A DNA stretch of 64,000 nucleotides, taken from Thermoplasmatales archaeon SW_10_69_26 (lineage in GTDB: Archaea > Thermoplasmatota > SW-10-69-26). Location of the stretch: the NCBI GenBank assembly GCA_003009755.1, contig PXUB01000001.1:85854-149853 (forward strand), written 5' to 3'. The notes under the pieces were generated by a model. The model was given only the letters and a program-made list of their open reading frames with translations. It was not told where the DNA came from and made no database searches. Every line of letters begins with the position of its first letter. The first letter of the stretch is position 1. This document shows positions 1 to 64,000 of the stretch, piece after piece. Position numbers and translations under genes: made by a program.

Positions 1-445
1 GCCGGAGGACGCCGTCGTCGTCAACGACCGCATCGCCGACAACATGCTCCAGCAGTTGCTCACCCGCACCGACCAGTACGACGTGCTGGCGATGCCCAAC
101 CTCAACGGCGATTACCTGTCCGACTCCGCCGGCGGCCAGATCGGCGGCCTCGGCATCGCGCCCGGCGCCAACCTCGGCGACGGCCGCGTGCTCGCCGAGC
201 CCGTCCACGGCTCCGCGCCCAAGTACGAGGGCCAGGACAAGGTCAACCCGAGCGCGTTGATGCTCTCCGGCGTCCTCATGCTCGAGCAGATCGGTTGGGA
301 CGACGCCGCCAAGCTGGTGCGCGACGCCGTCGAGGCCCAGATCAGCTCGGGCCGGGTCACCTACGACATCCACCGCAACATCGAGGGCGGCACCAAGCTC
401 GCCACGAGCGAGTTCGCCGACGAGGTCGCCAAGCGGATCTCGTAG
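1..445 (+). CDS. icd: Isocitrate/isopropylmalate dehydrogenase family, 3' part (likely NADP-isocitrate dehydrogenase)
   Basis: PNLNGDYLSD, EPVHGSAPKY and VTYD motifs; open at window start. Confidence 0.85.
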   Translation, partial: PEDAVVVNDRIADNMLQQLLTRTDQYDVLAMPNLNGDYLSDSAGGQIGGLGIAPGANLGDGRVLAEPVHGSAPKYEGQDKVNPSALMLSGVLMLEQIGWDDAAKLVRDAVEAQISSGRVTYDIHRNIEGGTKLATSEFADEVAKRIS

Positions 446-585
446 AGCACGCATCGACGGGCCTGGGGGATCGGCTATCCGCGGGCCGTCCAGGCTGGCC
501 CGAAAAGAGGCCCCCTGGGCCCCGCTCGTCGACCGCGTCTGCTGTCGGGGAAGGCGTTTAGGACCACCGTCGGCCTGCGAGGCTC

Positions 586-1221
586 ATGCCCACGTTCCAC
601 GGCGACGGGCCCCTCTCCGTCGTCGGCATCCCCGGCAGCCTGCGCGACCCCAGCTACACCCGCTTCACCGTTCGCTTGGCCCTCGCCGGCGCCGAGGAGG
701 CCGGCGCCCGGACCCACCTGGCCGACCTGCGCGAGTACGAGCTCCCCTACTGCGACGGCTCCCAAGAGCAGGGCGAGGTCGGTGACGTCGCCAAGTTGCG
801 TGAGGAGGTGCGCGAGGCCGAGGGCATCGTGCTCGGCACGCCCGAATACCATGGCGGCTACTCCGGCGTGCTGAAGAACGCGCTCGACCTGATGGGCTTC
901 GACGAGTTCGAGGGCAAGATGATCGGCCTCGTCGGCGTCAGCGGCGGCCGGATGGGCGGCTTCGGCGCCATGAACGCGCTGCGCGAGGTCGGCCGCGCCC
1001 TGCACGCCTGGGTCGTCCCCACGCAGACCTCGATCCCGAAGGCGTGGAGCGTCTACGACGACGAGACCGGCGAGATCGACGACGAGGAACTCGGCCAGCG
1101 CGTGCGCGAGGTCGGCGAGGAGGTCGTCCGCTACGCGAACCTCCACGAGGCCGAGGACAAGCTCGACTTCCTGCGCACGTGGGAGTGCGCCACCGAGAAC
1201 CCCGGCGCCGAGGCGCGCTGA
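586..1221 (+). CDS. NADPH-dependent FMN reductase
   Basis: GSLR and TPEYHGGYSGVLKNALD motifs. Confidence 0.9.
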   Translation: MPTFHGDGPLSVVGIPGSLRDPSYTRFTVRLALAGAEEAGARTHLADLREYELPYCDGSQEQGEVGDVAKLREEVREAEGIVLGTPEYHGGYSGVLKNALDLMGFDEFEGKMIGLVGVSGGRMGGFGAMNALREVGRALHAWVVPTQTSIPKAWSVYDDETGEIDDEELGQRVREVGEEVVRYANLHEAEDKLDFLRTWECATENPGAEAR

Positions 1222-1435
1222 GCGCTCGCCCGGCCGACGAGCGAGGTCCCCGGGCGGGCTCGCGCCGGACCGAAGGCGCTTTGGGCCCCCCACCCACGGT
1301 GAGGGTCGAGTGGACCTCCCCGACCTCGTCTCCGACCTCAGCAGCGACGAGGAGGCGGGCAGGGCTGCCGCCTGGAAGGAGGAACGATTCGACGAGATCG
1401 TCGCGGAGAACCTCGAGATCGCGGCAGCGGTCCCT

Positions 1436-1670
1436 GATCCGTCCCCCTCTCCCGCGGATCACGCACGGCTCGTGCCGCATCAGACCCAGCCGTCCTAATC
1501 CGGGAGAGGGGACAGCTGACGCTATTCCCCTGTCAGGATCTTGGATCAGTCCCCTCTCCCAGGGATCACGGACGACCGTGCTGCGGTGTCTGCGGTCGTC
1601 CTAATCCGGGAGAGGGGACAGCTGACGCTACTCCCCTGTCAGGATCTTGGATCAGTCCCCTCTCCCGGAT
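1436..1670. repeat. 106-bp-period tandem palindromic repeat derived from the tRNA-Tyr 3' end
   Basis: 1491-1560 and 1597-1666 differ at one base; degenerate third copy at ~1436-1463; each unit has AATCCGGGAGAGGGGAC...GTCCCCTCTCCC. Confidence 0.9.
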
Positions 1671-1770
1671 TCGAACCGGGGACATCCTGCTCTCTGCAGC
1701 GCCTGTCGGGTGCTCACCCGAGAGTGTTCTTCTACAGGCAGGCGCTCCGGCCAGTCTGAGCTAAGAGGGG
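1656..1770 (-). tRNA. tRNA-Tyr(GTA) with 40-nt intron at position 37/38 (1692-1731)
   Basis: Acceptor stem CCCCTCT/AGAGGGG, anticodon arm CCTGC-CTGTAG|A-GCAGG, T-loop GTTCGAATC. Confidence 0.95.
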
Positions 1771-1932
1771 AGCGCCAGGCGATTCCAGAACCTGTACTTC
1801 AGCGTTCCGGCCCCGGCCGGGAGCGGACGTCGCGAACACCTGCCCCGAGCCCGGCAACTACAAGGTAGGCGAGGTTTTCATCGCCGCCGCGGTCGGCGCA
1901 GCGTTCCGCGGACCGCGTGCGGAGGACGACGC

Positions 1933-2310
1933 TTGCCCGACGACACCGTCACCGAGCCCGAGGAGCCCATCGTCGACGAGGACAAGGTCCAGGACCTGCG
2001 TTCCCTGCTCGGCGACGGCCCCGAAGGTGTCGACGGTCTGATCGACACGTTCGTCGACCGCATCCCCGAGGTCATCGAGGACCTCGAACAGGCCGCCAGC
2101 AACGGCGACCTCGAGGAGGTCGGCAACCTCGCCCACAAGGTGAAGGGCGAATCCGCCACGCTGGGCGCCAAGCGGCTCTCGGAGCTGGCCAAGCGCATCG
2201 AGGGGCAGGCCCGCAACGACGAGCTGGCGGACCCCGAAGCGGCGGTCCAACTGCTGATCGACGCCTACGCGGAGACCGAGGACGCCTACGCGGCGCGGCG
2301 CAAGGATTAG
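1933..2310 (+). CDS. Stand-alone Hpt (histidine phosphotransfer) protein
   Basis: AHKVKGESATLGA matches the Hpt consensus. Confidence 0.9.
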   Translation: MPDDTVTEPEEPIVDEDKVQDLRSLLGDGPEGVDGLIDTFVDRIPEVIEDLEQAASNGDLEEVGNLAHKVKGESATLGAKRLSELAKRIEGQARNDELADPEAAVQLLIDAYAETEDAYAARRKD

Positions 2311-2709
2311 CTACTTGATCCGGCCCGAGCTGCCCTCCTCTCGCCGGAGCAAGCGGATCAGCTCCTCGACGTCCGAGGAGTGGATCGGCTTCTGCAGGAA
2401 GTCGAAAGCCCCCTTCATGATCATCTCGCGCACACGGGGATCGTCCTCCATCAGGCCCGTGATGACGACGACGCGCGTGTCGGGGTCCTCGTTGAACATG
2501 ACCTGAGCCGTCTGATCGCCGTCCACGTCGGGCAGCATGATATCCAGCAGGACGATGTCGGGTTTCTCCGCTCGGAAGACCTCGAGCGCCTCCTCCGAGC
2601 TCTCCGCCGTCAGGATCCGCTCATCCCGGTCCGTGAACCGCCGAAGCATCTTCTCCAACGTCTGGCGGATGACGGACGAGTTGTCGACGATCAGGTACGT
2701 GCGGCTCAT
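2311..2709 (-). CDS. Single-domain response regulator (CheY-like receiver)
   Basis: LIVD, PDIVLLDIMLPDVDG, VITG and FLQKP motifs. Confidence 0.92.
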   Translation of the reverse strand: MSRTYLIVDNSSVIRQTLEKMLRRFTDRDERILTAESSEEALEVFRAEKPDIVLLDIMLPDVDGDQTAQVMFNEDPDTRVVVITGLMEDDPRVREMIMKGAFDFLQKPIHSSDVEELIRLLRREEGSSGRIK

Positions 2710-2799
2710 CGTTGGCGCTCGCGAGCGGTCCCCCCAGACCCATCTCGGTCCTCAACGTATAAGTTCCTGGCGTTTCCCCCTGCCGCGAAGGTCAGCCTC

Positions 2800-4257
2800 T
2801 CAGAACAGCGTCTCCTGCTTGCGGTGCTCCTCGCCGGGGATATCGACCGGATACCGACCGGTGAGGCATCCGGTGCAAAGGCTGCCCTCGGGCTTCCCGA
2901 TCGCTCGCTTGAGACCCGGGATCGAGACGTAGGCGAGGGAGTCGGCACCGATCGTGTCGCGGATCTCCTCGACGGACTTGTCGGCCGCGATGAGCTCCTC
3001 GCGCGTCTTCATGTCGATGCCGAGGTAACAGGGCGCCTGGATCGGCGGGCACCCGATACGGACGTGGACCTCCTCGGCGCCGGCCTCGCGCAGCATGTCG
3101 GTGAGCTGGCCCATCGTCGTGCCGCGCACGATCGAGTCGTCGACGAGCACGACCCGGTTGCCCTCGACGACGCTCTGGACCGGGTTGAGCTTGATGTTGA
3201 CGCCGCTGGCGCGCTCCTCCTGGCTGGGCATGATGAACGTGCGGTGCACGTAGCGGTTCTTCATCAGGCCCTCCGCCATCGGGAGATCGAGCTGCCGGGC
3301 GAACCCGAGCGCGTGCGATCGACCGCTGTCCGGCACGGGCACGACGATGTCGGCGTCCACCGGGCTCTCGTTGGCCAGCTGCTCGCCGATGCCGACGCGC
3401 ACGTCGTAGACCTCGCGGTCGTCGATGCGGCTGTCGGCGCGCGAGAAGTACACGTACTCGAACTGGCAGTGCGCCAGGTCGGCGCTTTGCGCGTTCGTCA
3501 TGTGGCCCTCGTAGCCGCCGGGCGTGATCTCGACGATCTCCCCCGGCTTCACGTCGCGGATCGGCTCGCCGCCCAGGGCCTCGATGGCGACGGTCTCGCT
3601 GGCGACGGCGTAGCCGCCGACCTCGCTCTCGGAGCCGTTCTGACCGCCGTAGGCGGCCGGCAGCTTGCCAAGCGCCAACGGCTTGATGCCGCGCGGGTCA
3701 CGGACCGCGAGGATCCGTTCGCCGACGACGAGCACGAGGCTGTAGGCGCCCACGATCTGCCGCATGACGCGACGCATCGCGCGCACCGGGGACTTCGCGT
3801 CGGAGAGCTCGTTGGCGAACAGGCGGACGATGACCTCGCTGTCGTTGTCCGTGATGAACGCCCAGCCGCTCTCCTGGAGATCCTCGCGGATCCCGTCGGC
3901 GTTCACGATCTCGCCGTTGTGGCCGAGCGCGATCGAGCCCTCGGCGCTGGAGACGCACACCGGGTGCGCGTTCTCGAGCCGCGAGGTGCCGGCCGTCGAG
4001 TAGCGGGTGTGGCCGAGCCCGACGCGGCCCGTCAGCTGCTCGAGCTCCTTGGCCTGGAAGATGTTCTCGACGAGGCCCATGCCTTTGATCGTCTGCAGAC
4101 CGTCGTCGAAGGTCGCGATCCCGGCCGACTCCTGTCCACGGTGCTGGATCGCGCGCATCGCCTGGTAGAGGGCGGGCGCAACGTCCCGCTCCGCGGCGAT
4201 GCCAGCGACCCCGCACTTGTCCTGCGCGAGCCCGGAGCGGTCCGGGAGACCATCCAT
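2800..4257 (-). CDS. purF: Amidophosphoribosyltransferase
   Basis: CGVAG, QHRGQESAG, GHTRYST and VDDSIVRGTT motifs. Confidence 0.97.
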   Translation of the reverse strand: MDGLPDRSGLAQDKCGVAGIAAERDVAPALYQAMRAIQHRGQESAGIATFDDGLQTIKGMGLVENIFQAKELEQLTGRVGLGHTRYSTAGTSRLENAHPVCVSSAEGSIALGHNGEIVNADGIREDLQESGWAFITDNDSEVIVRLFANELSDAKSPVRAMRRVMRQIVGAYSLVLVVGERILAVRDPRGIKPLALGKLPAAYGGQNGSESEVGGYAVASETVAIEALGGEPIRDVKPGEIVEITPGGYEGHMTNAQSADLAHCQFEYVYFSRADSRIDDREVYDVRVGIGEQLANESPVDADIVVPVPDSGRSHALGFARQLDLPMAEGLMKNRYVHRTFIMPSQEERASGVNIKLNPVQSVVEGNRVVLVDDSIVRGTTMGQLTDMLREAGAEEVHVRIGCPPIQAPCYLGIDMKTREELIAADKSVEEIRDTIGADSLAYVSIPGLKRAIGKPEGSLCTGCLTGRYPVDIPGEEHRKQETLF

Positions 4258-4378
4258 GACGGGCGAGTCATGGGTCGCTGCGGTACTTCAACGTTTGCTT
4301 CCGCACCGTCGAGCACCGGACAGGGGATCTCCAGCCGGCGCCCTGGGACCGGTCGGCGAACCCCCTCGCGATCGAGCC

Positions 4379-4768
4379 TCACACGGTGGATTGGTCGAGG
4401 ACCCGGCGGGCCTCGGCGTTGTCGTCGGTGATCAACACGAAGTTGCCTTGCTTCCCGTACGTCGTGCCGAAGCAGCTCTCGATGTTGATGCCCGCCTTCG
4501 CCAAGCGTCGACAGACGTCGGCGAAAGCGTGTCGGTCGTTCGACAGCGTCATCACGTGCACGTCCTCGCGCGTGCCCGCGAAGCCGGCCTCCTCGAGCAC
4601 CTCGAGGCATCGGTCGCCGTCGCTGACGAGGAACTGCGCCTCGCCCTCGCGGCCTTTGGGGACCACGTTGACGCCCTCCACCTGCACCCCGCGCTCGGCC
4701 AAGATGCCCGTCAGCTTGGCCATCGCCCCCGGCTCGTCGGGGATCACGGATCGGATCACGTCCGCCAT
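4379..4768 (-). CDS. Tandem ACT-domain protein
   Basis: PDEPGAMAKL and LAKAGINIES ACT-like repeats. Confidence 0.75.
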   Translation of the reverse strand: MADVIRSVIPDEPGAMAKLTGILAERGVQVEGVNVVPKGREGEAQFLVSDGDRCLEVLEEAGFAGTREDVHVMTLSNDRHAFADVCRRLAKAGINIESCFGTTYGKQGNFVLITDDNAEARRVLDQSTV

Positions 4769-4844
4769 CGGGTTGCTCAGATGTTCGGCCGACCGCATAA
4801 GGACTAGGGAAGGGCCGGGGATCGCTGCCGCCTGACCGACCCCC

Positions 4845-5146
4845 CGGTCGGCCGTCCGATCGAAGACGTCGTCGTGCTACATCGACTCCAACGCTCGGTC
4901 GAGGTCCGTCGTGAGATCGACTGGAACCCCCACCCCGAGCATCGGCTCCCCACGGTGGGCCCCGCAGCAACGATGCTCGGGATCCGGCCGAAGCAGAGCT
5001 TAGGCCTCCCGCTGGCGTCGGCCCTGCGGGCAGCGACGCCAGCGACACGGACGGCCTCGACGGTGGGCACGGTCGGCCGTCCTATCGAAGACGTCGTCGT
5101 GCTACATCGACTCCAACGCTTGGTCGAGGTCCGTCTCGAGATCGAC
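4845..5146. repeat. 77-bp direct repeat of the metB-like gene 3' end flanking a 148-bp palindromic insert
   Basis: 4845-4921 vs 5070-5146, 4 mismatches. Confidence 0.9.
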
Positions 5147-6277
5147 GACGTCTTCGATCCCGACGCTCAACCGGATCAAGCCGTCGGCGATGCCGGCCTC
5201 GCGGCGTTCCTCGTCGGAGAGCGGCGCGTGCGTCATGCTGGCCGGGTGCTGGATGAGGGTCTCGACGCCGCCCAGGGACACGCCCAGGGTGGCGACCTCG
5301 GTCGATTCGAGGGCGCGGCGGCCGGCCTCGACGCCGCCGTCGACCTCGAAGGACACGATCGCGCCGAAGCCGTCCATCTGGCGGGCGGCCACGTCGTGGC
5401 CGGGGTGGGTCTCGAGGCTGGGGTGGTAGACCTCGGTGACGAGCGGATGGTCGTCGAGGAAGGCGGCCAGCTGGCGTGCGGTCTCGTTCTGGCGTTGCAC
5501 GCGCAGCTCGAGGGTCTTCATGCCGCGGTGGGCGAGGAAGGCGTCGTTGGGCGCCAGCGATGGGCCCAGCATCTTGTACGTCGTCCACATCGACTCGATC
5601 GTGTCCCGATCGGCGACGATGGCGCCGGCGGTCACGTCGCTGTGGCCGGCGAGGAACTTCGTGCCGGAGTGGAGGACGACGTCGGCGCCCAGCTCGAGCG
5701 GGCGCTGGTTGACGGGGCTGGCGAACGTGTTGTCGACGAACACCGGCACGTCCCTCTCGTGCGCGATGTCGCTGATCGCCTCGACGTCGGCGACCTGCAG
5801 CAAGGGGTTGGAGGGGGTCTCGAGGTAGACGAGGGAGGTGTCCTCGGTGATCTCGTCGGCGAACCGGTCGACGTCGGTGCCGGGCAGGAACGTCGTCTCG
5901 ACCCCGTAGTCCGGCAGCAGGCGGGCCATCATCTCTTGCGTGGCGCTGTAGAGGCTGTTCTGCGCCACGATGCGCTCGCCCTCGCGCGCCTGGTCGATCA
6001 AGGCGGTCGCGATGGCGCCCATGCCGGAGCTGGCGGCCAGCGCGGCTTCGCCGCTCTCGACGTCGGCCAGGGCCTCCTCGAAGCGGGCCACGGTCGGGTT
6101 ACCCCATCGCGCGTAGAACTCCTCGGGGCGCTTGGCTTGGGCGAACGCGGCGCCCTGTTCGGCGCTCTCGAGGCTCCAGGTGGCCGATTGCTCGATCGAG
6201 AGGCCAAGCCCGTCGTGATCTTCCTCGGAGGCGGTGGCTTCGAGGAACGCGGTGGCGCGTTGCCGGTCCCCGCTCAC
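5102..6277 (-). CDS. Cys/Met metabolism PLP enzyme (cystathionine gamma-synthase/lyase family)
   Basis: YARWGNPT, ETPSNP, VDNTFASP, HSGTKFLAGHSD and SLGGVETL motifs. Confidence 0.93.
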   Translation of the reverse strand: MSGDRQRATAFLEATASEEDHDGLGLSIEQSATWSLESAEQGAAFAQAKRPEEFYARWGNPTVARFEEALADVESGEAALAASSGMGAIATALIDQAREGERIVAQNSLYSATQEMMARLLPDYGVETTFLPGTDVDRFADEITEDTSLVYLETPSNPLLQVADVEAISDIAHERDVPVFVDNTFASPVNQRPLELGADVVLHSGTKFLAGHSDVTAGAIVADRDTIESMWTTYKMLGPSLAPNDAFLAHRGMKTLELRVQRQNETARQLAAFLDDHPLVTEVYHPSLETHPGHDVAARQMDGFGAIVSFEVDGGVEAGRRALESTEVATLGVSLGGVETLIQHPASMTHAPLSDEERREAGIADGLIRLSVGIEDVVDLETDLDQALESM

Positions 6278-7041
6278 GGGCGATCCCTCCGGGGGCCGGT
6301 CTCGTGGCGGTCGAGCACGGCGTCCACCTGCTCGTGCAGGATCTCCGGGTCGGGCACGTCGACGTCGTCGAAGCCGGCCGAGCGCTCGGGTTGGCCATCC
6401 AGGTCCGGATGGCCGGGCACGAGGTCCCCGCCGGTCGGCGGCGCCGGGCCGGGCGCCCTCACGGTGGGGCGCACGCGGTGGCGAGGGTCGTCGTCGGTCT
6501 CCGTCGAGGGCGCAGGGCGAGCGGGCACGCGGCGACCCGCGTCGGTCCCTCGCGGCGGGCGGTCCCTGGTCTCGGCGGGTCGGCCGGTCTCGGCGGACAC
6601 GGGCGCCGGCTGCGGCGCGGGCTCGGCCGGCTCGTCCGCGTCGATCGCCGGCTCGAGCTCGTCGGTCGCCACCTCGTCGGCCCCCTCGGTCTCGTCGAGG
6701 CTCTCCGGTTGGGGGTTCTCGGTCTCGTCGGCATCGTCGTCGCCGAGCCCGATGCGGCGCCGGAGCCGAGCCAGCAAGCCATCGTCGGCCTCGTCGACCT
6801 CCTCGGCGTTCTCGGCCGTGGCGGGGCTCTCGTCGGCGTCGGGGGCTTGCCCGGGGTCGAAGCGGTCGACGAGCTCGTCCACCACGCTTCCGCCGGACGA
6901 GCCGGTCGCCGATCCCGAGCGGCCCCGGGTGGGGACCATCGGGGTCGGCGGCGGAGCCGTCCGTGGGCCGGCGTCTGGTGTGCTCGTCGGCTGAGCCTGG
7001 CTGTCGTCGACCGTCGGCCGCGAGGCCGCATCCTCGACCAT
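6274..7041 (-). CDS. Hypothetical acidic, low-complexity protein
   Basis: Acidic ORF whose stop overlaps the next start codon. Confidence 0.55.
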   Translation of the reverse strand: MVEDAASRPTVDDSQAQPTSTPDAGPRTAPPPTPMVPTRGRSGSATGSSGGSVVDELVDRFDPGQAPDADESPATAENAEEVDEADDGLLARLRRRIGLGDDDADETENPQPESLDETEGADEVATDELEPAIDADEPAEPAPQPAPVSAETGRPAETRDRPPRGTDAGRRVPARPAPSTETDDDPRHRVRPTVRAPGPAPPTGGDLVPGHPDLDGQPERSAGFDDVDVPDPEILHEQVDAVLDRHETGPRRDRP

Positions 7042-7090
7042 CGGCCGGCCAACCGCGTCCCGCCAGGTAAAGGCTTCCGGGCGCGGCAGG

Positions 7091-7903
7091 TCAGCCGTCG
7101 GTCAACAGCTTGCGGGCCTCGCGCCAGTCGCCCTTGCGCGGCTCGGTGCGGTCCTGGTCGGCGTAGAAGGCCTCGACGAGGACGCGATCGACGTCGGCCT
7201 CGCGCGTGGCTTCCAGGATCGCGTCGAGGTCGGCCTCGCCGGCGCCCGGCATCAGGTGATCGCGGATGCCGGCCTCGGTCTCGACGAGGTCCATGACGTG
7301 GGTGAGCTGCCAGGGATCGCCCAGCGCGTGGCCCCAGGTGTCCAGGTCCCAGCGGTTGCCGTCGCGGTGGGCCTGGATGGCCGCGTGGCCGGGGTCCAGG
7401 CAGAAGCCGACCTCGGTGAGCGGGTCGAGGAACGCGGCGACCTCTTGGGGGGTGCCCATCGGGGAGCCGGTGTTCTCGACGATGACGTCGACCTCGTCGC
7501 CGGCGCTGCGCGCCAGCGCTTGCAAGCTGGCGTGGGCGGTCTGCAGGCCCTCCTCGAGCACCTCGCGGCGCGGGTAGCCGCGGAAGTCGGGGGCCTCGAC
7601 GTGGAACACGATGTAGCTGGCCTCGGCGGTGCGGGCGATCGCCAGGCAATCCTGGGCGATCTCGCGAGCGGCCCGCGCCAGCGGCTCGCGGGGATGAGCC
7701 AAGGCCTGGGTCCGCCAGGGGGCGTGGATGCCCAGCCCGACACCCAGCTCGTCGCAGGTGTCGGCCAGGTCCGTCGGGTCGAGCCCGTCCGGCCAGGGTG
7801 CATCGAGGGAGAGTTCGACGAAGTCGTAGCCCGTCTCGGCCGCCAGCTCGAGCCCCTGGCGGGGCTGGCCGGCACCGATCCACCACGGCAAACCGAGCTG
7901 CAC
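7091..7903 (-). CDS. Sugar-phosphate isomerase/epimerase (AP endonuclease 2 TIM barrel)
   Basis: GIHAP, VEN, CLDPGH and DHLMPGAG motifs. Confidence 0.88.
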   Translation of the reverse strand: MQLGLPWWIGAGQPRQGLELAAETGYDFVELSLDAPWPDGLDPTDLADTCDELGVGLGIHAPWRTQALAHPREPLARAAREIAQDCLAIARTAEASYIVFHVEAPDFRGYPRREVLEEGLQTAHASLQALARSAGDEVDVIVENTGSPMGTPQEVAAFLDPLTEVGFCLDPGHAAIQAHRDGNRWDLDTWGHALGDPWQLTHVMDLVETEAGIRDHLMPGAGEADLDAILEATREADVDRVLVEAFYADQDRTEPRKGDWREARKLLTDG

Positions 7904-8049
7904 ACCTCACGAACGCGGACGTGCGTGAAAAGCCAACGGGTGGGGAGGGGGGCCATAGGGAAGCTCAGCGCTTCGCCCGTCAATCATCCACAACGCGGAT
8001 GTGAATCTTCTCGAAGGGACGCTTTTACCTCTGTATGTTCTAGATTCGA

Positions 8050-8244
8050 ATGGGAAAACGAACGGTGGATCGGAGAGTTACTTTCGGGACCCTACTGGGT
8101 TTGGCGCTGATCGTGGCCGCTCTTCCCGCCGGCCTGGCAGACGCACTGACGTGCTCGACCAGCATGCCAGGATGCGAAATGGATCTCCTTCCATCCACAG
8201 GCACCGTAGAATCGGAGGTTCGCGTAGACCGGTATCGGGATTGA
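8050..8244 (+). CDS. Small putative secreted peptide, possibly a gene remnant
   Basis: Signal-peptide-like N-terminus after a TATA-like CTTTTA; two Cys. Confidence 0.4.
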   Translation: MGKRTVDRRVTFGTLLGLALIVAALPAGLADALTCSTSMPGCEMDLLPSTGTVESEVRVDRYRD

Positions 8245-8327
8245 CCGGCGAAACAGACTGACGTAAGAGGGGGCGGGCCCCCCACTTAGACCCTCCAAAG
8301 ATAGCCCACATCACTGGAAGACGGATC

Positions 8328-9590
8328 ATGTCATCGCCGCGAACTGTCGTGTTCCTGGCCGTATTCAGCCTCACCCTGGGTTCGATCATCCCCACCGCGA
8401 TCGCGGTGAACCCGACGGACGACGATGCCGGATCTGGAGGCGATGCAGGCGATCGACCTGAGGCCGCGACCCGCATCCAGCCTGGCGTCTACGAGGGGGA
8501 GACGAGCCCACCGATGGACGAGTACGATTGGTACGAGTTCCACGCCGAACGAGGGGAGGGGCTGACGATCCAAGCCTCGAACTTGGCGAGCAGTCAACGA
8601 TTGTCTCTCTACGATCCCAGCGGAACTGAGAGGGTTGAGCTCTCCAGGTTCGACAGCACCCGGACGATCACCGTCCACGAGGCGGGCGTCTGGCAGGTCG
8701 AGATCCGTCAGAGCCGGTACAGCCTCAGCCCTCCGAGCGAGTACGCGTTCTCGGTCCGCTTGGAACCGCAGGAGGCCTTCGCGGTCGGGGAGGAGCTTCC
8801 CGGCGGTAGCGTCGTGGAAGCCTCGGTGGATCGACCGGCCTCGATGAACCTGCAGGCGTTCGCGTGCGCTCGGCAAGGCCCAGGCGTCGGCCCCGAGAGC
8901 GCCGGCTACCAGTTCTCCGTGAACGCCACTGTCGACGGACAAACAGGCACCCTCATGCTCATCGGGTTCATCGGTTCGTCTGGCACAGACGAGGCGGTGT
9001 TCGTGGACGGTCCCCTCGCAGGGAGCATAGAGCTCCCTCTCGAGGTTGATCTGGACCGCTTCGGCCACTGCATCGGGGTCATATTCAGCGGGGATGTGGA
9101 TCGCGCTCTCGTGCGGGGAGGGGTCTTCGCTCTCCACGCCGACACCGACTCGATCCTCTCCTTCGGCACCAACCGGACCGCCGAAACCCGGTCGTTCGCG
9201 ACCGACGAGGTCGTCCGCTGGGACGGAGCCTCCAACAGCACCCGGGTCCGCGGCCCTGGCGTGAACGTAGCCGACGACCGTTCCACCGAGCGAGCTCTCC
9301 CGGAGGGCTTCTTCGGTCGCTTCTCCACCTACGGCTCGGGGGGTTGGGTCGAGACACCCGACGGTTCACGGATCCAGATCGATGAAGGGGAAGGCGGGAT
9401 CGCGTTGGCTTCGCAGCCGTCGGGGGAATGGCGGTTCCACGTCGATCGGTCCGTCTCGGTCGTTGCTGCCGACCGCTCCTACCTGATCGGTGCCCGATTG
9501 CCAGCACTGGGTCTTGCCGAGCCTGTCACCGTCCTCACCGAGCCAGACCCCTGCCCCAGCGCCGAATGCCGGTTGACGATAGGGATCTGA
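8328..9590 (+). CDS. Secreted protein with N-terminal PPC (pre-peptidase C-terminal)-like domain
   Basis: Signal peptide; DDAGSGGDAGD and DEYDWYEF...LYDPSG motifs. Confidence 0.7.
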   Translation: MSSPRTVVFLAVFSLTLGSIIPTAIAVNPTDDDAGSGGDAGDRPEAATRIQPGVYEGETSPPMDEYDWYEFHAERGEGLTIQASNLASSQRLSLYDPSGTERVELSRFDSTRTITVHEAGVWQVEIRQSRYSLSPPSEYAFSVRLEPQEAFAVGEELPGGSVVEASVDRPASMNLQAFACARQGPGVGPESAGYQFSVNATVDGQTGTLMLIGFIGSSGTDEAVFVDGPLAGSIELPLEVDLDRFGHCIGVIFSGDVDRALVRGGVFALHADTDSILSFGTNRTAETRSFATDEVVRWDGASNSTRVRGPGVNVADDRSTERALPEGFFGRFSTYGSGGWVETPDGSRIQIDEGEGGIALASQPSGEWRFHVDRSVSVVAADRSYLIGARLPALGLAEPVTVLTEPDPCPSAECRLTIGI

Positions 9591-9620
9591 GTCGGGCTCG
9601 TTCGCCGGGCAGTCGGCCCG

Positions 9621-10331
9621 CTATTCCTCGTCGACCTCGACGGGGACGCCTTGCACCTTGGCGCCGGCGGGCACGTGGCCGTCTTTCGGGACGACGCTGC
9701 CGGCCCCGACGACGGCGCCCTCGCCGATGTGGGCGCCGGGGAACACGATGGCGCCCTCGCCGATCGCAGCGCCGTCCTCGATCACGACCTCGTCGATGTA
9801 GAGGTCGTTGCCTTGACCGGCGTGGGCCATGACGACGGCGCTGCCGCCGATCACGACGCCGTCACCGATGGTGAGCAGATTGAGGTCGTACACCTGGGGC
9901 GTGTTGATGACGACGCCCTTGCCGACCTCGGCCCCCATCGCTCGATAGAACAGGATGTTGAACCGCGTGGTGCGGGTGAAGGGCAAGAACAGGTAGCGGG
10001 CGATCATCACGAGCAGGTTGTAGATGAAGAACTTCGTGACGGCCCACGAGCGCAGGTCCCTCTCGCCCTCGGGGACCGAGATCCGGAAGACGTTGCGGAC
10101 GAGCGCGATCGTCGTCAACAGGACAAGGCCCCACGCGATGAAGGTGAGGAAGCCGAGACCGCCGACGGCCGCGCCTCGGGCGATCGGGTGCAGACCGGTG
10201 ACCCAGCCCCACCACCAGCTGGCCAGCGGCCACACGACGGCGGTGGCTGCCCCGATGACGAGCGCCGAGATGCCGTAGCCGAGCATCGCCGGCGTGTTGT
10301 ACATGACGACCTTGTTCAGGCGCCGCAGCAA
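9621..10331 (-). CDS. Membrane-anchored hexapeptide-repeat (left-handed beta-helix) acyltransferase-like protein
   Basis: N-terminal TM helices; IGDGVVIG and IGEGAVVGAGSVV repeats. Confidence 0.82.
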   Translation of the reverse strand: MLRRLNKVVMYNTPAMLGYGISALVIGAATAVVWPLASWWWGWVTGLHPIARGAAVGGLGFLTFIAWGLVLLTTIALVRNVFRISVPEGERDLRSWAVTKFFIYNLLVMIARYLFLPFTRTTRFNILFYRAMGAEVGKGVVINTPQVYDLNLLTIGDGVVIGGSAVVMAHAGQGNDLYIDEVVIEDGAAIGEGAIVFPGAHIGEGAVVGAGSVVPKDGHVPAGAKVQGVPVEVDEE

Positions 10332-10411
10332 CGCGCCGGCCAGCCTGGCTTGCCCGGAAAAGGTTAGCCCGTCCCCGTCAGCGTTTTCCGGTCGAGCCCG
10401 GTGCAGGGCCC

Positions 10412-11260
10412 GTGTCCGAGCGCCCGATCGACCTGCAGACGCACTCCGTGCACTCGGATGGCACGCTCACGCCGACCGAGATCGTCGAACGCGCCGCCGA
10501 GACGGACCTGGCCGCCGTCGCGCTCACCGACCACGACACGACCAGCGGCTTGGAGGCCTTCGAGCAGGCGGGCGAGGATCGCGACGTCGAGACGGTGCCG
10601 GGCGTCGAGCTGTCGGCCCGCGTCGGTCGTCAGGACGTCGACATCCTCGGCTACTTCGTCGACCCGGACGACGAGACCTTGCAGGAGGTCATGGAGAAGG
10701 CTCGTCGGTTCCGGCGCGAGCGGGCGCCCGAGATGATCGAGCGGTTGGCGGAGGTGGGCGCGCCGATCGAGATCGAGGCCGTCGAGGAGCACGCCGGCGA
10801 GGCCGCGATCGGTCGCCCGCACATCGCGCAAGCCCTCGTCGATGCGGGCCACGTCGACGACGTGGACGAGGCCTTCGCCGAGCTGATCGGCGAGGAGCAG
10901 CCCGGCTGTGTACCCAAGGAGCGGCTGGATCCGCCCGAGGCGATCGGCGCGATCCACTCGGCGCATGGCGTGGCCGTGCTGGCGCATCCCTCGCACATCC
11001 ACCCGGCCGCGTTCGGGCGCATCCTCGAGGTCCTGTTCGAGGCGGGGGTCGACGGGATCGAGGTCTGGCACAGCGACCACGACCGCAACCACGAGCAGTT
11101 CTTCGGCCAGCAGGCCGCCAAGCACGGGCTCGTCAAGACCGGCGGCTCGGACTTCCACGGCGACAACAAGCCCGACATCGCGCTCGGCGAGGGCCGCGGC
11201 GACCTGGGCGTGCCCTACGAGTCGCTGGAACGACTGCGCCAGCGCGCGGGTTCGGAGTGA
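10412..11260 (+). CDS. PHP-domain phosphoesterase (TrpH/YciV-like)
   Basis: DLQTHSVHSDG, LTDHDT, AHP and GGSDFHG motifs. Confidence 0.93.
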   Translation: MSERPIDLQTHSVHSDGTLTPTEIVERAAETDLAAVALTDHDTTSGLEAFEQAGEDRDVETVPGVELSARVGRQDVDILGYFVDPDDETLQEVMEKARRFRRERAPEMIERLAEVGAPIEIEAVEEHAGEAAIGRPHIAQALVDAGHVDDVDEAFAELIGEEQPGCVPKERLDPPEAIGAIHSAHGVAVLAHPSHIHPAAFGRILEVLFEAGVDGIEVWHSDHDRNHEQFFGQQAAKHGLVKTGGSDFHGDNKPDIALGEGRGDLGVPYESLERLRQRAGSE

Positions 11261-11264
11261 GGGC

Positions 11265-12221
11265 TCAGATCACTTCCTCGGCCATCCACTCGGCCGTGGT
11301 GCGCACGGCCTCGTCGCTGGTGAGCTCGGGCTCCCAGCCGAGCTTCTCGAGCGTGGGGATGGCCAACCGCATCTTCTTGACGTCGCCCTTCCATCCGCCG
11401 CCGCCCTCGACGCCGCCGGTGTACTCGTAGTCGACGTCCTCGAGGCCCATCGCCTCGCACACGAGGTCGGCGATGTCGGTGACGCTGGTCCAGGACTCGG
11501 TCCCGACGTTGACGATCTCGGCCCGCTCTCGGCCCTCCCACGCCTGGAGGGCGAACACGGCGTCGACCATGTCGTCGATGTGGCAGTAGGATTTCTCCTG
11601 GCTGCCGTCGCCGAGGATCTCGAGCGTCGTCGGGTCGTCCTCGAGCTTGTGCACGAAGTCGTAGACGACGCCGTGCGTGAGGCGGGGGCCGAGGATGTTG
11701 GCGAACCGGTAGACGATCGCGTCGAAGTCGAAGGTGTGGGCGTGCCCGCTGACGATCGCCTCACCGGCGAGCTTGGAGGCGCCGTACGTGCTGATCGGCT
11801 TCATCGGGCCGTAGTCCTCGGGTGTCGGGAACTGCTCGACCTCGCCGTACACCGTCGAGGTGCTCATGAACAACAGCTCGTCCACGGCGTCGGTGGTGCG
11901 GCAGGCCTCGACGACGTTCTGCGTCGTCGCCACGTTCTCCTCGAAGTGGCGTTGGGCGTGCTTGTGACCGACGCGGACGTCGGGATCGGCGGCGCAGTGG
12001 ACGACCAGGTCGCAGCCCTCACTGGCGGCCCGGACGCGGTCGGCCTCGCGGAGGTCGGCCTCGACGAGATCGATCTCGCCCTTCGGCAGGAAGTCGCGGC
12101 GGCCGCTGGAGAAGTTGTCGTAGACGACGACCTCCGTGCCCCGGTCCAACAGCTCGTCGACGAGGTGGCTGCCGATGAAACCGGCGCCCCCGGTCACGAG
12201 CGCTCGCTCGGTGGAGCTCAT
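11265..12221 (-). CDS. NAD-dependent epimerase/dehydratase (GalE-like)
   Basis: TGGAGFIGSH and YGASK motifs; start at MSSTE. Confidence 0.93.
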   Translation of the reverse strand: MSSTERALVTGGAGFIGSHLVDELLDRGTEVVVYDNFSSGRRDFLPKGEIDLVEADLREADRVRAASEGCDLVVHCAADPDVRVGHKHAQRHFEENVATTQNVVEACRTTDAVDELLFMSTSTVYGEVEQFPTPEDYGPMKPISTYGASKLAGEAIVSGHAHTFDFDAIVYRFANILGPRLTHGVVYDFVHKLEDDPTTLEILGDGSQEKSYCHIDDMVDAVFALQAWEGRERAEIVNVGTESWTSVTDIADLVCEAMGLEDVDYEYTGGVEGGGGWKGDVKKMRLAIPTLEKLGWEPELTSDEAVRTTAEWMAEEVI

Positions 12222-12886
12222 CTGTGGATCCTCCGCGTCAACAGGACGGCGAACACGGCTGAAGCTATAAGAACCAGGGAAGCCCGAAGAACGACATCGA
12301 GGCCGAAGACGAACACGGCGGCGCGGATCGCGCCGGCGGCGTAGGCCCAGGCGAACGAGGCCGTGAGCGCGCCGAGCATGATCGCCAGCCACGCGCGCTG
12401 GGCGGGCATCCCGACGAGACGGCCCAGCGTGATGCCGGCGACGGCGCCCGAGCCCTGCATCGGGAAGAAGACGAACAGGATCAGGCCCAGGAACGCCGAG
12501 CGGTCGACGATCGGCTGCTCCTCCATCCAGGCTTGCCCTCTCTCCATGAGCCGCTCGACGAGCTCGCCGACGAGCGGGATGCCGGTGATGAAGTCCCAGT
12601 TCCACGCCATCAGCCAGCCGACCGTCATGTCGATGCCGGCGATGTAGGTCGCGACGAGGAACGGCGAGAACCCGGCCGCGACGGCGGCGGGGATGACGGT
12701 CTCCTTGCCGGCGGGTGGCACCATGTAGGTGACCACCAGGCCGTAGAACTCGGCCCCGCGGTAGGGGAAGACGACGAGGACGGAGGCGATCAGGCCGACG
12801 ACGGCGGCCAGGGGCAACGCCAGCCGCAGCACGACACCGGTCCGCCCGCGCAGGACGCTGGGGAACTCGGTGACCTCGGTGCTCAC
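12218..12886 (-). CDS. Small multi-drug export family membrane protein
   Basis: PPAGKETVIP and LFVFFPMQGSGAVAG motifs. Confidence 0.8.
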   Translation of the reverse strand: MSTEVTEFPSVLRGRTGVVLRLALPLAAVVGLIASVLVVFPYRGAEFYGLVVTYMVPPAGKETVIPAAVAAGFSPFLVATYIAGIDMTVGWLMAWNWDFITGIPLVGELVERLMERGQAWMEEQPIVDRSAFLGLILFVFFPMQGSGAVAGITLGRLVGMPAQRAWLAIMLGALTASFAWAYAAGAIRAAVFVFGLDVVLRASLVLIASAVFAVLLTRRIHR

Positions 12887-13413
12887 GGTGAGGCCCCGTC
12901 GAAGTCGGCGACGATCATCACGTGGTCCTCGTGGTGGGGATCCAGGCTGACGATCTCCCGCACGGCGGCCTCCTCGGCGACGCGCTCGCGGGCCCGATCG
13001 AACACCTGCTCGGGCGGTCGGTCGACGGCGATCGAGCGAGCCTTGACGGCCAGGTAGCCGCGCTCCGGTTGGAAGCGGTCGGCGTTGTCGAGGAAGATCT
13101 CGACCTGGTCCGGCTGGGCGACGTCCTGGACCAACAGCCCGAGCTCGGGCACCAGGGGGCCGTAGGCCTCGGGCTGGCGGGCGTCACCGACGACGGGGAC
13201 GAGGTCGGCCTGGGCTTTCGCGCGCTCGACGAGGCGCAGGCCGGCGACCGGGCTCTTCTCCACGGCGAGCACGGAGGTGGCTTGGCGAGCGATCGCGGCG
13301 GCGCGTTCGCCGCCGGCCGCGCCGAGGTAGACGACGGCCTCGCCCTCGGGGGTGAAGCCCTCGCCGCCGGCGTCCTCGTAGGCGGCCAGCTTGCCGACCG
13401 TGGCCCGGCTCAC
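12883..13413 (-). CDS. flpA: Fibrillarin-like rRNA 2'-O-methyltransferase, N-terminally short
   Basis: KLAA, VYLGAA, DARQP, QDVAQPDQ and VKARSI motifs; overlaps nop5 stop. Confidence 0.88.
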   Translation of the reverse strand: MSRATVGKLAAYEDAGGEGFTPEGEAVVYLGAAGGERAAAIARQATSVLAVEKSPVAGLRLVERAKAQADLVPVVGDARQPEAYGPLVPELGLLVQDVAQPDQVEIFLDNADRFQPERGYLAVKARSIAVDRPPEQVFDRARERVAEEAAVREIVSLDPHHEDHVMIVADFDGASP

Positions 13414-14462
13414 CGGTCCGACCCCCGCATCGCTCGTCGGCGCCCGACGCGCTGGATCTCGTCGACGCGGGCTTGCAGGTCGGCCTCGAGCTCGCCGGCG
13501 ATGTCGTTGCCGGTCAACGCGTCGGCTCGGGCCGCGATCGCGACCTTGGCCGCCATCGCCCGCGCGATCGATCCGCGGTCGTCGGGGTGGGCCTCGTGGA
13601 TCATCGGGTGCCGGAAGATGACGCCGTGCTTGGGCGGGGGGGCGTCCTCGGTGAGGTGCTGGAACACGGCGCGCTCGGCACCGAGCATCTGGATCGTGCT
13701 CGCCGGTTGCTTGGCCAACTCCTCGAGGCCGCCGGCGTGCTGGATCAGGCGGGCGGCGATCGCCGGCGTCGTGAGCTGGGCGATGTTCGGCGCCATCTCG
13801 CGGGCGAGCTCGGTGACGAACCGTTCCAGCGGTTCGCGGGCCTGGGCCTGTTGCACGATGCTGGCGGCCAGGCCCTCCAGGGCGCGCATCTCGTTCGGGT
13901 CCAGGGCCGAGCCCATGCCGGGATCGACGTCGAGGGCGCGGGCGATCGCCTCGCGGTCGTCGTGGCGGGCGACCAGGCGCGCCAGCTCGACGCCGTCGTC
14001 GACCTCGTCGACGAGGGCGGGCGCGTGCAGCCGGAACCACGAGGTCAACCGCTCGATCATGCGGTTCTCGATCTCGTGGGTCTCGTCGAGGTAAGCCACC
14101 GCTTGCACGAGGTGGCGGCCCTCCGCGGACAGCTGGGCCTCGATCGCGGCCTCGGCGCGGTCGATCGCGGCCTCCTGGCGGAGGGCGGGATCGAGGTCGT
14201 GGTCGGCGGGTCGTTGGCGGGCCCGCGGGACCGGGCCCTCCATCGTGGCGGCGTGGGTCAGCAGGCGCTCGTCGGCGACCCGCACGTCCTCGACGCCGTC
14301 GAGCATCTGGCGCTCTTCGTCGAGCAGCTGACCGGTTGCGACCGCTTCGAGCCGTCGGGCGATGGCCTCGGCTCGCGCCGGGAAAAGCTCCCGGTCGACG
14401 AGGTCGTCGTCCTCGTAGAGGAAGACGCCGAACCACTGGGTGGCCAGGGCCCGCGAGACCAT
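13410..14462 (-). CDS. nop5: Nop5/Nop56/58 C/D box RNP protein
   Basis: MAPNI, PASTIQMLGAERA, PKHGVIF and IAARAD motifs. Confidence 0.93.
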   Translation of the reverse strand: MVSRALATQWFGVFLYEDDDLVDRELFPARAEAIARRLEAVATGQLLDEERQMLDGVEDVRVADERLLTHAATMEGPVPRARQRPADHDLDPALRQEAAIDRAEAAIEAQLSAEGRHLVQAVAYLDETHEIENRMIERLTSWFRLHAPALVDEVDDGVELARLVARHDDREAIARALDVDPGMGSALDPNEMRALEGLAASIVQQAQAREPLERFVTELAREMAPNIAQLTTPAIAARLIQHAGGLEELAKQPASTIQMLGAERAVFQHLTEDAPPPKHGVIFRHPMIHEAHPDDRGSIARAMAAKVAIAARADALTGNDIAGELEADLQARVDEIQRVGRRRAMRGSDR

Positions 14463-14935
14463 CGAGGCGTCGAGAACCCGCGCGTGGCTTAAGGCTTCTC
14501 GTGACGGACGTCCTCCCCGAGGCGCGGAGCGGGATCGCTGGGGTTCGACCAGCGGTTGCGGTCCGGCGGTCTGCACGCCGAGGATGCCTTCGCTGTCCTG
14601 CTGGACGCCGGCCACGCAGAGGCGGCCCCTGGGGGTCGTGGACGACGTCCAGGTGGTCGTTGGTCCCGCAGCGGGCAGGGAGCCCGCGCTGGCGTCGGCC
14701 CGGTGATCGCCGCCGGTGGCGTTCACCGTGCCCTCCAAGCCGTCGACGCGCAGAGGCTCGGCGCCGGCGAGCCCGGCCGAGAGGCTCGCCGCCGACGACG
14801 AGCACCAGCCCTGCACGGTGACGTTGCCCGGCGGACGATCGCGGCGCGCCGTCGCGAGCGGTCCGCTGAGCTCGTCGAACCCGCCGGCCTCGCCACGTCG
14901 TTGCGAGATGCGAGACTACGAGTAGGGGACCCGCG

Positions 14936-16018
14936 TTGGCGGCCCGCGTGTACGGGGCGCTGAAACCGCTGTTGTTCCGCGTGGACCCCGAGCGCACTCA
15001 CGGGTGGGCCTTGTCCTACCTGTCGATGGTGCAGCGGTCGGGGTGGCTGCGGGGCTCGATCGCCCGGCGCCGGCCGGACCCGAACCCGCGGCTGAGCGTC
15101 TCCGCGATGGGGATCCAGTTCCCGGCCCCTCTCGGGTTGGCGGCCGGGTTCGACAAGGACGCCGAGGCCCACAATGCGCTGCTGGCTCACGGCTTCGGTC
15201 ACGTCGAGGTCGGCACGGTCACCCCCGAGCCCCAGGATGGCAACCCGCGCCCCCGCGTCCAGCGGTTCCCAGACCATCGGGCCCTCGTCAACTGGCTGGG
15301 CTTCCCGAACGACGGCCAGCAGACGGTGGCCGATCGGCTGGAGGAGCACCCGCCGGAGGGGGTCGTGGGCGTCAACGTCGGGCCCAACAAGGACTCGACG
15401 GGCGAGGCGGCGCTGGCCGACTACGAGGATGCCGCCGCGCGGCTGGCTCGCTACGCCGCCTACCTGACGGTGAACGTCTCGAGCCCGAACACGCCGGGCC
15501 TGCGCTCGTTGCAGGAGCCCGAGCAGGTGGCCGAGCTCGTCGCGCGCGTGCTGGACGCTCTGGACGAGGCCGGGCATCCGCGGCCCGTGCTGTTGAAGAT
15601 CCACCCCGACGCCGGCGGCGCCGAGACCCGACAGGCGGCCGAGGTCGCGGTGGATGCCGGCGCCAGCGGGATCGTGGCCGTGAACACCACCTCGGAGAAG
15701 CCCGAGGGCCTGGGCGACCCCGACCAGGGCGGCCTCTCCGGATCGCCGCTGAGCGGGCGCGCGACGCAGGTCGTCGAGCAGGTGTACGAGGCCGTCGGCG
15801 AGGAGGTCCCGATCGTCGGGGTCGGCGGCGTCGAGACCGGCGAGGACGCCCTCGACAAGATCCGTCACGGCGCGACGCTCGTCCAGGCCTACACCGGGTT
15901 CGTGTTCCGCGGCCCGCGGTTCCCGGGCCTGGTGCACGAGGAGATGCTGGCGACGATGGACGATCTGGGCGTCGACCACGTCACCGATCTCGTGGGTGAG
16001 GCCGTGGACGGCGATTGA
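14936..16018 (+). CDS. pyrD: Quinone-dependent dihydroorotate dehydrogenase
   Basis: GLAAGFDK, NVSSPNTPGLR and GGLSG motifs. Confidence 0.95.
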   Translation: MAARVYGALKPLLFRVDPERTHGWALSYLSMVQRSGWLRGSIARRRPDPNPRLSVSAMGIQFPAPLGLAAGFDKDAEAHNALLAHGFGHVEVGTVTPEPQDGNPRPRVQRFPDHRALVNWLGFPNDGQQTVADRLEEHPPEGVVGVNVGPNKDSTGEAALADYEDAAARLARYAAYLTVNVSSPNTPGLRSLQEPEQVAELVARVLDALDEAGHPRPVLLKIHPDAGGAETRQAAEVAVDAGASGIVAVNTTSEKPEGLGDPDQGGLSGSPLSGRATQVVEQVYEAVGEEVPIVGVGGVETGEDALDKIRHGATLVQAYTGFVFRGPRFPGLVHEEMLATMDDLGVDHVTDLVGEAVDGD

Positions 16019-16111
16019 TGCCGCCAGCCCCCGTGAGTCGGCGGTTCATACCAACCCGCCGCTTGCGAAAGGGTTAACCCAGGGCCCTGTTATCGCTGGG
16101 GCGGTGTCCCG

Positions 16112-16345
16112 GTGGCGGTGGGTTTCGTCCTGATCCACGCGAACACGGGTGAGGAGCACGATGTCTACAACGTCCTGCTGGACGTTCCAGAGATCATCGA
16201 GCTTCACCCGCTGTTCGGCGAGTACGACCTGATCGGCAAGGTCGAGGCGTCCGACTACGATACCCTCGGCCAGGTGATCACGTCCGAGATCCGTTCGGTC
16301 GACGGCGTGGAGGACACGAAGACCCTCACAGGGACCCGCTTCTAG
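16112..16345 (+). CDS. Stand-alone Lrp/AsnC ligand-binding domain protein
   Basis: LFGEYDLIGKVE...IRSVDGVEDTKTL; promoter-like GAAAGGGTTAAC at ~16067. Confidence 0.88.
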   Translation: MAVGFVLIHANTGEEHDVYNVLLDVPEIIELHPLFGEYDLIGKVEASDYDTLGQVITSEIRSVDGVEDTKTLTGTRF

Positions 16346-16356
16346 GAGGGATCGCG

Positions 16357-16659
16357 TTGACGTTGCCCGTGTTCGGGAGCATCACGCTGGCCAGCTTCGC
16401 CTTGTTCACGCTGGGCTCCGGCCTGTTCACCGCCTACTTCGGCGCGGGCAAGTCCCGACGGATCGGGTTCGGCCTGGCCGTGTTCGGCCTGCTGGCCGCG
16501 CTCGTGTTCGTCGTCATCTCGTTCTCCCTGTTCCCGGACGTCATGGAGAGCCCCTGGAGCCTCGACGACATCCTCGTCGGGCTCGCGGGCGTCGCCGGCG
16601 CGATCGTCGGCGGCCTCGTCGGCCTGCTCGCCTTCCTCGGGAGCATCGTGCGCGCCTGA
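16357..16659 (+). CDS. Small membrane protein
   Basis: Three TM segments; GLFTAYFGAGKSR; GGAGG RBS. Confidence 0.75.
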   Translation: MTLPVFGSITLASFALFTLGSGLFTAYFGAGKSRRIGFGLAVFGLLAALVFVVISFSLFPDVMESPWSLDDILVGLAGVAGAIVGGLVGLLAFLGSIVRA

Positions 16660-16677
16660 TCGACCGGCCGGGCACGC

Positions 16678-17133
16678 ATGTCTGTCCAAGGTTGGGTTCT
16701 TCATGCAGCACGGGGCAAGCCCGGCGCGGTGGTCCTCGTGCCCGAGCATACCTCCGGCTGGGCCCTGTTCCGCATGGAGAGCCTCTCGTGGTTGAACATG
16801 GCGATCTCCGTCGTCCTGTTGGCCAGCGCAGCGCTCGTCACGCTGCCCGCCTGGACGTTCTGGACGACGGTCGTCGTGGCGGCCACGGTGATCGTGTTGG
16901 AGATCTTCGACGAGTGGGCCGAGCGCCACGACCTGGCCGAGGAGGTCGTGGGCCCGGAGAGCGTCGTGCTCGTCGCCGGGCTGTGGTTGACCGGAACCGT
17001 GCTCGTCACCGGCGGCCCAGCCTGGTTCGTGGCCCTCGCCGCGATCGGGGGCGCGGTGATCGCCGCAGGCGCCGCGATGAACGCGATCGAGTCCTATCGC
17101 CTGGATCCGACCACACGGGGTGAGGAACCGTGA
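16678..17133 (+). CDS. Hypothetical membrane protein (start may be ~16774)
   Basis: Four hydrophobic segments. Confidence 0.6.
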   Translation: MSVQGWVLHAARGKPGAVVLVPEHTSGWALFRMESLSWLNMAISVVLLASAALVTLPAWTFWTTVVVAATVIVLEIFDEWAERHDLAEEVVGPESVVLVAGLWLTGTVLVTGGPAWFVALAAIGGAVIAAGAAMNAIESYRLDPTTRGEEP

Positions 17134-17244
17134 GACGACAACCGCCAAGACGCCGAGAACGTCGGGCTCTGGCCGCCGCACCGGCGATGGGTGCTTCGTC
17201 CGAATCCTTAAGGGCTCCAAGGTGTACCTGTGGGTGTGGGTAAG

Positions 17245-17733
17245 ATGGGAGACGACCCCGTGCGCTGCGAGATCGAGAACGTGGTCATGAGCACCCAGGG
17301 CCCGGTCGTCCTCCTGACGCCCGAGACGCAACCGAACCGGGTGCTCCCGATCTTCATCGACCACAGCCAGGCGTTCAACATCCAGACGGCGCTGAAGGGC
17401 CAGGTCCCGCCCCGACCGATGACCCACGACCTGATGAACCACGTCCTCCAGGAGCTGGGCGGGGTCGTCGAGAAGATCGTCGTCGAGGAGCTGACCCAGT
17501 CGACCTTCTTCGCCTCCCTGTTCATCGAGGTGGAGACGGACGGCGAGCAGGACCTGCACAAGTTCGACGCTCGCCCCAGCGACGGGCTGGCCTTGGCCGT
17601 GCGCGCCCACGCTCCCATCTACGTGCGCGGCGAGGTGCTCGACGATGCCACGATCAGCCGGGCCGACATCGAGGGCGAGTCCCTGAAGGTCGAGGAGACC
17701 GACGAGGACATCGACCTCGGCGTCGAGCCCTGA
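17245..17733 (+). CDS. Bifunctional nuclease family (DUF151)
   Basis: LPIFI, PPRPMTHDL and DARPSDGLALA motifs. Confidence 0.92.
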   Translation: MGDDPVRCEIENVVMSTQGPVVLLTPETQPNRVLPIFIDHSQAFNIQTALKGQVPPRPMTHDLMNHVLQELGGVVEKIVVEELTQSTFFASLFIEVETDGEQDLHKFDARPSDGLALAVRAHAPIYVRGEVLDDATISRADIEGESLKVEETDEDIDLGVEP

Positions 17734-17816
17734 CCCGATCGCCAACGGCTCGCGCGCCTCCCCGGCCGCCGTTGGGAACCTTCATTAGGCCCTTCCAAAT
17801 ACTCGGCTGTCCCGTC

Positions 17817-17900
17817 GCCGAGGTCGCCTAGCCTGGTAGGGCGCAGCATTGGAAATGCTGTGGGCTTCCACCCACGGGCGTTCAAATCGCCCCCTCGGCG
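17817..17900 (+). tRNA. tRNA-Ser(GGA)
   Basis: Acceptor GCCGAGG/CCTCGGC, anticodon arm CAGCA-TTGGAAA-TGCTG, long variable arm. Confidence 0.95.
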
Positions 17901-17967
17901 CTTCTCGCGGCCACGCGCCGCCTCGCCGAACCGAACACCTTATCCGCGAGCAGCCGATGGTGGGTCG

Positions 17968-18369
17968 ATGGACGGCCGAACGGCCCTCGGCCTCGCCGCG
18001 AGCCTCCTCTTCCTGCTCGCCGGATGCGCCAGCAGCCCGGCCAGCTCGACGGCCGACGAGCGGTTGACCATCGAGCCTATCGCGCCGGAGGACACCGATC
18101 TCCGCCTCGACGAGGGCGAGACCGTGACCTTCGTGGCGACGTGCGATTCCCCCGGGCCCACCAAGAACGTGGTCGTCGAGTGGGAGCACGCGATCCGCGA
18201 CGAGCGCGTCGCGGAGGACAAGCAGGATCTCACGACTTCCGCCAACGAGAGCGCGTTCACCGTCAGCTTCGAGGAGACCGCCGACCAGCTCGTGACCGCC
18301 GTCTGCACGACCGACGACGACCGGACGCAGCCCCGCGTCTGGAACGTGACCGTGCGCGCGGACGGCTAA
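17968..18369 (+). CDS. Putative lipoprotein with Ig-like fold
   Basis: LLAGC lipobox. Confidence 0.7.
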   Translation: MDGRTALGLAASLLFLLAGCASSPASSTADERLTIEPIAPEDTDLRLDEGETVTFVATCDSPGPTKNVVVEWEHAIRDERVAEDKQDLTTSANESAFTVSFEETADQLVTAVCTTDDDRTQPRVWNVTVRADG

Positions 18370-18405
18370 CCCACGACGCAACGGCACCGCCCGAGACCGA
18401 ATCCG

Positions 18406-18723
18406 TCAGCTGCCCGTCAGATGCAGGCCCACGATCCCCACGAGGATCGTCGCGATGAAGCCCAACCGGGCCAAGCCGGGCGGCTCGTCGAAGAGCACGA
18501 TGCCGACGAGCGCGGTCCCGACGGCGCCGATCCCGGTCCACACCGCGTAGGCGGTGCCGAGCGGGATGCGTTCGACCGCTTGCGCGAGCAGGACCATGCT
18601 CACCGCGAGCGCGGCCAGGGTCGCGATCGACGAGACCAGCCGCGAGAACCCCTCCGAGTACTTCAGACCGACCGCCCAGCCGACCTCGAACAGGCCGGCG
18701 ACGATCAACCGCGCCCAGGCCAA
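18406..18723 (-). CDS. sugE: SMR family transporter (Gdx/SugE-like)
   Basis: AGLFEVGWAVGLK and GTAYAVWTGIG motifs. Confidence 0.9.
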   Translation of the reverse strand: MAWARLIVAGLFEVGWAVGLKYSEGFSRLVSSIATLAALAVSMVLLAQAVERIPLGTAYAVWTGIGAVGTALVGIVLFDEPPGLARLGFIATILVGIVGLHLTGS

Positions 18724-18848
18724 CGGACCACCTCACGAGAACCGAGCATCGTCCCACCGACGGCGGAGCCCGCTTAAAGGGGTCGGCCCCGGCGGGCGCG
18801 ACGGTGCCCAACGCCAGGTTCTTGCCGGGACGCCGGGCACGCACGAGC

Positions 18849-19178
18849 ATGCCCTACCGCTTCGTCCGCGCCGAGCCCAAGCCGGAGGAGCTGGCCGAGC
18901 TCAAACGCCGGCTCGACCAGAAGGAGATCGAAGCGATCCGCCCGTTCGGCCCCGCGATGACCAAGTCCCTCGAGCAGGCCCGCCTGGACCCGGAGACCGG
19001 CGAGGCGGTCTGGGTGGAGGAAGACCACTGCACGCCGCCGCTGGCCACGGAACGCGAGATCCTCGAGGACTACTTCCAGCAGATCACCGTGGAAGAGGAG
19101 GACGTCGACCGGGCCGGCGGCTGGCGACGCATCGAGGAGCTGCCGTCGATGTGGGTCGAGATGGGGGTGGAAGGGTGA
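18849..19178 (+). CDS. Hypothetical protein
   Basis: Host-like codon use; WVEEDHCTPPLA..RE motif. Confidence 0.7.
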   Translation: MPYRFVRAEPKPEELAELKRRLDQKEIEAIRPFGPAMTKSLEQARLDPETGEAVWVEEDHCTPPLATEREILEDYFQQITVEEEDVDRAGGWRRIEELPSMWVEMGVEG

Positions 19179-19193
19179 GCGCGAGCCCTCGCC

Positions 19194-20066
19194 CTAGCGT
19201 CGGTCTCCACGGCCTCGTCCCGCGATCCACGCTGCGACCGGGAGCGCGATCGGCGCGACAGACGTGATGGGAACGCTCGCTAGGCCTCCTGCATCCCCGT
19301 TCCCGTCGTCGGCCTCCTCGACGCCGCCGCCGTGGTGGTCCCCCTCGGCCCCGTGGTCGTGATCGTGGCCGTCCCCGCCCGAGCTCGGGCTGGTTCCCCC
19401 CAGCGACAGCTCGGCGTCCTCGACCTGGGCGACGATCGCTTCCCGACCCTCCGGTGTGCCGAAGGCGTGTTCGCTCACCCGGATGGCCGCGTCTGCGGTG
19501 TCCGCCCGGGGCTGCACCGATAGCGTCGCCAGGTGCGTCCCGCCGAAGGCCTTCGTTCCGTTCGACGCGAGCGTGATCTCCCCCTCGTCCCGTTCGACGC
19601 TCGCGTTGGCCTCGGCCCACACCGTCTCGACGTCGGTCACGTTTACCTTGGTGGCGTTGAAGCGGAGGACGACACGGTAGCGATCGATGCCTTCGAGGCC
19701 CATGTTGGTCAACCCGACGGGCACCTCCTCGGTGCCTGCGCCATCCCACTCGGTGTCGCGCACGGTGAACCGGAGCCCGTATCCGATCTTCGCGCTCTTA
19801 TGCATCTCCGTCACCGCGTCCTCGATCGCGCCTCCGAGGTCGTCGGCGGTCCCGTTCTCGAGGGTTCGGAGGACGGTCGCGAAGGCGCGGTCGGTCGGGC
19901 GGGTTCCCCGGTCGCCGTGGCGCAGGAAGTTCACCCGGTGGTTCCGGTGGTGCTGTTCGGTGTCCTCGAGCAGCTTCTCGGACCTGTCGGGCTCGGTGTC
20001 CATCGTCCGCAGCGCGATGAACAGCGGGCTCTCGATCGAGGCGACGATCCCGCTCACAGCACTCAC
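19194..20066 (-). CDS. Putative cell-surface protein with His-rich linker and C-terminal anchor; 5' end uncertain
   Basis: GHDHDHGAEGDHH; hydrophobic plus basic C-terminus. Confidence 0.55.
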   Translation of the reverse strand: MSAVSGIVASIESPLFIALRTMDTEPDRSEKLLEDTEQHHRNHRVNFLRHGDRGTRPTDRAFATVLRTLENGTADDLGGAIEDAVTEMHKSAKIGYGLRFTVRDTEWDGAGTEEVPVGLTNMGLEGIDRYRVVLRFNATKVNVTDVETVWAEANASVERDEGEITLASNGTKAFGGTHLATLSVQPRADTADAAIRVSEHAFGTPEGREAIVAQVEDAELSLGGTSPSSGGDGHDHDHGAEGDHHGGGVEEADDGNGDAGGLASVPITSVAPIALPVAAWIAGRGRGDRR

Positions 20067-20234
20067 CGCCCAGCGACGCGGACGGATTCACGGCCTTCGT
20101 CACCCCTCCACAACGACGGCGGCGACCGCCAGCAGGCCGAGATCGACTGCCTCGGGTGCCTTTGAGCACTCGCGGGGCGACCAGCCCTCGAAGCCTAAAG
20201 ACCAAGGAGGCCCAGCCGAACCGGGAGGCCGAGC

Positions 20235-21716
20235 ATGGACGTCGAAGCCGCGCTGGCCGTGGCCTTGGCCCTGGCCGCGGTCCCCGCCCTCGCCCTCCCC
20301 GGCGGCGCTGCCGAGCAAGGGGTCGACGCGTCCGCGGACGTCCCACCCCAACCCCACGGGCCGATCCAGGGGGACGCCGAGTTCGAGCTCCCCACCGCCG
20401 TCAACGGGGTCCGCTCCGGCAGCGGGACCGCCGAGGATCCCTACGTGATCAGCGACTGGGTGATCGCGCCGTCGACGACGTTCGCGATCCGCATCTTCGA
20501 CACGGACGCGCACGTTCGCATCGACACGATCCTCGTCCGCGGACAGGGCTGCCCGACCGACTCCGGAGCCACGTGCGACCTGACGGGGCTGGACCTCCGG
20601 GGAGCCGACAACGTCACCGTCGAGGACGTGCGCGTGCTGGGGGCCGGGCGCGGCCTGCACGCGACCGACGTCGAGCACCTGACGATCCGACGCTCGGCCT
20701 TCGGTCTCGCGACGGAGACGCCGTTCGTCGTCACGAGCGAGGGCCTCGACATCCACTTCAGCCGGGACGTCGAGGTGGCGAACGTGACGAGCGTGGCGGT
20801 CTTCCCGCTCGTCCTCACGCGCTCCGAGAACGCCACGTTCCACGATGTGACGCTGCTCGGCGATCCCGCGGCGGCCGAGTCGCTGGCCACCACGTTCGAT
20901 CCCGCCGTCACCGGGGACGACGCCCGCAACGTGTCCTTCGTCCGGACGGACGTGGTCGACGTCAACGCGTTCCTCGGCGGCGAGCGGGGCGACACCGAGT
21001 TCGTCCACAGCCGCTTCCTCCGCGGAGCCGGCCACGGCTTCAGCGAGGGATCCAACGACGCTACCTTCGATTCCCTGTTCGTGTGCGGCTCGACGTTCCG
21101 CGACGTCCCCGACGAGGCGCTCGACGTCTCGGACGTCGAGAACCTGACGATCGAGGGCAACGTGTTCACGAACAACACCGACGCCGTCACCACGAGCCTC
21201 GCGGACGAGAACGTGACCGTCGTCAGGAACCGGGTGGAGAACCAGTCGAGCACCGGGTTGGCGATCGGCGGTCACGACATCACGGTCCACAACAACTCGC
21301 TCGCGAACAACGGGGGGCGTGGGTTCCTCGAAGGTCACGACCTCTCCCCGACCGACGCCGACAACCCCACGGACGCGCGGTTCAACTGGTGGGGCCACGA
21401 GGACGGCCCGAACGTGACCGTGTCCGGCAGCGACGAGATCCTCAACCCGAGCCCCGGCGACCAGCTCGTCGTCGACGCGGTGGACGAGGTCGACTGGAGC
21501 GACTGGCTGAGCCAGCCCCCCGAGGTGGGGCCCGACGCCGTCGACTGCGGCGTCCCCGCGGGCGAGCCCGGCGCCGATCGCGGACCCGACCTGGACGTCG
21601 CCTTCCAGGCGGAGCTCGCGATCGAGGTCACGGTCGACGAACAGCTCGGCCCCACGCACGTCCGAGCCGAAGCCGAGGCCGTCGGCGAGACGGCTCTCGA
21701 CGCCGACGCAGGCTAG
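20235..21716 (+). CDS. Secreted right-handed beta-helix (NosD-like) protein
   Basis: Signal peptide; GSGTAEDPYVI, beta-helix repeats, DARFNWWG. Confidence 0.85.
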   Translation: MDVEAALAVALALAAVPALALPGGAAEQGVDASADVPPQPHGPIQGDAEFELPTAVNGVRSGSGTAEDPYVISDWVIAPSTTFAIRIFDTDAHVRIDTILVRGQGCPTDSGATCDLTGLDLRGADNVTVEDVRVLGAGRGLHATDVEHLTIRRSAFGLATETPFVVTSEGLDIHFSRDVEVANVTSVAVFPLVLTRSENATFHDVTLLGDPAAAESLATTFDPAVTGDDARNVSFVRTDVVDVNAFLGGERGDTEFVHSRFLRGAGHGFSEGSNDATFDSLFVCGSTFRDVPDEALDVSDVENLTIEGNVFTNNTDAVTTSLADENVTVVRNRVENQSSTGLAIGGHDITVHNNSLANNGGRGFLEGHDLSPTDADNPTDARFNWWGHEDGPNVTVSGSDEILNPSPGDQLVVDAVDEVDWSDWLSQPPEVGPDAVDCGVPAGEPGADRGPDLDVAFQAELAIEVTVDEQLGPTHVRAEAEAVGETALDADAG

Positions 21717-21745
21717 GCCGCTCGCGGCGGGGGACCGGGCGAGCG

Positions 21746-21862
21746 CTGGGAACCTCGGGATGCAGAGGTCCGAGGCATCGATGCAGAACGAGGACCTCTG
21801 CCAACGACGGGAACACGAGGCCTGCAGATACCGTGGAAAGAGGCCGAGTGGTCCCGTCGGGA
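21746..21862. repeat. tRNA-Glu 3'-end-containing repeat unit (att-like left boundary)
   Basis: Near-identical to 28286-28402; core TGGTCCCGTCGGGA at 21849. Confidence 0.88.
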
Positions 21863-22141
21863 CTTAGACCCTCTCGAGGAAATCGGGGCGAGCCAGATTC
21901 TGAGGCTCGTGGCTCGGAATGCAGGGTTCTCGCTAGCGCCCTCGCGGGCGCCTCCCTCTTCTTTTTCTCTTTCACTCCCCAGCCGCGAGGCTCGCCAGCT
22001 GCGCGACCAGCTGATCGAGGCGGCCGAGGACCCGCACCTGGAGGCCCTCGACGTCGAACCGGGGTGGCTGATCGCGTTCGCCGCCCACCTGACGGCTCAC
22101 CTGGAGGGGTGGATATCACGGTGACTCCTCCTTCCGCGGGG

Positions 22142-22516
22142 TCACTCGAGCATCGCCGCGATGCGGTCCACGAACCCCCGAGCGTCCTCGAGGACGCCGC
22201 GGGCCTCGTCCTTCGAGATCCCCGGCTCGGGCTCGTAGTCGCTGACCTGACGCTTCTGCATCGTCGTCGACAGCAACCGGCCCATCTCGCCGGGCAGCGG
22301 TCCGTCCTGCACGAACCGCTTGCCGAACTCGGTGATGACCCCGCGATGGGTGGAGGCGTCGACGCCTTCCTCGAGGAGAGCCGCCTCGGCGACGAAGAAC
22401 ATCGCGTAGTAGGCACGCGAGACGCAGGACTCGGGGTCCCCGTTGTCCAAGAGCAAACCGGCGCTGTCCAGGTAACGACCCGCGCGATCGAGCAGGGCCT
22501 CGACCTCGCCGGTCAT
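22142..22516 (-). CDS. HEPN domain toxin
   Basis: SRAYYAMF, THRGV and RQVSDY motifs. Confidence 0.92.
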   Translation of the reverse strand: MTGEVEALLDRAGRYLDSAGLLLDNGDPESCVSRAYYAMFFVAEAALLEEGVDASTHRGVITEFGKRFVQDGPLPGEMGRLLSTTMQKRQVSDYEPEPGISKDEARGVLEDARGFVDRIAAMLE

Positions 22517-22833
22517 GCGGGCACGCCCTCGCGGCGGACGTTGCGAAGTAGGGGGCTGTTGCCTTGCTCGAAGTCCGGCTTGGCTACGGGGACGACGGAC
22601 AGGAGCACCTCGTGCTCCATGTCGATCTGCCAGGTGAGCTCGCCCATCCGGTCGATCTCCTCGAACCGGTCGACCGGGCCCTCGAGGACGACCATCAGGT
22701 CCACGTCCGAGGCGTCGGTCGCCTCGCCGCGGGCTTGCGAGCCGAAGAGGAGCACCTGGTGCAGGCGGTCGCCGTACAGCTCCTGGGCCCTCTGCTTGAA
22801 GGCCTCGACGGCCGATCGGGTCGCCTCGTCCAC
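22513..22833 (-). CDS. Minimal nucleotidyltransferase (MNT) antitoxin
   Basis: LFGSQARGEATDASDVDL; overlaps HEPN start. Confidence 0.92.
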   Translation of the reverse strand: MDEATRSAVEAFKQRAQELYGDRLHQVLLFGSQARGEATDASDVDLMVVLEGPVDRFEEIDRMGELTWQIDMEHEVLLSVVPVAKPDFEQGNSPLLRNVRREGVPA

Positions 22834-22896
22834 GGCAGGCCCTGGTAGGCGCTCTACGTCCTTTAGGTTCTCGCTTCCGGCCGCCCGCTGAGCACC

Positions 22897-22993
22897 GTCA
22901 ACCTCCAGTGAACACCATGTCAACCCGCCCGCGCCTCCTGGATCAGCCCCTTGCCGTTGACGAGGTTGACACCAACGTCGACCCGGCGTTGAC
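22897..22993. promoter_or_regulatory. Phased GTCAAC/GTTGAC site array (operator or origin)
   Basis: Hexamers at 22897, 22908, 22919 and 22956, 22965, 22977, 22988. Confidence 0.55.
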
Positions 22994-23014
22994 ATCGCCC
23001 CGGGAGGGAATCCT

Positions 23015-23830
23015 GTGAGCTCGGTTTCCGAGCTGACCGACGCCCAGCAGCGGGTCATCGAGCGCCTCTACGAGGGCAAGTACGCGGCCGCGATCGCCGA
23101 CGAGGTCAACGTCACCCGGCAGGCGGTCAGCAAGCACGTTCGCAAGCTCGAGGAGAAGGGGCTGATCACCGAGCACGCGGGCGAGACCGCCTTCTACCGC
23201 CGCTCGCTCGGACAGGGCACCTCGTTCAAGATCTACGGCCTCACCGACGCCGGCCTCCAGGCCCTCCGCGAGGCCCAGGGCCTGGGGCCAGGGGAGACGC
23301 CGCGGACGCCGTCAACGGGGTTGACGGAGCCTCCACCGGGGCAGTATGAGGACGTCAACGAGCCAGCCGTCCACAACGCGCCAGCCGAGCGTGGGCCGCG
23401 GGTCGAGGTGCACAACTATCGAAGTCAAGATCCCGATCGAGGACGACCAAGCCAAGCTCTGGCTACCCAACGAAGCCGAGCTCAACAACTGGACCCGCCG
23501 CTGGGACGAGAACGTCCACGGCGTCTTCCTCGAAGCCACCACCCGACACCTGCTGCGCGCCGGCGCCGAGGCCCGCTCGGTCGAGATCGCCGAGGGGCTG
23601 GTGCTCCGGAAGCTCGTCAAAGCGATCGAGCTGCTCGAGGACGCCTACGGGCTCGAGTTGGGCGCGCCCGAGTTCCGCTGCACCTACGAGCCCGGCAAGG
23701 GCAAGGTCGGTGTCACCGGCCACCCGCTGGCCGAAGGCCGCGGCCACGACGAAGGGGGGCTGGCGACGATCGACGACACGCCCGAGCCCGACACGATCCA
23801 CGCGACCGACGACCCGGCGGACGTCGACCA
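23015..23830 (+). pseudogene. wHTH-containing mobile-element protein, frameshifted (~23417) and 3'-truncated
   Basis: IADEVNVTRQAVSKHVRKLEEKGLI HTH; coding sense continues in another frame (VHN/IEVKIPI). Confidence 0.7.
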
Positions 23831-24060
23831 CGTCGTGGCAGTCAACATCGTCGGGCCCGTCCGCGCACCCCCACCAGTTGTGCCGCGCGTCGACGGTCGT
23901 GTCGGTGTTCTCGACCTCGAGCCCAATCCCGCCGGTGTCCTCGAAGTTCGTCTGCCGCACGGTCACGTTCTGGGTCAGCTCGACGTGCATGCCGGCGTCG
24001 GTGTAGTTGGTCACGTCGTTGTGCTGCCAGGTGGGGTCGTTGCGCTTGTAGCGTCCAAGC
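23830..24060 (-). pseudogene. Fragment of a NosD-like beta-helix gene
   Basis: VDARHNWWGCADGP resembles the motif in 20235-21716. Confidence 0.65.
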
Positions 24061-24182
24061 CGATGTCGGCGCTCAGGCCGACGGCAATATCCCTAAGCCG
24101 GTCTGTATCCCTGGGGGTCACGCCGAGCTCGGGTTCACCTGGACGGCTGGGTGACGGGGAGGTCTATCGCCTCCGCTCGCCG

Positions 24183-24737
24183 TCAGAGCCGGCTTCTCCC
24201 AAGAAGCGCCCCAACGAAGGCGACGATAAGGAGGAGAGACCCCGGTGCAGGCGATGCTTTCTCCCCCTCTGGGAACTCGCCACCGTCACCGATCGAACCT
24301 TTGTCGTTCTCTTCGTATGGGGGCGTACCCTCGCTGCGGTTGTACTGGGGGACAGTAAGGCTCCCCTCTTCGCCTCGATCCCGATGGTCTCCCTCGTCAC
24401 ACCAGAACACGTATTCCCCTGGCTGCTCGAGGTGAACCGTCATGGCTGCCTCCTCGCCCGGCGGGACGGCATCCCCATCCCCGCTCACGCAGTTGATTGT
24501 ACCGTTGATCTCCATGCAGAGGTCGTGACCGACGGAGCCCTGGTCGTTGTCTAGGAGGACCGTCACGTTCCCCTTACCCACCTTCTCGCCAGGAGGGTTG
24601 AAGCAGTAGGTGTCCCCATCCGGGCAGCCCTCCTCGCGAACCTCGAAGGCCTGTGTCTCCTCCGCCAGAAGTGACGGGGACGCGAGCGACGCCATCAGAA
24701 GGGCGGAGAGGATCACCCGCGTCGTGTCGCCAGCCAT
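24183..24737 (-). CDS. Cupredoxin/plastocyanin-like surface protein
   Basis: Signal peptide; GHDL, PGEYVFWCDEGDH; C-terminal TM anchor. Confidence 0.78.
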   Translation of the reverse strand: MAGDTTRVILSALLMASLASPSLLAEETQAFEVREEGCPDGDTYCFNPPGEKVGKGNVTVLLDNDQGSVGHDLCMEINGTINCVSGDGDAVPPGEEAAMTVHLEQPGEYVFWCDEGDHRDRGEEGSLTVPQYNRSEGTPPYEENDKGSIGDGGEFPEGEKASPAPGSLLLIVAFVGALLGRSRL

Positions 24738-24888
24738 GAGCAATGCTACCCGATGACGACGGAAAAGACGTGGGGAAGGATACGGCCTCTACCGACCAGA
24801 TTTGAATGTCCTCGAAGTTTCTCTACAATCGATTCTGGTATTCTGTACAAGGAAGGTCAAGGGTCCAGGCGCAATTTTTTCCCTCCTT

Positions 24889-26428
24889 ATGGAAAGGAAC
24901 AATCGAGCAGAGACCGTCCGAGGAACCGTAGGCCTGGCGTTTGTGATCCTGCTTGCAGGGGTCGGCCCCTCGGCGATCGCCACCGGGGCTGTCGACCAGA
25001 TCGATGAACGGTGCCCAGAGACCATCGGAGAAAGCGGTCCGGACCCAGTATCACGCTGCTCGGCCGAGGACAAGGTGATCTCCGACCGATGCATGCATAT
25101 CGCCATGGAGGGGGCACAGCTTGACGCAGCCGTTGACTGTGGCGGGTTCCCGCCGGGAGAAAGCGACCCCTGCGTCAGGGTAGAGGAGGGCCCGCCACCG
25201 AGCGTGGCCGTGAACACGGACCTCGGGGCCAACGGGACGGACGCCGCCAACGTCACCGACAACAGTTCAGTCCAAGCGGGGTCTGGAGGAGCCGGCGGAG
25301 ATGTTCTCCTGGATCTCGCGGATCCCCACGTCATCCTCATCACCGACACAGCCCAAGTGGCGACGGGGTCAGGCGGCGCCGGTGGCGATGTCAATGTGAC
25401 TCGCGAGAACCGTACCACGGATACGATCAACGGAACGGCAGGACCCGGTGGCGACGGAGGGAAATTGGGGATTCTCGCCGAGGCTAACATCAACGGGAAT
25501 CTCTCAGTCGGCGATGGGGGCGACGGAGGCTCGGCCTACGTGGAACACGTCGATGGTCCCTCCGTCAGTCACGGCGGAGACGGCGGTCGACCGGGTCTCC
25601 TAGGTCTCCCGACGGCCTACGACGCCGAGAGCCTCCACGAAGCTGGACAGCTGGAGGGAGCCAACTCTGGCGACGGCGGCGGAGCCTCCTCGACCTCCCT
25701 TTGTGCTCTCGAAACGAATGGTAGTCCTTACTGTGATGGCTCGGGCGATACGGATACCAGCACGGACAACGAGGATGGAAGAGACGGGGCGGACGCCAGT
25801 GGCCCCGGTAATGCCGGCGGCGACGGCGCAGCCGGCGCCGACGCCTACGCCGAGGGTGGTGACGGTGGCCCTAGATGCGTGCTCGTAGATCCCCCAGACC
25901 CCTACGAATGCGTTGCCATCACCGGTGGCAACGGCGGCAATGCCATCGCAGTTGCCGGGGAAGGAGGCCTCGGTGGAAACGGCGGCGACGGTGTGCACAA
26001 CTCCACCGAGAAAGCGATTCATGGCGGGGACGGTGGAGCAGGCGGTACGGGAGGGACGGCCGAGGCTTACGCCGGAAGCGCCGGATGCGCGACGGTCGGT
26101 GACCGTTGCGGACAGCCGGGCCATGCGAAGGCCCGGAGCGACGGTGGGGACGGAGGCATCCCCGGCGGCTCGGGGTGGACCGAAAACCTCTCCCAGACAA
26201 TCGAAGATAAATGCTCCTCAAACAGCCACGACCTCTGCTGGGAGCCCACACGTCCAAAGATGCCTGTGGACACGTCGGCATCGCTGCGAAGGGGGAAATC
26301 CAGGGACTATGATTGCCGAGAGCGATGATCCGGACAATGAACAGACGTATCCACGACCGGGGGACGATGGGAGCACTCCATCGTACGATACGGGTTGTGA
26401 CCACGACAGCCAACATAGCCATATCTGA
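24889..26428 (+). CDS. Secreted Gly/Cys-rich repeat protein; apparent frameshift(s) near 26240-26300
   Basis: Signal peptide; GGxGG repeats; main frame stops at 26328 and a plausible tail runs to 26428. Confidence 0.7.
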
Positions 26429-26443
26429 AGGAGTGCGACAGCC

Positions 26444-27136
26444 ATGAAACGGAACATCCCGAGAACTGCCATCGTCGGGCTAGGTTCCATTTTGATGCTG
26501 ACCTTCGCGGCCATACCATCTCTCGCGTCGGACGCTAATCCGCCGGACGTGGAGATCGAAGACCGCGTGACCTGGTTCCCTAATGCCCATCACCTTGGCT
26601 TCCAAGCCCACGCCGAGGCGTGCGACGAGCGTTCGACTGTACGTCTATCTTTGACAATCAAGGAGGTTGGGTCGGCGTCCGAAACCGGGAACTCCCCCTG
26701 TTTGGAGGTTTCCGAGACGTTCACCCTCCCCAGCCCGGGAGATCACAAGGCCAAGGCAGAAGCCCAGGATGATCACGGGAACGAGGCCCGAAATGAAGGA
26801 AAAGTGACCTCGAGGATTGTCCCCTTCGATACGGGGTCTGTGCCCGGTTACCCCCCGCTCGAGGAAATCCGAGAAACGGAGCTCGGTCCGCGTGTCACCA
26901 TCGAGACGCTGAACGACGCCGGGGGCACAGTGAAGCGCTACGAGGTCTCTTCGCAGGGGGCCGTCCTGATGAGCACCATGGCCGATGCCGTTCCCGAGGA
27001 CGGAGACTTCACGACTCGCGCCGTCCTTGACCGTCCTGTTGGATGGGCCGACGTCCACGTGGACGGTGACGTTACGTGGTCCGGTTTGATTTACCAGTCG
27101 TCGGAGGAATGGTGGCATTTCCGCGCTCTCAAGTAA
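26444..27136 (+). CDS. Secreted hypothetical protein (Ig-like)
   Basis: Signal peptide; GGAG RBS; follows the Gly-rich gene. Confidence 0.7.
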   Translation: MKRNIPRTAIVGLGSILMLTFAAIPSLASDANPPDVEIEDRVTWFPNAHHLGFQAHAEACDERSTVRLSLTIKEVGSASETGNSPCLEVSETFTLPSPGDHKAKAEAQDDHGNEARNEGKVTSRIVPFDTGSVPGYPPLEEIRETELGPRVTIETLNDAGGTVKRYEVSSQGAVLMSTMADAVPEDGDFTTRAVLDRPVGWADVHVDGDVTWSGLIYQSSEEWWHFRALK

Positions 27137-27854
27137 TCGTCTCGTGGTGACCGAGGCAGGGTCGACGGCGAAGCGGAGCAGGCTGCATCCGGCTTGAGCC
27201 CGGCGGCCATCTGCATCGACAGCAATGGCCCCGGCGTTCGCCGCTGGCCACCTCGCCGACGTAGCGCTCGACCGAGATCCCTCTCGTGATACGTCTCCGG
27301 GTAGCCCGGGATCCAGCCGTCGGTGACGAGCGCCTCCAGCCCCAACCGTGACGAGATCCCGCCTCCCACGGGGCGATCATCGTCTTCGACGAACCGACGA
27401 GCTCGCTGTCGGGGACCGATCGGGGTGGGCGTGCAGGTGGTAGGCCCGCCAGGCCGTCCGCGAGGCGTCGGCGAACACCGTCTCGCTGAGCGCCACGATG
27501 CCCTCCACGTCCCTGCGGACGGCGGTCCCGCCCCGTGGATGGACCATCGCGCCGGGCAATCCTGCGCGAGCGGGAGCGCCTTCCGCCGTGTGGCATCCAC
27601 GCCAGACGTTAAGACCATCTCTCCACAACGTTAGAGCCTCCGCGGGCTGACCAGCGATTACCCCGACGTGACCACCGGCGGTAGAGCTAGGGTTTTTCCT
27701 CGCGGCCACGCACCCACCGATAGAGGATCCACGCGGAGACTCCCAACAGCAGGGCCACGACGAGAGCGATGATCAGTGAGGCGATCTCCACCTGGCGGAG
27801 CCCGAACATGGTCAGATGTTTTAGAACTGCTTGTTGTATGTATTATTCTAATGG

Positions 27855-28170
27855 GTGCGGGACCAGGCATTCGCCTGGCTGCAGGCCAGATCCGTCGGCG
27901 ACCTGCTAACAACTCCGGAGACTTTTCTGTTTGAGGATGTCAAAGGGAGATGGGCTTACCCGCACATCCTCGACGAGGGCCGGGACCTAGAGTGCCATTA
28001 CGTGATCACGGACGAGCCCACCGAAGGCGGCGTCACGTGGAACGACCAACCCAGCGGCGACGACCTGAACCTGCAGGACACGACGGCCACGAGAACGTGA
28101 ACACCACCAAGAAAAACTACGAGAACGAAGCCCGGTACCCCCAGAACCTGTATGGAGACCGCTGGCTGTT
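27855..28170 (+). pseudogene. Frameshifted gene remnant, function uncertain
   Basis: Protein-like segments in two frames (WAYPHILDEG...; NTTKKNYENEARY). Confidence 0.35.
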
Positions 28171-28285
28171 GCGAGCGCTCGAGGACTCGCTGGCGGTCTC
28201 GAGGCTCGGACGGACCCTCGCTGGCGCTTCGGCTCCGTCGAGCTTCTCGACGGCTGCGCCGCCGTGGGGGATCAGCCGTCGAGAA

Positions 28286-28728
28286 GTGGTCCCGTCGGGA
28301 CGCAGAGATCCGAGGCATCGATGCAGAACGAGGACCTCTGCCGACGACGGGAGCACGAGGCCTGCAGATACCGTGGAAAGAGGCCGAGTGGTCCCCTCGG
28401 GATTCTCGTACGAACCTCGCTTCGCTCGGTTCGGACGGCTCGCAAGCCCTTCCCGCTTGCTCGTAACCTGTGGTTCAAATCCCTCGGTCCCACTTCCTCT
28501 GGATGGTGGGCGAGAAGCCGCCCGTCGGGATCTCAAGACGTGGCGGAGACCGGGCACGTCTTGAGAGACGACGGGACCACGAGCGAACGTGGCCACAGGA
28601 GAAGGTGAGCGAGTGGTCCCGTCGGGATGCAGAGGGCCGAGACGACGATGCAGAACGAGGACCTCTGCAAACGACGGAGACCCGAGGCCTGGAGATACCG
28701 GAGAAAGAGGCCGAGTGGTCCCGTCGGG
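28286..28728. repeat. Array of tRNA-Glu 3'-end palindromic repeats (102-bp units)
   Basis: Core copies at 28286, 28388, 28521 (partial), 28613, 28715; inverted copy at 28569-28580. Confidence 0.9.
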
Positions 28729-29221
28729 GACTATCCTCCATACCGGGAGGGGCTGGAGCCAAAACCGCCCCCGGTTTTGACGGTTTCCGGCTTGGACCCT
28801 GATACGTGGACGGCGAACCCGTCCGCGTCTCCCTCTTTCTCCATTTCAGACCCCCCACCTTCTCCGACCCCGACGACGAGCCGAGCGTGCCGCAGCGCCC
28901 TCCGAGGGGCGACCGGCGATCAGGTCGGGCGGCCCATCATGGTCCCGCCCGAGCGACAGCGAGGGCGGGGCCTTGATGAGCGCCGGCCGATGCTCCGCCA
29001 GCCCCGAGGGGAAGCGAAGGCACGCGAGGCAGGAGGAGCGGGGAGCGGCCCCGACGGCGAGCCGAGACGCCGTAGCGACCCTCCGAGGCTCGCCCGCCAA
29101 CCGTCAACCTCACCCGCCAACTTCCCCCACAAGCAGACTCGGGAACGGGCCGTCGAAGGCGGGTGCGGAGAAACCTGGAAACCAGCCACGCACTCTTGTC
29201 TAGTAGACGGAAGCGCACGCA

Positions 29222-29246
29222 CGGGCCGCCCCTATGGGGCGGCCCG
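29222..29246. other. Perfect hairpin, candidate double-strand origin
   Basis: CGGGCCGCCCC-TAT-GGGGCGGCCCG immediately before the Rep core. Confidence 0.5.
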
Positions 29247-29250
29247 CTCG

Positions 29251-38175: not shown

Positions 38176-39700
38176 TCACAACCGCCGTTCGCCCAACCCG
38201 TCGACTGCCGGGCCATCAACGACCTCACCTTCGGGCCCGAAGCGGGAGCCGTGGCACGGTCAGTCGAAGGTCTCGTCGCTGGCGTTCCACTCGACCTCGC
38301 AGCCCATGTGTGTACAGATGGCGCTGTTGGCGTGGAGGCCGCCCTCCTCGTCGCGGTAGGCGGCGACGGGTTCGCCTTCGTAGCGGATGATCTCGCCTTC
38401 CCTGGGCTCGAGGTCGATCTCGGTGGCTTTGCCGTAGCGGCGGATGCGGTCCGCGACGAACTCCTTGGCGGCGTGGGCGTTGTGGGAGAGGACCGAGCTG
38501 AGCGAGGTCCCCTGGGCGGGCGGGGTCGAAGGCGGCCAGCTCCTCGGGCGGGTCGGCAGGGCCTCGGCCAGCATGCGGCCGGCGGCGATCCCGTTCGTCA
38601 TGCCCCAGCCACCGAACCCCGTCGCGGCGTAGACGTTGTCGGCGCCGGGACCGACGGGCCCGACGAAGGGCATCTCGTCCAGGGAGACGAAGTCCTGGGT
38701 GGACCAGCGGTACTCGATGGTGTCGACGTCGAAGCGCTGGCGGACGGTCTGTTCGAGCTGCTCGTAGCGGTCGGCTTCGTCGGCTTCGCCGGTCCGGTGG
38801 TTCTGCCCGGTGAACAGGACCAACTCCTCCTGGCGGCCGGCTCGCGGGCGGATCGAGAAGATCGGGGAGGCGTCGTGGTAGTGCGTGCCCTCGGGTTCCT
38901 CGCCGTTCAGGCGCGCGGCGAGCACGTAGGATTTCGTCGGGTCGCACGCGCGCGAAGTAGCCGGCGCGGTCGACGATCGGGAAGTGCGTGGCGAGGACGA
39001 CCTGGTCGGCGGTGACCTCGTGGGATTCGGTCTCGATGCGGCAGGGGTCGCCCTCGTGGACGTCCTTGACGCGGGCTCGCCCGTGCACGGCGTTGGCGCC
39101 ACCGTTGAGGGCCTCGGCGAGGGCCAGCAGGTAGCGGCGGGGATGGAACAGCGCCTGGTCGTCGAAGCGGACGGCTCCCGCGACGTCGACGGGCACTGGC
39201 ACGTCGTCGACGAAGCGGGCGGGCAGGCCCAGCTCCTGGGCGGCCTCGACCTCGGCGTGGATCTCGTCGACGCGGTCCTCGTCCTCGACGTAGGTGTAGG
39301 CGGGGGCTCGATGGAAGTTGCACGCGACGCCGTCGGTCTCGACGCGGTCGGCGACGACCTCGATCGCGGCCTCGTTGGCGTCGGCGCAGCGTTGGGCCCT
39401 CGTCGGCCCGTGGCGATCGAGCAGCGTGTCGTAGATGAGGCCGTGCTGGCTCGTGAGCTTGGCGGTCGTGTGGCCGGTGACGCCTTCGAGGATGCGGTTG
39501 GCCTCGAGCAGGGCGACGTTGTGGCCGGCCTCGCTGAGCTCGTCGGCGGCCACGATGCCGGCGACGCCAGCGCCGACGATCGCGGTGTCGACGGCAATGT
39601 CGCCGGGGAGGACGGGCGCCCTCGTGCTGGAGGTCTCCTCGATCCACAGGGACTCGTGCTCGCTGGGCAGGGTCGCCAGCTTTTCGGGGGCGCGCGCCAT
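38176..39700 (-). pseudogene. FAD-dependent oxidoreductase with C-terminal Rieske domain (YhfW-like), disrupted
   Basis: IVGAGVAG, TGHTTAKL, CTHMGC and D*PCHGSRF; frameshift at ~38940, probable compensating shifts at ~38510-38565. Confidence 0.85.
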
Positions 39701-39845
39701 GGTTCGCCTGGACCTCGGGGCTCGGGGAGGGAGCCCAGGGGTAAGCGAGGTGTCCAGCGCGGCCTGACCGCAGGCAACGGAGCCTTGGTCGCCAAGCGCG
39801 GGCGAGCCCGAAGGCCCTTGACAACCGTCGGGCCTGCCGGGATCG

Positions 39846-40124
39846 ATGCACGCCGAGTTCCTCGCACGCCGGGAAGAGGGTTGGACGTGGTTGGACGATC
39901 GCGTGCCGGTCGAGGCGGCCTTCGACGAGGTTGGCGCAGCGGTGGACGCCGGGATCGAGGCGATGGAGGTCGAGGTCGAGGAGGATCGGCTCAGCCGGCA
40001 GGAGGCGGCCGAGCTGGCGGCCGATGCTCGCTTCGAGCTGGGCAGCAACGAGCACCATCTCGGCGGGCAGGACTCGGCCGCGATCGAGGCGTTGGCAGCC
40101 TTCGAGGACGAGCTGCGGGCCTGA
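39846..40124 (+). CDS. Small acidic hypothetical protein
   Basis: Host-like composition; promoter-like CCTTGAC upstream. Confidence 0.6.
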   Translation: MHAEFLARREEGWTWLDDRVPVEAAFDEVGAAVDAGIEAMEVEVEEDRLSRQEAAELAADARFELGSNEHHLGGQDSAAIEALAAFEDELRA

Positions 40125-40424
40125 CTCCACGGCCGGACGTGATCGGGGGACCCTCTCGTCGCCCTCGGGAGGGGAAACCGCGGAGCCCAGAGGATGGCCC
40201 ATCCCGTGTCGGCCGCTGAGATCTCGCCGGTTCGGACGATCTCAGGCACGCCCGACTCTCTGCTTCGGGCAGTGTCCGTCGACAACCCTCGAGGGTTGCC
40301 TTGCTCGGCCTCCGCGAGCCTGACACGCTGCCTCGCAGGAGCCCGCCGGGGCTCGCAGGCTCGGGAGACCGTACCTTGTCTCCCGAGACCGGCGCGAGCG
40401 GTTCGGCAACCCCCGTCCGGCAGG

Positions 40425-41579
40425 CTAGCCGTCCGTGCGGAACGTCAGCTCGTCGGCGAGCTTGCTCGCGCGGTTCAGAAGGCGGTCGACGACGGCTTCC
40501 TGCGGGCCGCTGATCGTGAAGTGCCCCATCTTGCGGAGCGGGCGGACCTCGCGTTTGCCGTACCAGTGCATCGCGGCTCGGTCGCTGGCGAGCACGGCCT
40601 CCGAGCCCTGGAGGTTGGCCGGCTGGGGTTCGTCGACGTCGCCGAGGATGTTGGCGGAGACGGTGGGGGCGCGCAGCTCGGTCGAGCCCGTCGGGGCGCC
40701 GAGCACGGCGCGGACGTGTTGCTCGAACTGGCTGGTCGAGGCGCCCTCGATCGTCCAGTGGCCGCTGTTGTGGGGGCGGGGCGCGATCTCGTTGAGGAGG
40801 ATCTCGCCCTCGCGCTCGAACAGCTCGATGCCGTACACGCCGCGGCCCTCGAGCTCGTCGAGGACGTCCACGGCGACCTCGCGGGCCTGCTCGCGGATGT
40901 CCTGCCGGGTCCGGGCGGGCGAGACGGTGCGGCGCAGGATCTCTTCCTCGTGGATCGTCTCGGTGACGGGGAAGGCGTCGATCTCCTCGCGTCCGACGCA
41001 GCCGATGACGGACAGCTCGCGGTCGAAGTCGACGAAGGCTTCGACCATCGCGTCGCCGCCGACGGCCGCGAAGGCCGCCTCGACGTCGTCGGGGCCGTGG
41101 ATCGGCGCGTTGCCGCGTCCGTCGTAGCCGCCGGTCCGGGCTTTCAGCATCGCGGGGTAGCCCAGCTCGTCGAGCGCCGAGCCCAGCTCGTCCACGGAGC
41201 CGGCCTCGCGGAACGCGGGGCAGGGGACGCCGGCGGCCCGCATGTGGCGTTTCTGGACGAGCTTGTCCTCGATCAGGCGCAGCGTGTCCGGCGACGGGTG
41301 CACGGGGACGCCGGCCTCGGCGGCGGCCGTCTCGAGCCCATCGGGGTCGGCCAGTTCGATCTCGAAGGTGAGGGCGTCCGAGCGGTCGGCGAGCTCGGCC
41401 AGGGCCTCGGGGTCGTCGAAGTCGGCCACGATCTGGTCGGCCACGCGCGAGGCGGGCGCCTCGGGCGTGGGGTCGAGCACGACGACGTCGACGCCGAGCG
41501 GCGAGGCGGCTTCGCCGAGCATACGGCCCAGCTGGCCGCCACCGACGACGCCGAGCGTCTGGCCCTCCAGGGCAGGCAT
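40425..41579 (-). CDS. purK: N5-CAIR synthase
   Basis: GGGQLGRML, GYDGRGN, NEIAPRPHNSGH and RKMGH motifs. Confidence 0.96.
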   Translation of the reverse strand: MPALEGQTLGVVGGGQLGRMLGEAASPLGVDVVVLDPTPEAPASRVADQIVADFDDPEALAELADRSDALTFEIELADPDGLETAAAEAGVPVHPSPDTLRLIEDKLVQKRHMRAAGVPCPAFREAGSVDELGSALDELGYPAMLKARTGGYDGRGNAPIHGPDDVEAAFAAVGGDAMVEAFVDFDRELSVIGCVGREEIDAFPVTETIHEEEILRRTVSPARTRQDIREQAREVAVDVLDELEGRGVYGIELFEREGEILLNEIAPRPHNSGHWTIEGASTSQFEQHVRAVLGAPTGSTELRAPTVSANILGDVDEPQPANLQGSEAVLASDRAAMHWYGKREVRPLRKMGHFTISGPQEAVVDRLLNRASKLADELTFRTDG

Positions 41580-41876
41580 GGGCGTCGATGAACGCGGTCC
41601 CCTTATCAACGTAGCGGGAGGGCGGAGAGCGGCTGTCTCGTTAAGCAGGGGCCGCGAAGGACACGAAGGATCGCCGAGGCCACGAAGGGCCTGTGACTCG
41701 CCGCCGGGCGGCGTTGTCACGGCAGCTGCTCCCCGTTGTGCCCTGGCGTCCCCTCGCGTACTTGGTGGTCCCCCCGTTTCTTATCCTTGCAGCGCGGGGC
41801 GGAGAGCAGGGGATGGCGGGGAGCCCTCACACAGAGGCACGGAGGCACAGAGGATGCGGAGAGTCGGAGGGCACGC

Positions 41877-42845
41877 TCAGGCCTCCTGGCTCGTGGGGTA
41901 TGGCAGCTCGAGATCGGCCAGCACGTTCTCGATCTCGTCGCGGTCGTCCTCGAGCCAGGGCGGCAGGACGAGGCGTTCGCCGAGGCTCTCGAGCGGTTCG
42001 TCGGCGGTGAAGCCGGGCTCCTCGGTGGCGAGCTCGAACAGGACGCCGCCGGGTTCGCGGAAGTACACCGACCTGAACCAGAACCGGTCGATGACGTCGG
42101 TGGGGTTGAGGCCGTGGTCGGCGACGGCCTCGCGCAGGCGCTTCTCGTCGGACTCGTCGCCGGCGCGCCAGGCGACGTGGTGGACGGTCCCCCGGCCGCC
42201 GCGGGCTCGTTGGGCCTGGGGGGCGGCGCGCAGCTCGAGGTAGCCGCTGGCGGGATCGGTGCCGGCGTAGCGGTGCCAGGAGCCGTCCTCGCCGACGTGC
42301 TCCATGCCGAGGACGTCGGTGACCAGCGTCTGGGTTCCCTCGAGCGAGGTCTCGCGGGCGCGGACGGCGTGGAAGCCGCGCAACTGGTGCTGTTCTGGCA
42401 CGGGGCTGCGTTCCCAGGCGGTCCACTCGCGCTCGGTGGCTTGCTCGGTCTCGACGATGGCCAAATCGAGCCCGTGCGGGCCGGAGAACGTGAGCACCGG
42501 GTCGCCGAAGCGTTCGCCGCGTTGCTTCACATCGGCCTCGCTGTCGGGCCCCCTTAACCGATCCGACCAGTAGTCGAGGCTGTCGGGTCGGACCTGGAAG
42601 GCGACCTCGCCGACGATGCCGGCGCCTGTGCGGCCCCGGCGGCCGTCGGGGAAGGGGAAGAACGTGAGATCGGTGCCGGGTCGGCCCTCGCGGTCGGCGT
42701 AGAACAGGTGGTAGGTGGTCGGGTCGTCCTGGTTGACCGAGCGCTTCACCAACCGGAGGCCGAGCTCGCCGGCGTAGAAGTCGAGGTTCTCCTGCGGGTC
42801 GCCGGCGACCGCGGTCACGTGGTGGATGCCGCCGATCGAGGGCAT
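41877..42845 (-). CDS. Ring-cleaving dioxygenase (MhqO/glyoxalase family)
   Basis: GIHHVTA, SVNQDDPTTYHLFY and DRFWFRSVYFREPGG motifs. Confidence 0.93.
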   Translation of the reverse strand: MPSIGGIHHVTAVAGDPQENLDFYAGELGLRLVKRSVNQDDPTTYHLFYADREGRPGTDLTFFPFPDGRRGRTGAGIVGEVAFQVRPDSLDYWSDRLRGPDSEADVKQRGERFGDPVLTFSGPHGLDLAIVETEQATEREWTAWERSPVPEQHQLRGFHAVRARETSLEGTQTLVTDVLGMEHVGEDGSWHRYAGTDPASGYLELRAAPQAQRARGGRGTVHHVAWRAGDESDEKRLREAVADHGLNPTDVIDRFWFRSVYFREPGGVLFELATEEPGFTADEPLESLGERLVLPPWLEDDRDEIENVLADLELPYPTSQEA

Positions 42846-42909
42846 GGTGGAGTGGGGAGCAGGGCCTAGCCCCTTAACGCCCCGCCCCCAACGCCGGCCG
42901 CCGGCGCGC

Positions 42910-44892
42910 TTAGGTCGGTCGGCGAGCCGCGAGACCGGCGACCGCGATCGCCGCCAGCGCCACCGTGGCGGGCCAGGGCACCTCGTCGGTGCCGGCCGGG
43001 TAGCCCTCGAGGCTGGCGGGCCCCACGAGCTGGGTGTCCGGGGCATCGGGCTTGGCGTGGACCTCCATCGCCGCGTCGTCGACGGGCTCGAAGCGGACGA
43101 CGGGTCGCTCGCCCTCGCCGACGGTGAAGCTCTGCGAGGGCTCGAACGTCACCGTCACCGGCGAGTCCTCCCCCTCGCACCGTTCGGTCGGGAACGTGAT
43201 CGTGTCCGCGGGGGTGGGATCCTCGGTGGGGTCACCGGCGGCGAACGCGATCTCGATTGAGCCCCCTGTCTGCTCGGTGCAGTGGAGGGAGAGGGTCCAG
43301 GGATCGGTCCCGGTCTCGTAGGTCTCGCCGGCGGGCTGGGCCCCGACCCAGACGAGCGCGCCCTCGGGGCTGGTCTGGCGGGGACCGCCGTCGGGATCGA
43401 TCTCGTCGCGGGCCATCTCCCAGCAGCCCTCGGCGGGGCAGTCGGCCTCGGGGAGGGCCTCGACGGTCCCGAAGGTCCACGCAGGCCCGGAGGCTTCGGG
43501 GTCCTGCGTGTCGGCCTCGTCGGTCGTCTCCTCCTCGTCCTGGCTCTCCTCGGCGGGTTCGTCGGTGGCTTCGACGGTGACGGTCGCGAACTCGGTCCCT
43601 TCGAGGTCGCGGGCGGTTTCGTCGTGGACGGCGGCCTCGAGGGGCATGCGGACGGTCTGGGCCACCTGGGGCCAGGTCACGTCGCCGGTGAACGTCACGC
43701 GCAGGTCGAGGCGATCGGCGTCGCCGGAGGGTTGGACGCCGACTGTGACCGTCTCCTGGACGCCGTCCCCGTCGGGGCCGTCGACGATGGAGACGCTGGA
43801 CGCGATCGACACCGGGTCGCCGGTGTCGGCGTCTTCGGCTTGCCCCGAGAAGGAGGACAGGCGATCGTCGTCGATGTGGTCCGGGAAGACCAAGAACAGC
43901 TTCACCGAGGAGCCGTCGTTGCTCACCTGGGAGACCGTGTAGGTGAACGCGTGCTGGGCCTGCTGGTCGGCCTCGATCGGATCGGGGTCGACCTCGCCGT
44001 CGAGCAGCTCGATGGCCGGCGTGTTCTCGGTTTCGGTGGCGAAGGTGCTCGGGGAGCCTGCTTCGGTGGCGGAGCCGGCCTCGGCGTGGACCTTGAACAC
44101 GTAGCTGGTGCCGGGCTCGAGGTTCGCAACGTCGACGCTGAGGGGCCCAGTCGAGGGGACGGTCTGGGTGTCGGTGCGGGCCAGCGTGTCGTCCTCGTCG
44201 CCCTCGATCCAGTAGGTGAACCAGACGTCGGCGCTGTCGGCGCCGTCGAGCTCGGTGAGATCGCCCCTCAGGGTCGCGCTGGAGGTGCCCACGTCGTCGG
44301 CCGAGTCCGTGGCGACGGCGACGGTCGCCTGGCTGGTGGTCTCGGGTTCGACGGTGACCGAGGCGATCTCTACGAGCGTGACGTCGGGCCCGTCGGGGTC
44401 GATCACGGAGGCCTCGACGGGCATCTCGGTCGTCTCCTCGACCGTGGGCCACTCGATGCTGCCGGTGACGTTGACGAGGAGATCGCGCGTGGCTCGCTCG
44501 CCTTCGGGTTGGACGCCCACGGTGACGGTCTCCTGGATGCCGTCGCCGTCGGGGCCGTCGACGATCGAGGCGCTCGACGAGATCGACACCGTCTCCTGCG
44601 TCTTGCGGTCGGTGACCTCGCCGCCGAATGAGCCCAGGCGCTGGCTGTCGATCCGGTCGGGGAAGGTCACGAACAGCGTGCTCTCGTCGCCCTCGTTGGA
44701 GACGTTGTCGACCTTGTAGCTGAACGTGTGGTCGACCTCCTCGCTCTTGCCGACCGCCTGATCAGGGTCGGCGACCCCGTCGTGGACGTTCTCGGCCGCC
44801 GACGCCAGCCCGGCCACGCCGGTCAACGCGAGCAGGGCGGTCGCGATGGCGATCCCCGTCGGAACCTCGAGACGCTCCCGGTCGCCGAACAT
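42910..44892 (-). CDS. Cell-surface protein with a duplicated domain flanking an FN3-like domain
   Basis: Signal peptide; two SIVDGPDGDG.QETVTVGVQP domains; NLEPGTSY; C-terminal TM plus RR. Confidence 0.85.
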   Translation of the reverse strand: MFGDRERLEVPTGIAIATALLALTGVAGLASAAENVHDGVADPDQAVGKSEEVDHTFSYKVDNVSNEGDESTLFVTFPDRIDSQRLGSFGGEVTDRKTQETVSISSSASIVDGPDGDGIQETVTVGVQPEGERATRDLLVNVTGSIEWPTVEETTEMPVEASVIDPDGPDVTLVEIASVTVEPETTSQATVAVATDSADDVGTSSATLRGDLTELDGADSADVWFTYWIEGDEDDTLARTDTQTVPSTGPLSVDVANLEPGTSYVFKVHAEAGSATEAGSPSTFATETENTPAIELLDGEVDPDPIEADQQAQHAFTYTVSQVSNDGSSVKLFLVFPDHIDDDRLSSFSGQAEDADTGDPVSIASSVSIVDGPDGDGVQETVTVGVQPSGDADRLDLRVTFTGDVTWPQVAQTVRMPLEAAVHDETARDLEGTEFATVTVEATDEPAEESQDEEETTDEADTQDPEASGPAWTFGTVEALPEADCPAEGCWEMARDEIDPDGGPRQTSPEGALVWVGAQPAGETYETGTDPWTLSLHCTEQTGGSIEIAFAAGDPTEDPTPADTITFPTERCEGEDSPVTVTFEPSQSFTVGEGERPVVRFEPVDDAAMEVHAKPDAPDTQLVGPASLEGYPAGTDEVPWPATVALAAIAVAGLAARRPT

Positions 44893-44970
44893 CTCGCTGA
44901 CCCTATACTGGCTGGAGGGGGATAAACGGTGTTCAGCGATCGTCGAAGCCGTGAGAGCCCCGTGGGGGCC

Positions 44971-45468
44971 TCAGACGTCGAGACGATCGACCCTCGCCCG
45001 CTGGGGCGCTTCGTGGGCGAGCAGCCAGCGCTTGATCGCCAGCTTGCCGTCCGTGTCGGTGCCGCGGGCCCCGCCGAATCCGCCCAGGCCGTCGCAAGCG
45101 ACGACGCGGTGGCAGGGCCACACGAGCGGGACGGGGTTGCAGCGGAGGGCTTGGCCGACGGCGCGGGCGGCGCCGGGCTTGCCGATGCGTCGGGCCAGCT
45201 CGCCGTAGGTCACGGGTTGGCCGGGTGCGATCTCGGTCAGCTCGGTGAGCACGCGATGCTGGAAGGCGGTGACGTCGACGTCGGCGAGGGCCACCTCCGG
45301 GTGGTCGGCCCGGCCCTCGAGGTAGGCTTGGAAGGCCTCGTGAACCGGCTCGGGAACGGTCTCTTCCTGGGGCGGGGCCTGGATCGCCAGGTCGACCGCT
45401 TGGACGCGGTCCTCGCTGTCGGTGGTGACGAGGATGGCCCCGAACGGGGCCTCGATGGCGGCCGGCAT
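44971..45468 (-). CDS. ogt: Methylated-DNA--protein-cysteine methyltransferase
   Basis: TYGELA, ARAVG and PCHRV motifs. Confidence 0.93.
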   Translation of the reverse strand: MPAAIEAPFGAILVTTDSEDRVQAVDLAIQAPPQEETVPEPVHEAFQAYLEGRADHPEVALADVDVTAFQHRVLTELTEIAPGQPVTYGELARRIGKPGAARAVGQALRCNPVPLVWPCHRVVACDGLGGFGGARGTDTDGKLAIKRWLLAHEAPQRARVDRLDV

Positions 45469-45518
45469 CGTGCTCGCCAGAGAGCCGGAGGCCATGAACG
45501 TTGACCCGCTCGGCGGGG

Positions 45519-48500
45519 TCAGGCTTCGGGTTCGGCGAGCGAGAGGACGAGGTCGCCGATCGTGGTCCAGCGGGCCTGGAAGCCGCCCTCGGGGGAGTGG
45601 ATGCAGGCGCTGTCGCCGGCGAGGTGGGTGACCTCGTAGGCCTGGGCCGGTTCCTCGAGCCCGGTGCCCAGGGCCTTGGCGGCGGCCTCCTTGAGCGTCC
45701 AGGCCAGCGTCTCACCGAGGGTGGTCTCGATCTCGGCGTCGGCCAGCATCGCCCGCTCGTCGCTGGTCAGGCTGTCCTCGCGCCAGGCGTCCGAGCGGTC
45801 CTCGATGCGTTCGAGGTCGATCCCGATCGGGCTCCCCTGGCGGGCGGCGGCAATCGCCAGGCCGTGGCCGTGCGTGATGGACACGCTGCCCTCGGCACCG
45901 TCGACGACCGGGCGCCCGTCGTCGCGGTCGAGGCTCGCGTCGTCGCCGAAGGCCTCCTGCAGGGTACGCTCGGCGGCGTGCGTGCCGGCCTCGCGTTCGG
46001 CCTCGCGCTTGCCGCGCGGGTCGCGGGGGTCGAGCACGTCGACGGGCTGGCCGCTGAGCGCGACGCCGTCCGGGGCGAAGCTCACCAGCTCGCCGGTGAC
46101 CTGCTGGTTGGCGTCGGTGCGTTGCAGGCGGAGGCCGCGCACGTGGACGATGGGCTCCTCGCCGTCTCGGACGGTGGCGTCCCAGGTGGAGCCGGTGGCG
46201 TCGGCGGCGACGAGGCGCGCGTCGACGCGCACCTGGCCCTGCCTGGGCGCCGCCTCGAAGCTCAGGGTCTTGATGCCGACGGGCAGCTGGCGGCTCTCGC
46301 GGGTGAGGCCGGCGGCCTGCATGGCGGCCTCGATGGCGAGCGCGTGCGGGGAGGCGCCGCCCACGGTCAGGTCGGCTTGGGCCCTGACGTGGTCCTCGCC
46401 GGGCCGGGCCCGCGTGAGGACCTGGAAGCTGGGCCCGTGGAACAGGCGCTCGTAGATCGCCTCGGCCGCGATCGGGTCGGTCTCGGGGTCGGCGCGGTCG
46501 ACGGGCTTGACACCGGGCCCGGGGCCGGCTCGGGCGCGGGCGTGCACGGTGTCGTTCTGGGTCACCTGCCAGGCCTCTCCGGTTGCCTCGACCCTGAGCG
46601 TGGTCGGCTCCGTGATCCAGGCGGGCTGGGTGAAGCCGACCTCGTGGAGGGCCTCGACGGGGCTCGCGTCCGGTGCGGTCGCCTGGCGGAGGGCTTGCAG
46701 GTAGCGGACGCCGGGTACGAGCGGGCGGCCGGCGACCTGGTGGTCGTCGAGGAAGGCTTCCTCGCCGGTGAGGTGGAGCTCGTCGGTCCCGGTGTGCGGG
46801 GTCCGGGGCTGCTGGTCGGCGACGAGGAAGGTGCCGGGCTGGGCGAAGGCGTCGGTGAAGACCTCGGCGCCTCGCTCGGGGGCGAGGAAGGTGACCTCGC
46901 GGTCCTCGAGCACGGCGCGCACGGTGTCGTCGTCGGCCATGCCGCCGGCGGCGTCCCAGGCGGTCCAGTGGATGAGGGTCCCGTCGACCGGGGCCAGCAG
47001 ACCGGGCAGGCAGCCGTTGGCGAGCGCGTAGTCGGCTTGGCCGGGGTTGCCGTAGGCGCCGGCGATCGAGCCGAAGGCGACGTGGTGGGCCTCGGGCAGC
47101 TCGTCGGTGAGCTTGTGCACGGGCGTGAGCTTGGTGTCGAGCACGAGCTGCATCTCGTCGCGGGTCTTGTCGGCGAAGCCGCGCGAGCGGTCCACGCCGA
47201 CGCCGTGCACGACGAGATCGATCGCGCCCCAGTCGTCCTCGACGGTGGCGACGACCTCGGCCAGCGCGTCACCGTCGGTCGCGTCGGCGCGGTGGTAGCT
47301 GGTCTCGGCGACGGCGGCCAGGGCCTGGTAGGCGTGGGCGCGGCGGGCCTTGCGGACCTCGCGTTGGACCCGTTCTTCGATCTCGGCGGGTGTGGGGTCC
47401 TCGCCGGTCCTCTGGGCCTCGGCGAGCATCTGCTCGCGCAGGTCCTGGATCTCGTCCTCGTCGTCGGGGTCCAGCTCGGGATCCACGAGGGGGCTGCGGC
47501 CGACGAGGGCCAGGCGGACCTCGTGGCGGTCGGCCAGCTCGGCCAGGCAGGGTTGCACGGCGGCGCCGAGGCCGCCGGGGGCGAGCACGGTGATCGGTTC
47601 CGCGAGGTCGAGCTCGGCCTCGGGGTCGGTGGGGGCCGGGGCCGGGCGTTGGCGCAGCGAGCCGTCGAGACGGACGTCCGTGGTCGTGTCGGCGAGGATC
47701 TCGGCGACGAGGGTCTCGTCGGTGACGTCCTCGCCGACGATCACGGCGCGGGCGTCGATCTCCTCGGCGCGCAGCGTGCCGGCCAGCGCCGGGAGGCCCC
47801 GGGCGGAGGCGTCCTCGCCGGCTGCGACGAGCACGGTGCGGGCCTCCTCGGGGACGTCTTGGAGGTGGACGAGGAGATCGGTGAGCGCCTCGGGGTCGGC
47901 CTCGGCGGTCACCGAGACGACGTGCAGGGGCGCGTCGGGGCCGTCGCTGGCGTCCCCCAGGCGGGCCTGCGTGGCCTCGGGCAGCGGGCCCTCGATCGTG
48001 ACCTGGTCGGGCTGGAGGGATCCCTCAGGGGGCTGGGCGGGTCGCCAGCGCCAGGCGGTGCGCTGGATCGCGTCGGCCTCGTGGTGGGTGTCGGCGGAGC
48101 CGTTCTCGGAGGCGGTGTCGGCGTCGCTTGCGGGGGTGCCGGCGTGCTCGGCGAGCAGGCGGGCGGCGTCGTCGACGGTCGGCACGTCAGCCAGACTCAT
48201 GCCCTCGATCGGCGGGATGCCCAGCTCCTCGCGCGCCTCGGCGAGCACCTCGGCCTGCTTGACCGTGTCCACGCCCAGATCGGCCTCGAGATCCATGCCC
48301 GGATCGATCACGTCCTCGGGGTAACCGGTCTTGCGTGAGACGAGGTCGACGAGCAGTGCCTCGACCTCGCTCACGTCGGGGCCGTCGGTCTCGGTCGGCT
48401 GGGTCCCGCTGGAGCCGTTGGTGCTGGCGGGCTCGGCCGCGGCTTCGTCGGCGTCGATGTCGGCCTCGCTGCTTCCGTTGGTCGTGGCACCGTCGGCGCC

Positions 48501-51500
48501 GTCGACGTGCTCGGCGAACAGCTGGGCCGCGTCGTCGACGGTCGGCACGTCGGCCAGGCTCATGCCCTCGATCGGCGGGATGCCCAGCTCCTCGCGCGCC
48601 TCGGCGAGCACCTCGGCCTGCTTGACCGTGTCCACGCCCAGATCAGCCTCGAGATCCATGCCCGGATCGATCACGTCCTCGGGGTAACCGGTCTTGCGTG
48701 AGACGAGGTCGACGAGCAACGCGCGGACCTGGGCGGGATCGACGCCGTCGGTGTTGGCGGTCGAGCCGTCCTGAGCGGTGGCCGATCCGCCCTCGGCGGT
48801 GGGCTCGGGGCTGCGGTCGGGCAGGGGCTGGCTGGTGGAGCCCTTGCCAGGCTGGCGGGCGGCGGCCGGGCGCGCCTCGGCTTCGCGGGTCTGGGTCTGG
48901 GTCGTCTGCGTCTCCCGATCGGGGTCGACGGCGCGCAGCAGGCGGTCCTGGCGGGTGACGGTGGCGTCCCCGACCGCACGGGATAGCCAGTCCTCGAAGG
49001 TGGCCTGGTCGATCTGGCCGGGCGCCTCGGCGATGCGTTCGAAGCAGGCCATGGCGACCTGGCTGCCGAAGCCGGCGGCGAAGCGCAGCGAGCGCGAGCG
49101 GTCGGTCGGGCCGCCCTCGCTGAAGGTGAACGTCTCGAAGGCGGGGTCGGGTTGCTCGAGGTTGGCGACGGGCGGGGCCTGGCGGCGGCGCAGCAGGTCG
49201 ACGGCGATGCCGTCCTCGAGCCCGGCGCCCATGGCGTGGCCTGTGAGGCCCTTCGTGTTGGTGACGAGCACGTCCTCGGCGTCGTCGCCGAGCGCGGCTT
49301 GCAGGGCGTCGATCTCGGCTTCGGCGGACCCGCCGCGGGGCGGGGTGGCGGGTTCGTGGCTGACGAAGACGAGGTCCTCGGCCAGCTCGCTGCGCGACAG
49401 GTCGGCGTCCTGGCGGACCTGGTCGAGGAAGGCCTCGACCTCGGCGCTGACGTGGTCGGGATCCAGGCGGGCGCCGTGGAAGGCGCTGTTGGCGACGCTG
49501 GTCTCGGCGATCTCGGCCAGCGGGGTGAGGCCGCGCTCGGTGGCGGCCTCGTGGGTCTCGACGACGAGCCCGACGGCGCCGGAGCCGACGAGCATGCCGT
49601 TGCGACGCCGGTCGAAGGGCAAGGCGGCCTCGTCGACGGTGTCGGCGGTGCTGGCGGCGCCGGCGGCCATGAAGCCGCTGCCGATCCAGGGCAAAAGCTT
49701 CTCGTTGCCGGCGACGTCGGCGCCGAGCACGATCACGCGCTCGCAGCGACCCTGCTCGATCCAGTCCTGGGCGAGGGCGAGCGCGCTCGTGGTGCTGGCG
49801 CAGGCGGCGTTGACGTGCAGGTTGGGGCCTCGGGCGTCGACGAGCTGGGCGACCTGGGCGTGTCCCATGCCGAGCACGCGGAACAGGAAATCGCGCGGGA
49901 ACTCGTCGGTGCTGGCGTGGGCGGGCTCGGGCTCGGCTCGATCGGTGTCGAGGTGGGTCTGGGCGGCCCAGTCCATCAGCTCGGCGCGGCCCTCGGCGTC
50001 CAGGTGGTCGCCCAGACGGTCGATGGCGTCGACGAGCGTGTCGGGGTCGGCGCCGGCGGGTGTCGGGCTGGGGGCCTGGGTGTCGACGATGTCGAGCAGG
50101 TTGTCGTAGCCGGGGAAGGCGCTGGCGAGGACGACGCCGGTCTCGGCCTGCAGGGGTTCCGGCAGCGACCAGCCCTCCTGCAGCGTCGTGCCGGTGCTGG
50201 TCTCGTGCTCGTCGGGGACCAGCGGGATCGAGGCGTCACTGAGGGCCTCGAGCGCGGCGGCGACGGCCAGGCGGGCGGTCCGGTCGGCGTCCTCGAGCCA
50301 GTCCTCGTCGACGCCGTAGGCCGACAGGTCGACGTCGGCGATGCGGCCGGCGAGCGAGACGACGTCCTCGGGGTCGTCGACGGCCTCGAAGCTGGGGCCG
50401 CCGTCGCCGTTCTTGTCGAGGCGTTGGACGCCCATGTCGGCCATCGTGCGCCGCTCGCCGTCGGGGACCTCGCTGAGGAGGTTCTCGCCCTCGAGCAGCG
50501 CCTGGCGGGCGGCCGGGTCGAAGGGATCCTCGACGCCGGGCACGCCGAGGCTGACGCCGGAGACGACGGTGCGCGGCGTCTGGACCTGCCGGGGCTCGGC
50601 GGGGCGAGCTTGCGCCGGGGTCGGCCGGGGGTCTGGCGTGAGCTGCGTGCTCGGCTGCGGCTCGTCGGCCTCGGCGGTGGGAGGGTCGGCGAGGCCGGCG
50701 GCGGTGAGGGCCAGCCGGGCTCGCGAGAACGAGGCGAGCTCGCCGGTGCGCTCGTGCATGGTGGGCACGGCGGGGATGTGGTCGGCGTTGGCTTGCGCCA
50801 GGCCGGAGAGCACGCGACCGGGGCCCGTCTCGACGATCATGTCGAGGTTCGCGTCGTCGAAGGCCTCCATCGTCTCGACCCACTCGACGGCGCTGGCGAC
50901 CTGCTCGGCGAGCAGGTCCCGGATCGCGTCGGGGTCCTCCGGGTAGGGGTCGCCGGTGGCGTTGGCGATCACGGTCGTCTCGGGCGGGTCGACCGGGATC
51001 CGCTCGAGCACCTCGCGCAGGGGGGCCTGCGCGGGTTCGACGATCGGGCTGTGGAAGGCCGCGGAGACCTGCAGTTGGCTGTTGCGGACGTCAGACTCGT
51101 CGGCGCGCTCGGCCAGGGTCTCGAGCGCGGGCGTGGTGCCGGCGACGACGGTCTGCTCGGGACCGTTGACGTTGGCGGGCCAGGCGTCGAGGTCCTGGAT
51201 GAGATCGAGCGCGCCAGCGCGGTCGGTCTCGAGCGCGACGAGGCCGCCGGGATCGTCGACCTCGACGTCGGCCATCTCCCGGCCGCGCGCGCTGACGGCG
51301 TGCAGGGCGTCCTCGAAGCTGAGCGTGCCAGCCGCCACGAGCGCGGCGTACTCGCCCAGGGAGTGCCCGGCGACGATGTCGGGGTCGACGCCCAGCTCCT
51401 CGAGGACGCGCAGCATGGCGACGTCGGCGGCGAGCACGGCGGGTTGGCAGACCTCGGTCGGGGTCAGCGCCTGGATGCCGTCCTCGCCTTCCTTGGCGAG

Positions 51501-54500
51501 CAGCTCGGTCAGGGGTCGGCCCAGCAGCGGCGTGAGGACCTGGTCGGCTTCCTCGAGCACCTCGCGGGCGGCGGGGAAGTGCTCGGCCAGCTGCAGAGCC
51601 ATCTGCGGGTACTGGCTGCCTTGGCCGGGGAACACGAGGCCGAGCTTGCCCTCGGTGTCGGTCAGGTCGCCGACGGCGACGCCTTGCACCAGCGCCAGCT
51701 GGGGCGGCAGCTCGCCGGTGATGGCTTGCTCGATCGTGTCCTGGTCGACGTCGGGCGTGTGCGCGACGCGGACGGGGTCCTCGGGATCGAAGCGGCGGGC
51801 CTGGGGCGGCTTGGCGATCTCCTCACGCAGCGCCTGGCGGTCGGGGGCGCTGGCGAGGCGGGGCTCGGTCGGGTCCTCGGGGTCCTCGCCGCGGGCTTGG
51901 GGCGGGGCGGAGAGGACGACGTGGCTGTTCGTCCCGCCGAAGCCGAAGGCGGAGACACCAGCCAGGCGCTCGTCGTCGCTCCAATCGGTCGGCTCGGTCA
52001 CCAGGGACAGCGGGGTGTCGTCCCAGGCGACCTCGCTGGTGGGGTCGTCGACGACGGTCGGGGGCAGCGTGGCCTCGTCGATGGCCTTGGCGGCCTTGAT
52101 CAGGCCGGCGGCGCCGGCGGCGGCCTTGAGGTGGCCGATGTTGGCCTTGATCGAGCCGAGCCCGATCTCGCCGGGGTCCTCGTCCAGCACGGCCTCGAGC
52201 GTCTGGACCTCGGTCGGGTCGCCGACCGGGGTGCCGGTGCCGTGGGCTTCGACGAGCGTGAGGTCCTCGGGGTCGACGTCGGCGTCGTCGAAGGCGTTCT
52301 CGAGCGCGCGGCGTTGCCCGCTGGGGTTGGGCGCGGTGATGCCCTTGCCTTTGCCGTCGCTGCTGGAGCCGACGCCGCGGATGCAGGCGTAGACGTGGTC
52401 GCCGTCCTCGATGGCGTCCTCGAGACGTTTGAGGACGAGGCAGCCGGCGCCTTCACCCATCACGAAGCCGCTGGCGCGCTCGTCGAAGGGGAACGAGCCC
52501 TCGGGCGAGAGCGCGCCGATGGCGGAGAACTTGGCGAACGTGCCGGGATCCATCGAACGGTCGACGCCGCCGGTGAGGGCCACGTCGACGCGGTCCTCGT
52601 GCAGGAGGGTGACGGCGTCCTCGAGCGCGGCCAGCGAGCTGGCACACGCCGCATCCACGGTGCGGGCGGGGCCGCCGATGTCGTAGACGCTGCAGACGCG
52701 CGAGGCGACGATGTTGGCCAGCTCGCCGGGCATCGTGTCCTCGTTGATCTCGGGGAGGTCGTCCTGGGCCTGTTCGAGCGTGGCGAGCACGTCCTCGTCG
52801 GCGTCGTCGTCGGCGATGGCTTGCTTGGCCTCCTCCAGCGCCAGGCGGCGGCTGGTCCACATGCGTTGCTCGCCGCCCATCGCGTTGCCGAGGATGACGG
52901 CCCAGTCGTTGCGGTTCTCGTCCTCGAGCAGGCCGGCGTCGGCGAGGGCGTCGCCGGCGGCGTGCACGGCCCACTTCTGGCTGTCGTCCATCTGGTCGGC
53001 GACGTTGGGCGGGATGCGGTGCTCGATCGGGTCGAAGTCGACGTCGTCCTCGTCGACGAACCCGCCGAGCACGGTGTAGGTCTCGCCGCTGACGTCGCGG
53101 GTGTCGGCGAGGTGGGTCTGGGGATCGATCGGCCAGCGGTCCTCGGGGATCTCGTCCACGGCAACACGGCCCTCGAGCACGTTGTCCCACAGCTGGTCGG
53201 GGTCGCCGGCGTCGGGCATGATGCAGCCGAGGCCGACGATCGCGATCGCGTCCTCGGGCACCTCGTCGTAGCCGCCGATCGCGGGGGGTTGGGCCAGGCG
53301 TTCGTCGAGGGCCTGGGCCGCCTGGGCGGCGTCGTCGGTGACGCGGCGGTGCAGGTCCTCGATCGTGTAGGTGTCCTCGATGAGCTCGGCGCCTTGCCCC
53401 ATGAGGTAGTTGCCCTCCTGGAGCTGTTCGTCGCTGGACACCTCGTCGTAGGTTCCGTCGTCTTGTCGGGTGACGCCTTGGGCGGCCAGGCGCGTGGCGC
53501 CGAGGTTCTCGTCCTCGACGCGTTCCTTGCGTTCGTCGAGGTCGACGCCTTCGTTGACGAGCTCTTGCTCGAGCTCTTGGACGCGGTCGGTGAACGGGGT
53601 TGGGGCCGAGCGGGCGCGGATGCCGACGGTCTCGCCGGTGACCTCGGTCTCCCTGGAGGCGAGGACGAGGCGCTGGTACTCGGGCGTGGTGGCGCCGGTC
53701 GCGACGATCTCCTCGGTCGCGAGGTAGGCGGTGCCCATGAGCACGCCCACGCGGGCTTCGTCGACGCCGGCGGCCAGCGTGCCGGCCATCGCGGCGGTCT
53801 CGTCGTCGCTGATGCCGCCGGCCAGCAGGACCTTGACGTCCTCGCCGACGCTGGCAACCTCTTGCAGGGCGACGTCCCAGAGCACGAGGCTCGGCAGCTT
53901 GCCGATGTGGCCGCCGCACTCGTTGCCTTCCACGACGACGTGGTCGAGCCCGGCTTCGATCGCCGAGCGCACGAGCCCGCGGGAGGGCGTGTGCAGGTAG
54001 GTGTCGACGCCGGCGTCCTCGAGCTCGCGGGCTTGTTCGACGGTGCCGGCCGCGATGAGGGCCTTGTCGGGCTGCTCCTCGCGGATCAGGCGTTGGTGGG
54101 CGTCGCGCTTGTCCTCGTTGAGGTCGAGCCCGATGATGCCGCAGCCGAAGGCCTGGTCCTCGTCGAGGGTGTCCAGCGTGCCGTCCATGAGGTCCTCGGC
54201 CCACTCGGGGCGGAGGGAGGCGAAGGCGAGGAACGGCAGCCCGCCGGCGTCGGCGACGGCCTTGGCGAAGGCGGGTTCCTCGCTGACGTTGGCCATGGCG
54301 CCTTGGACGACCGGGAGGTCGGTGCCGTGGGCCTGGGCCAGGGGCGATCCCTCGGTGAGGGGGAACTTGTCGGCTTGCTCACGCACGCGGGTCTCGAGGT
54401 GGTCGAGCGCGGCCTCGAGCGTGCCCATCTCGGCGAAGAAGCCGGCGTGGGCGGCGTCGGCGCCGAGCGCGTGGATCGCGTCGTGGGGGTCCTCGGTCCA

Positions 54501-55262
54501 GTGCCCGCGCTCCTCGTCGAGCAGGGCGCGGAGGTGGGCGCGGCGCGTGGCGGGGCCGAGTTCGCTGGAGTTGCCTTGCTCGTCCTCCCAGGCGTCGTGG
54601 ACGTGTTCGTCGGCGGGGCGGGCCAGCGCGTAGAAGGGCTCGTCGAGCGTGGAGCCGAGCGCGCGGACGTCGCCGCCGTCGAAGGCGCCCAGAGCGCGGG
54701 TCCAGGCGTCCGACAAGCCGGCCTCGGGGAGCCCGTACAGCTGGGCGTCGAGGACGACCATGTCGGCGTGGACGAGCAGGGCGCCGGTCGCGCTGGGGCC
54801 GGCGCCGCCCCAGGCGATCGTCGGCAGGTCGAACTCGTCGAGCGCCGGCAACAGCACCAGGCTGGAGGTGTCGCTGGCGCGGCCGGGGCCTTCGCCGCCG
54901 CGGGCGACGAGCGCGTCGGCGCCGGCGTCGCGGGCGCGGCGGGCCTCTTGCACGTCGCGGACCTCGACGGCGGCGGGGACGCCGGCGGCCTGCCAGGCGT
55001 CGACGGCTTGCCGCAGCTGGGGGAGGCTTCCCGCGTCGATCTGCCAGGTGGCGATCACGGCGATACCGGCCTCGGGGATCGGATCGTCCTCGGGGCGGAC
55101 GCGCACGAGCGTCCGGCTGGGGTCGATCTCGGCCAGGCGGTCGTCGGCATACGGGCGGGTGCGGTCGACGAGCGCCCAGGCGCCGGCGACTTGCGCGGCT
55201 TCGGCGAGCTGGGAATCCGGGACCTGGGGGTCGGCGACGACGAGTCGCTCTCGTGCGTGCAT
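45519..55262 (-). CDS. Type I PKS/FAS-like megasynthase: degenerate ER, ER (PfaD/FabK-like), KS, AT, KS, ACP, ACP, KR, DH, PPTase
   Basis: EGNECGGH; DAACASS, HGTGT, NIGHL; FPGQGSQ, GHSLG, AFHS; NAACAS, TGHAMG; LGVDTVK x2; GQADYALAN; FLDDHQV..PG; GIDLE, WTLKEA. Confidence 0.95.
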   Translation of the reverse strand: MHARERLVVADPQVPDSQLAEAAQVAGAWALVDRTRPYADDRLAEIDPSRTLVRVRPEDDPIPEAGIAVIATWQIDAGSLPQLRQAVDAWQAAGVPAAVEVRDVQEARRARDAGADALVARGGEGPGRASDTSSLVLLPALDEFDLPTIAWGGAGPSATGALLVHADMVVLDAQLYGLPEAGLSDAWTRALGAFDGGDVRALGSTLDEPFYALARPADEHVHDAWEDEQGNSSELGPATRRAHLRALLDEERGHWTEDPHDAIHALGADAAHAGFFAEMGTLEAALDHLETRVREQADKFPLTEGSPLAQAHGTDLPVVQGAMANVSEEPAFAKAVADAGGLPFLAFASLRPEWAEDLMDGTLDTLDEDQAFGCGIIGLDLNEDKRDAHQRLIREEQPDKALIAAGTVEQARELEDAGVDTYLHTPSRGLVRSAIEAGLDHVVVEGNECGGHIGKLPSLVLWDVALQEVASVGEDVKVLLAGGISDDETAAMAGTLAAGVDEARVGVLMGTAYLATEEIVATGATTPEYQRLVLASRETEVTGETVGIRARSAPTPFTDRVQELEQELVNEGVDLDERKERVEDENLGATRLAAQGVTRQDDGTYDEVSSDEQLQEGNYLMGQGAELIEDTYTIEDLHRRVTDDAAQAAQALDERLAQPPAIGGYDEVPEDAIAIVGLGCIMPDAGDPDQLWDNVLEGRVAVDEIPEDRWPIDPQTHLADTRDVSGETYTVLGGFVDEDDVDFDPIEHRIPPNVADQMDDSQKWAVHAAGDALADAGLLEDENRNDWAVILGNAMGGEQRMWTSRRLALEEAKQAIADDDADEDVLATLEQAQDDLPEINEDTMPGELANIVASRVCSVYDIGGPARTVDAACASSLAALEDAVTLLHEDRVDVALTGGVDRSMDPGTFAKFSAIGALSPEGSFPFDERASGFVMGEGAGCLVLKRLEDAIEDGDHVYACIRGVGSSSDGKGKGITAPNPSGQRRALENAFDDADVDPEDLTLVEAHGTGTPVGDPTEVQTLEAVLDEDPGEIGLGSIKANIGHLKAAAGAAGLIKAAKAIDEATLPPTVVDDPTSEVAWDDTPLSLVTEPTDWSDDERLAGVSAFGFGGTNSHVVLSAPPQARGEDPEDPTEPRLASAPDRQALREEIAKPPQARRFDPEDPVRVAHTPDVDQDTIEQAITGELPPQLALVQGVAVGDLTDTEGKLGLVFPGQGSQYPQMALQLAEHFPAAREVLEEADQVLTPLLGRPLTELLAKEGEDGIQALTPTEVCQPAVLAADVAMLRVLEELGVDPDIVAGHSLGEYAALVAAGTLSFEDALHAVSARGREMADVEVDDPGGLVALETDRAGALDLIQDLDAWPANVNGPEQTVVAGTTPALETLAERADESDVRNSQLQVSAAFHSPIVEPAQAPLREVLERIPVDPPETTVIANATGDPYPEDPDAIRDLLAEQVASAVEWVETMEAFDDANLDMIVETGPGRVLSGLAQANADHIPAVPTMHERTGELASFSRARLALTAAGLADPPTAEADEPQPSTQLTPDPRPTPAQARPAEPRQVQTPRTVVSGVSLGVPGVEDPFDPAARQALLEGENLLSEVPDGERRTMADMGVQRLDKNGDGGPSFEAVDDPEDVVSLAGRIADVDLSAYGVDEDWLEDADRTARLAVAAALEALSDASIPLVPDEHETSTGTTLQEGWSLPEPLQAETGVVLASAFPGYDNLLDIVDTQAPSPTPAGADPDTLVDAIDRLGDHLDAEGRAELMDWAAQTHLDTDRAEPEPAHASTDEFPRDFLFRVLGMGHAQVAQLVDARGPNLHVNAACASTTSALALAQDWIEQGRCERVIVLGADVAGNEKLLPWIGSGFMAAGAASTADTVDEAALPFDRRRNGMLVGSGAVGLVVETHEAATERGLTPLAEIAETSVANSAFHGARLDPDHVSAEVEAFLDQVRQDADLSRSELAEDLVFVSHEPATPPRGGSAEAEIDALQAALGDDAEDVLVTNTKGLTGHAMGAGLEDGIAVDLLRRRQAPPVANLEQPDPAFETFTFSEGGPTDRSRSLRFAAGFGSQVAMACFERIAEAPGQIDQATFEDWLSRAVGDATVTRQDRLLRAVDPDRETQTTQTQTREAEARPAAARQPGKGSTSQPLPDRSPEPTAEGGSATAQDGSTANTDGVDPAQVRALLVDLVSRKTGYPEDVIDPGMDLEADLGVDTVKQAEVLAEAREELGIPPIEGMSLADVPTVDDAAQLFAEHVDGADGATTNGSSEADIDADEAAAEPASTNGSSGTQPTETDGPDVSEVEALLVDLVSRKTGYPEDVIDPGMDLEADLGVDTVKQAEVLAEAREELGIPPIEGMSLADVPTVDDAARLLAEHAGTPASDADTASENGSADTHHEADAIQRTAWRWRPAQPPEGSLQPDQVTIEGPLPEATQARLGDASDGPDAPLHVVSVTAEADPEALTDLLVHLQDVPEEARTVLVAAGEDASARGLPALAGTLRAEEIDARAVIVGEDVTDETLVAEILADTTTDVRLDGSLRQRPAPAPTDPEAELDLAEPITVLAPGGLGAAVQPCLAELADRHEVRLALVGRSPLVDPELDPDDEDEIQDLREQMLAEAQRTGEDPTPAEIEERVQREVRKARRAHAYQALAAVAETSYHRADATDGDALAEVVATVEDDWGAIDLVVHGVGVDRSRGFADKTRDEMQLVLDTKLTPVHKLTDELPEAHHVAFGSIAGAYGNPGQADYALANGCLPGLLAPVDGTLIHWTAWDAAGGMADDDTVRAVLEDREVTFLAPERGAEVFTDAFAQPGTFLVADQQPRTPHTGTDELHLTGEEAFLDDHQVAGRPLVPGVRYLQALRQATAPDASPVEALHEVGFTQPAWITEPTTLRVEATGEAWQVTQNDTVHARARAGPGPGVKPVDRADPETDPIAAEAIYERLFHGPSFQVLTRARPGEDHVRAQADLTVGGASPHALAIEAAMQAAGLTRESRQLPVGIKTLSFEAAPRQGQVRVDARLVAADATGSTWDATVRDGEEPIVHVRGLRLQRTDANQQVTGELVSFAPDGVALSGQPVDVLDPRDPRGKREAEREAGTHAAERTLQEAFGDDASLDRDDGRPVVDGAEGSVSITHGHGLAIAAARQGSPIGIDLERIEDRSDAWREDSLTSDERAMLADAEIETTLGETLAWTLKEAAAKALGTGLEEPAQAYEVTHLAGDSACIHSPEGGFQARWTTIGDLVLSLAEPEA

Positions 55263-55275
55263 CGGGTGTGCCTCC

Positions 55276-56883
55276 TCAAAGGGGGGTGTTTCCGTGGGGC
55301 TTGGATGGGGACTCGTGGCCGGCGTCGGAGAGCCGGTCGAGCCACGTGATCATGCGGTTGCGGGTGTGACGGGGTTCGACGACCTCGTCGACGTAGCCTT
55401 CGCGCGCGGCCTGGTAGGGGTCGGCGAAGGCGTCCTCGAACTCCTGGCGGAGCTGGGCGCGCAGGGCTTCGGGGTCGTCTGCTTCGGCCAGCTGTTCGCG
55501 GTGGAGGACGCGGACGGCGCCGTCGGGGCCCATGACGGCGATCTCGGCGGTGGGCCAGGCGAGGTTGACGTCGCAGCCGAGGTGCTGGCTGTTCATCGCG
55601 ATGTAGGCGCCGCCGTAGGCTTTGCGGAGCACGCAGGTGAGCGTGGGGACCTCGGCTTCGGCGTAGGCGTGCACGAGCTTGGCGCCGTGGCGGATGACGC
55701 CGTTGTGCTCTTGGTCGGTGCCGGGCAGGAAGCCGGGTACGTCGACGAGGCTGACGACGGGGAGACCGAAGGCGTCGCAGGTGCGCACGAAGCGGGCGGC
55801 CTTGGTCGAGGCGTCGAGGTCGAGCACGCCGGCGAGGTGGGCGGGGTCGTTGGCGACGACGCCGACGGGGGTGCCGCCCAGGCGGGCGAAGCTCGTGCGG
55901 ATGTTCGGGGCGAAGTCCTGCATGACCTCGAGCGTGCGGCCGCCGTCGACGATGCGTCGGGTGACCTCGTCGATGTCGTAGGGCTTCTCGCGCTGGTCGG
56001 GGATGATGCCGTCGAGCACGGGCTCGGTCGTGGGCTCGGCTTCGGGGCCGTCTCGTGTCGGGAGCTCGTGCTGGGTGCTGCGGGGCAGGTAGTCGAGCAG
56101 GCGGCGGGCTTGGGCGATGGCCTCCTGCTCGTCGTCGGCGACGAAGTGCGCGACGCCGGACTCGGAGCCGTGGACGCTGGCGCCGCCCAGCTCCTCGCTG
56201 GTGACGTCTTCGCCGGTGACGGTCTCGACGACGTCGGGGCCGGTGAGGAACATCCGGCCCGAGCCGCGGACGAGGATGACGAAGTCGGTGAGGGCGGGGC
56301 TGTAGACGGCCCCGCCGGCGCAGGGGCCGGCGACGACGGTGATCTGCGGGACGAGCCCGCTGGCCTCGACGTTGCGTTGGAAGATGTCGCCGTAGCCGGC
56401 GAGGCTGGCGACGCCCTCCTGGATGCGGGCTCCGCCGCTGTCGTTGAAGCCGATGACGGGGCACCGTTGGCGGATCGCCTGGTCGAGCGTCTTGGCGATC
56501 TTGGAGGCGTGCGAGCGGCCGAGGCTGCCGCCTTGCACGGTGAAGTCCTGGGCGTACACGGCGACGGGCTTGCCGTCGACCTCGGCGCTGCCGGTCACGA
56601 CACCGTCGCCGGGGGCGGCCTTCGTGTCCCCGATCTCGGGGTCGCGGGGCTCGCGCAGCGCGTCGGTCTCGATCCAGCTGTCGGGGTCGACGAGCAGCTT
56701 CACGCGCTCGCGCGCAGTGAGCTTCCCGCGGTCGTGTTGACGCTCTTTGCGGGCCCGGCCTCCGCCTTCGTGGGCGCGCTGGCGGCGCCGCTCGAGCTCG
56801 CGGAAACCGTCGAGGTGGCCGCCTTGACCATCCGGGTCGCCTTCGCTACGGCGGTCTGGGACCGGTCGAGCGTCTTGCCTCAT
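55276..56883 (-). CDS. Acyl-CoA carboxylase carboxyltransferase subunit (PccB-like)
   Basis: GKLTARER, DSGGARIQEG and VDVPGFLPG motifs. Confidence 0.95.
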   Translation of the reverse strand: MRQDARPVPDRRSEGDPDGQGGHLDGFRELERRRQRAHEGGGRARKERQHDRGKLTARERVKLLVDPDSWIETDALREPRDPEIGDTKAAPGDGVVTGSAEVDGKPVAVYAQDFTVQGGSLGRSHASKIAKTLDQAIRQRCPVIGFNDSGGARIQEGVASLAGYGDIFQRNVEASGLVPQITVVAGPCAGGAVYSPALTDFVILVRGSGRMFLTGPDVVETVTGEDVTSEELGGASVHGSESGVAHFVADDEQEAIAQARRLLDYLPRSTQHELPTRDGPEAEPTTEPVLDGIIPDQREKPYDIDEVTRRIVDGGRTLEVMQDFAPNIRTSFARLGGTPVGVVANDPAHLAGVLDLDASTKAARFVRTCDAFGLPVVSLVDVPGFLPGTDQEHNGVIRHGAKLVHAYAEAEVPTLTCVLRKAYGGAYIAMNSQHLGCDVNLAWPTAEIAVMGPDGAVRVLHREQLAEADDPEALRAQLRQEFEDAFADPYQAAREGYVDEVVEPRHTRNRMITWLDRLSDAGHESPSKPHGNTPL

Positions 56884-57034
56884 AGGTACCCACTCCGCCC
56901 CGGATGACGTGGCCGACTTCAACCTTTGCGACCGCGTTCACCACAGACGCCGATGTCCGCCTCGGTGGTCGTCTCGCTCGTTGACGAACCCGTGGCCGGT
57001 GGGTTGAAGGCGGCGACGGGCGCCTGCCCCCGGC

Positions 57035-64000: not shown

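What the first reader, a model, noticed from the sequence alone, without database searches (positions are those of the whole stretch)
48150..48730. Both ACP domains have Thr at the phosphopantetheine site
Seen: LEADLGVD-T-VKQAE in both copies (ACG at 48264-48266 and 48627-48629), where canonical ACPs have an invariant Ser. I saw no Ser-type ACP elsewhere in the protein, yet a PPTase is fused in cis. The two ACPs are almost identical in DNA (363-bp offset), suggesting recent duplication or conversion. Inference: threonine phosphopantetheinylation by a dedicated PPTase.
Basis: partly seen in the sequence, partly recalled or inferred. Interest (0 to 1): 0.8.

Follow-up and report, generated by a model that had tools for sequence, protein, structure and literature searches.

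The report
Threonine-type acyl carrier domains in archaeon
A giant lipid-building enzyme in an archaeon has threonine where carrier domains normally have the serine that anchors their swinging arm, and the same swap is conserved in many related enzymes, so it may mark an undescribed protein modification.

Summary
Window 45519-55262 (minus strand) encodes a 3247-aa megasynthase: ER-KS-AT-KS-like-ACP-ACP-KR-DH-PPTase. Both ACPs read EADLGVD-T-VKQAE (Thr2212 and Thr2333, codon ACG), and the protein has no Ser-type site.

This is not a local mutation.
- Among 269 relatives, 1258 aligned ACP domains have T 926, S 329, A 2 and 1 gap.
- Proteins are almost always all-T or all-S.
- On a KS tree of 69 proteins the T/S label needs only 3 changes.
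- All four Thr codons are used.

The host genome is archaeal. Its only PPTase match is the fused one, and its only PP-binding matches are these two Thr-ACPs.
- In 41 related archaeal genomes, all 15 with Thr-ACPs also have a PPTase, usually in the same frame or contig.
- No Ser-type carrier was seen in the loci checked from those 15.
- In 53 of 54 Thr-type loci from other phyla with at least 5 kb downstream, a PPTase of the same kind is linked.

The model puts the Thr at the first residue of helix II, which is the canonical attachment position.

Best reading (about 0.7): Thr is the phosphopantetheine site, loaded by a co-inherited Sfp-type PPTase. No biochemical evidence exists. My 10 literature searches found no description of this. 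E. coli ACP S36T is reported as unmodifiable.

The parts
45519..55262 (-). Whole megasynthase gene, 3247 aa (P0001): ER-KS-AT-KS-like-ACP-ACP-KR-DH-PPTase
   Evidence: ORF list, translation, Pfam, NCBIfam
53322..54326 (-). Enoyl reductase (NMO / FabK / PfaD-like), residues about 313-647
   Evidence: PF03060 at 2.7e-18; TIGR03151 FabK over residues 313-647 at 2.5e-28, below its cut-off
51813..53252 (-). Ketosynthase, residues 671-1150 (DAACASS, EAHGTGT and GHL motifs are readable in the translation)
   Evidence: PF00109, PF02801 and PF16197; sequence
50820..51635 (-). Acyltransferase (GHSLGE), residues 1210-1481
   Evidence: PF00698 at 7.3e-44; TIGR00128 FabD-like at 4.7e-62, below its cut-off
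48963..50585 (-). Second KS-like (CLF-position) domain, approximate limits. It keeps a Cys (NAACAST), unlike classical CLFs
   Evidence: Second PF00109 stretch and a PF08545 hit at residues 1817-1850; sequence; limits are inferred
48471..48749 (-). ACP1, residues 2172-2264
   Evidence: PP-binding; alignment A1
48627..48629 (-). Codon ACG = Thr2212 at the canonical phosphopantetheine position of ACP1
48108..48386 (-). ACP2, residues 2293-2385
   Evidence: PP-binding over residues 2303-2370; AF2 model with pLDDT 87
48264..48266 (-). Codon ACG = Thr2333 at the canonical phosphopantetheine position of ACP2. It is the first residue of helix II in the model
46992..47585 (-). Ketoreductase, residues 2560-2757
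   Evidence: PF08659 at 3.1e-16
46107..46775 (-). PKS-type dehydratase, residues 2830-3052 (LDDHxxxGxxxxPG is readable)
   Evidence: PF21089 and PF14765; sequence
45519..46175 (-). Sfp-type 4'-phosphopantetheinyl transferase domain fused in cis, residues 3030-3247 plus the stop codon
   Evidence: PF01648; alignment to Sfp and PcpS/EntD; AF2 pLDDT 90.3; Foldseek best matches 7bcz and 4mrt
55276..56922 (-). Acyl-CoA carboxylase carboxyltransferase subunit, same strand, ending 13 bp upstream of the synthase start. Likely malonyl-CoA supply
   Evidence: PF01039 at 4.7e-176
57035..58846 (+). Biotin carboxylase fused to a biotin carrier, transcribed divergently
   Evidence: PF02786, PF00289, PF02785 and PF00364

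Best explanation
The gene encodes a self-contained, iterative PUFA-synthase-like fatty-acid/polyketide megasynthase. It belongs to the uncharacterised 'Type R'-like group of secondary lipid synthases.

Proposed mechanism:
- The tandem carrier domains use a threonine at the first residue of helix II, in the motif EADLG[VI]D-T-VKQAE, instead of the universal serine, as the attachment point for 4'-phosphopantetheine.
- The Sfp-type PPTase, fused at the C-terminus here and encoded just downstream in most relatives, takes CoA and transfers phosphopantetheine to that Thr hydroxyl, giving O-phosphopantetheinyl-threonine.
- The holo-ACPs then shuttle malonyl and acyl thioesters between AT, KS, KR, DH and ER.
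- The adjacent acyl-CoA carboxylase genes supply malonyl-CoA.

What is shown: the sequence facts, the conservation, the genomic linkage and the fold.

What is inferred: that the Thr is the modified residue, that the linked PPTase performs the modification, and what the product is (a reduced fatty acyl chain with an unknown release route).
For: 1. The Thr sits exactly at the canonical site.
- A profile of 25 Thr-ACPs aligns its DT onto the DS of every solved ACP shown, including PigH 5y08 and the Aquifex, Thermotoga and Streptomyces ACPs.
- In the AF2 model (pLDDT 87) helix II begins at residue 41, which is the Thr.
- The fold matches solved ACPs, TM 0.62-0.75 normalised to the query.

2. A hydroxyl at this position is under strong selection.
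- 1258 aligned ACP domains from 269 relatives give T 926, S 329, A 2 and 1 gap.
- Within a protein the state is uniform. Among the 149 best 50%-identity cluster representatives, 81 are all-T, 66 all-S, 1 is S+T and 1 is A+T.
- In 25 archaeal Thr-ACPs, T41 is invariant and no Ser column is conserved.
- All four Thr codons occur in 80 loci from many phyla: ACG 109, ACC 104, ACA 12, ACT 8.

3. The state is old and clade-wide.
- On a KS tree of 69 proteins (36 T, 33 S) the label needs 3 changes. Shuffled labels need 23.3 on average, and 0 of 500 shuffles were as low.
- The window protein sits in a starred set of 33 T and 1 S.

4. In this genome there is no other possible substrate or enzyme.
- G000 is 95% complete and archaeal by its rRNA.
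- It has 1 PF01648 match, the fused PPTase, and 2 PF00550 matches, these two ACPs.

5. Related archaea show the same pairing.
- All 15 of the 41 genomes with the Thr-ACP also have a PPTase match, mostly in the same open frame or contig.
- Every carrier locus I checked from those 15 genomes reads DT.

6. The linkage holds across phyla.
- 53 of 54 Thr-type loci with at least 5 kb downstream of the last ACP hold a PPTase hit by an HMM of the archaeal ones.
- In 13 of 57 loci with a PPTase hit, it lies in the same ORF as the ACPs.
- Five bacterial Thr-type genomes each have at least 2 PPTase matches, and 4 of the 5 include an AcpS-sized one. The cluster PPTase is therefore an extra copy.

7. The PPTase looks competent.
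- SITH, GIDLE and WTLKEAAAK align with the NISH, GIDIE and WSMKESFIK motifs of Sfp.
- K56, H102, G118, D120, E140, K162, E163 and K167 are invariant in 17 sequences.
- The fold is a full Sfp type.

8. The complex model supports binding. With CoA and Mg the score is 0.90 against 0.28 for the best of 3 controls. That mark was reached by 58 of 80 solved complexes and 2 of 110 mismatched pairs. The runs agree in at least 93% of contacts, and partner pLDDT is at least 85. ACP residues 40-42 touch PPTase residues 122, 127, 159 and 163. Sfp-PCP complexes are solved, so this pass may come from memory.
Against: - There is no biochemical or mass-spectrometric evidence. Everything here is comparative.
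- E. coli ACP S36T is reported as a variant that 'cannot be post-translationally modified by 4'-PP' (PMC3340395, passages seen). It is also used as a site mutant in PMC13343975. So at least AcpS-type enzymes do not accept Thr.
- I found no obvious adaptation of the PPTase active-site motifs to a bulkier nucleophile.
- Ser-type Pfa clusters also often carry their own PPTase (PMC3098273, section 8). Linkage alone therefore does not prove specificity for Thr.
- The 80 loci were retrieved with a pattern that contains DT, so their all-T state is by construction. Only their codon usage and PPTase linkage are informative.
- The literature searches covered open-access papers and bioRxiv only.
Confidence: 0.7

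Rival explanations
1. The Thr-ACPs are never phosphopantetheinylated. They would be structural pseudo-carriers, and the synthase would use free CoA thioesters or a carrier supplied in trans.
For: E. coli ACP S36T is reported as unmodifiable (PMC3340395). Archaea are proposed to make fatty acids without ACP (PMC3533463, passages).
Against: - No other PP-binding match exists in this 95%-complete genome.
- A catalytically intact PPTase is retained in cis here, and linked in 53 of 54 loci elsewhere.
- The domain is repeated 2-8 times, with invariant helix-II residues and a hydroxyl kept in 1255 of 1258 domains. A vestigial site would not be expected to behave this way.
Confidence: 0.13
2. Phosphopantetheine is attached, but to a different residue of the domain: the nearly invariant Thr20 of KTGYP, Thr70 of PT[LIV], or a linker Ser.
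For: T20 and T70 are at least 90% conserved in 25 archaeal Thr-ACPs.
Against: - KTGYP is also readable in one solved Ser-type relative, the first ACP domain of PigH, as printed. There the DS serine aligns with the DT. I did not tabulate KTGYP in the Ser-type PfaA ACPs.
- No Ser column is conserved.
- Only residue 41 lies at the N-terminus of helix II.
- In the complex model, residues 40-42 face PPTase E163, which aligns with the Glu of the Sfp KES motif.
Confidence: 0.05
3. The Thr carries another group: a different prosthetic arm, or the acyl chain directly as an oxoester. The PPTase would then serve another purpose.
For: None directly. This is only that the chemistry at the Thr is untested.
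Against: - The PPTase has no other carrier-domain match in this genome to act on.
- KS, AT, KR, DH and ER domains of this kind act on thioesters carried on a long arm. This is established knowledge of type I FAS/PKS, recalled and not tested here.
Confidence: 0.05
4. Artefact or decaying gene: a sequencing error, a pseudogene, or chance substitutions copied by gene conversion.
For: The two copies are nearly identical, so one mutation could have been copied to the other.
Against: - The frame is open for 3247 aa with the active-site motifs intact.
- The same DT motif occurs in relatives from many phyla.
- 81 of the 149 best 50%-identity cluster representatives are all-T.
Confidence: 0.01

Closest known systems
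Type R secondary lipid synthase clusters of Shulse & Allen 2011 (PMC3098273): a pfaA homologue KS-MAT-CLF-ACP(3-6)-KR followed by a PPTase gene, in Koribacter, Solibacter, Elusimicrobium minutum and Roseiflexus; product unknown
   Same: - The core domain order is the same, with tandem ACPs and an associated PPTase whose P1b' motif is of the hShxH kind. The window reads VSITH.
- One Type R cluster is described with an intervening ACC gene, and ACC genes flank the synthase here.
- A Thr-type locus from a record titled Elusimicrobium minutum has 4 ACPs and a 224-aa PPTase frame about 3 kb downstream.
   Different: - Here ER is fused at the N-terminus, DH and PPTase are fused at the C-terminus, there are only 2 ACPs, and the host is an archaeon.
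- The paper's main text holds no occurrence of 'threonine' (listing). The Thr site is not described there.
- I did not see its supplementary figures because supplements are closed.
- The equation of the Thr-type with Type R rests on architecture and an organism name. I did not compare against the published accessions.
Classical PfaA tandem ACPs of PUFA synthases (NCBIfam TIGR02813)
   Same: - The ACPs are tandem and nearly identical.
- The motif frame E-A-D-L-G-[IV]-D-x-[IV]-K is shared.
- The best NCBIfam match of a single ACP is to PfaA positions 1514-1593.
   Different: - Classical PfaA ACPs read DSIK[RK]VEIL, and this group reads DTVKQAE.F.
- The whole protein scores 682 bits against a cut-off of 1010.1.
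- The KS tree separates the two groups, with 3 label changes in 69 rows.
Sfp-type (group II) PPTases: Sfp 4mrt/1qr0, PcpS 7bcz, PptT, human AASDHPPT
   Same: The fold matches over about 210-240 columns, with Foldseek E about 1e-10 and TM about 0.62-0.71 normalised to the query. Aligned motifs are conserved.
   Different: The domain is fused to its substrate synthase, and its only available substrates carry Thr instead of Ser.
E. coli ACP S36T, a laboratory mutant
   Same: It has the same Ser-to-Thr exchange at the attachment position.
   Different: It is reported as unmodifiable and non-functional with the E. coli machinery (PMC3340395, passages). Here the Thr state is natural, conserved and paired with its own PPTase.

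Membership tests
Acyl/peptidyl carrier protein domain (Pfam PP-binding, PF00550) | Profile match above the curated cut-off | tested here: met
   48.9 bits against a cut-off of 20.8, in 2 stretches; 32.1 and 31.6 bits in the six-frame genome search
Acyl/peptidyl carrier protein domain (Pfam PP-binding, PF00550) | Helical-bundle ACP fold | tested here: met
   AF2 pLDDT 87 and pTM 0.77, with helices at 5-20, 41-55 and 71-82. Foldseek top hits are all ACPs; among the first ten, rmsd is 1.6-2.5 A over 71-84 columns
Acyl/peptidyl carrier protein domain (Pfam PP-binding, PF00550) | Invariant serine at the N-terminus of helix II as the phosphopantetheine attachment site | tested here: not met
   Thr in both copies. 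It aligns to the DS serine of the solved ACPs shown
Acyl/peptidyl carrier protein domain (Pfam PP-binding, PF00550) | Actually carries 4'-phosphopantetheine | not testable with these tools
   Needs mass spectrometry of the expressed domain
Sfp-type (group II) 4'-phosphopantetheinyl transferase | PF01648 match above the cut-off | tested here: met
   42 bits against a cut-off of 25; 49 bits in the genome search
Sfp-type (group II) 4'-phosphopantetheinyl transferase | Metal, CoA and catalytic motifs (H of xSxxH, GxDxE, WxxKE..K) | tested here: met
   Alignment to Sfp and PcpS/EntD. H102, G118, D120, K162, E163 and K167 are invariant and E122 is nearly invariant in 17 sequences. The assignment of roles to the Sfp residues is recalled, not taken from a call
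Sfp-type (group II) 4'-phosphopantetheinyl transferase | Two-lobed fold of about 220-240 residues, as opposed to the ~120-residue AcpS type | tested here: met
   pLDDT 90.3. The best Foldseek matches 7bcz, 4mrt and 2cg5 cover 209-240 columns, whereas AcpS-type entries cover only about 110-124 columns
Sfp-type (group II) 4'-phosphopantetheinyl transferase | Transfers Ppant to a carrier hydroxyl (here Thr) | not testable with these tools
   Only a complex model is available: score 0.90 against a best control of 0.28
PfaA proper (NCBIfam TIGR02813) | Whole-protein score above the curated cut-off | tested here: not met
   682 bits against 1010.1
Type R secondary lipid synthase (Shulse & Allen 2011) | KS-MAT-CLF-ACPn-KR on one protein with an associated PPTase | tested here: met
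   Domain order, definition from the passage. Extra ER, DH and PPTase fusions and only 2 ACPs are differences
Type R secondary lipid synthase (Shulse & Allen 2011) | Phylogenetic grouping with the published Type R KS sequences | not tested
   The published accessions were not available to me. Only an Elusimicrobium minutum MAG locus (L078) links the two

The most novel reading that the evidence does not exclude
O-(4'-phosphopantetheinyl)-threonine is the native prosthetic linkage of a large, ancient and phylogenetically wide clade of PUFA-synthase-like lipid synthases. The clade spans Elusimicrobia, Chloroflexi, Acidobacteria, Thermodesulfobacteriota, Actinomycetota, Thermoplasmatota and even a Heimdallarchaeota MAG.

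The linkage would be installed by a co-inherited Sfp-type PPTase. The Thr/PPTase pair would act as an insulated carrier system that housekeeping AcpS-type enzymes cannot load.

In Thermoplasmatota this module, together with ACC, would be the cell's only carrier-protein system. That would amount to a complete ACP-dependent one-polypeptide fatty acid synthase in archaea.
Probability: 0.6. Interest if true: 0.9.

Novelty: new variant of a known kind. Interest (0 to 1): 0.8.

Why it matters
The Ser attachment site is treated as a defining, invariant feature of carrier proteins. The Ser-to-Thr mutant is used in E. coli work as an unmodifiable control (PMC3340395).

If a conserved natural Thr-type clade is really loaded, it would have several consequences:
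- It would add a new post-translational linkage.
- Motif-based annotation that requires Ser at this site (my assumption, not checked here) could miss these carriers or call them inactive.
- It would offer an orthogonal ACP/PPTase pair for engineering.
- It would give a concrete handle on a large group of lipid synthases whose products are unknown.

There is also a separate point about archaea. These genomes are otherwise reported to lack ACP and ACP synthase (PMC3533463). Profile matches to this Thr-type ACP occur in 71 of 201 genomes sampled from the phylum, which bears on the debate about archaeal fatty-acid synthesis.

Tried and rejected
  - Searches returned 0 papers.
  - (motif strings) returned only unrelated hits.
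  - Searches returned PUFA-synthase papers. In these, 'threonine' was either absent or belonged to unrelated NRPS or genome papers.
  - One search returned 2 unrelated papers.
  - One search found the S36T papers, and the archaeal ACP-independent papers.
  - Subscription-only papers and supplements were not searchable. Figure S3 and the tables of PMC3098273 could bear on the PPTase and ACP motifs, and I could not see them.

- **A specificity determinant in the PPTase.**
  - The motifs of the Thr-linked enzymes look ordinary.
  - One correlate appeared. The single Ser-type member inside the Thr clade (P0156) has Ala where all 40 other PPTase sequences in that alignment, all Thr-linked, have the Gly of GxDxE.
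  - That is n = 1, and Sfp itself has Gly there, so I do not build on it.

- **Regex count.** It gave A = 27 and G = 3. Most of the A's printed examples are KS-domain strings (G[LIV]DA[LM]RDAG), and both printed G examples lie outside the ACP motif; not all hits were printed. The profile-aligned count replaces it.

- **Complex prediction.** It passed, but Sfp-PCP and PptAb-ACP complexes are solved, so the pass may reflect likeness only.

- **Genetic-code or editing explanations.** I considered these and dropped them. The motif is shared by bacteria and archaea of many phyla, and all four Thr codons are used.

- **Not checked.** I did not verify residue by residue that the profile matches carry Thr. 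I did not build a PPTase tree against Ser-type PfaE enzymes, because I held no such sequences.

Full report
**Observation**

The finding lies inside one long gene on the minus strand, window 45519..55262, encoding 3247 aa.
- Translating 48150-48731(-) gives two copies of a carrier-domain sequence that contains LEADLGVDTVKQAE.
- The threonines are residues 2212 and 2333. Their codons are at 48627-48629 and 48264-48266, and both are ACG on the coding strand.
- A GxDS-type site is found nowhere in the protein.
- The two copies are 363 bp apart. They are 89% identical over 264 nt and identical at 189 of 196 positions in the core.

**What the gene is**

Pfam gives the following domains:

| Domain | Residues |
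|---|---|
| Nitronate-monooxygenase-type enoyl reductase | 313-647 |
| KS | 671-1150 |
| AT | 1210-1481 |
| Second KS-like region | about 1817-1850 |
| PP-binding (two domains) | about 2172-2264 and 2293-2385 |
| KR | 2560-2757 |
| PKS dehydratase | 2830-3052 |
| ACPS-family PPTase | 3145-3239 |

- The best NCBIfam model is PfaA, at 682 bits, below its cut-off of 1010.1.
- KS (DAACASS, HGTGT, GHL), AT (GHSLG), DH (HxxxGxxxxP) and PPTase motifs can all be read in the translation.
- Directly upstream on the same strand lies an acyl-CoA carboxylase carboxyltransferase (55276-56922). A biotin carboxylase-BCCP gene (57035-58846) is transcribed divergently.
- One polypeptide plus ACC therefore holds every activity of a reducing fatty-acid cycle, together with its own carrier-activating enzyme. 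No thioesterase was seen.

**Thr is the rule in a large clade, not a local accident**

- A word-indexed search with the ACP region found 3032 proteins at E <= 0.001 among 8000 candidates scored.
- A full scan of 1.84 billion representatives with one ACP domain found 5392 hits at E <= 0.001, 2388 at <= 1e-10 and 472 at <= 1e-30.
- I aligned every ACP domain of the 269 proteins returned to the query and read the residue opposite Thr2333. The result was 1258 domains: T 926, S 329, A 2 and 1 gap.
- In the 120 full-length relatives the counts are 590 T, 1 S, 1 A and 1 gap.
- In the 149 best 50%-identity representatives the split is 81 all-T proteins, 66 all-S, 1 S+T and 1 A+T.
- The two classes have distinct logos: EADLG[VI]DTVKQAE.F against the classical PfaA EADLGIDSIK[RK]VEIL.
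- Only 69 of the proteins had a KS match of at least 380 aligned residues; the rest are fragments and were left out. On a FastTree of those 69 KS domains (36 T, 33 S) the label needs 3 changes. Shuffled labels need 23.3 on average, and 0 of 500 shuffles were as low.
- The window protein lies in a starred group of 33 T and 1 S.
- The exceptions are informative. P0156 sits inside the Thr clade and has DSVKVAE in all five ACPs. P0035 has one DSVKQVE beside five DT copies. The position therefore tolerates Ser or Thr and almost nothing else, which is what an essential hydroxyl would look like.
- In 80 loci from species genomes all four Thr codons are used: ACG 109, ACC 104, ACA 12, ACT 8. These loci were retrieved with a DT-containing pattern, so their Thr state itself is not independent evidence.
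The record titles name Thermoplasmatales and Thermoplasmatota, Methanobacteriota and Heimdallarchaeota archaea. They also name Thermodesulfobacteriota, Syntrophaceae, Desulfomonilaceae, Chloroflexia, Caldilineaceae and Elusimicrobia. Further titles name Myxococcales, Acidobacteriaceae, Bryobacteraceae, Solirubrobacterales, Amycolatopsis, Gemmatimonadetes and others.

**Position in the fold**

- A profile of 25 archaeal Thr-ACPs matches 47 distinct solved ACP sequences. In all four printed alignments the DT column falls on the DS serine.
- In those 25 sequences the invariant residues are G21, P23, E34, L37, G38, D40, T41, V42, K43, Q44, E46 and R52. No serine column is conserved.
- The AlphaFold model has pLDDT 87 and pTM 0.77. 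Its helices are at 5-20, 41-55 and 71-82, so the Thr is the first residue of helix II.
- Foldseek returns only ACPs at the top.
- The defining feature 'invariant Ser' is therefore tested and not met, while the fold and the profile are met.

**The PPTase**

- The last 218 residues align with Sfp and with P. aeruginosa PcpS/EntD across SITH, GIDLE and WTLKEAAAK.
- In 17 sequences from related archaea, K56, H102, G118, D120, E140, K162, E163 and K167 are invariant.
- The model (pLDDT 90.3) is a full two-lobed Sfp-type fold. The best matches are 7bcz, 4mrt and 2cg5 over 209-240 columns, while AcpS-type entries match only half of it.
- A complex model with CoA and Mg scored 0.90, against 0.28 for the best of 3 controls. 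That mark was reached by 58 of 80 solved complexes and 2 of 110 mismatched pairs. The runs agree in at least 93% of contacts, and partner pLDDT is at least 85.
- In that model, ACP residues 40-42 touch PPTase residues 122, 127, 159 and 163. Similar complexes are solved, so this shows likeness, not proof.

**The genomic argument**

I consider this the strongest evidence.
- The window's genome is 2.82 Mb in 49 contigs and 95% complete. It is archaeal: SSU_rRNA_archaea scores 1497.8 bits, followed by a tRNA and an archaeal LSU.
- A six-frame search of the whole genome finds exactly one PF01648 match, the fused PPTase, and exactly two PF00550 matches, the two Thr-ACPs.
- Among 41 relatives, the Thr-ACP query matches 15, PF01648 matches 20 and PF00550 matches 18.
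- All 15 Thr-ACP genomes are among the 20 with a PPTase, mostly with both in the same open frame or contig.
- The five genomes with a PPTase but no Thr-ACP are as follows:
  - Two are 72%-complete genomes.
  - One has NRPS-like PCPs (G018, 10 PP-binding matches).
  - Two have weak matches of 25.8-29 bits.
- In the 28 carrier loci returned, plus one fetched afterwards, every carrier from the 15 Thr-ACP genomes reads DT. Ser-type motifs occur only in G018 and in a stand-alone frame of G026. The G039 match did not fit the Thr profile and showed no motif.
- In loci from other phyla, 53 of 54 with at least 5 kb downstream of the last ACP contain a PPTase hit by an HMM of the archaeal ones (L121 is the miss). 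In 13 of 57 loci with a PPTase hit, it is in the same ORF as the ACPs.
- Among the 269 proteins, 25 carry a fused PPTase: 24 are T-type and 1 is the S-type P0156.
- Five bacterial Thr-type genomes each have 2-4 PF01648 matches, and 4 of the 5 include an AcpS-sized frame. The cluster enzyme is therefore additional to the housekeeping one.

**Mechanism proposed**

- The linked Sfp-type PPTase transfers 4'-phosphopantetheine from CoA to the hydroxyl of Thr at the start of helix II.
- The holo-ACPs then serve the KS, AT, KR, DH and ER domains in an iterative cycle fed by the neighbouring ACC.
- Shown: the sequences, the conservation, the linkage and the folds.
- Inferred: the modification itself, the specificity of the PPTase and the product.
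- My confidence is about 0.7. The main rival is that the domains are unmodified. It is hard to reconcile with a retained intact PPTase that has no other carrier match to act on in this genome.

**Against**

- Nothing here is chemistry.
- E. coli ACP S36T is described as a protein that cannot be modified by 4'-PP and is non-functional (PMC3340395, passages). The same variant is used as the site mutant in PMC13343975 (passages).
- I found no clear adaptation in the PPTase motifs.
- Ser-type Pfa clusters also tend to have their own PPTase (PMC3098273, section 8 read in full).

**Comparison with what is known**

- The closest described system is the 'Type R' secondary lipid synthase of Shulse & Allen 2011. 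It is KS-MAT-CLF-ACP(3-6)-KR followed by a PPTase gene, in Koribacter, Solibacter, Elusimicrobium minutum and Roseiflexus. Its product is unknown, and one cluster has an ACC gene in between (passages).
- Its PPTases carry the hShxH motif, as does VSITH here.
- That paper's main text does not contain the word threonine.
- None of my ten searches found a description of a threonine phosphopantetheine site. This covers open-access PMC and bioRxiv only.
- Archaea are reported to lack ACP and ACP synthase apart from a few transfers from bacteria (PMC3533463, passages). Even so, profile matches to this ACP occur in 71 of 201 genomes sampled across the phylum, and in 46 of the 140 of high quality. In some families the counts are 22 of 22 and 23 of 24. 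The residue was not checked in those matches.

**The repeat**

- Within the window's family the two ACPs of one genome are more alike in DNA than orthologous copies between genomes. Within-genome identity is 0.95 here, 0.98 in G001 and 0.87 in G002, against 0.68-0.79 between genomes.
- In a neighbouring family the orthologous copies are the closer ones: 0.77 and 0.82, against 0.72 and 0.76.

**Verdict**

- It is a new variant of a known kind of system: a Thr-type carrier/PPTase pair in a known but uncharacterised synthase group.
- I found no description of it in what I could search.
- Interest: 0.8.

Noticed in passing
window 24000-37930: A lower-GC island (0.52-0.66, against about 0.69-0.72 on the flanks). 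Its frames mostly have no Pfam match. It holds one DNA-methylase-like frame (32909-34306 +) and one weak phage-integrase-like frame (36138-37100 +, E 7e-4). These abut tRNA-Glu (37082-37156 -) and tRNA-Ser (37845-37929 +). It looks like an integrated mobile element or provirus.
   Followed up: partly
window 55276-58846: Acyl-CoA carboxylase genes flank the synthase: a carboxyltransferase on the same strand 13 bp upstream, and a divergent biotin carboxylase-BCCP fusion. Together with the synthase they would form a complete malonyl-CoA-to-acyl-chain module in an archaeon.
   Followed up: partly
genomes G000-G205 (archaeal phylum of the window): Profile matches to the Thr-type tandem ACP occur in 71 of 201 sampled genomes of the phylum, and in some families in 22 of 22 and 23 of 24. 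They usually lie in open frames of about 2900-3800 aa. An ACP-dependent megasynthase therefore seems common in this archaeal phylum. The residue at the site was not checked in these matches.
   Followed up: partly
protein P0156 (3234 aa), PPTase at residues 3037-3229: This is the only Ser-type member (DSVKVAE in all five ACPs) inside the Thr clade of the KS tree. Its fused PPTase has Ala where all 40 other PPTase sequences in that alignment, all Thr-linked, have the Gly of GxDxE. It could be a compensating 'methyl swap', but n = 1 and Sfp has Gly with Ser substrates.
   Followed up: partly
window about 49750-49810 (residues about 1820-1835): The second KS-like domain, in the position of a chain-length factor, keeps a cysteine in NAACAST and may therefore be catalytically active (sequence).
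   Followed up: no
G018 (several contigs; L036, L053): One related archaeal MAG (87% complete, 4% contamination) has 10 PP-binding matches with classical PCP motifs (LGAHSLL, LGGHSLL) in long frames, and two PPTase matches. This is NRPS-like content that is unusual for an archaeon, or it is contamination.
   Followed up: no
L111 (record titled Candidatus Heimdallarchaeota archaeon) and L067 (Methanobacteriota archaeon): Thr-type tandem-ACP synthases with a fused or linked PPTase also occur in MAGs labelled as other archaeal phyla. In L111 one of four ACPs has Asp (GAT) at the site.
   Followed up: no
window 48108-48749, against L006-L009: The two ACP copies evolve in concert in the window's family (within-genome DNA identity 0.87-0.98). 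They do not in the neighbouring family, where orthologous copies are the closer ones.
   Followed up: yes
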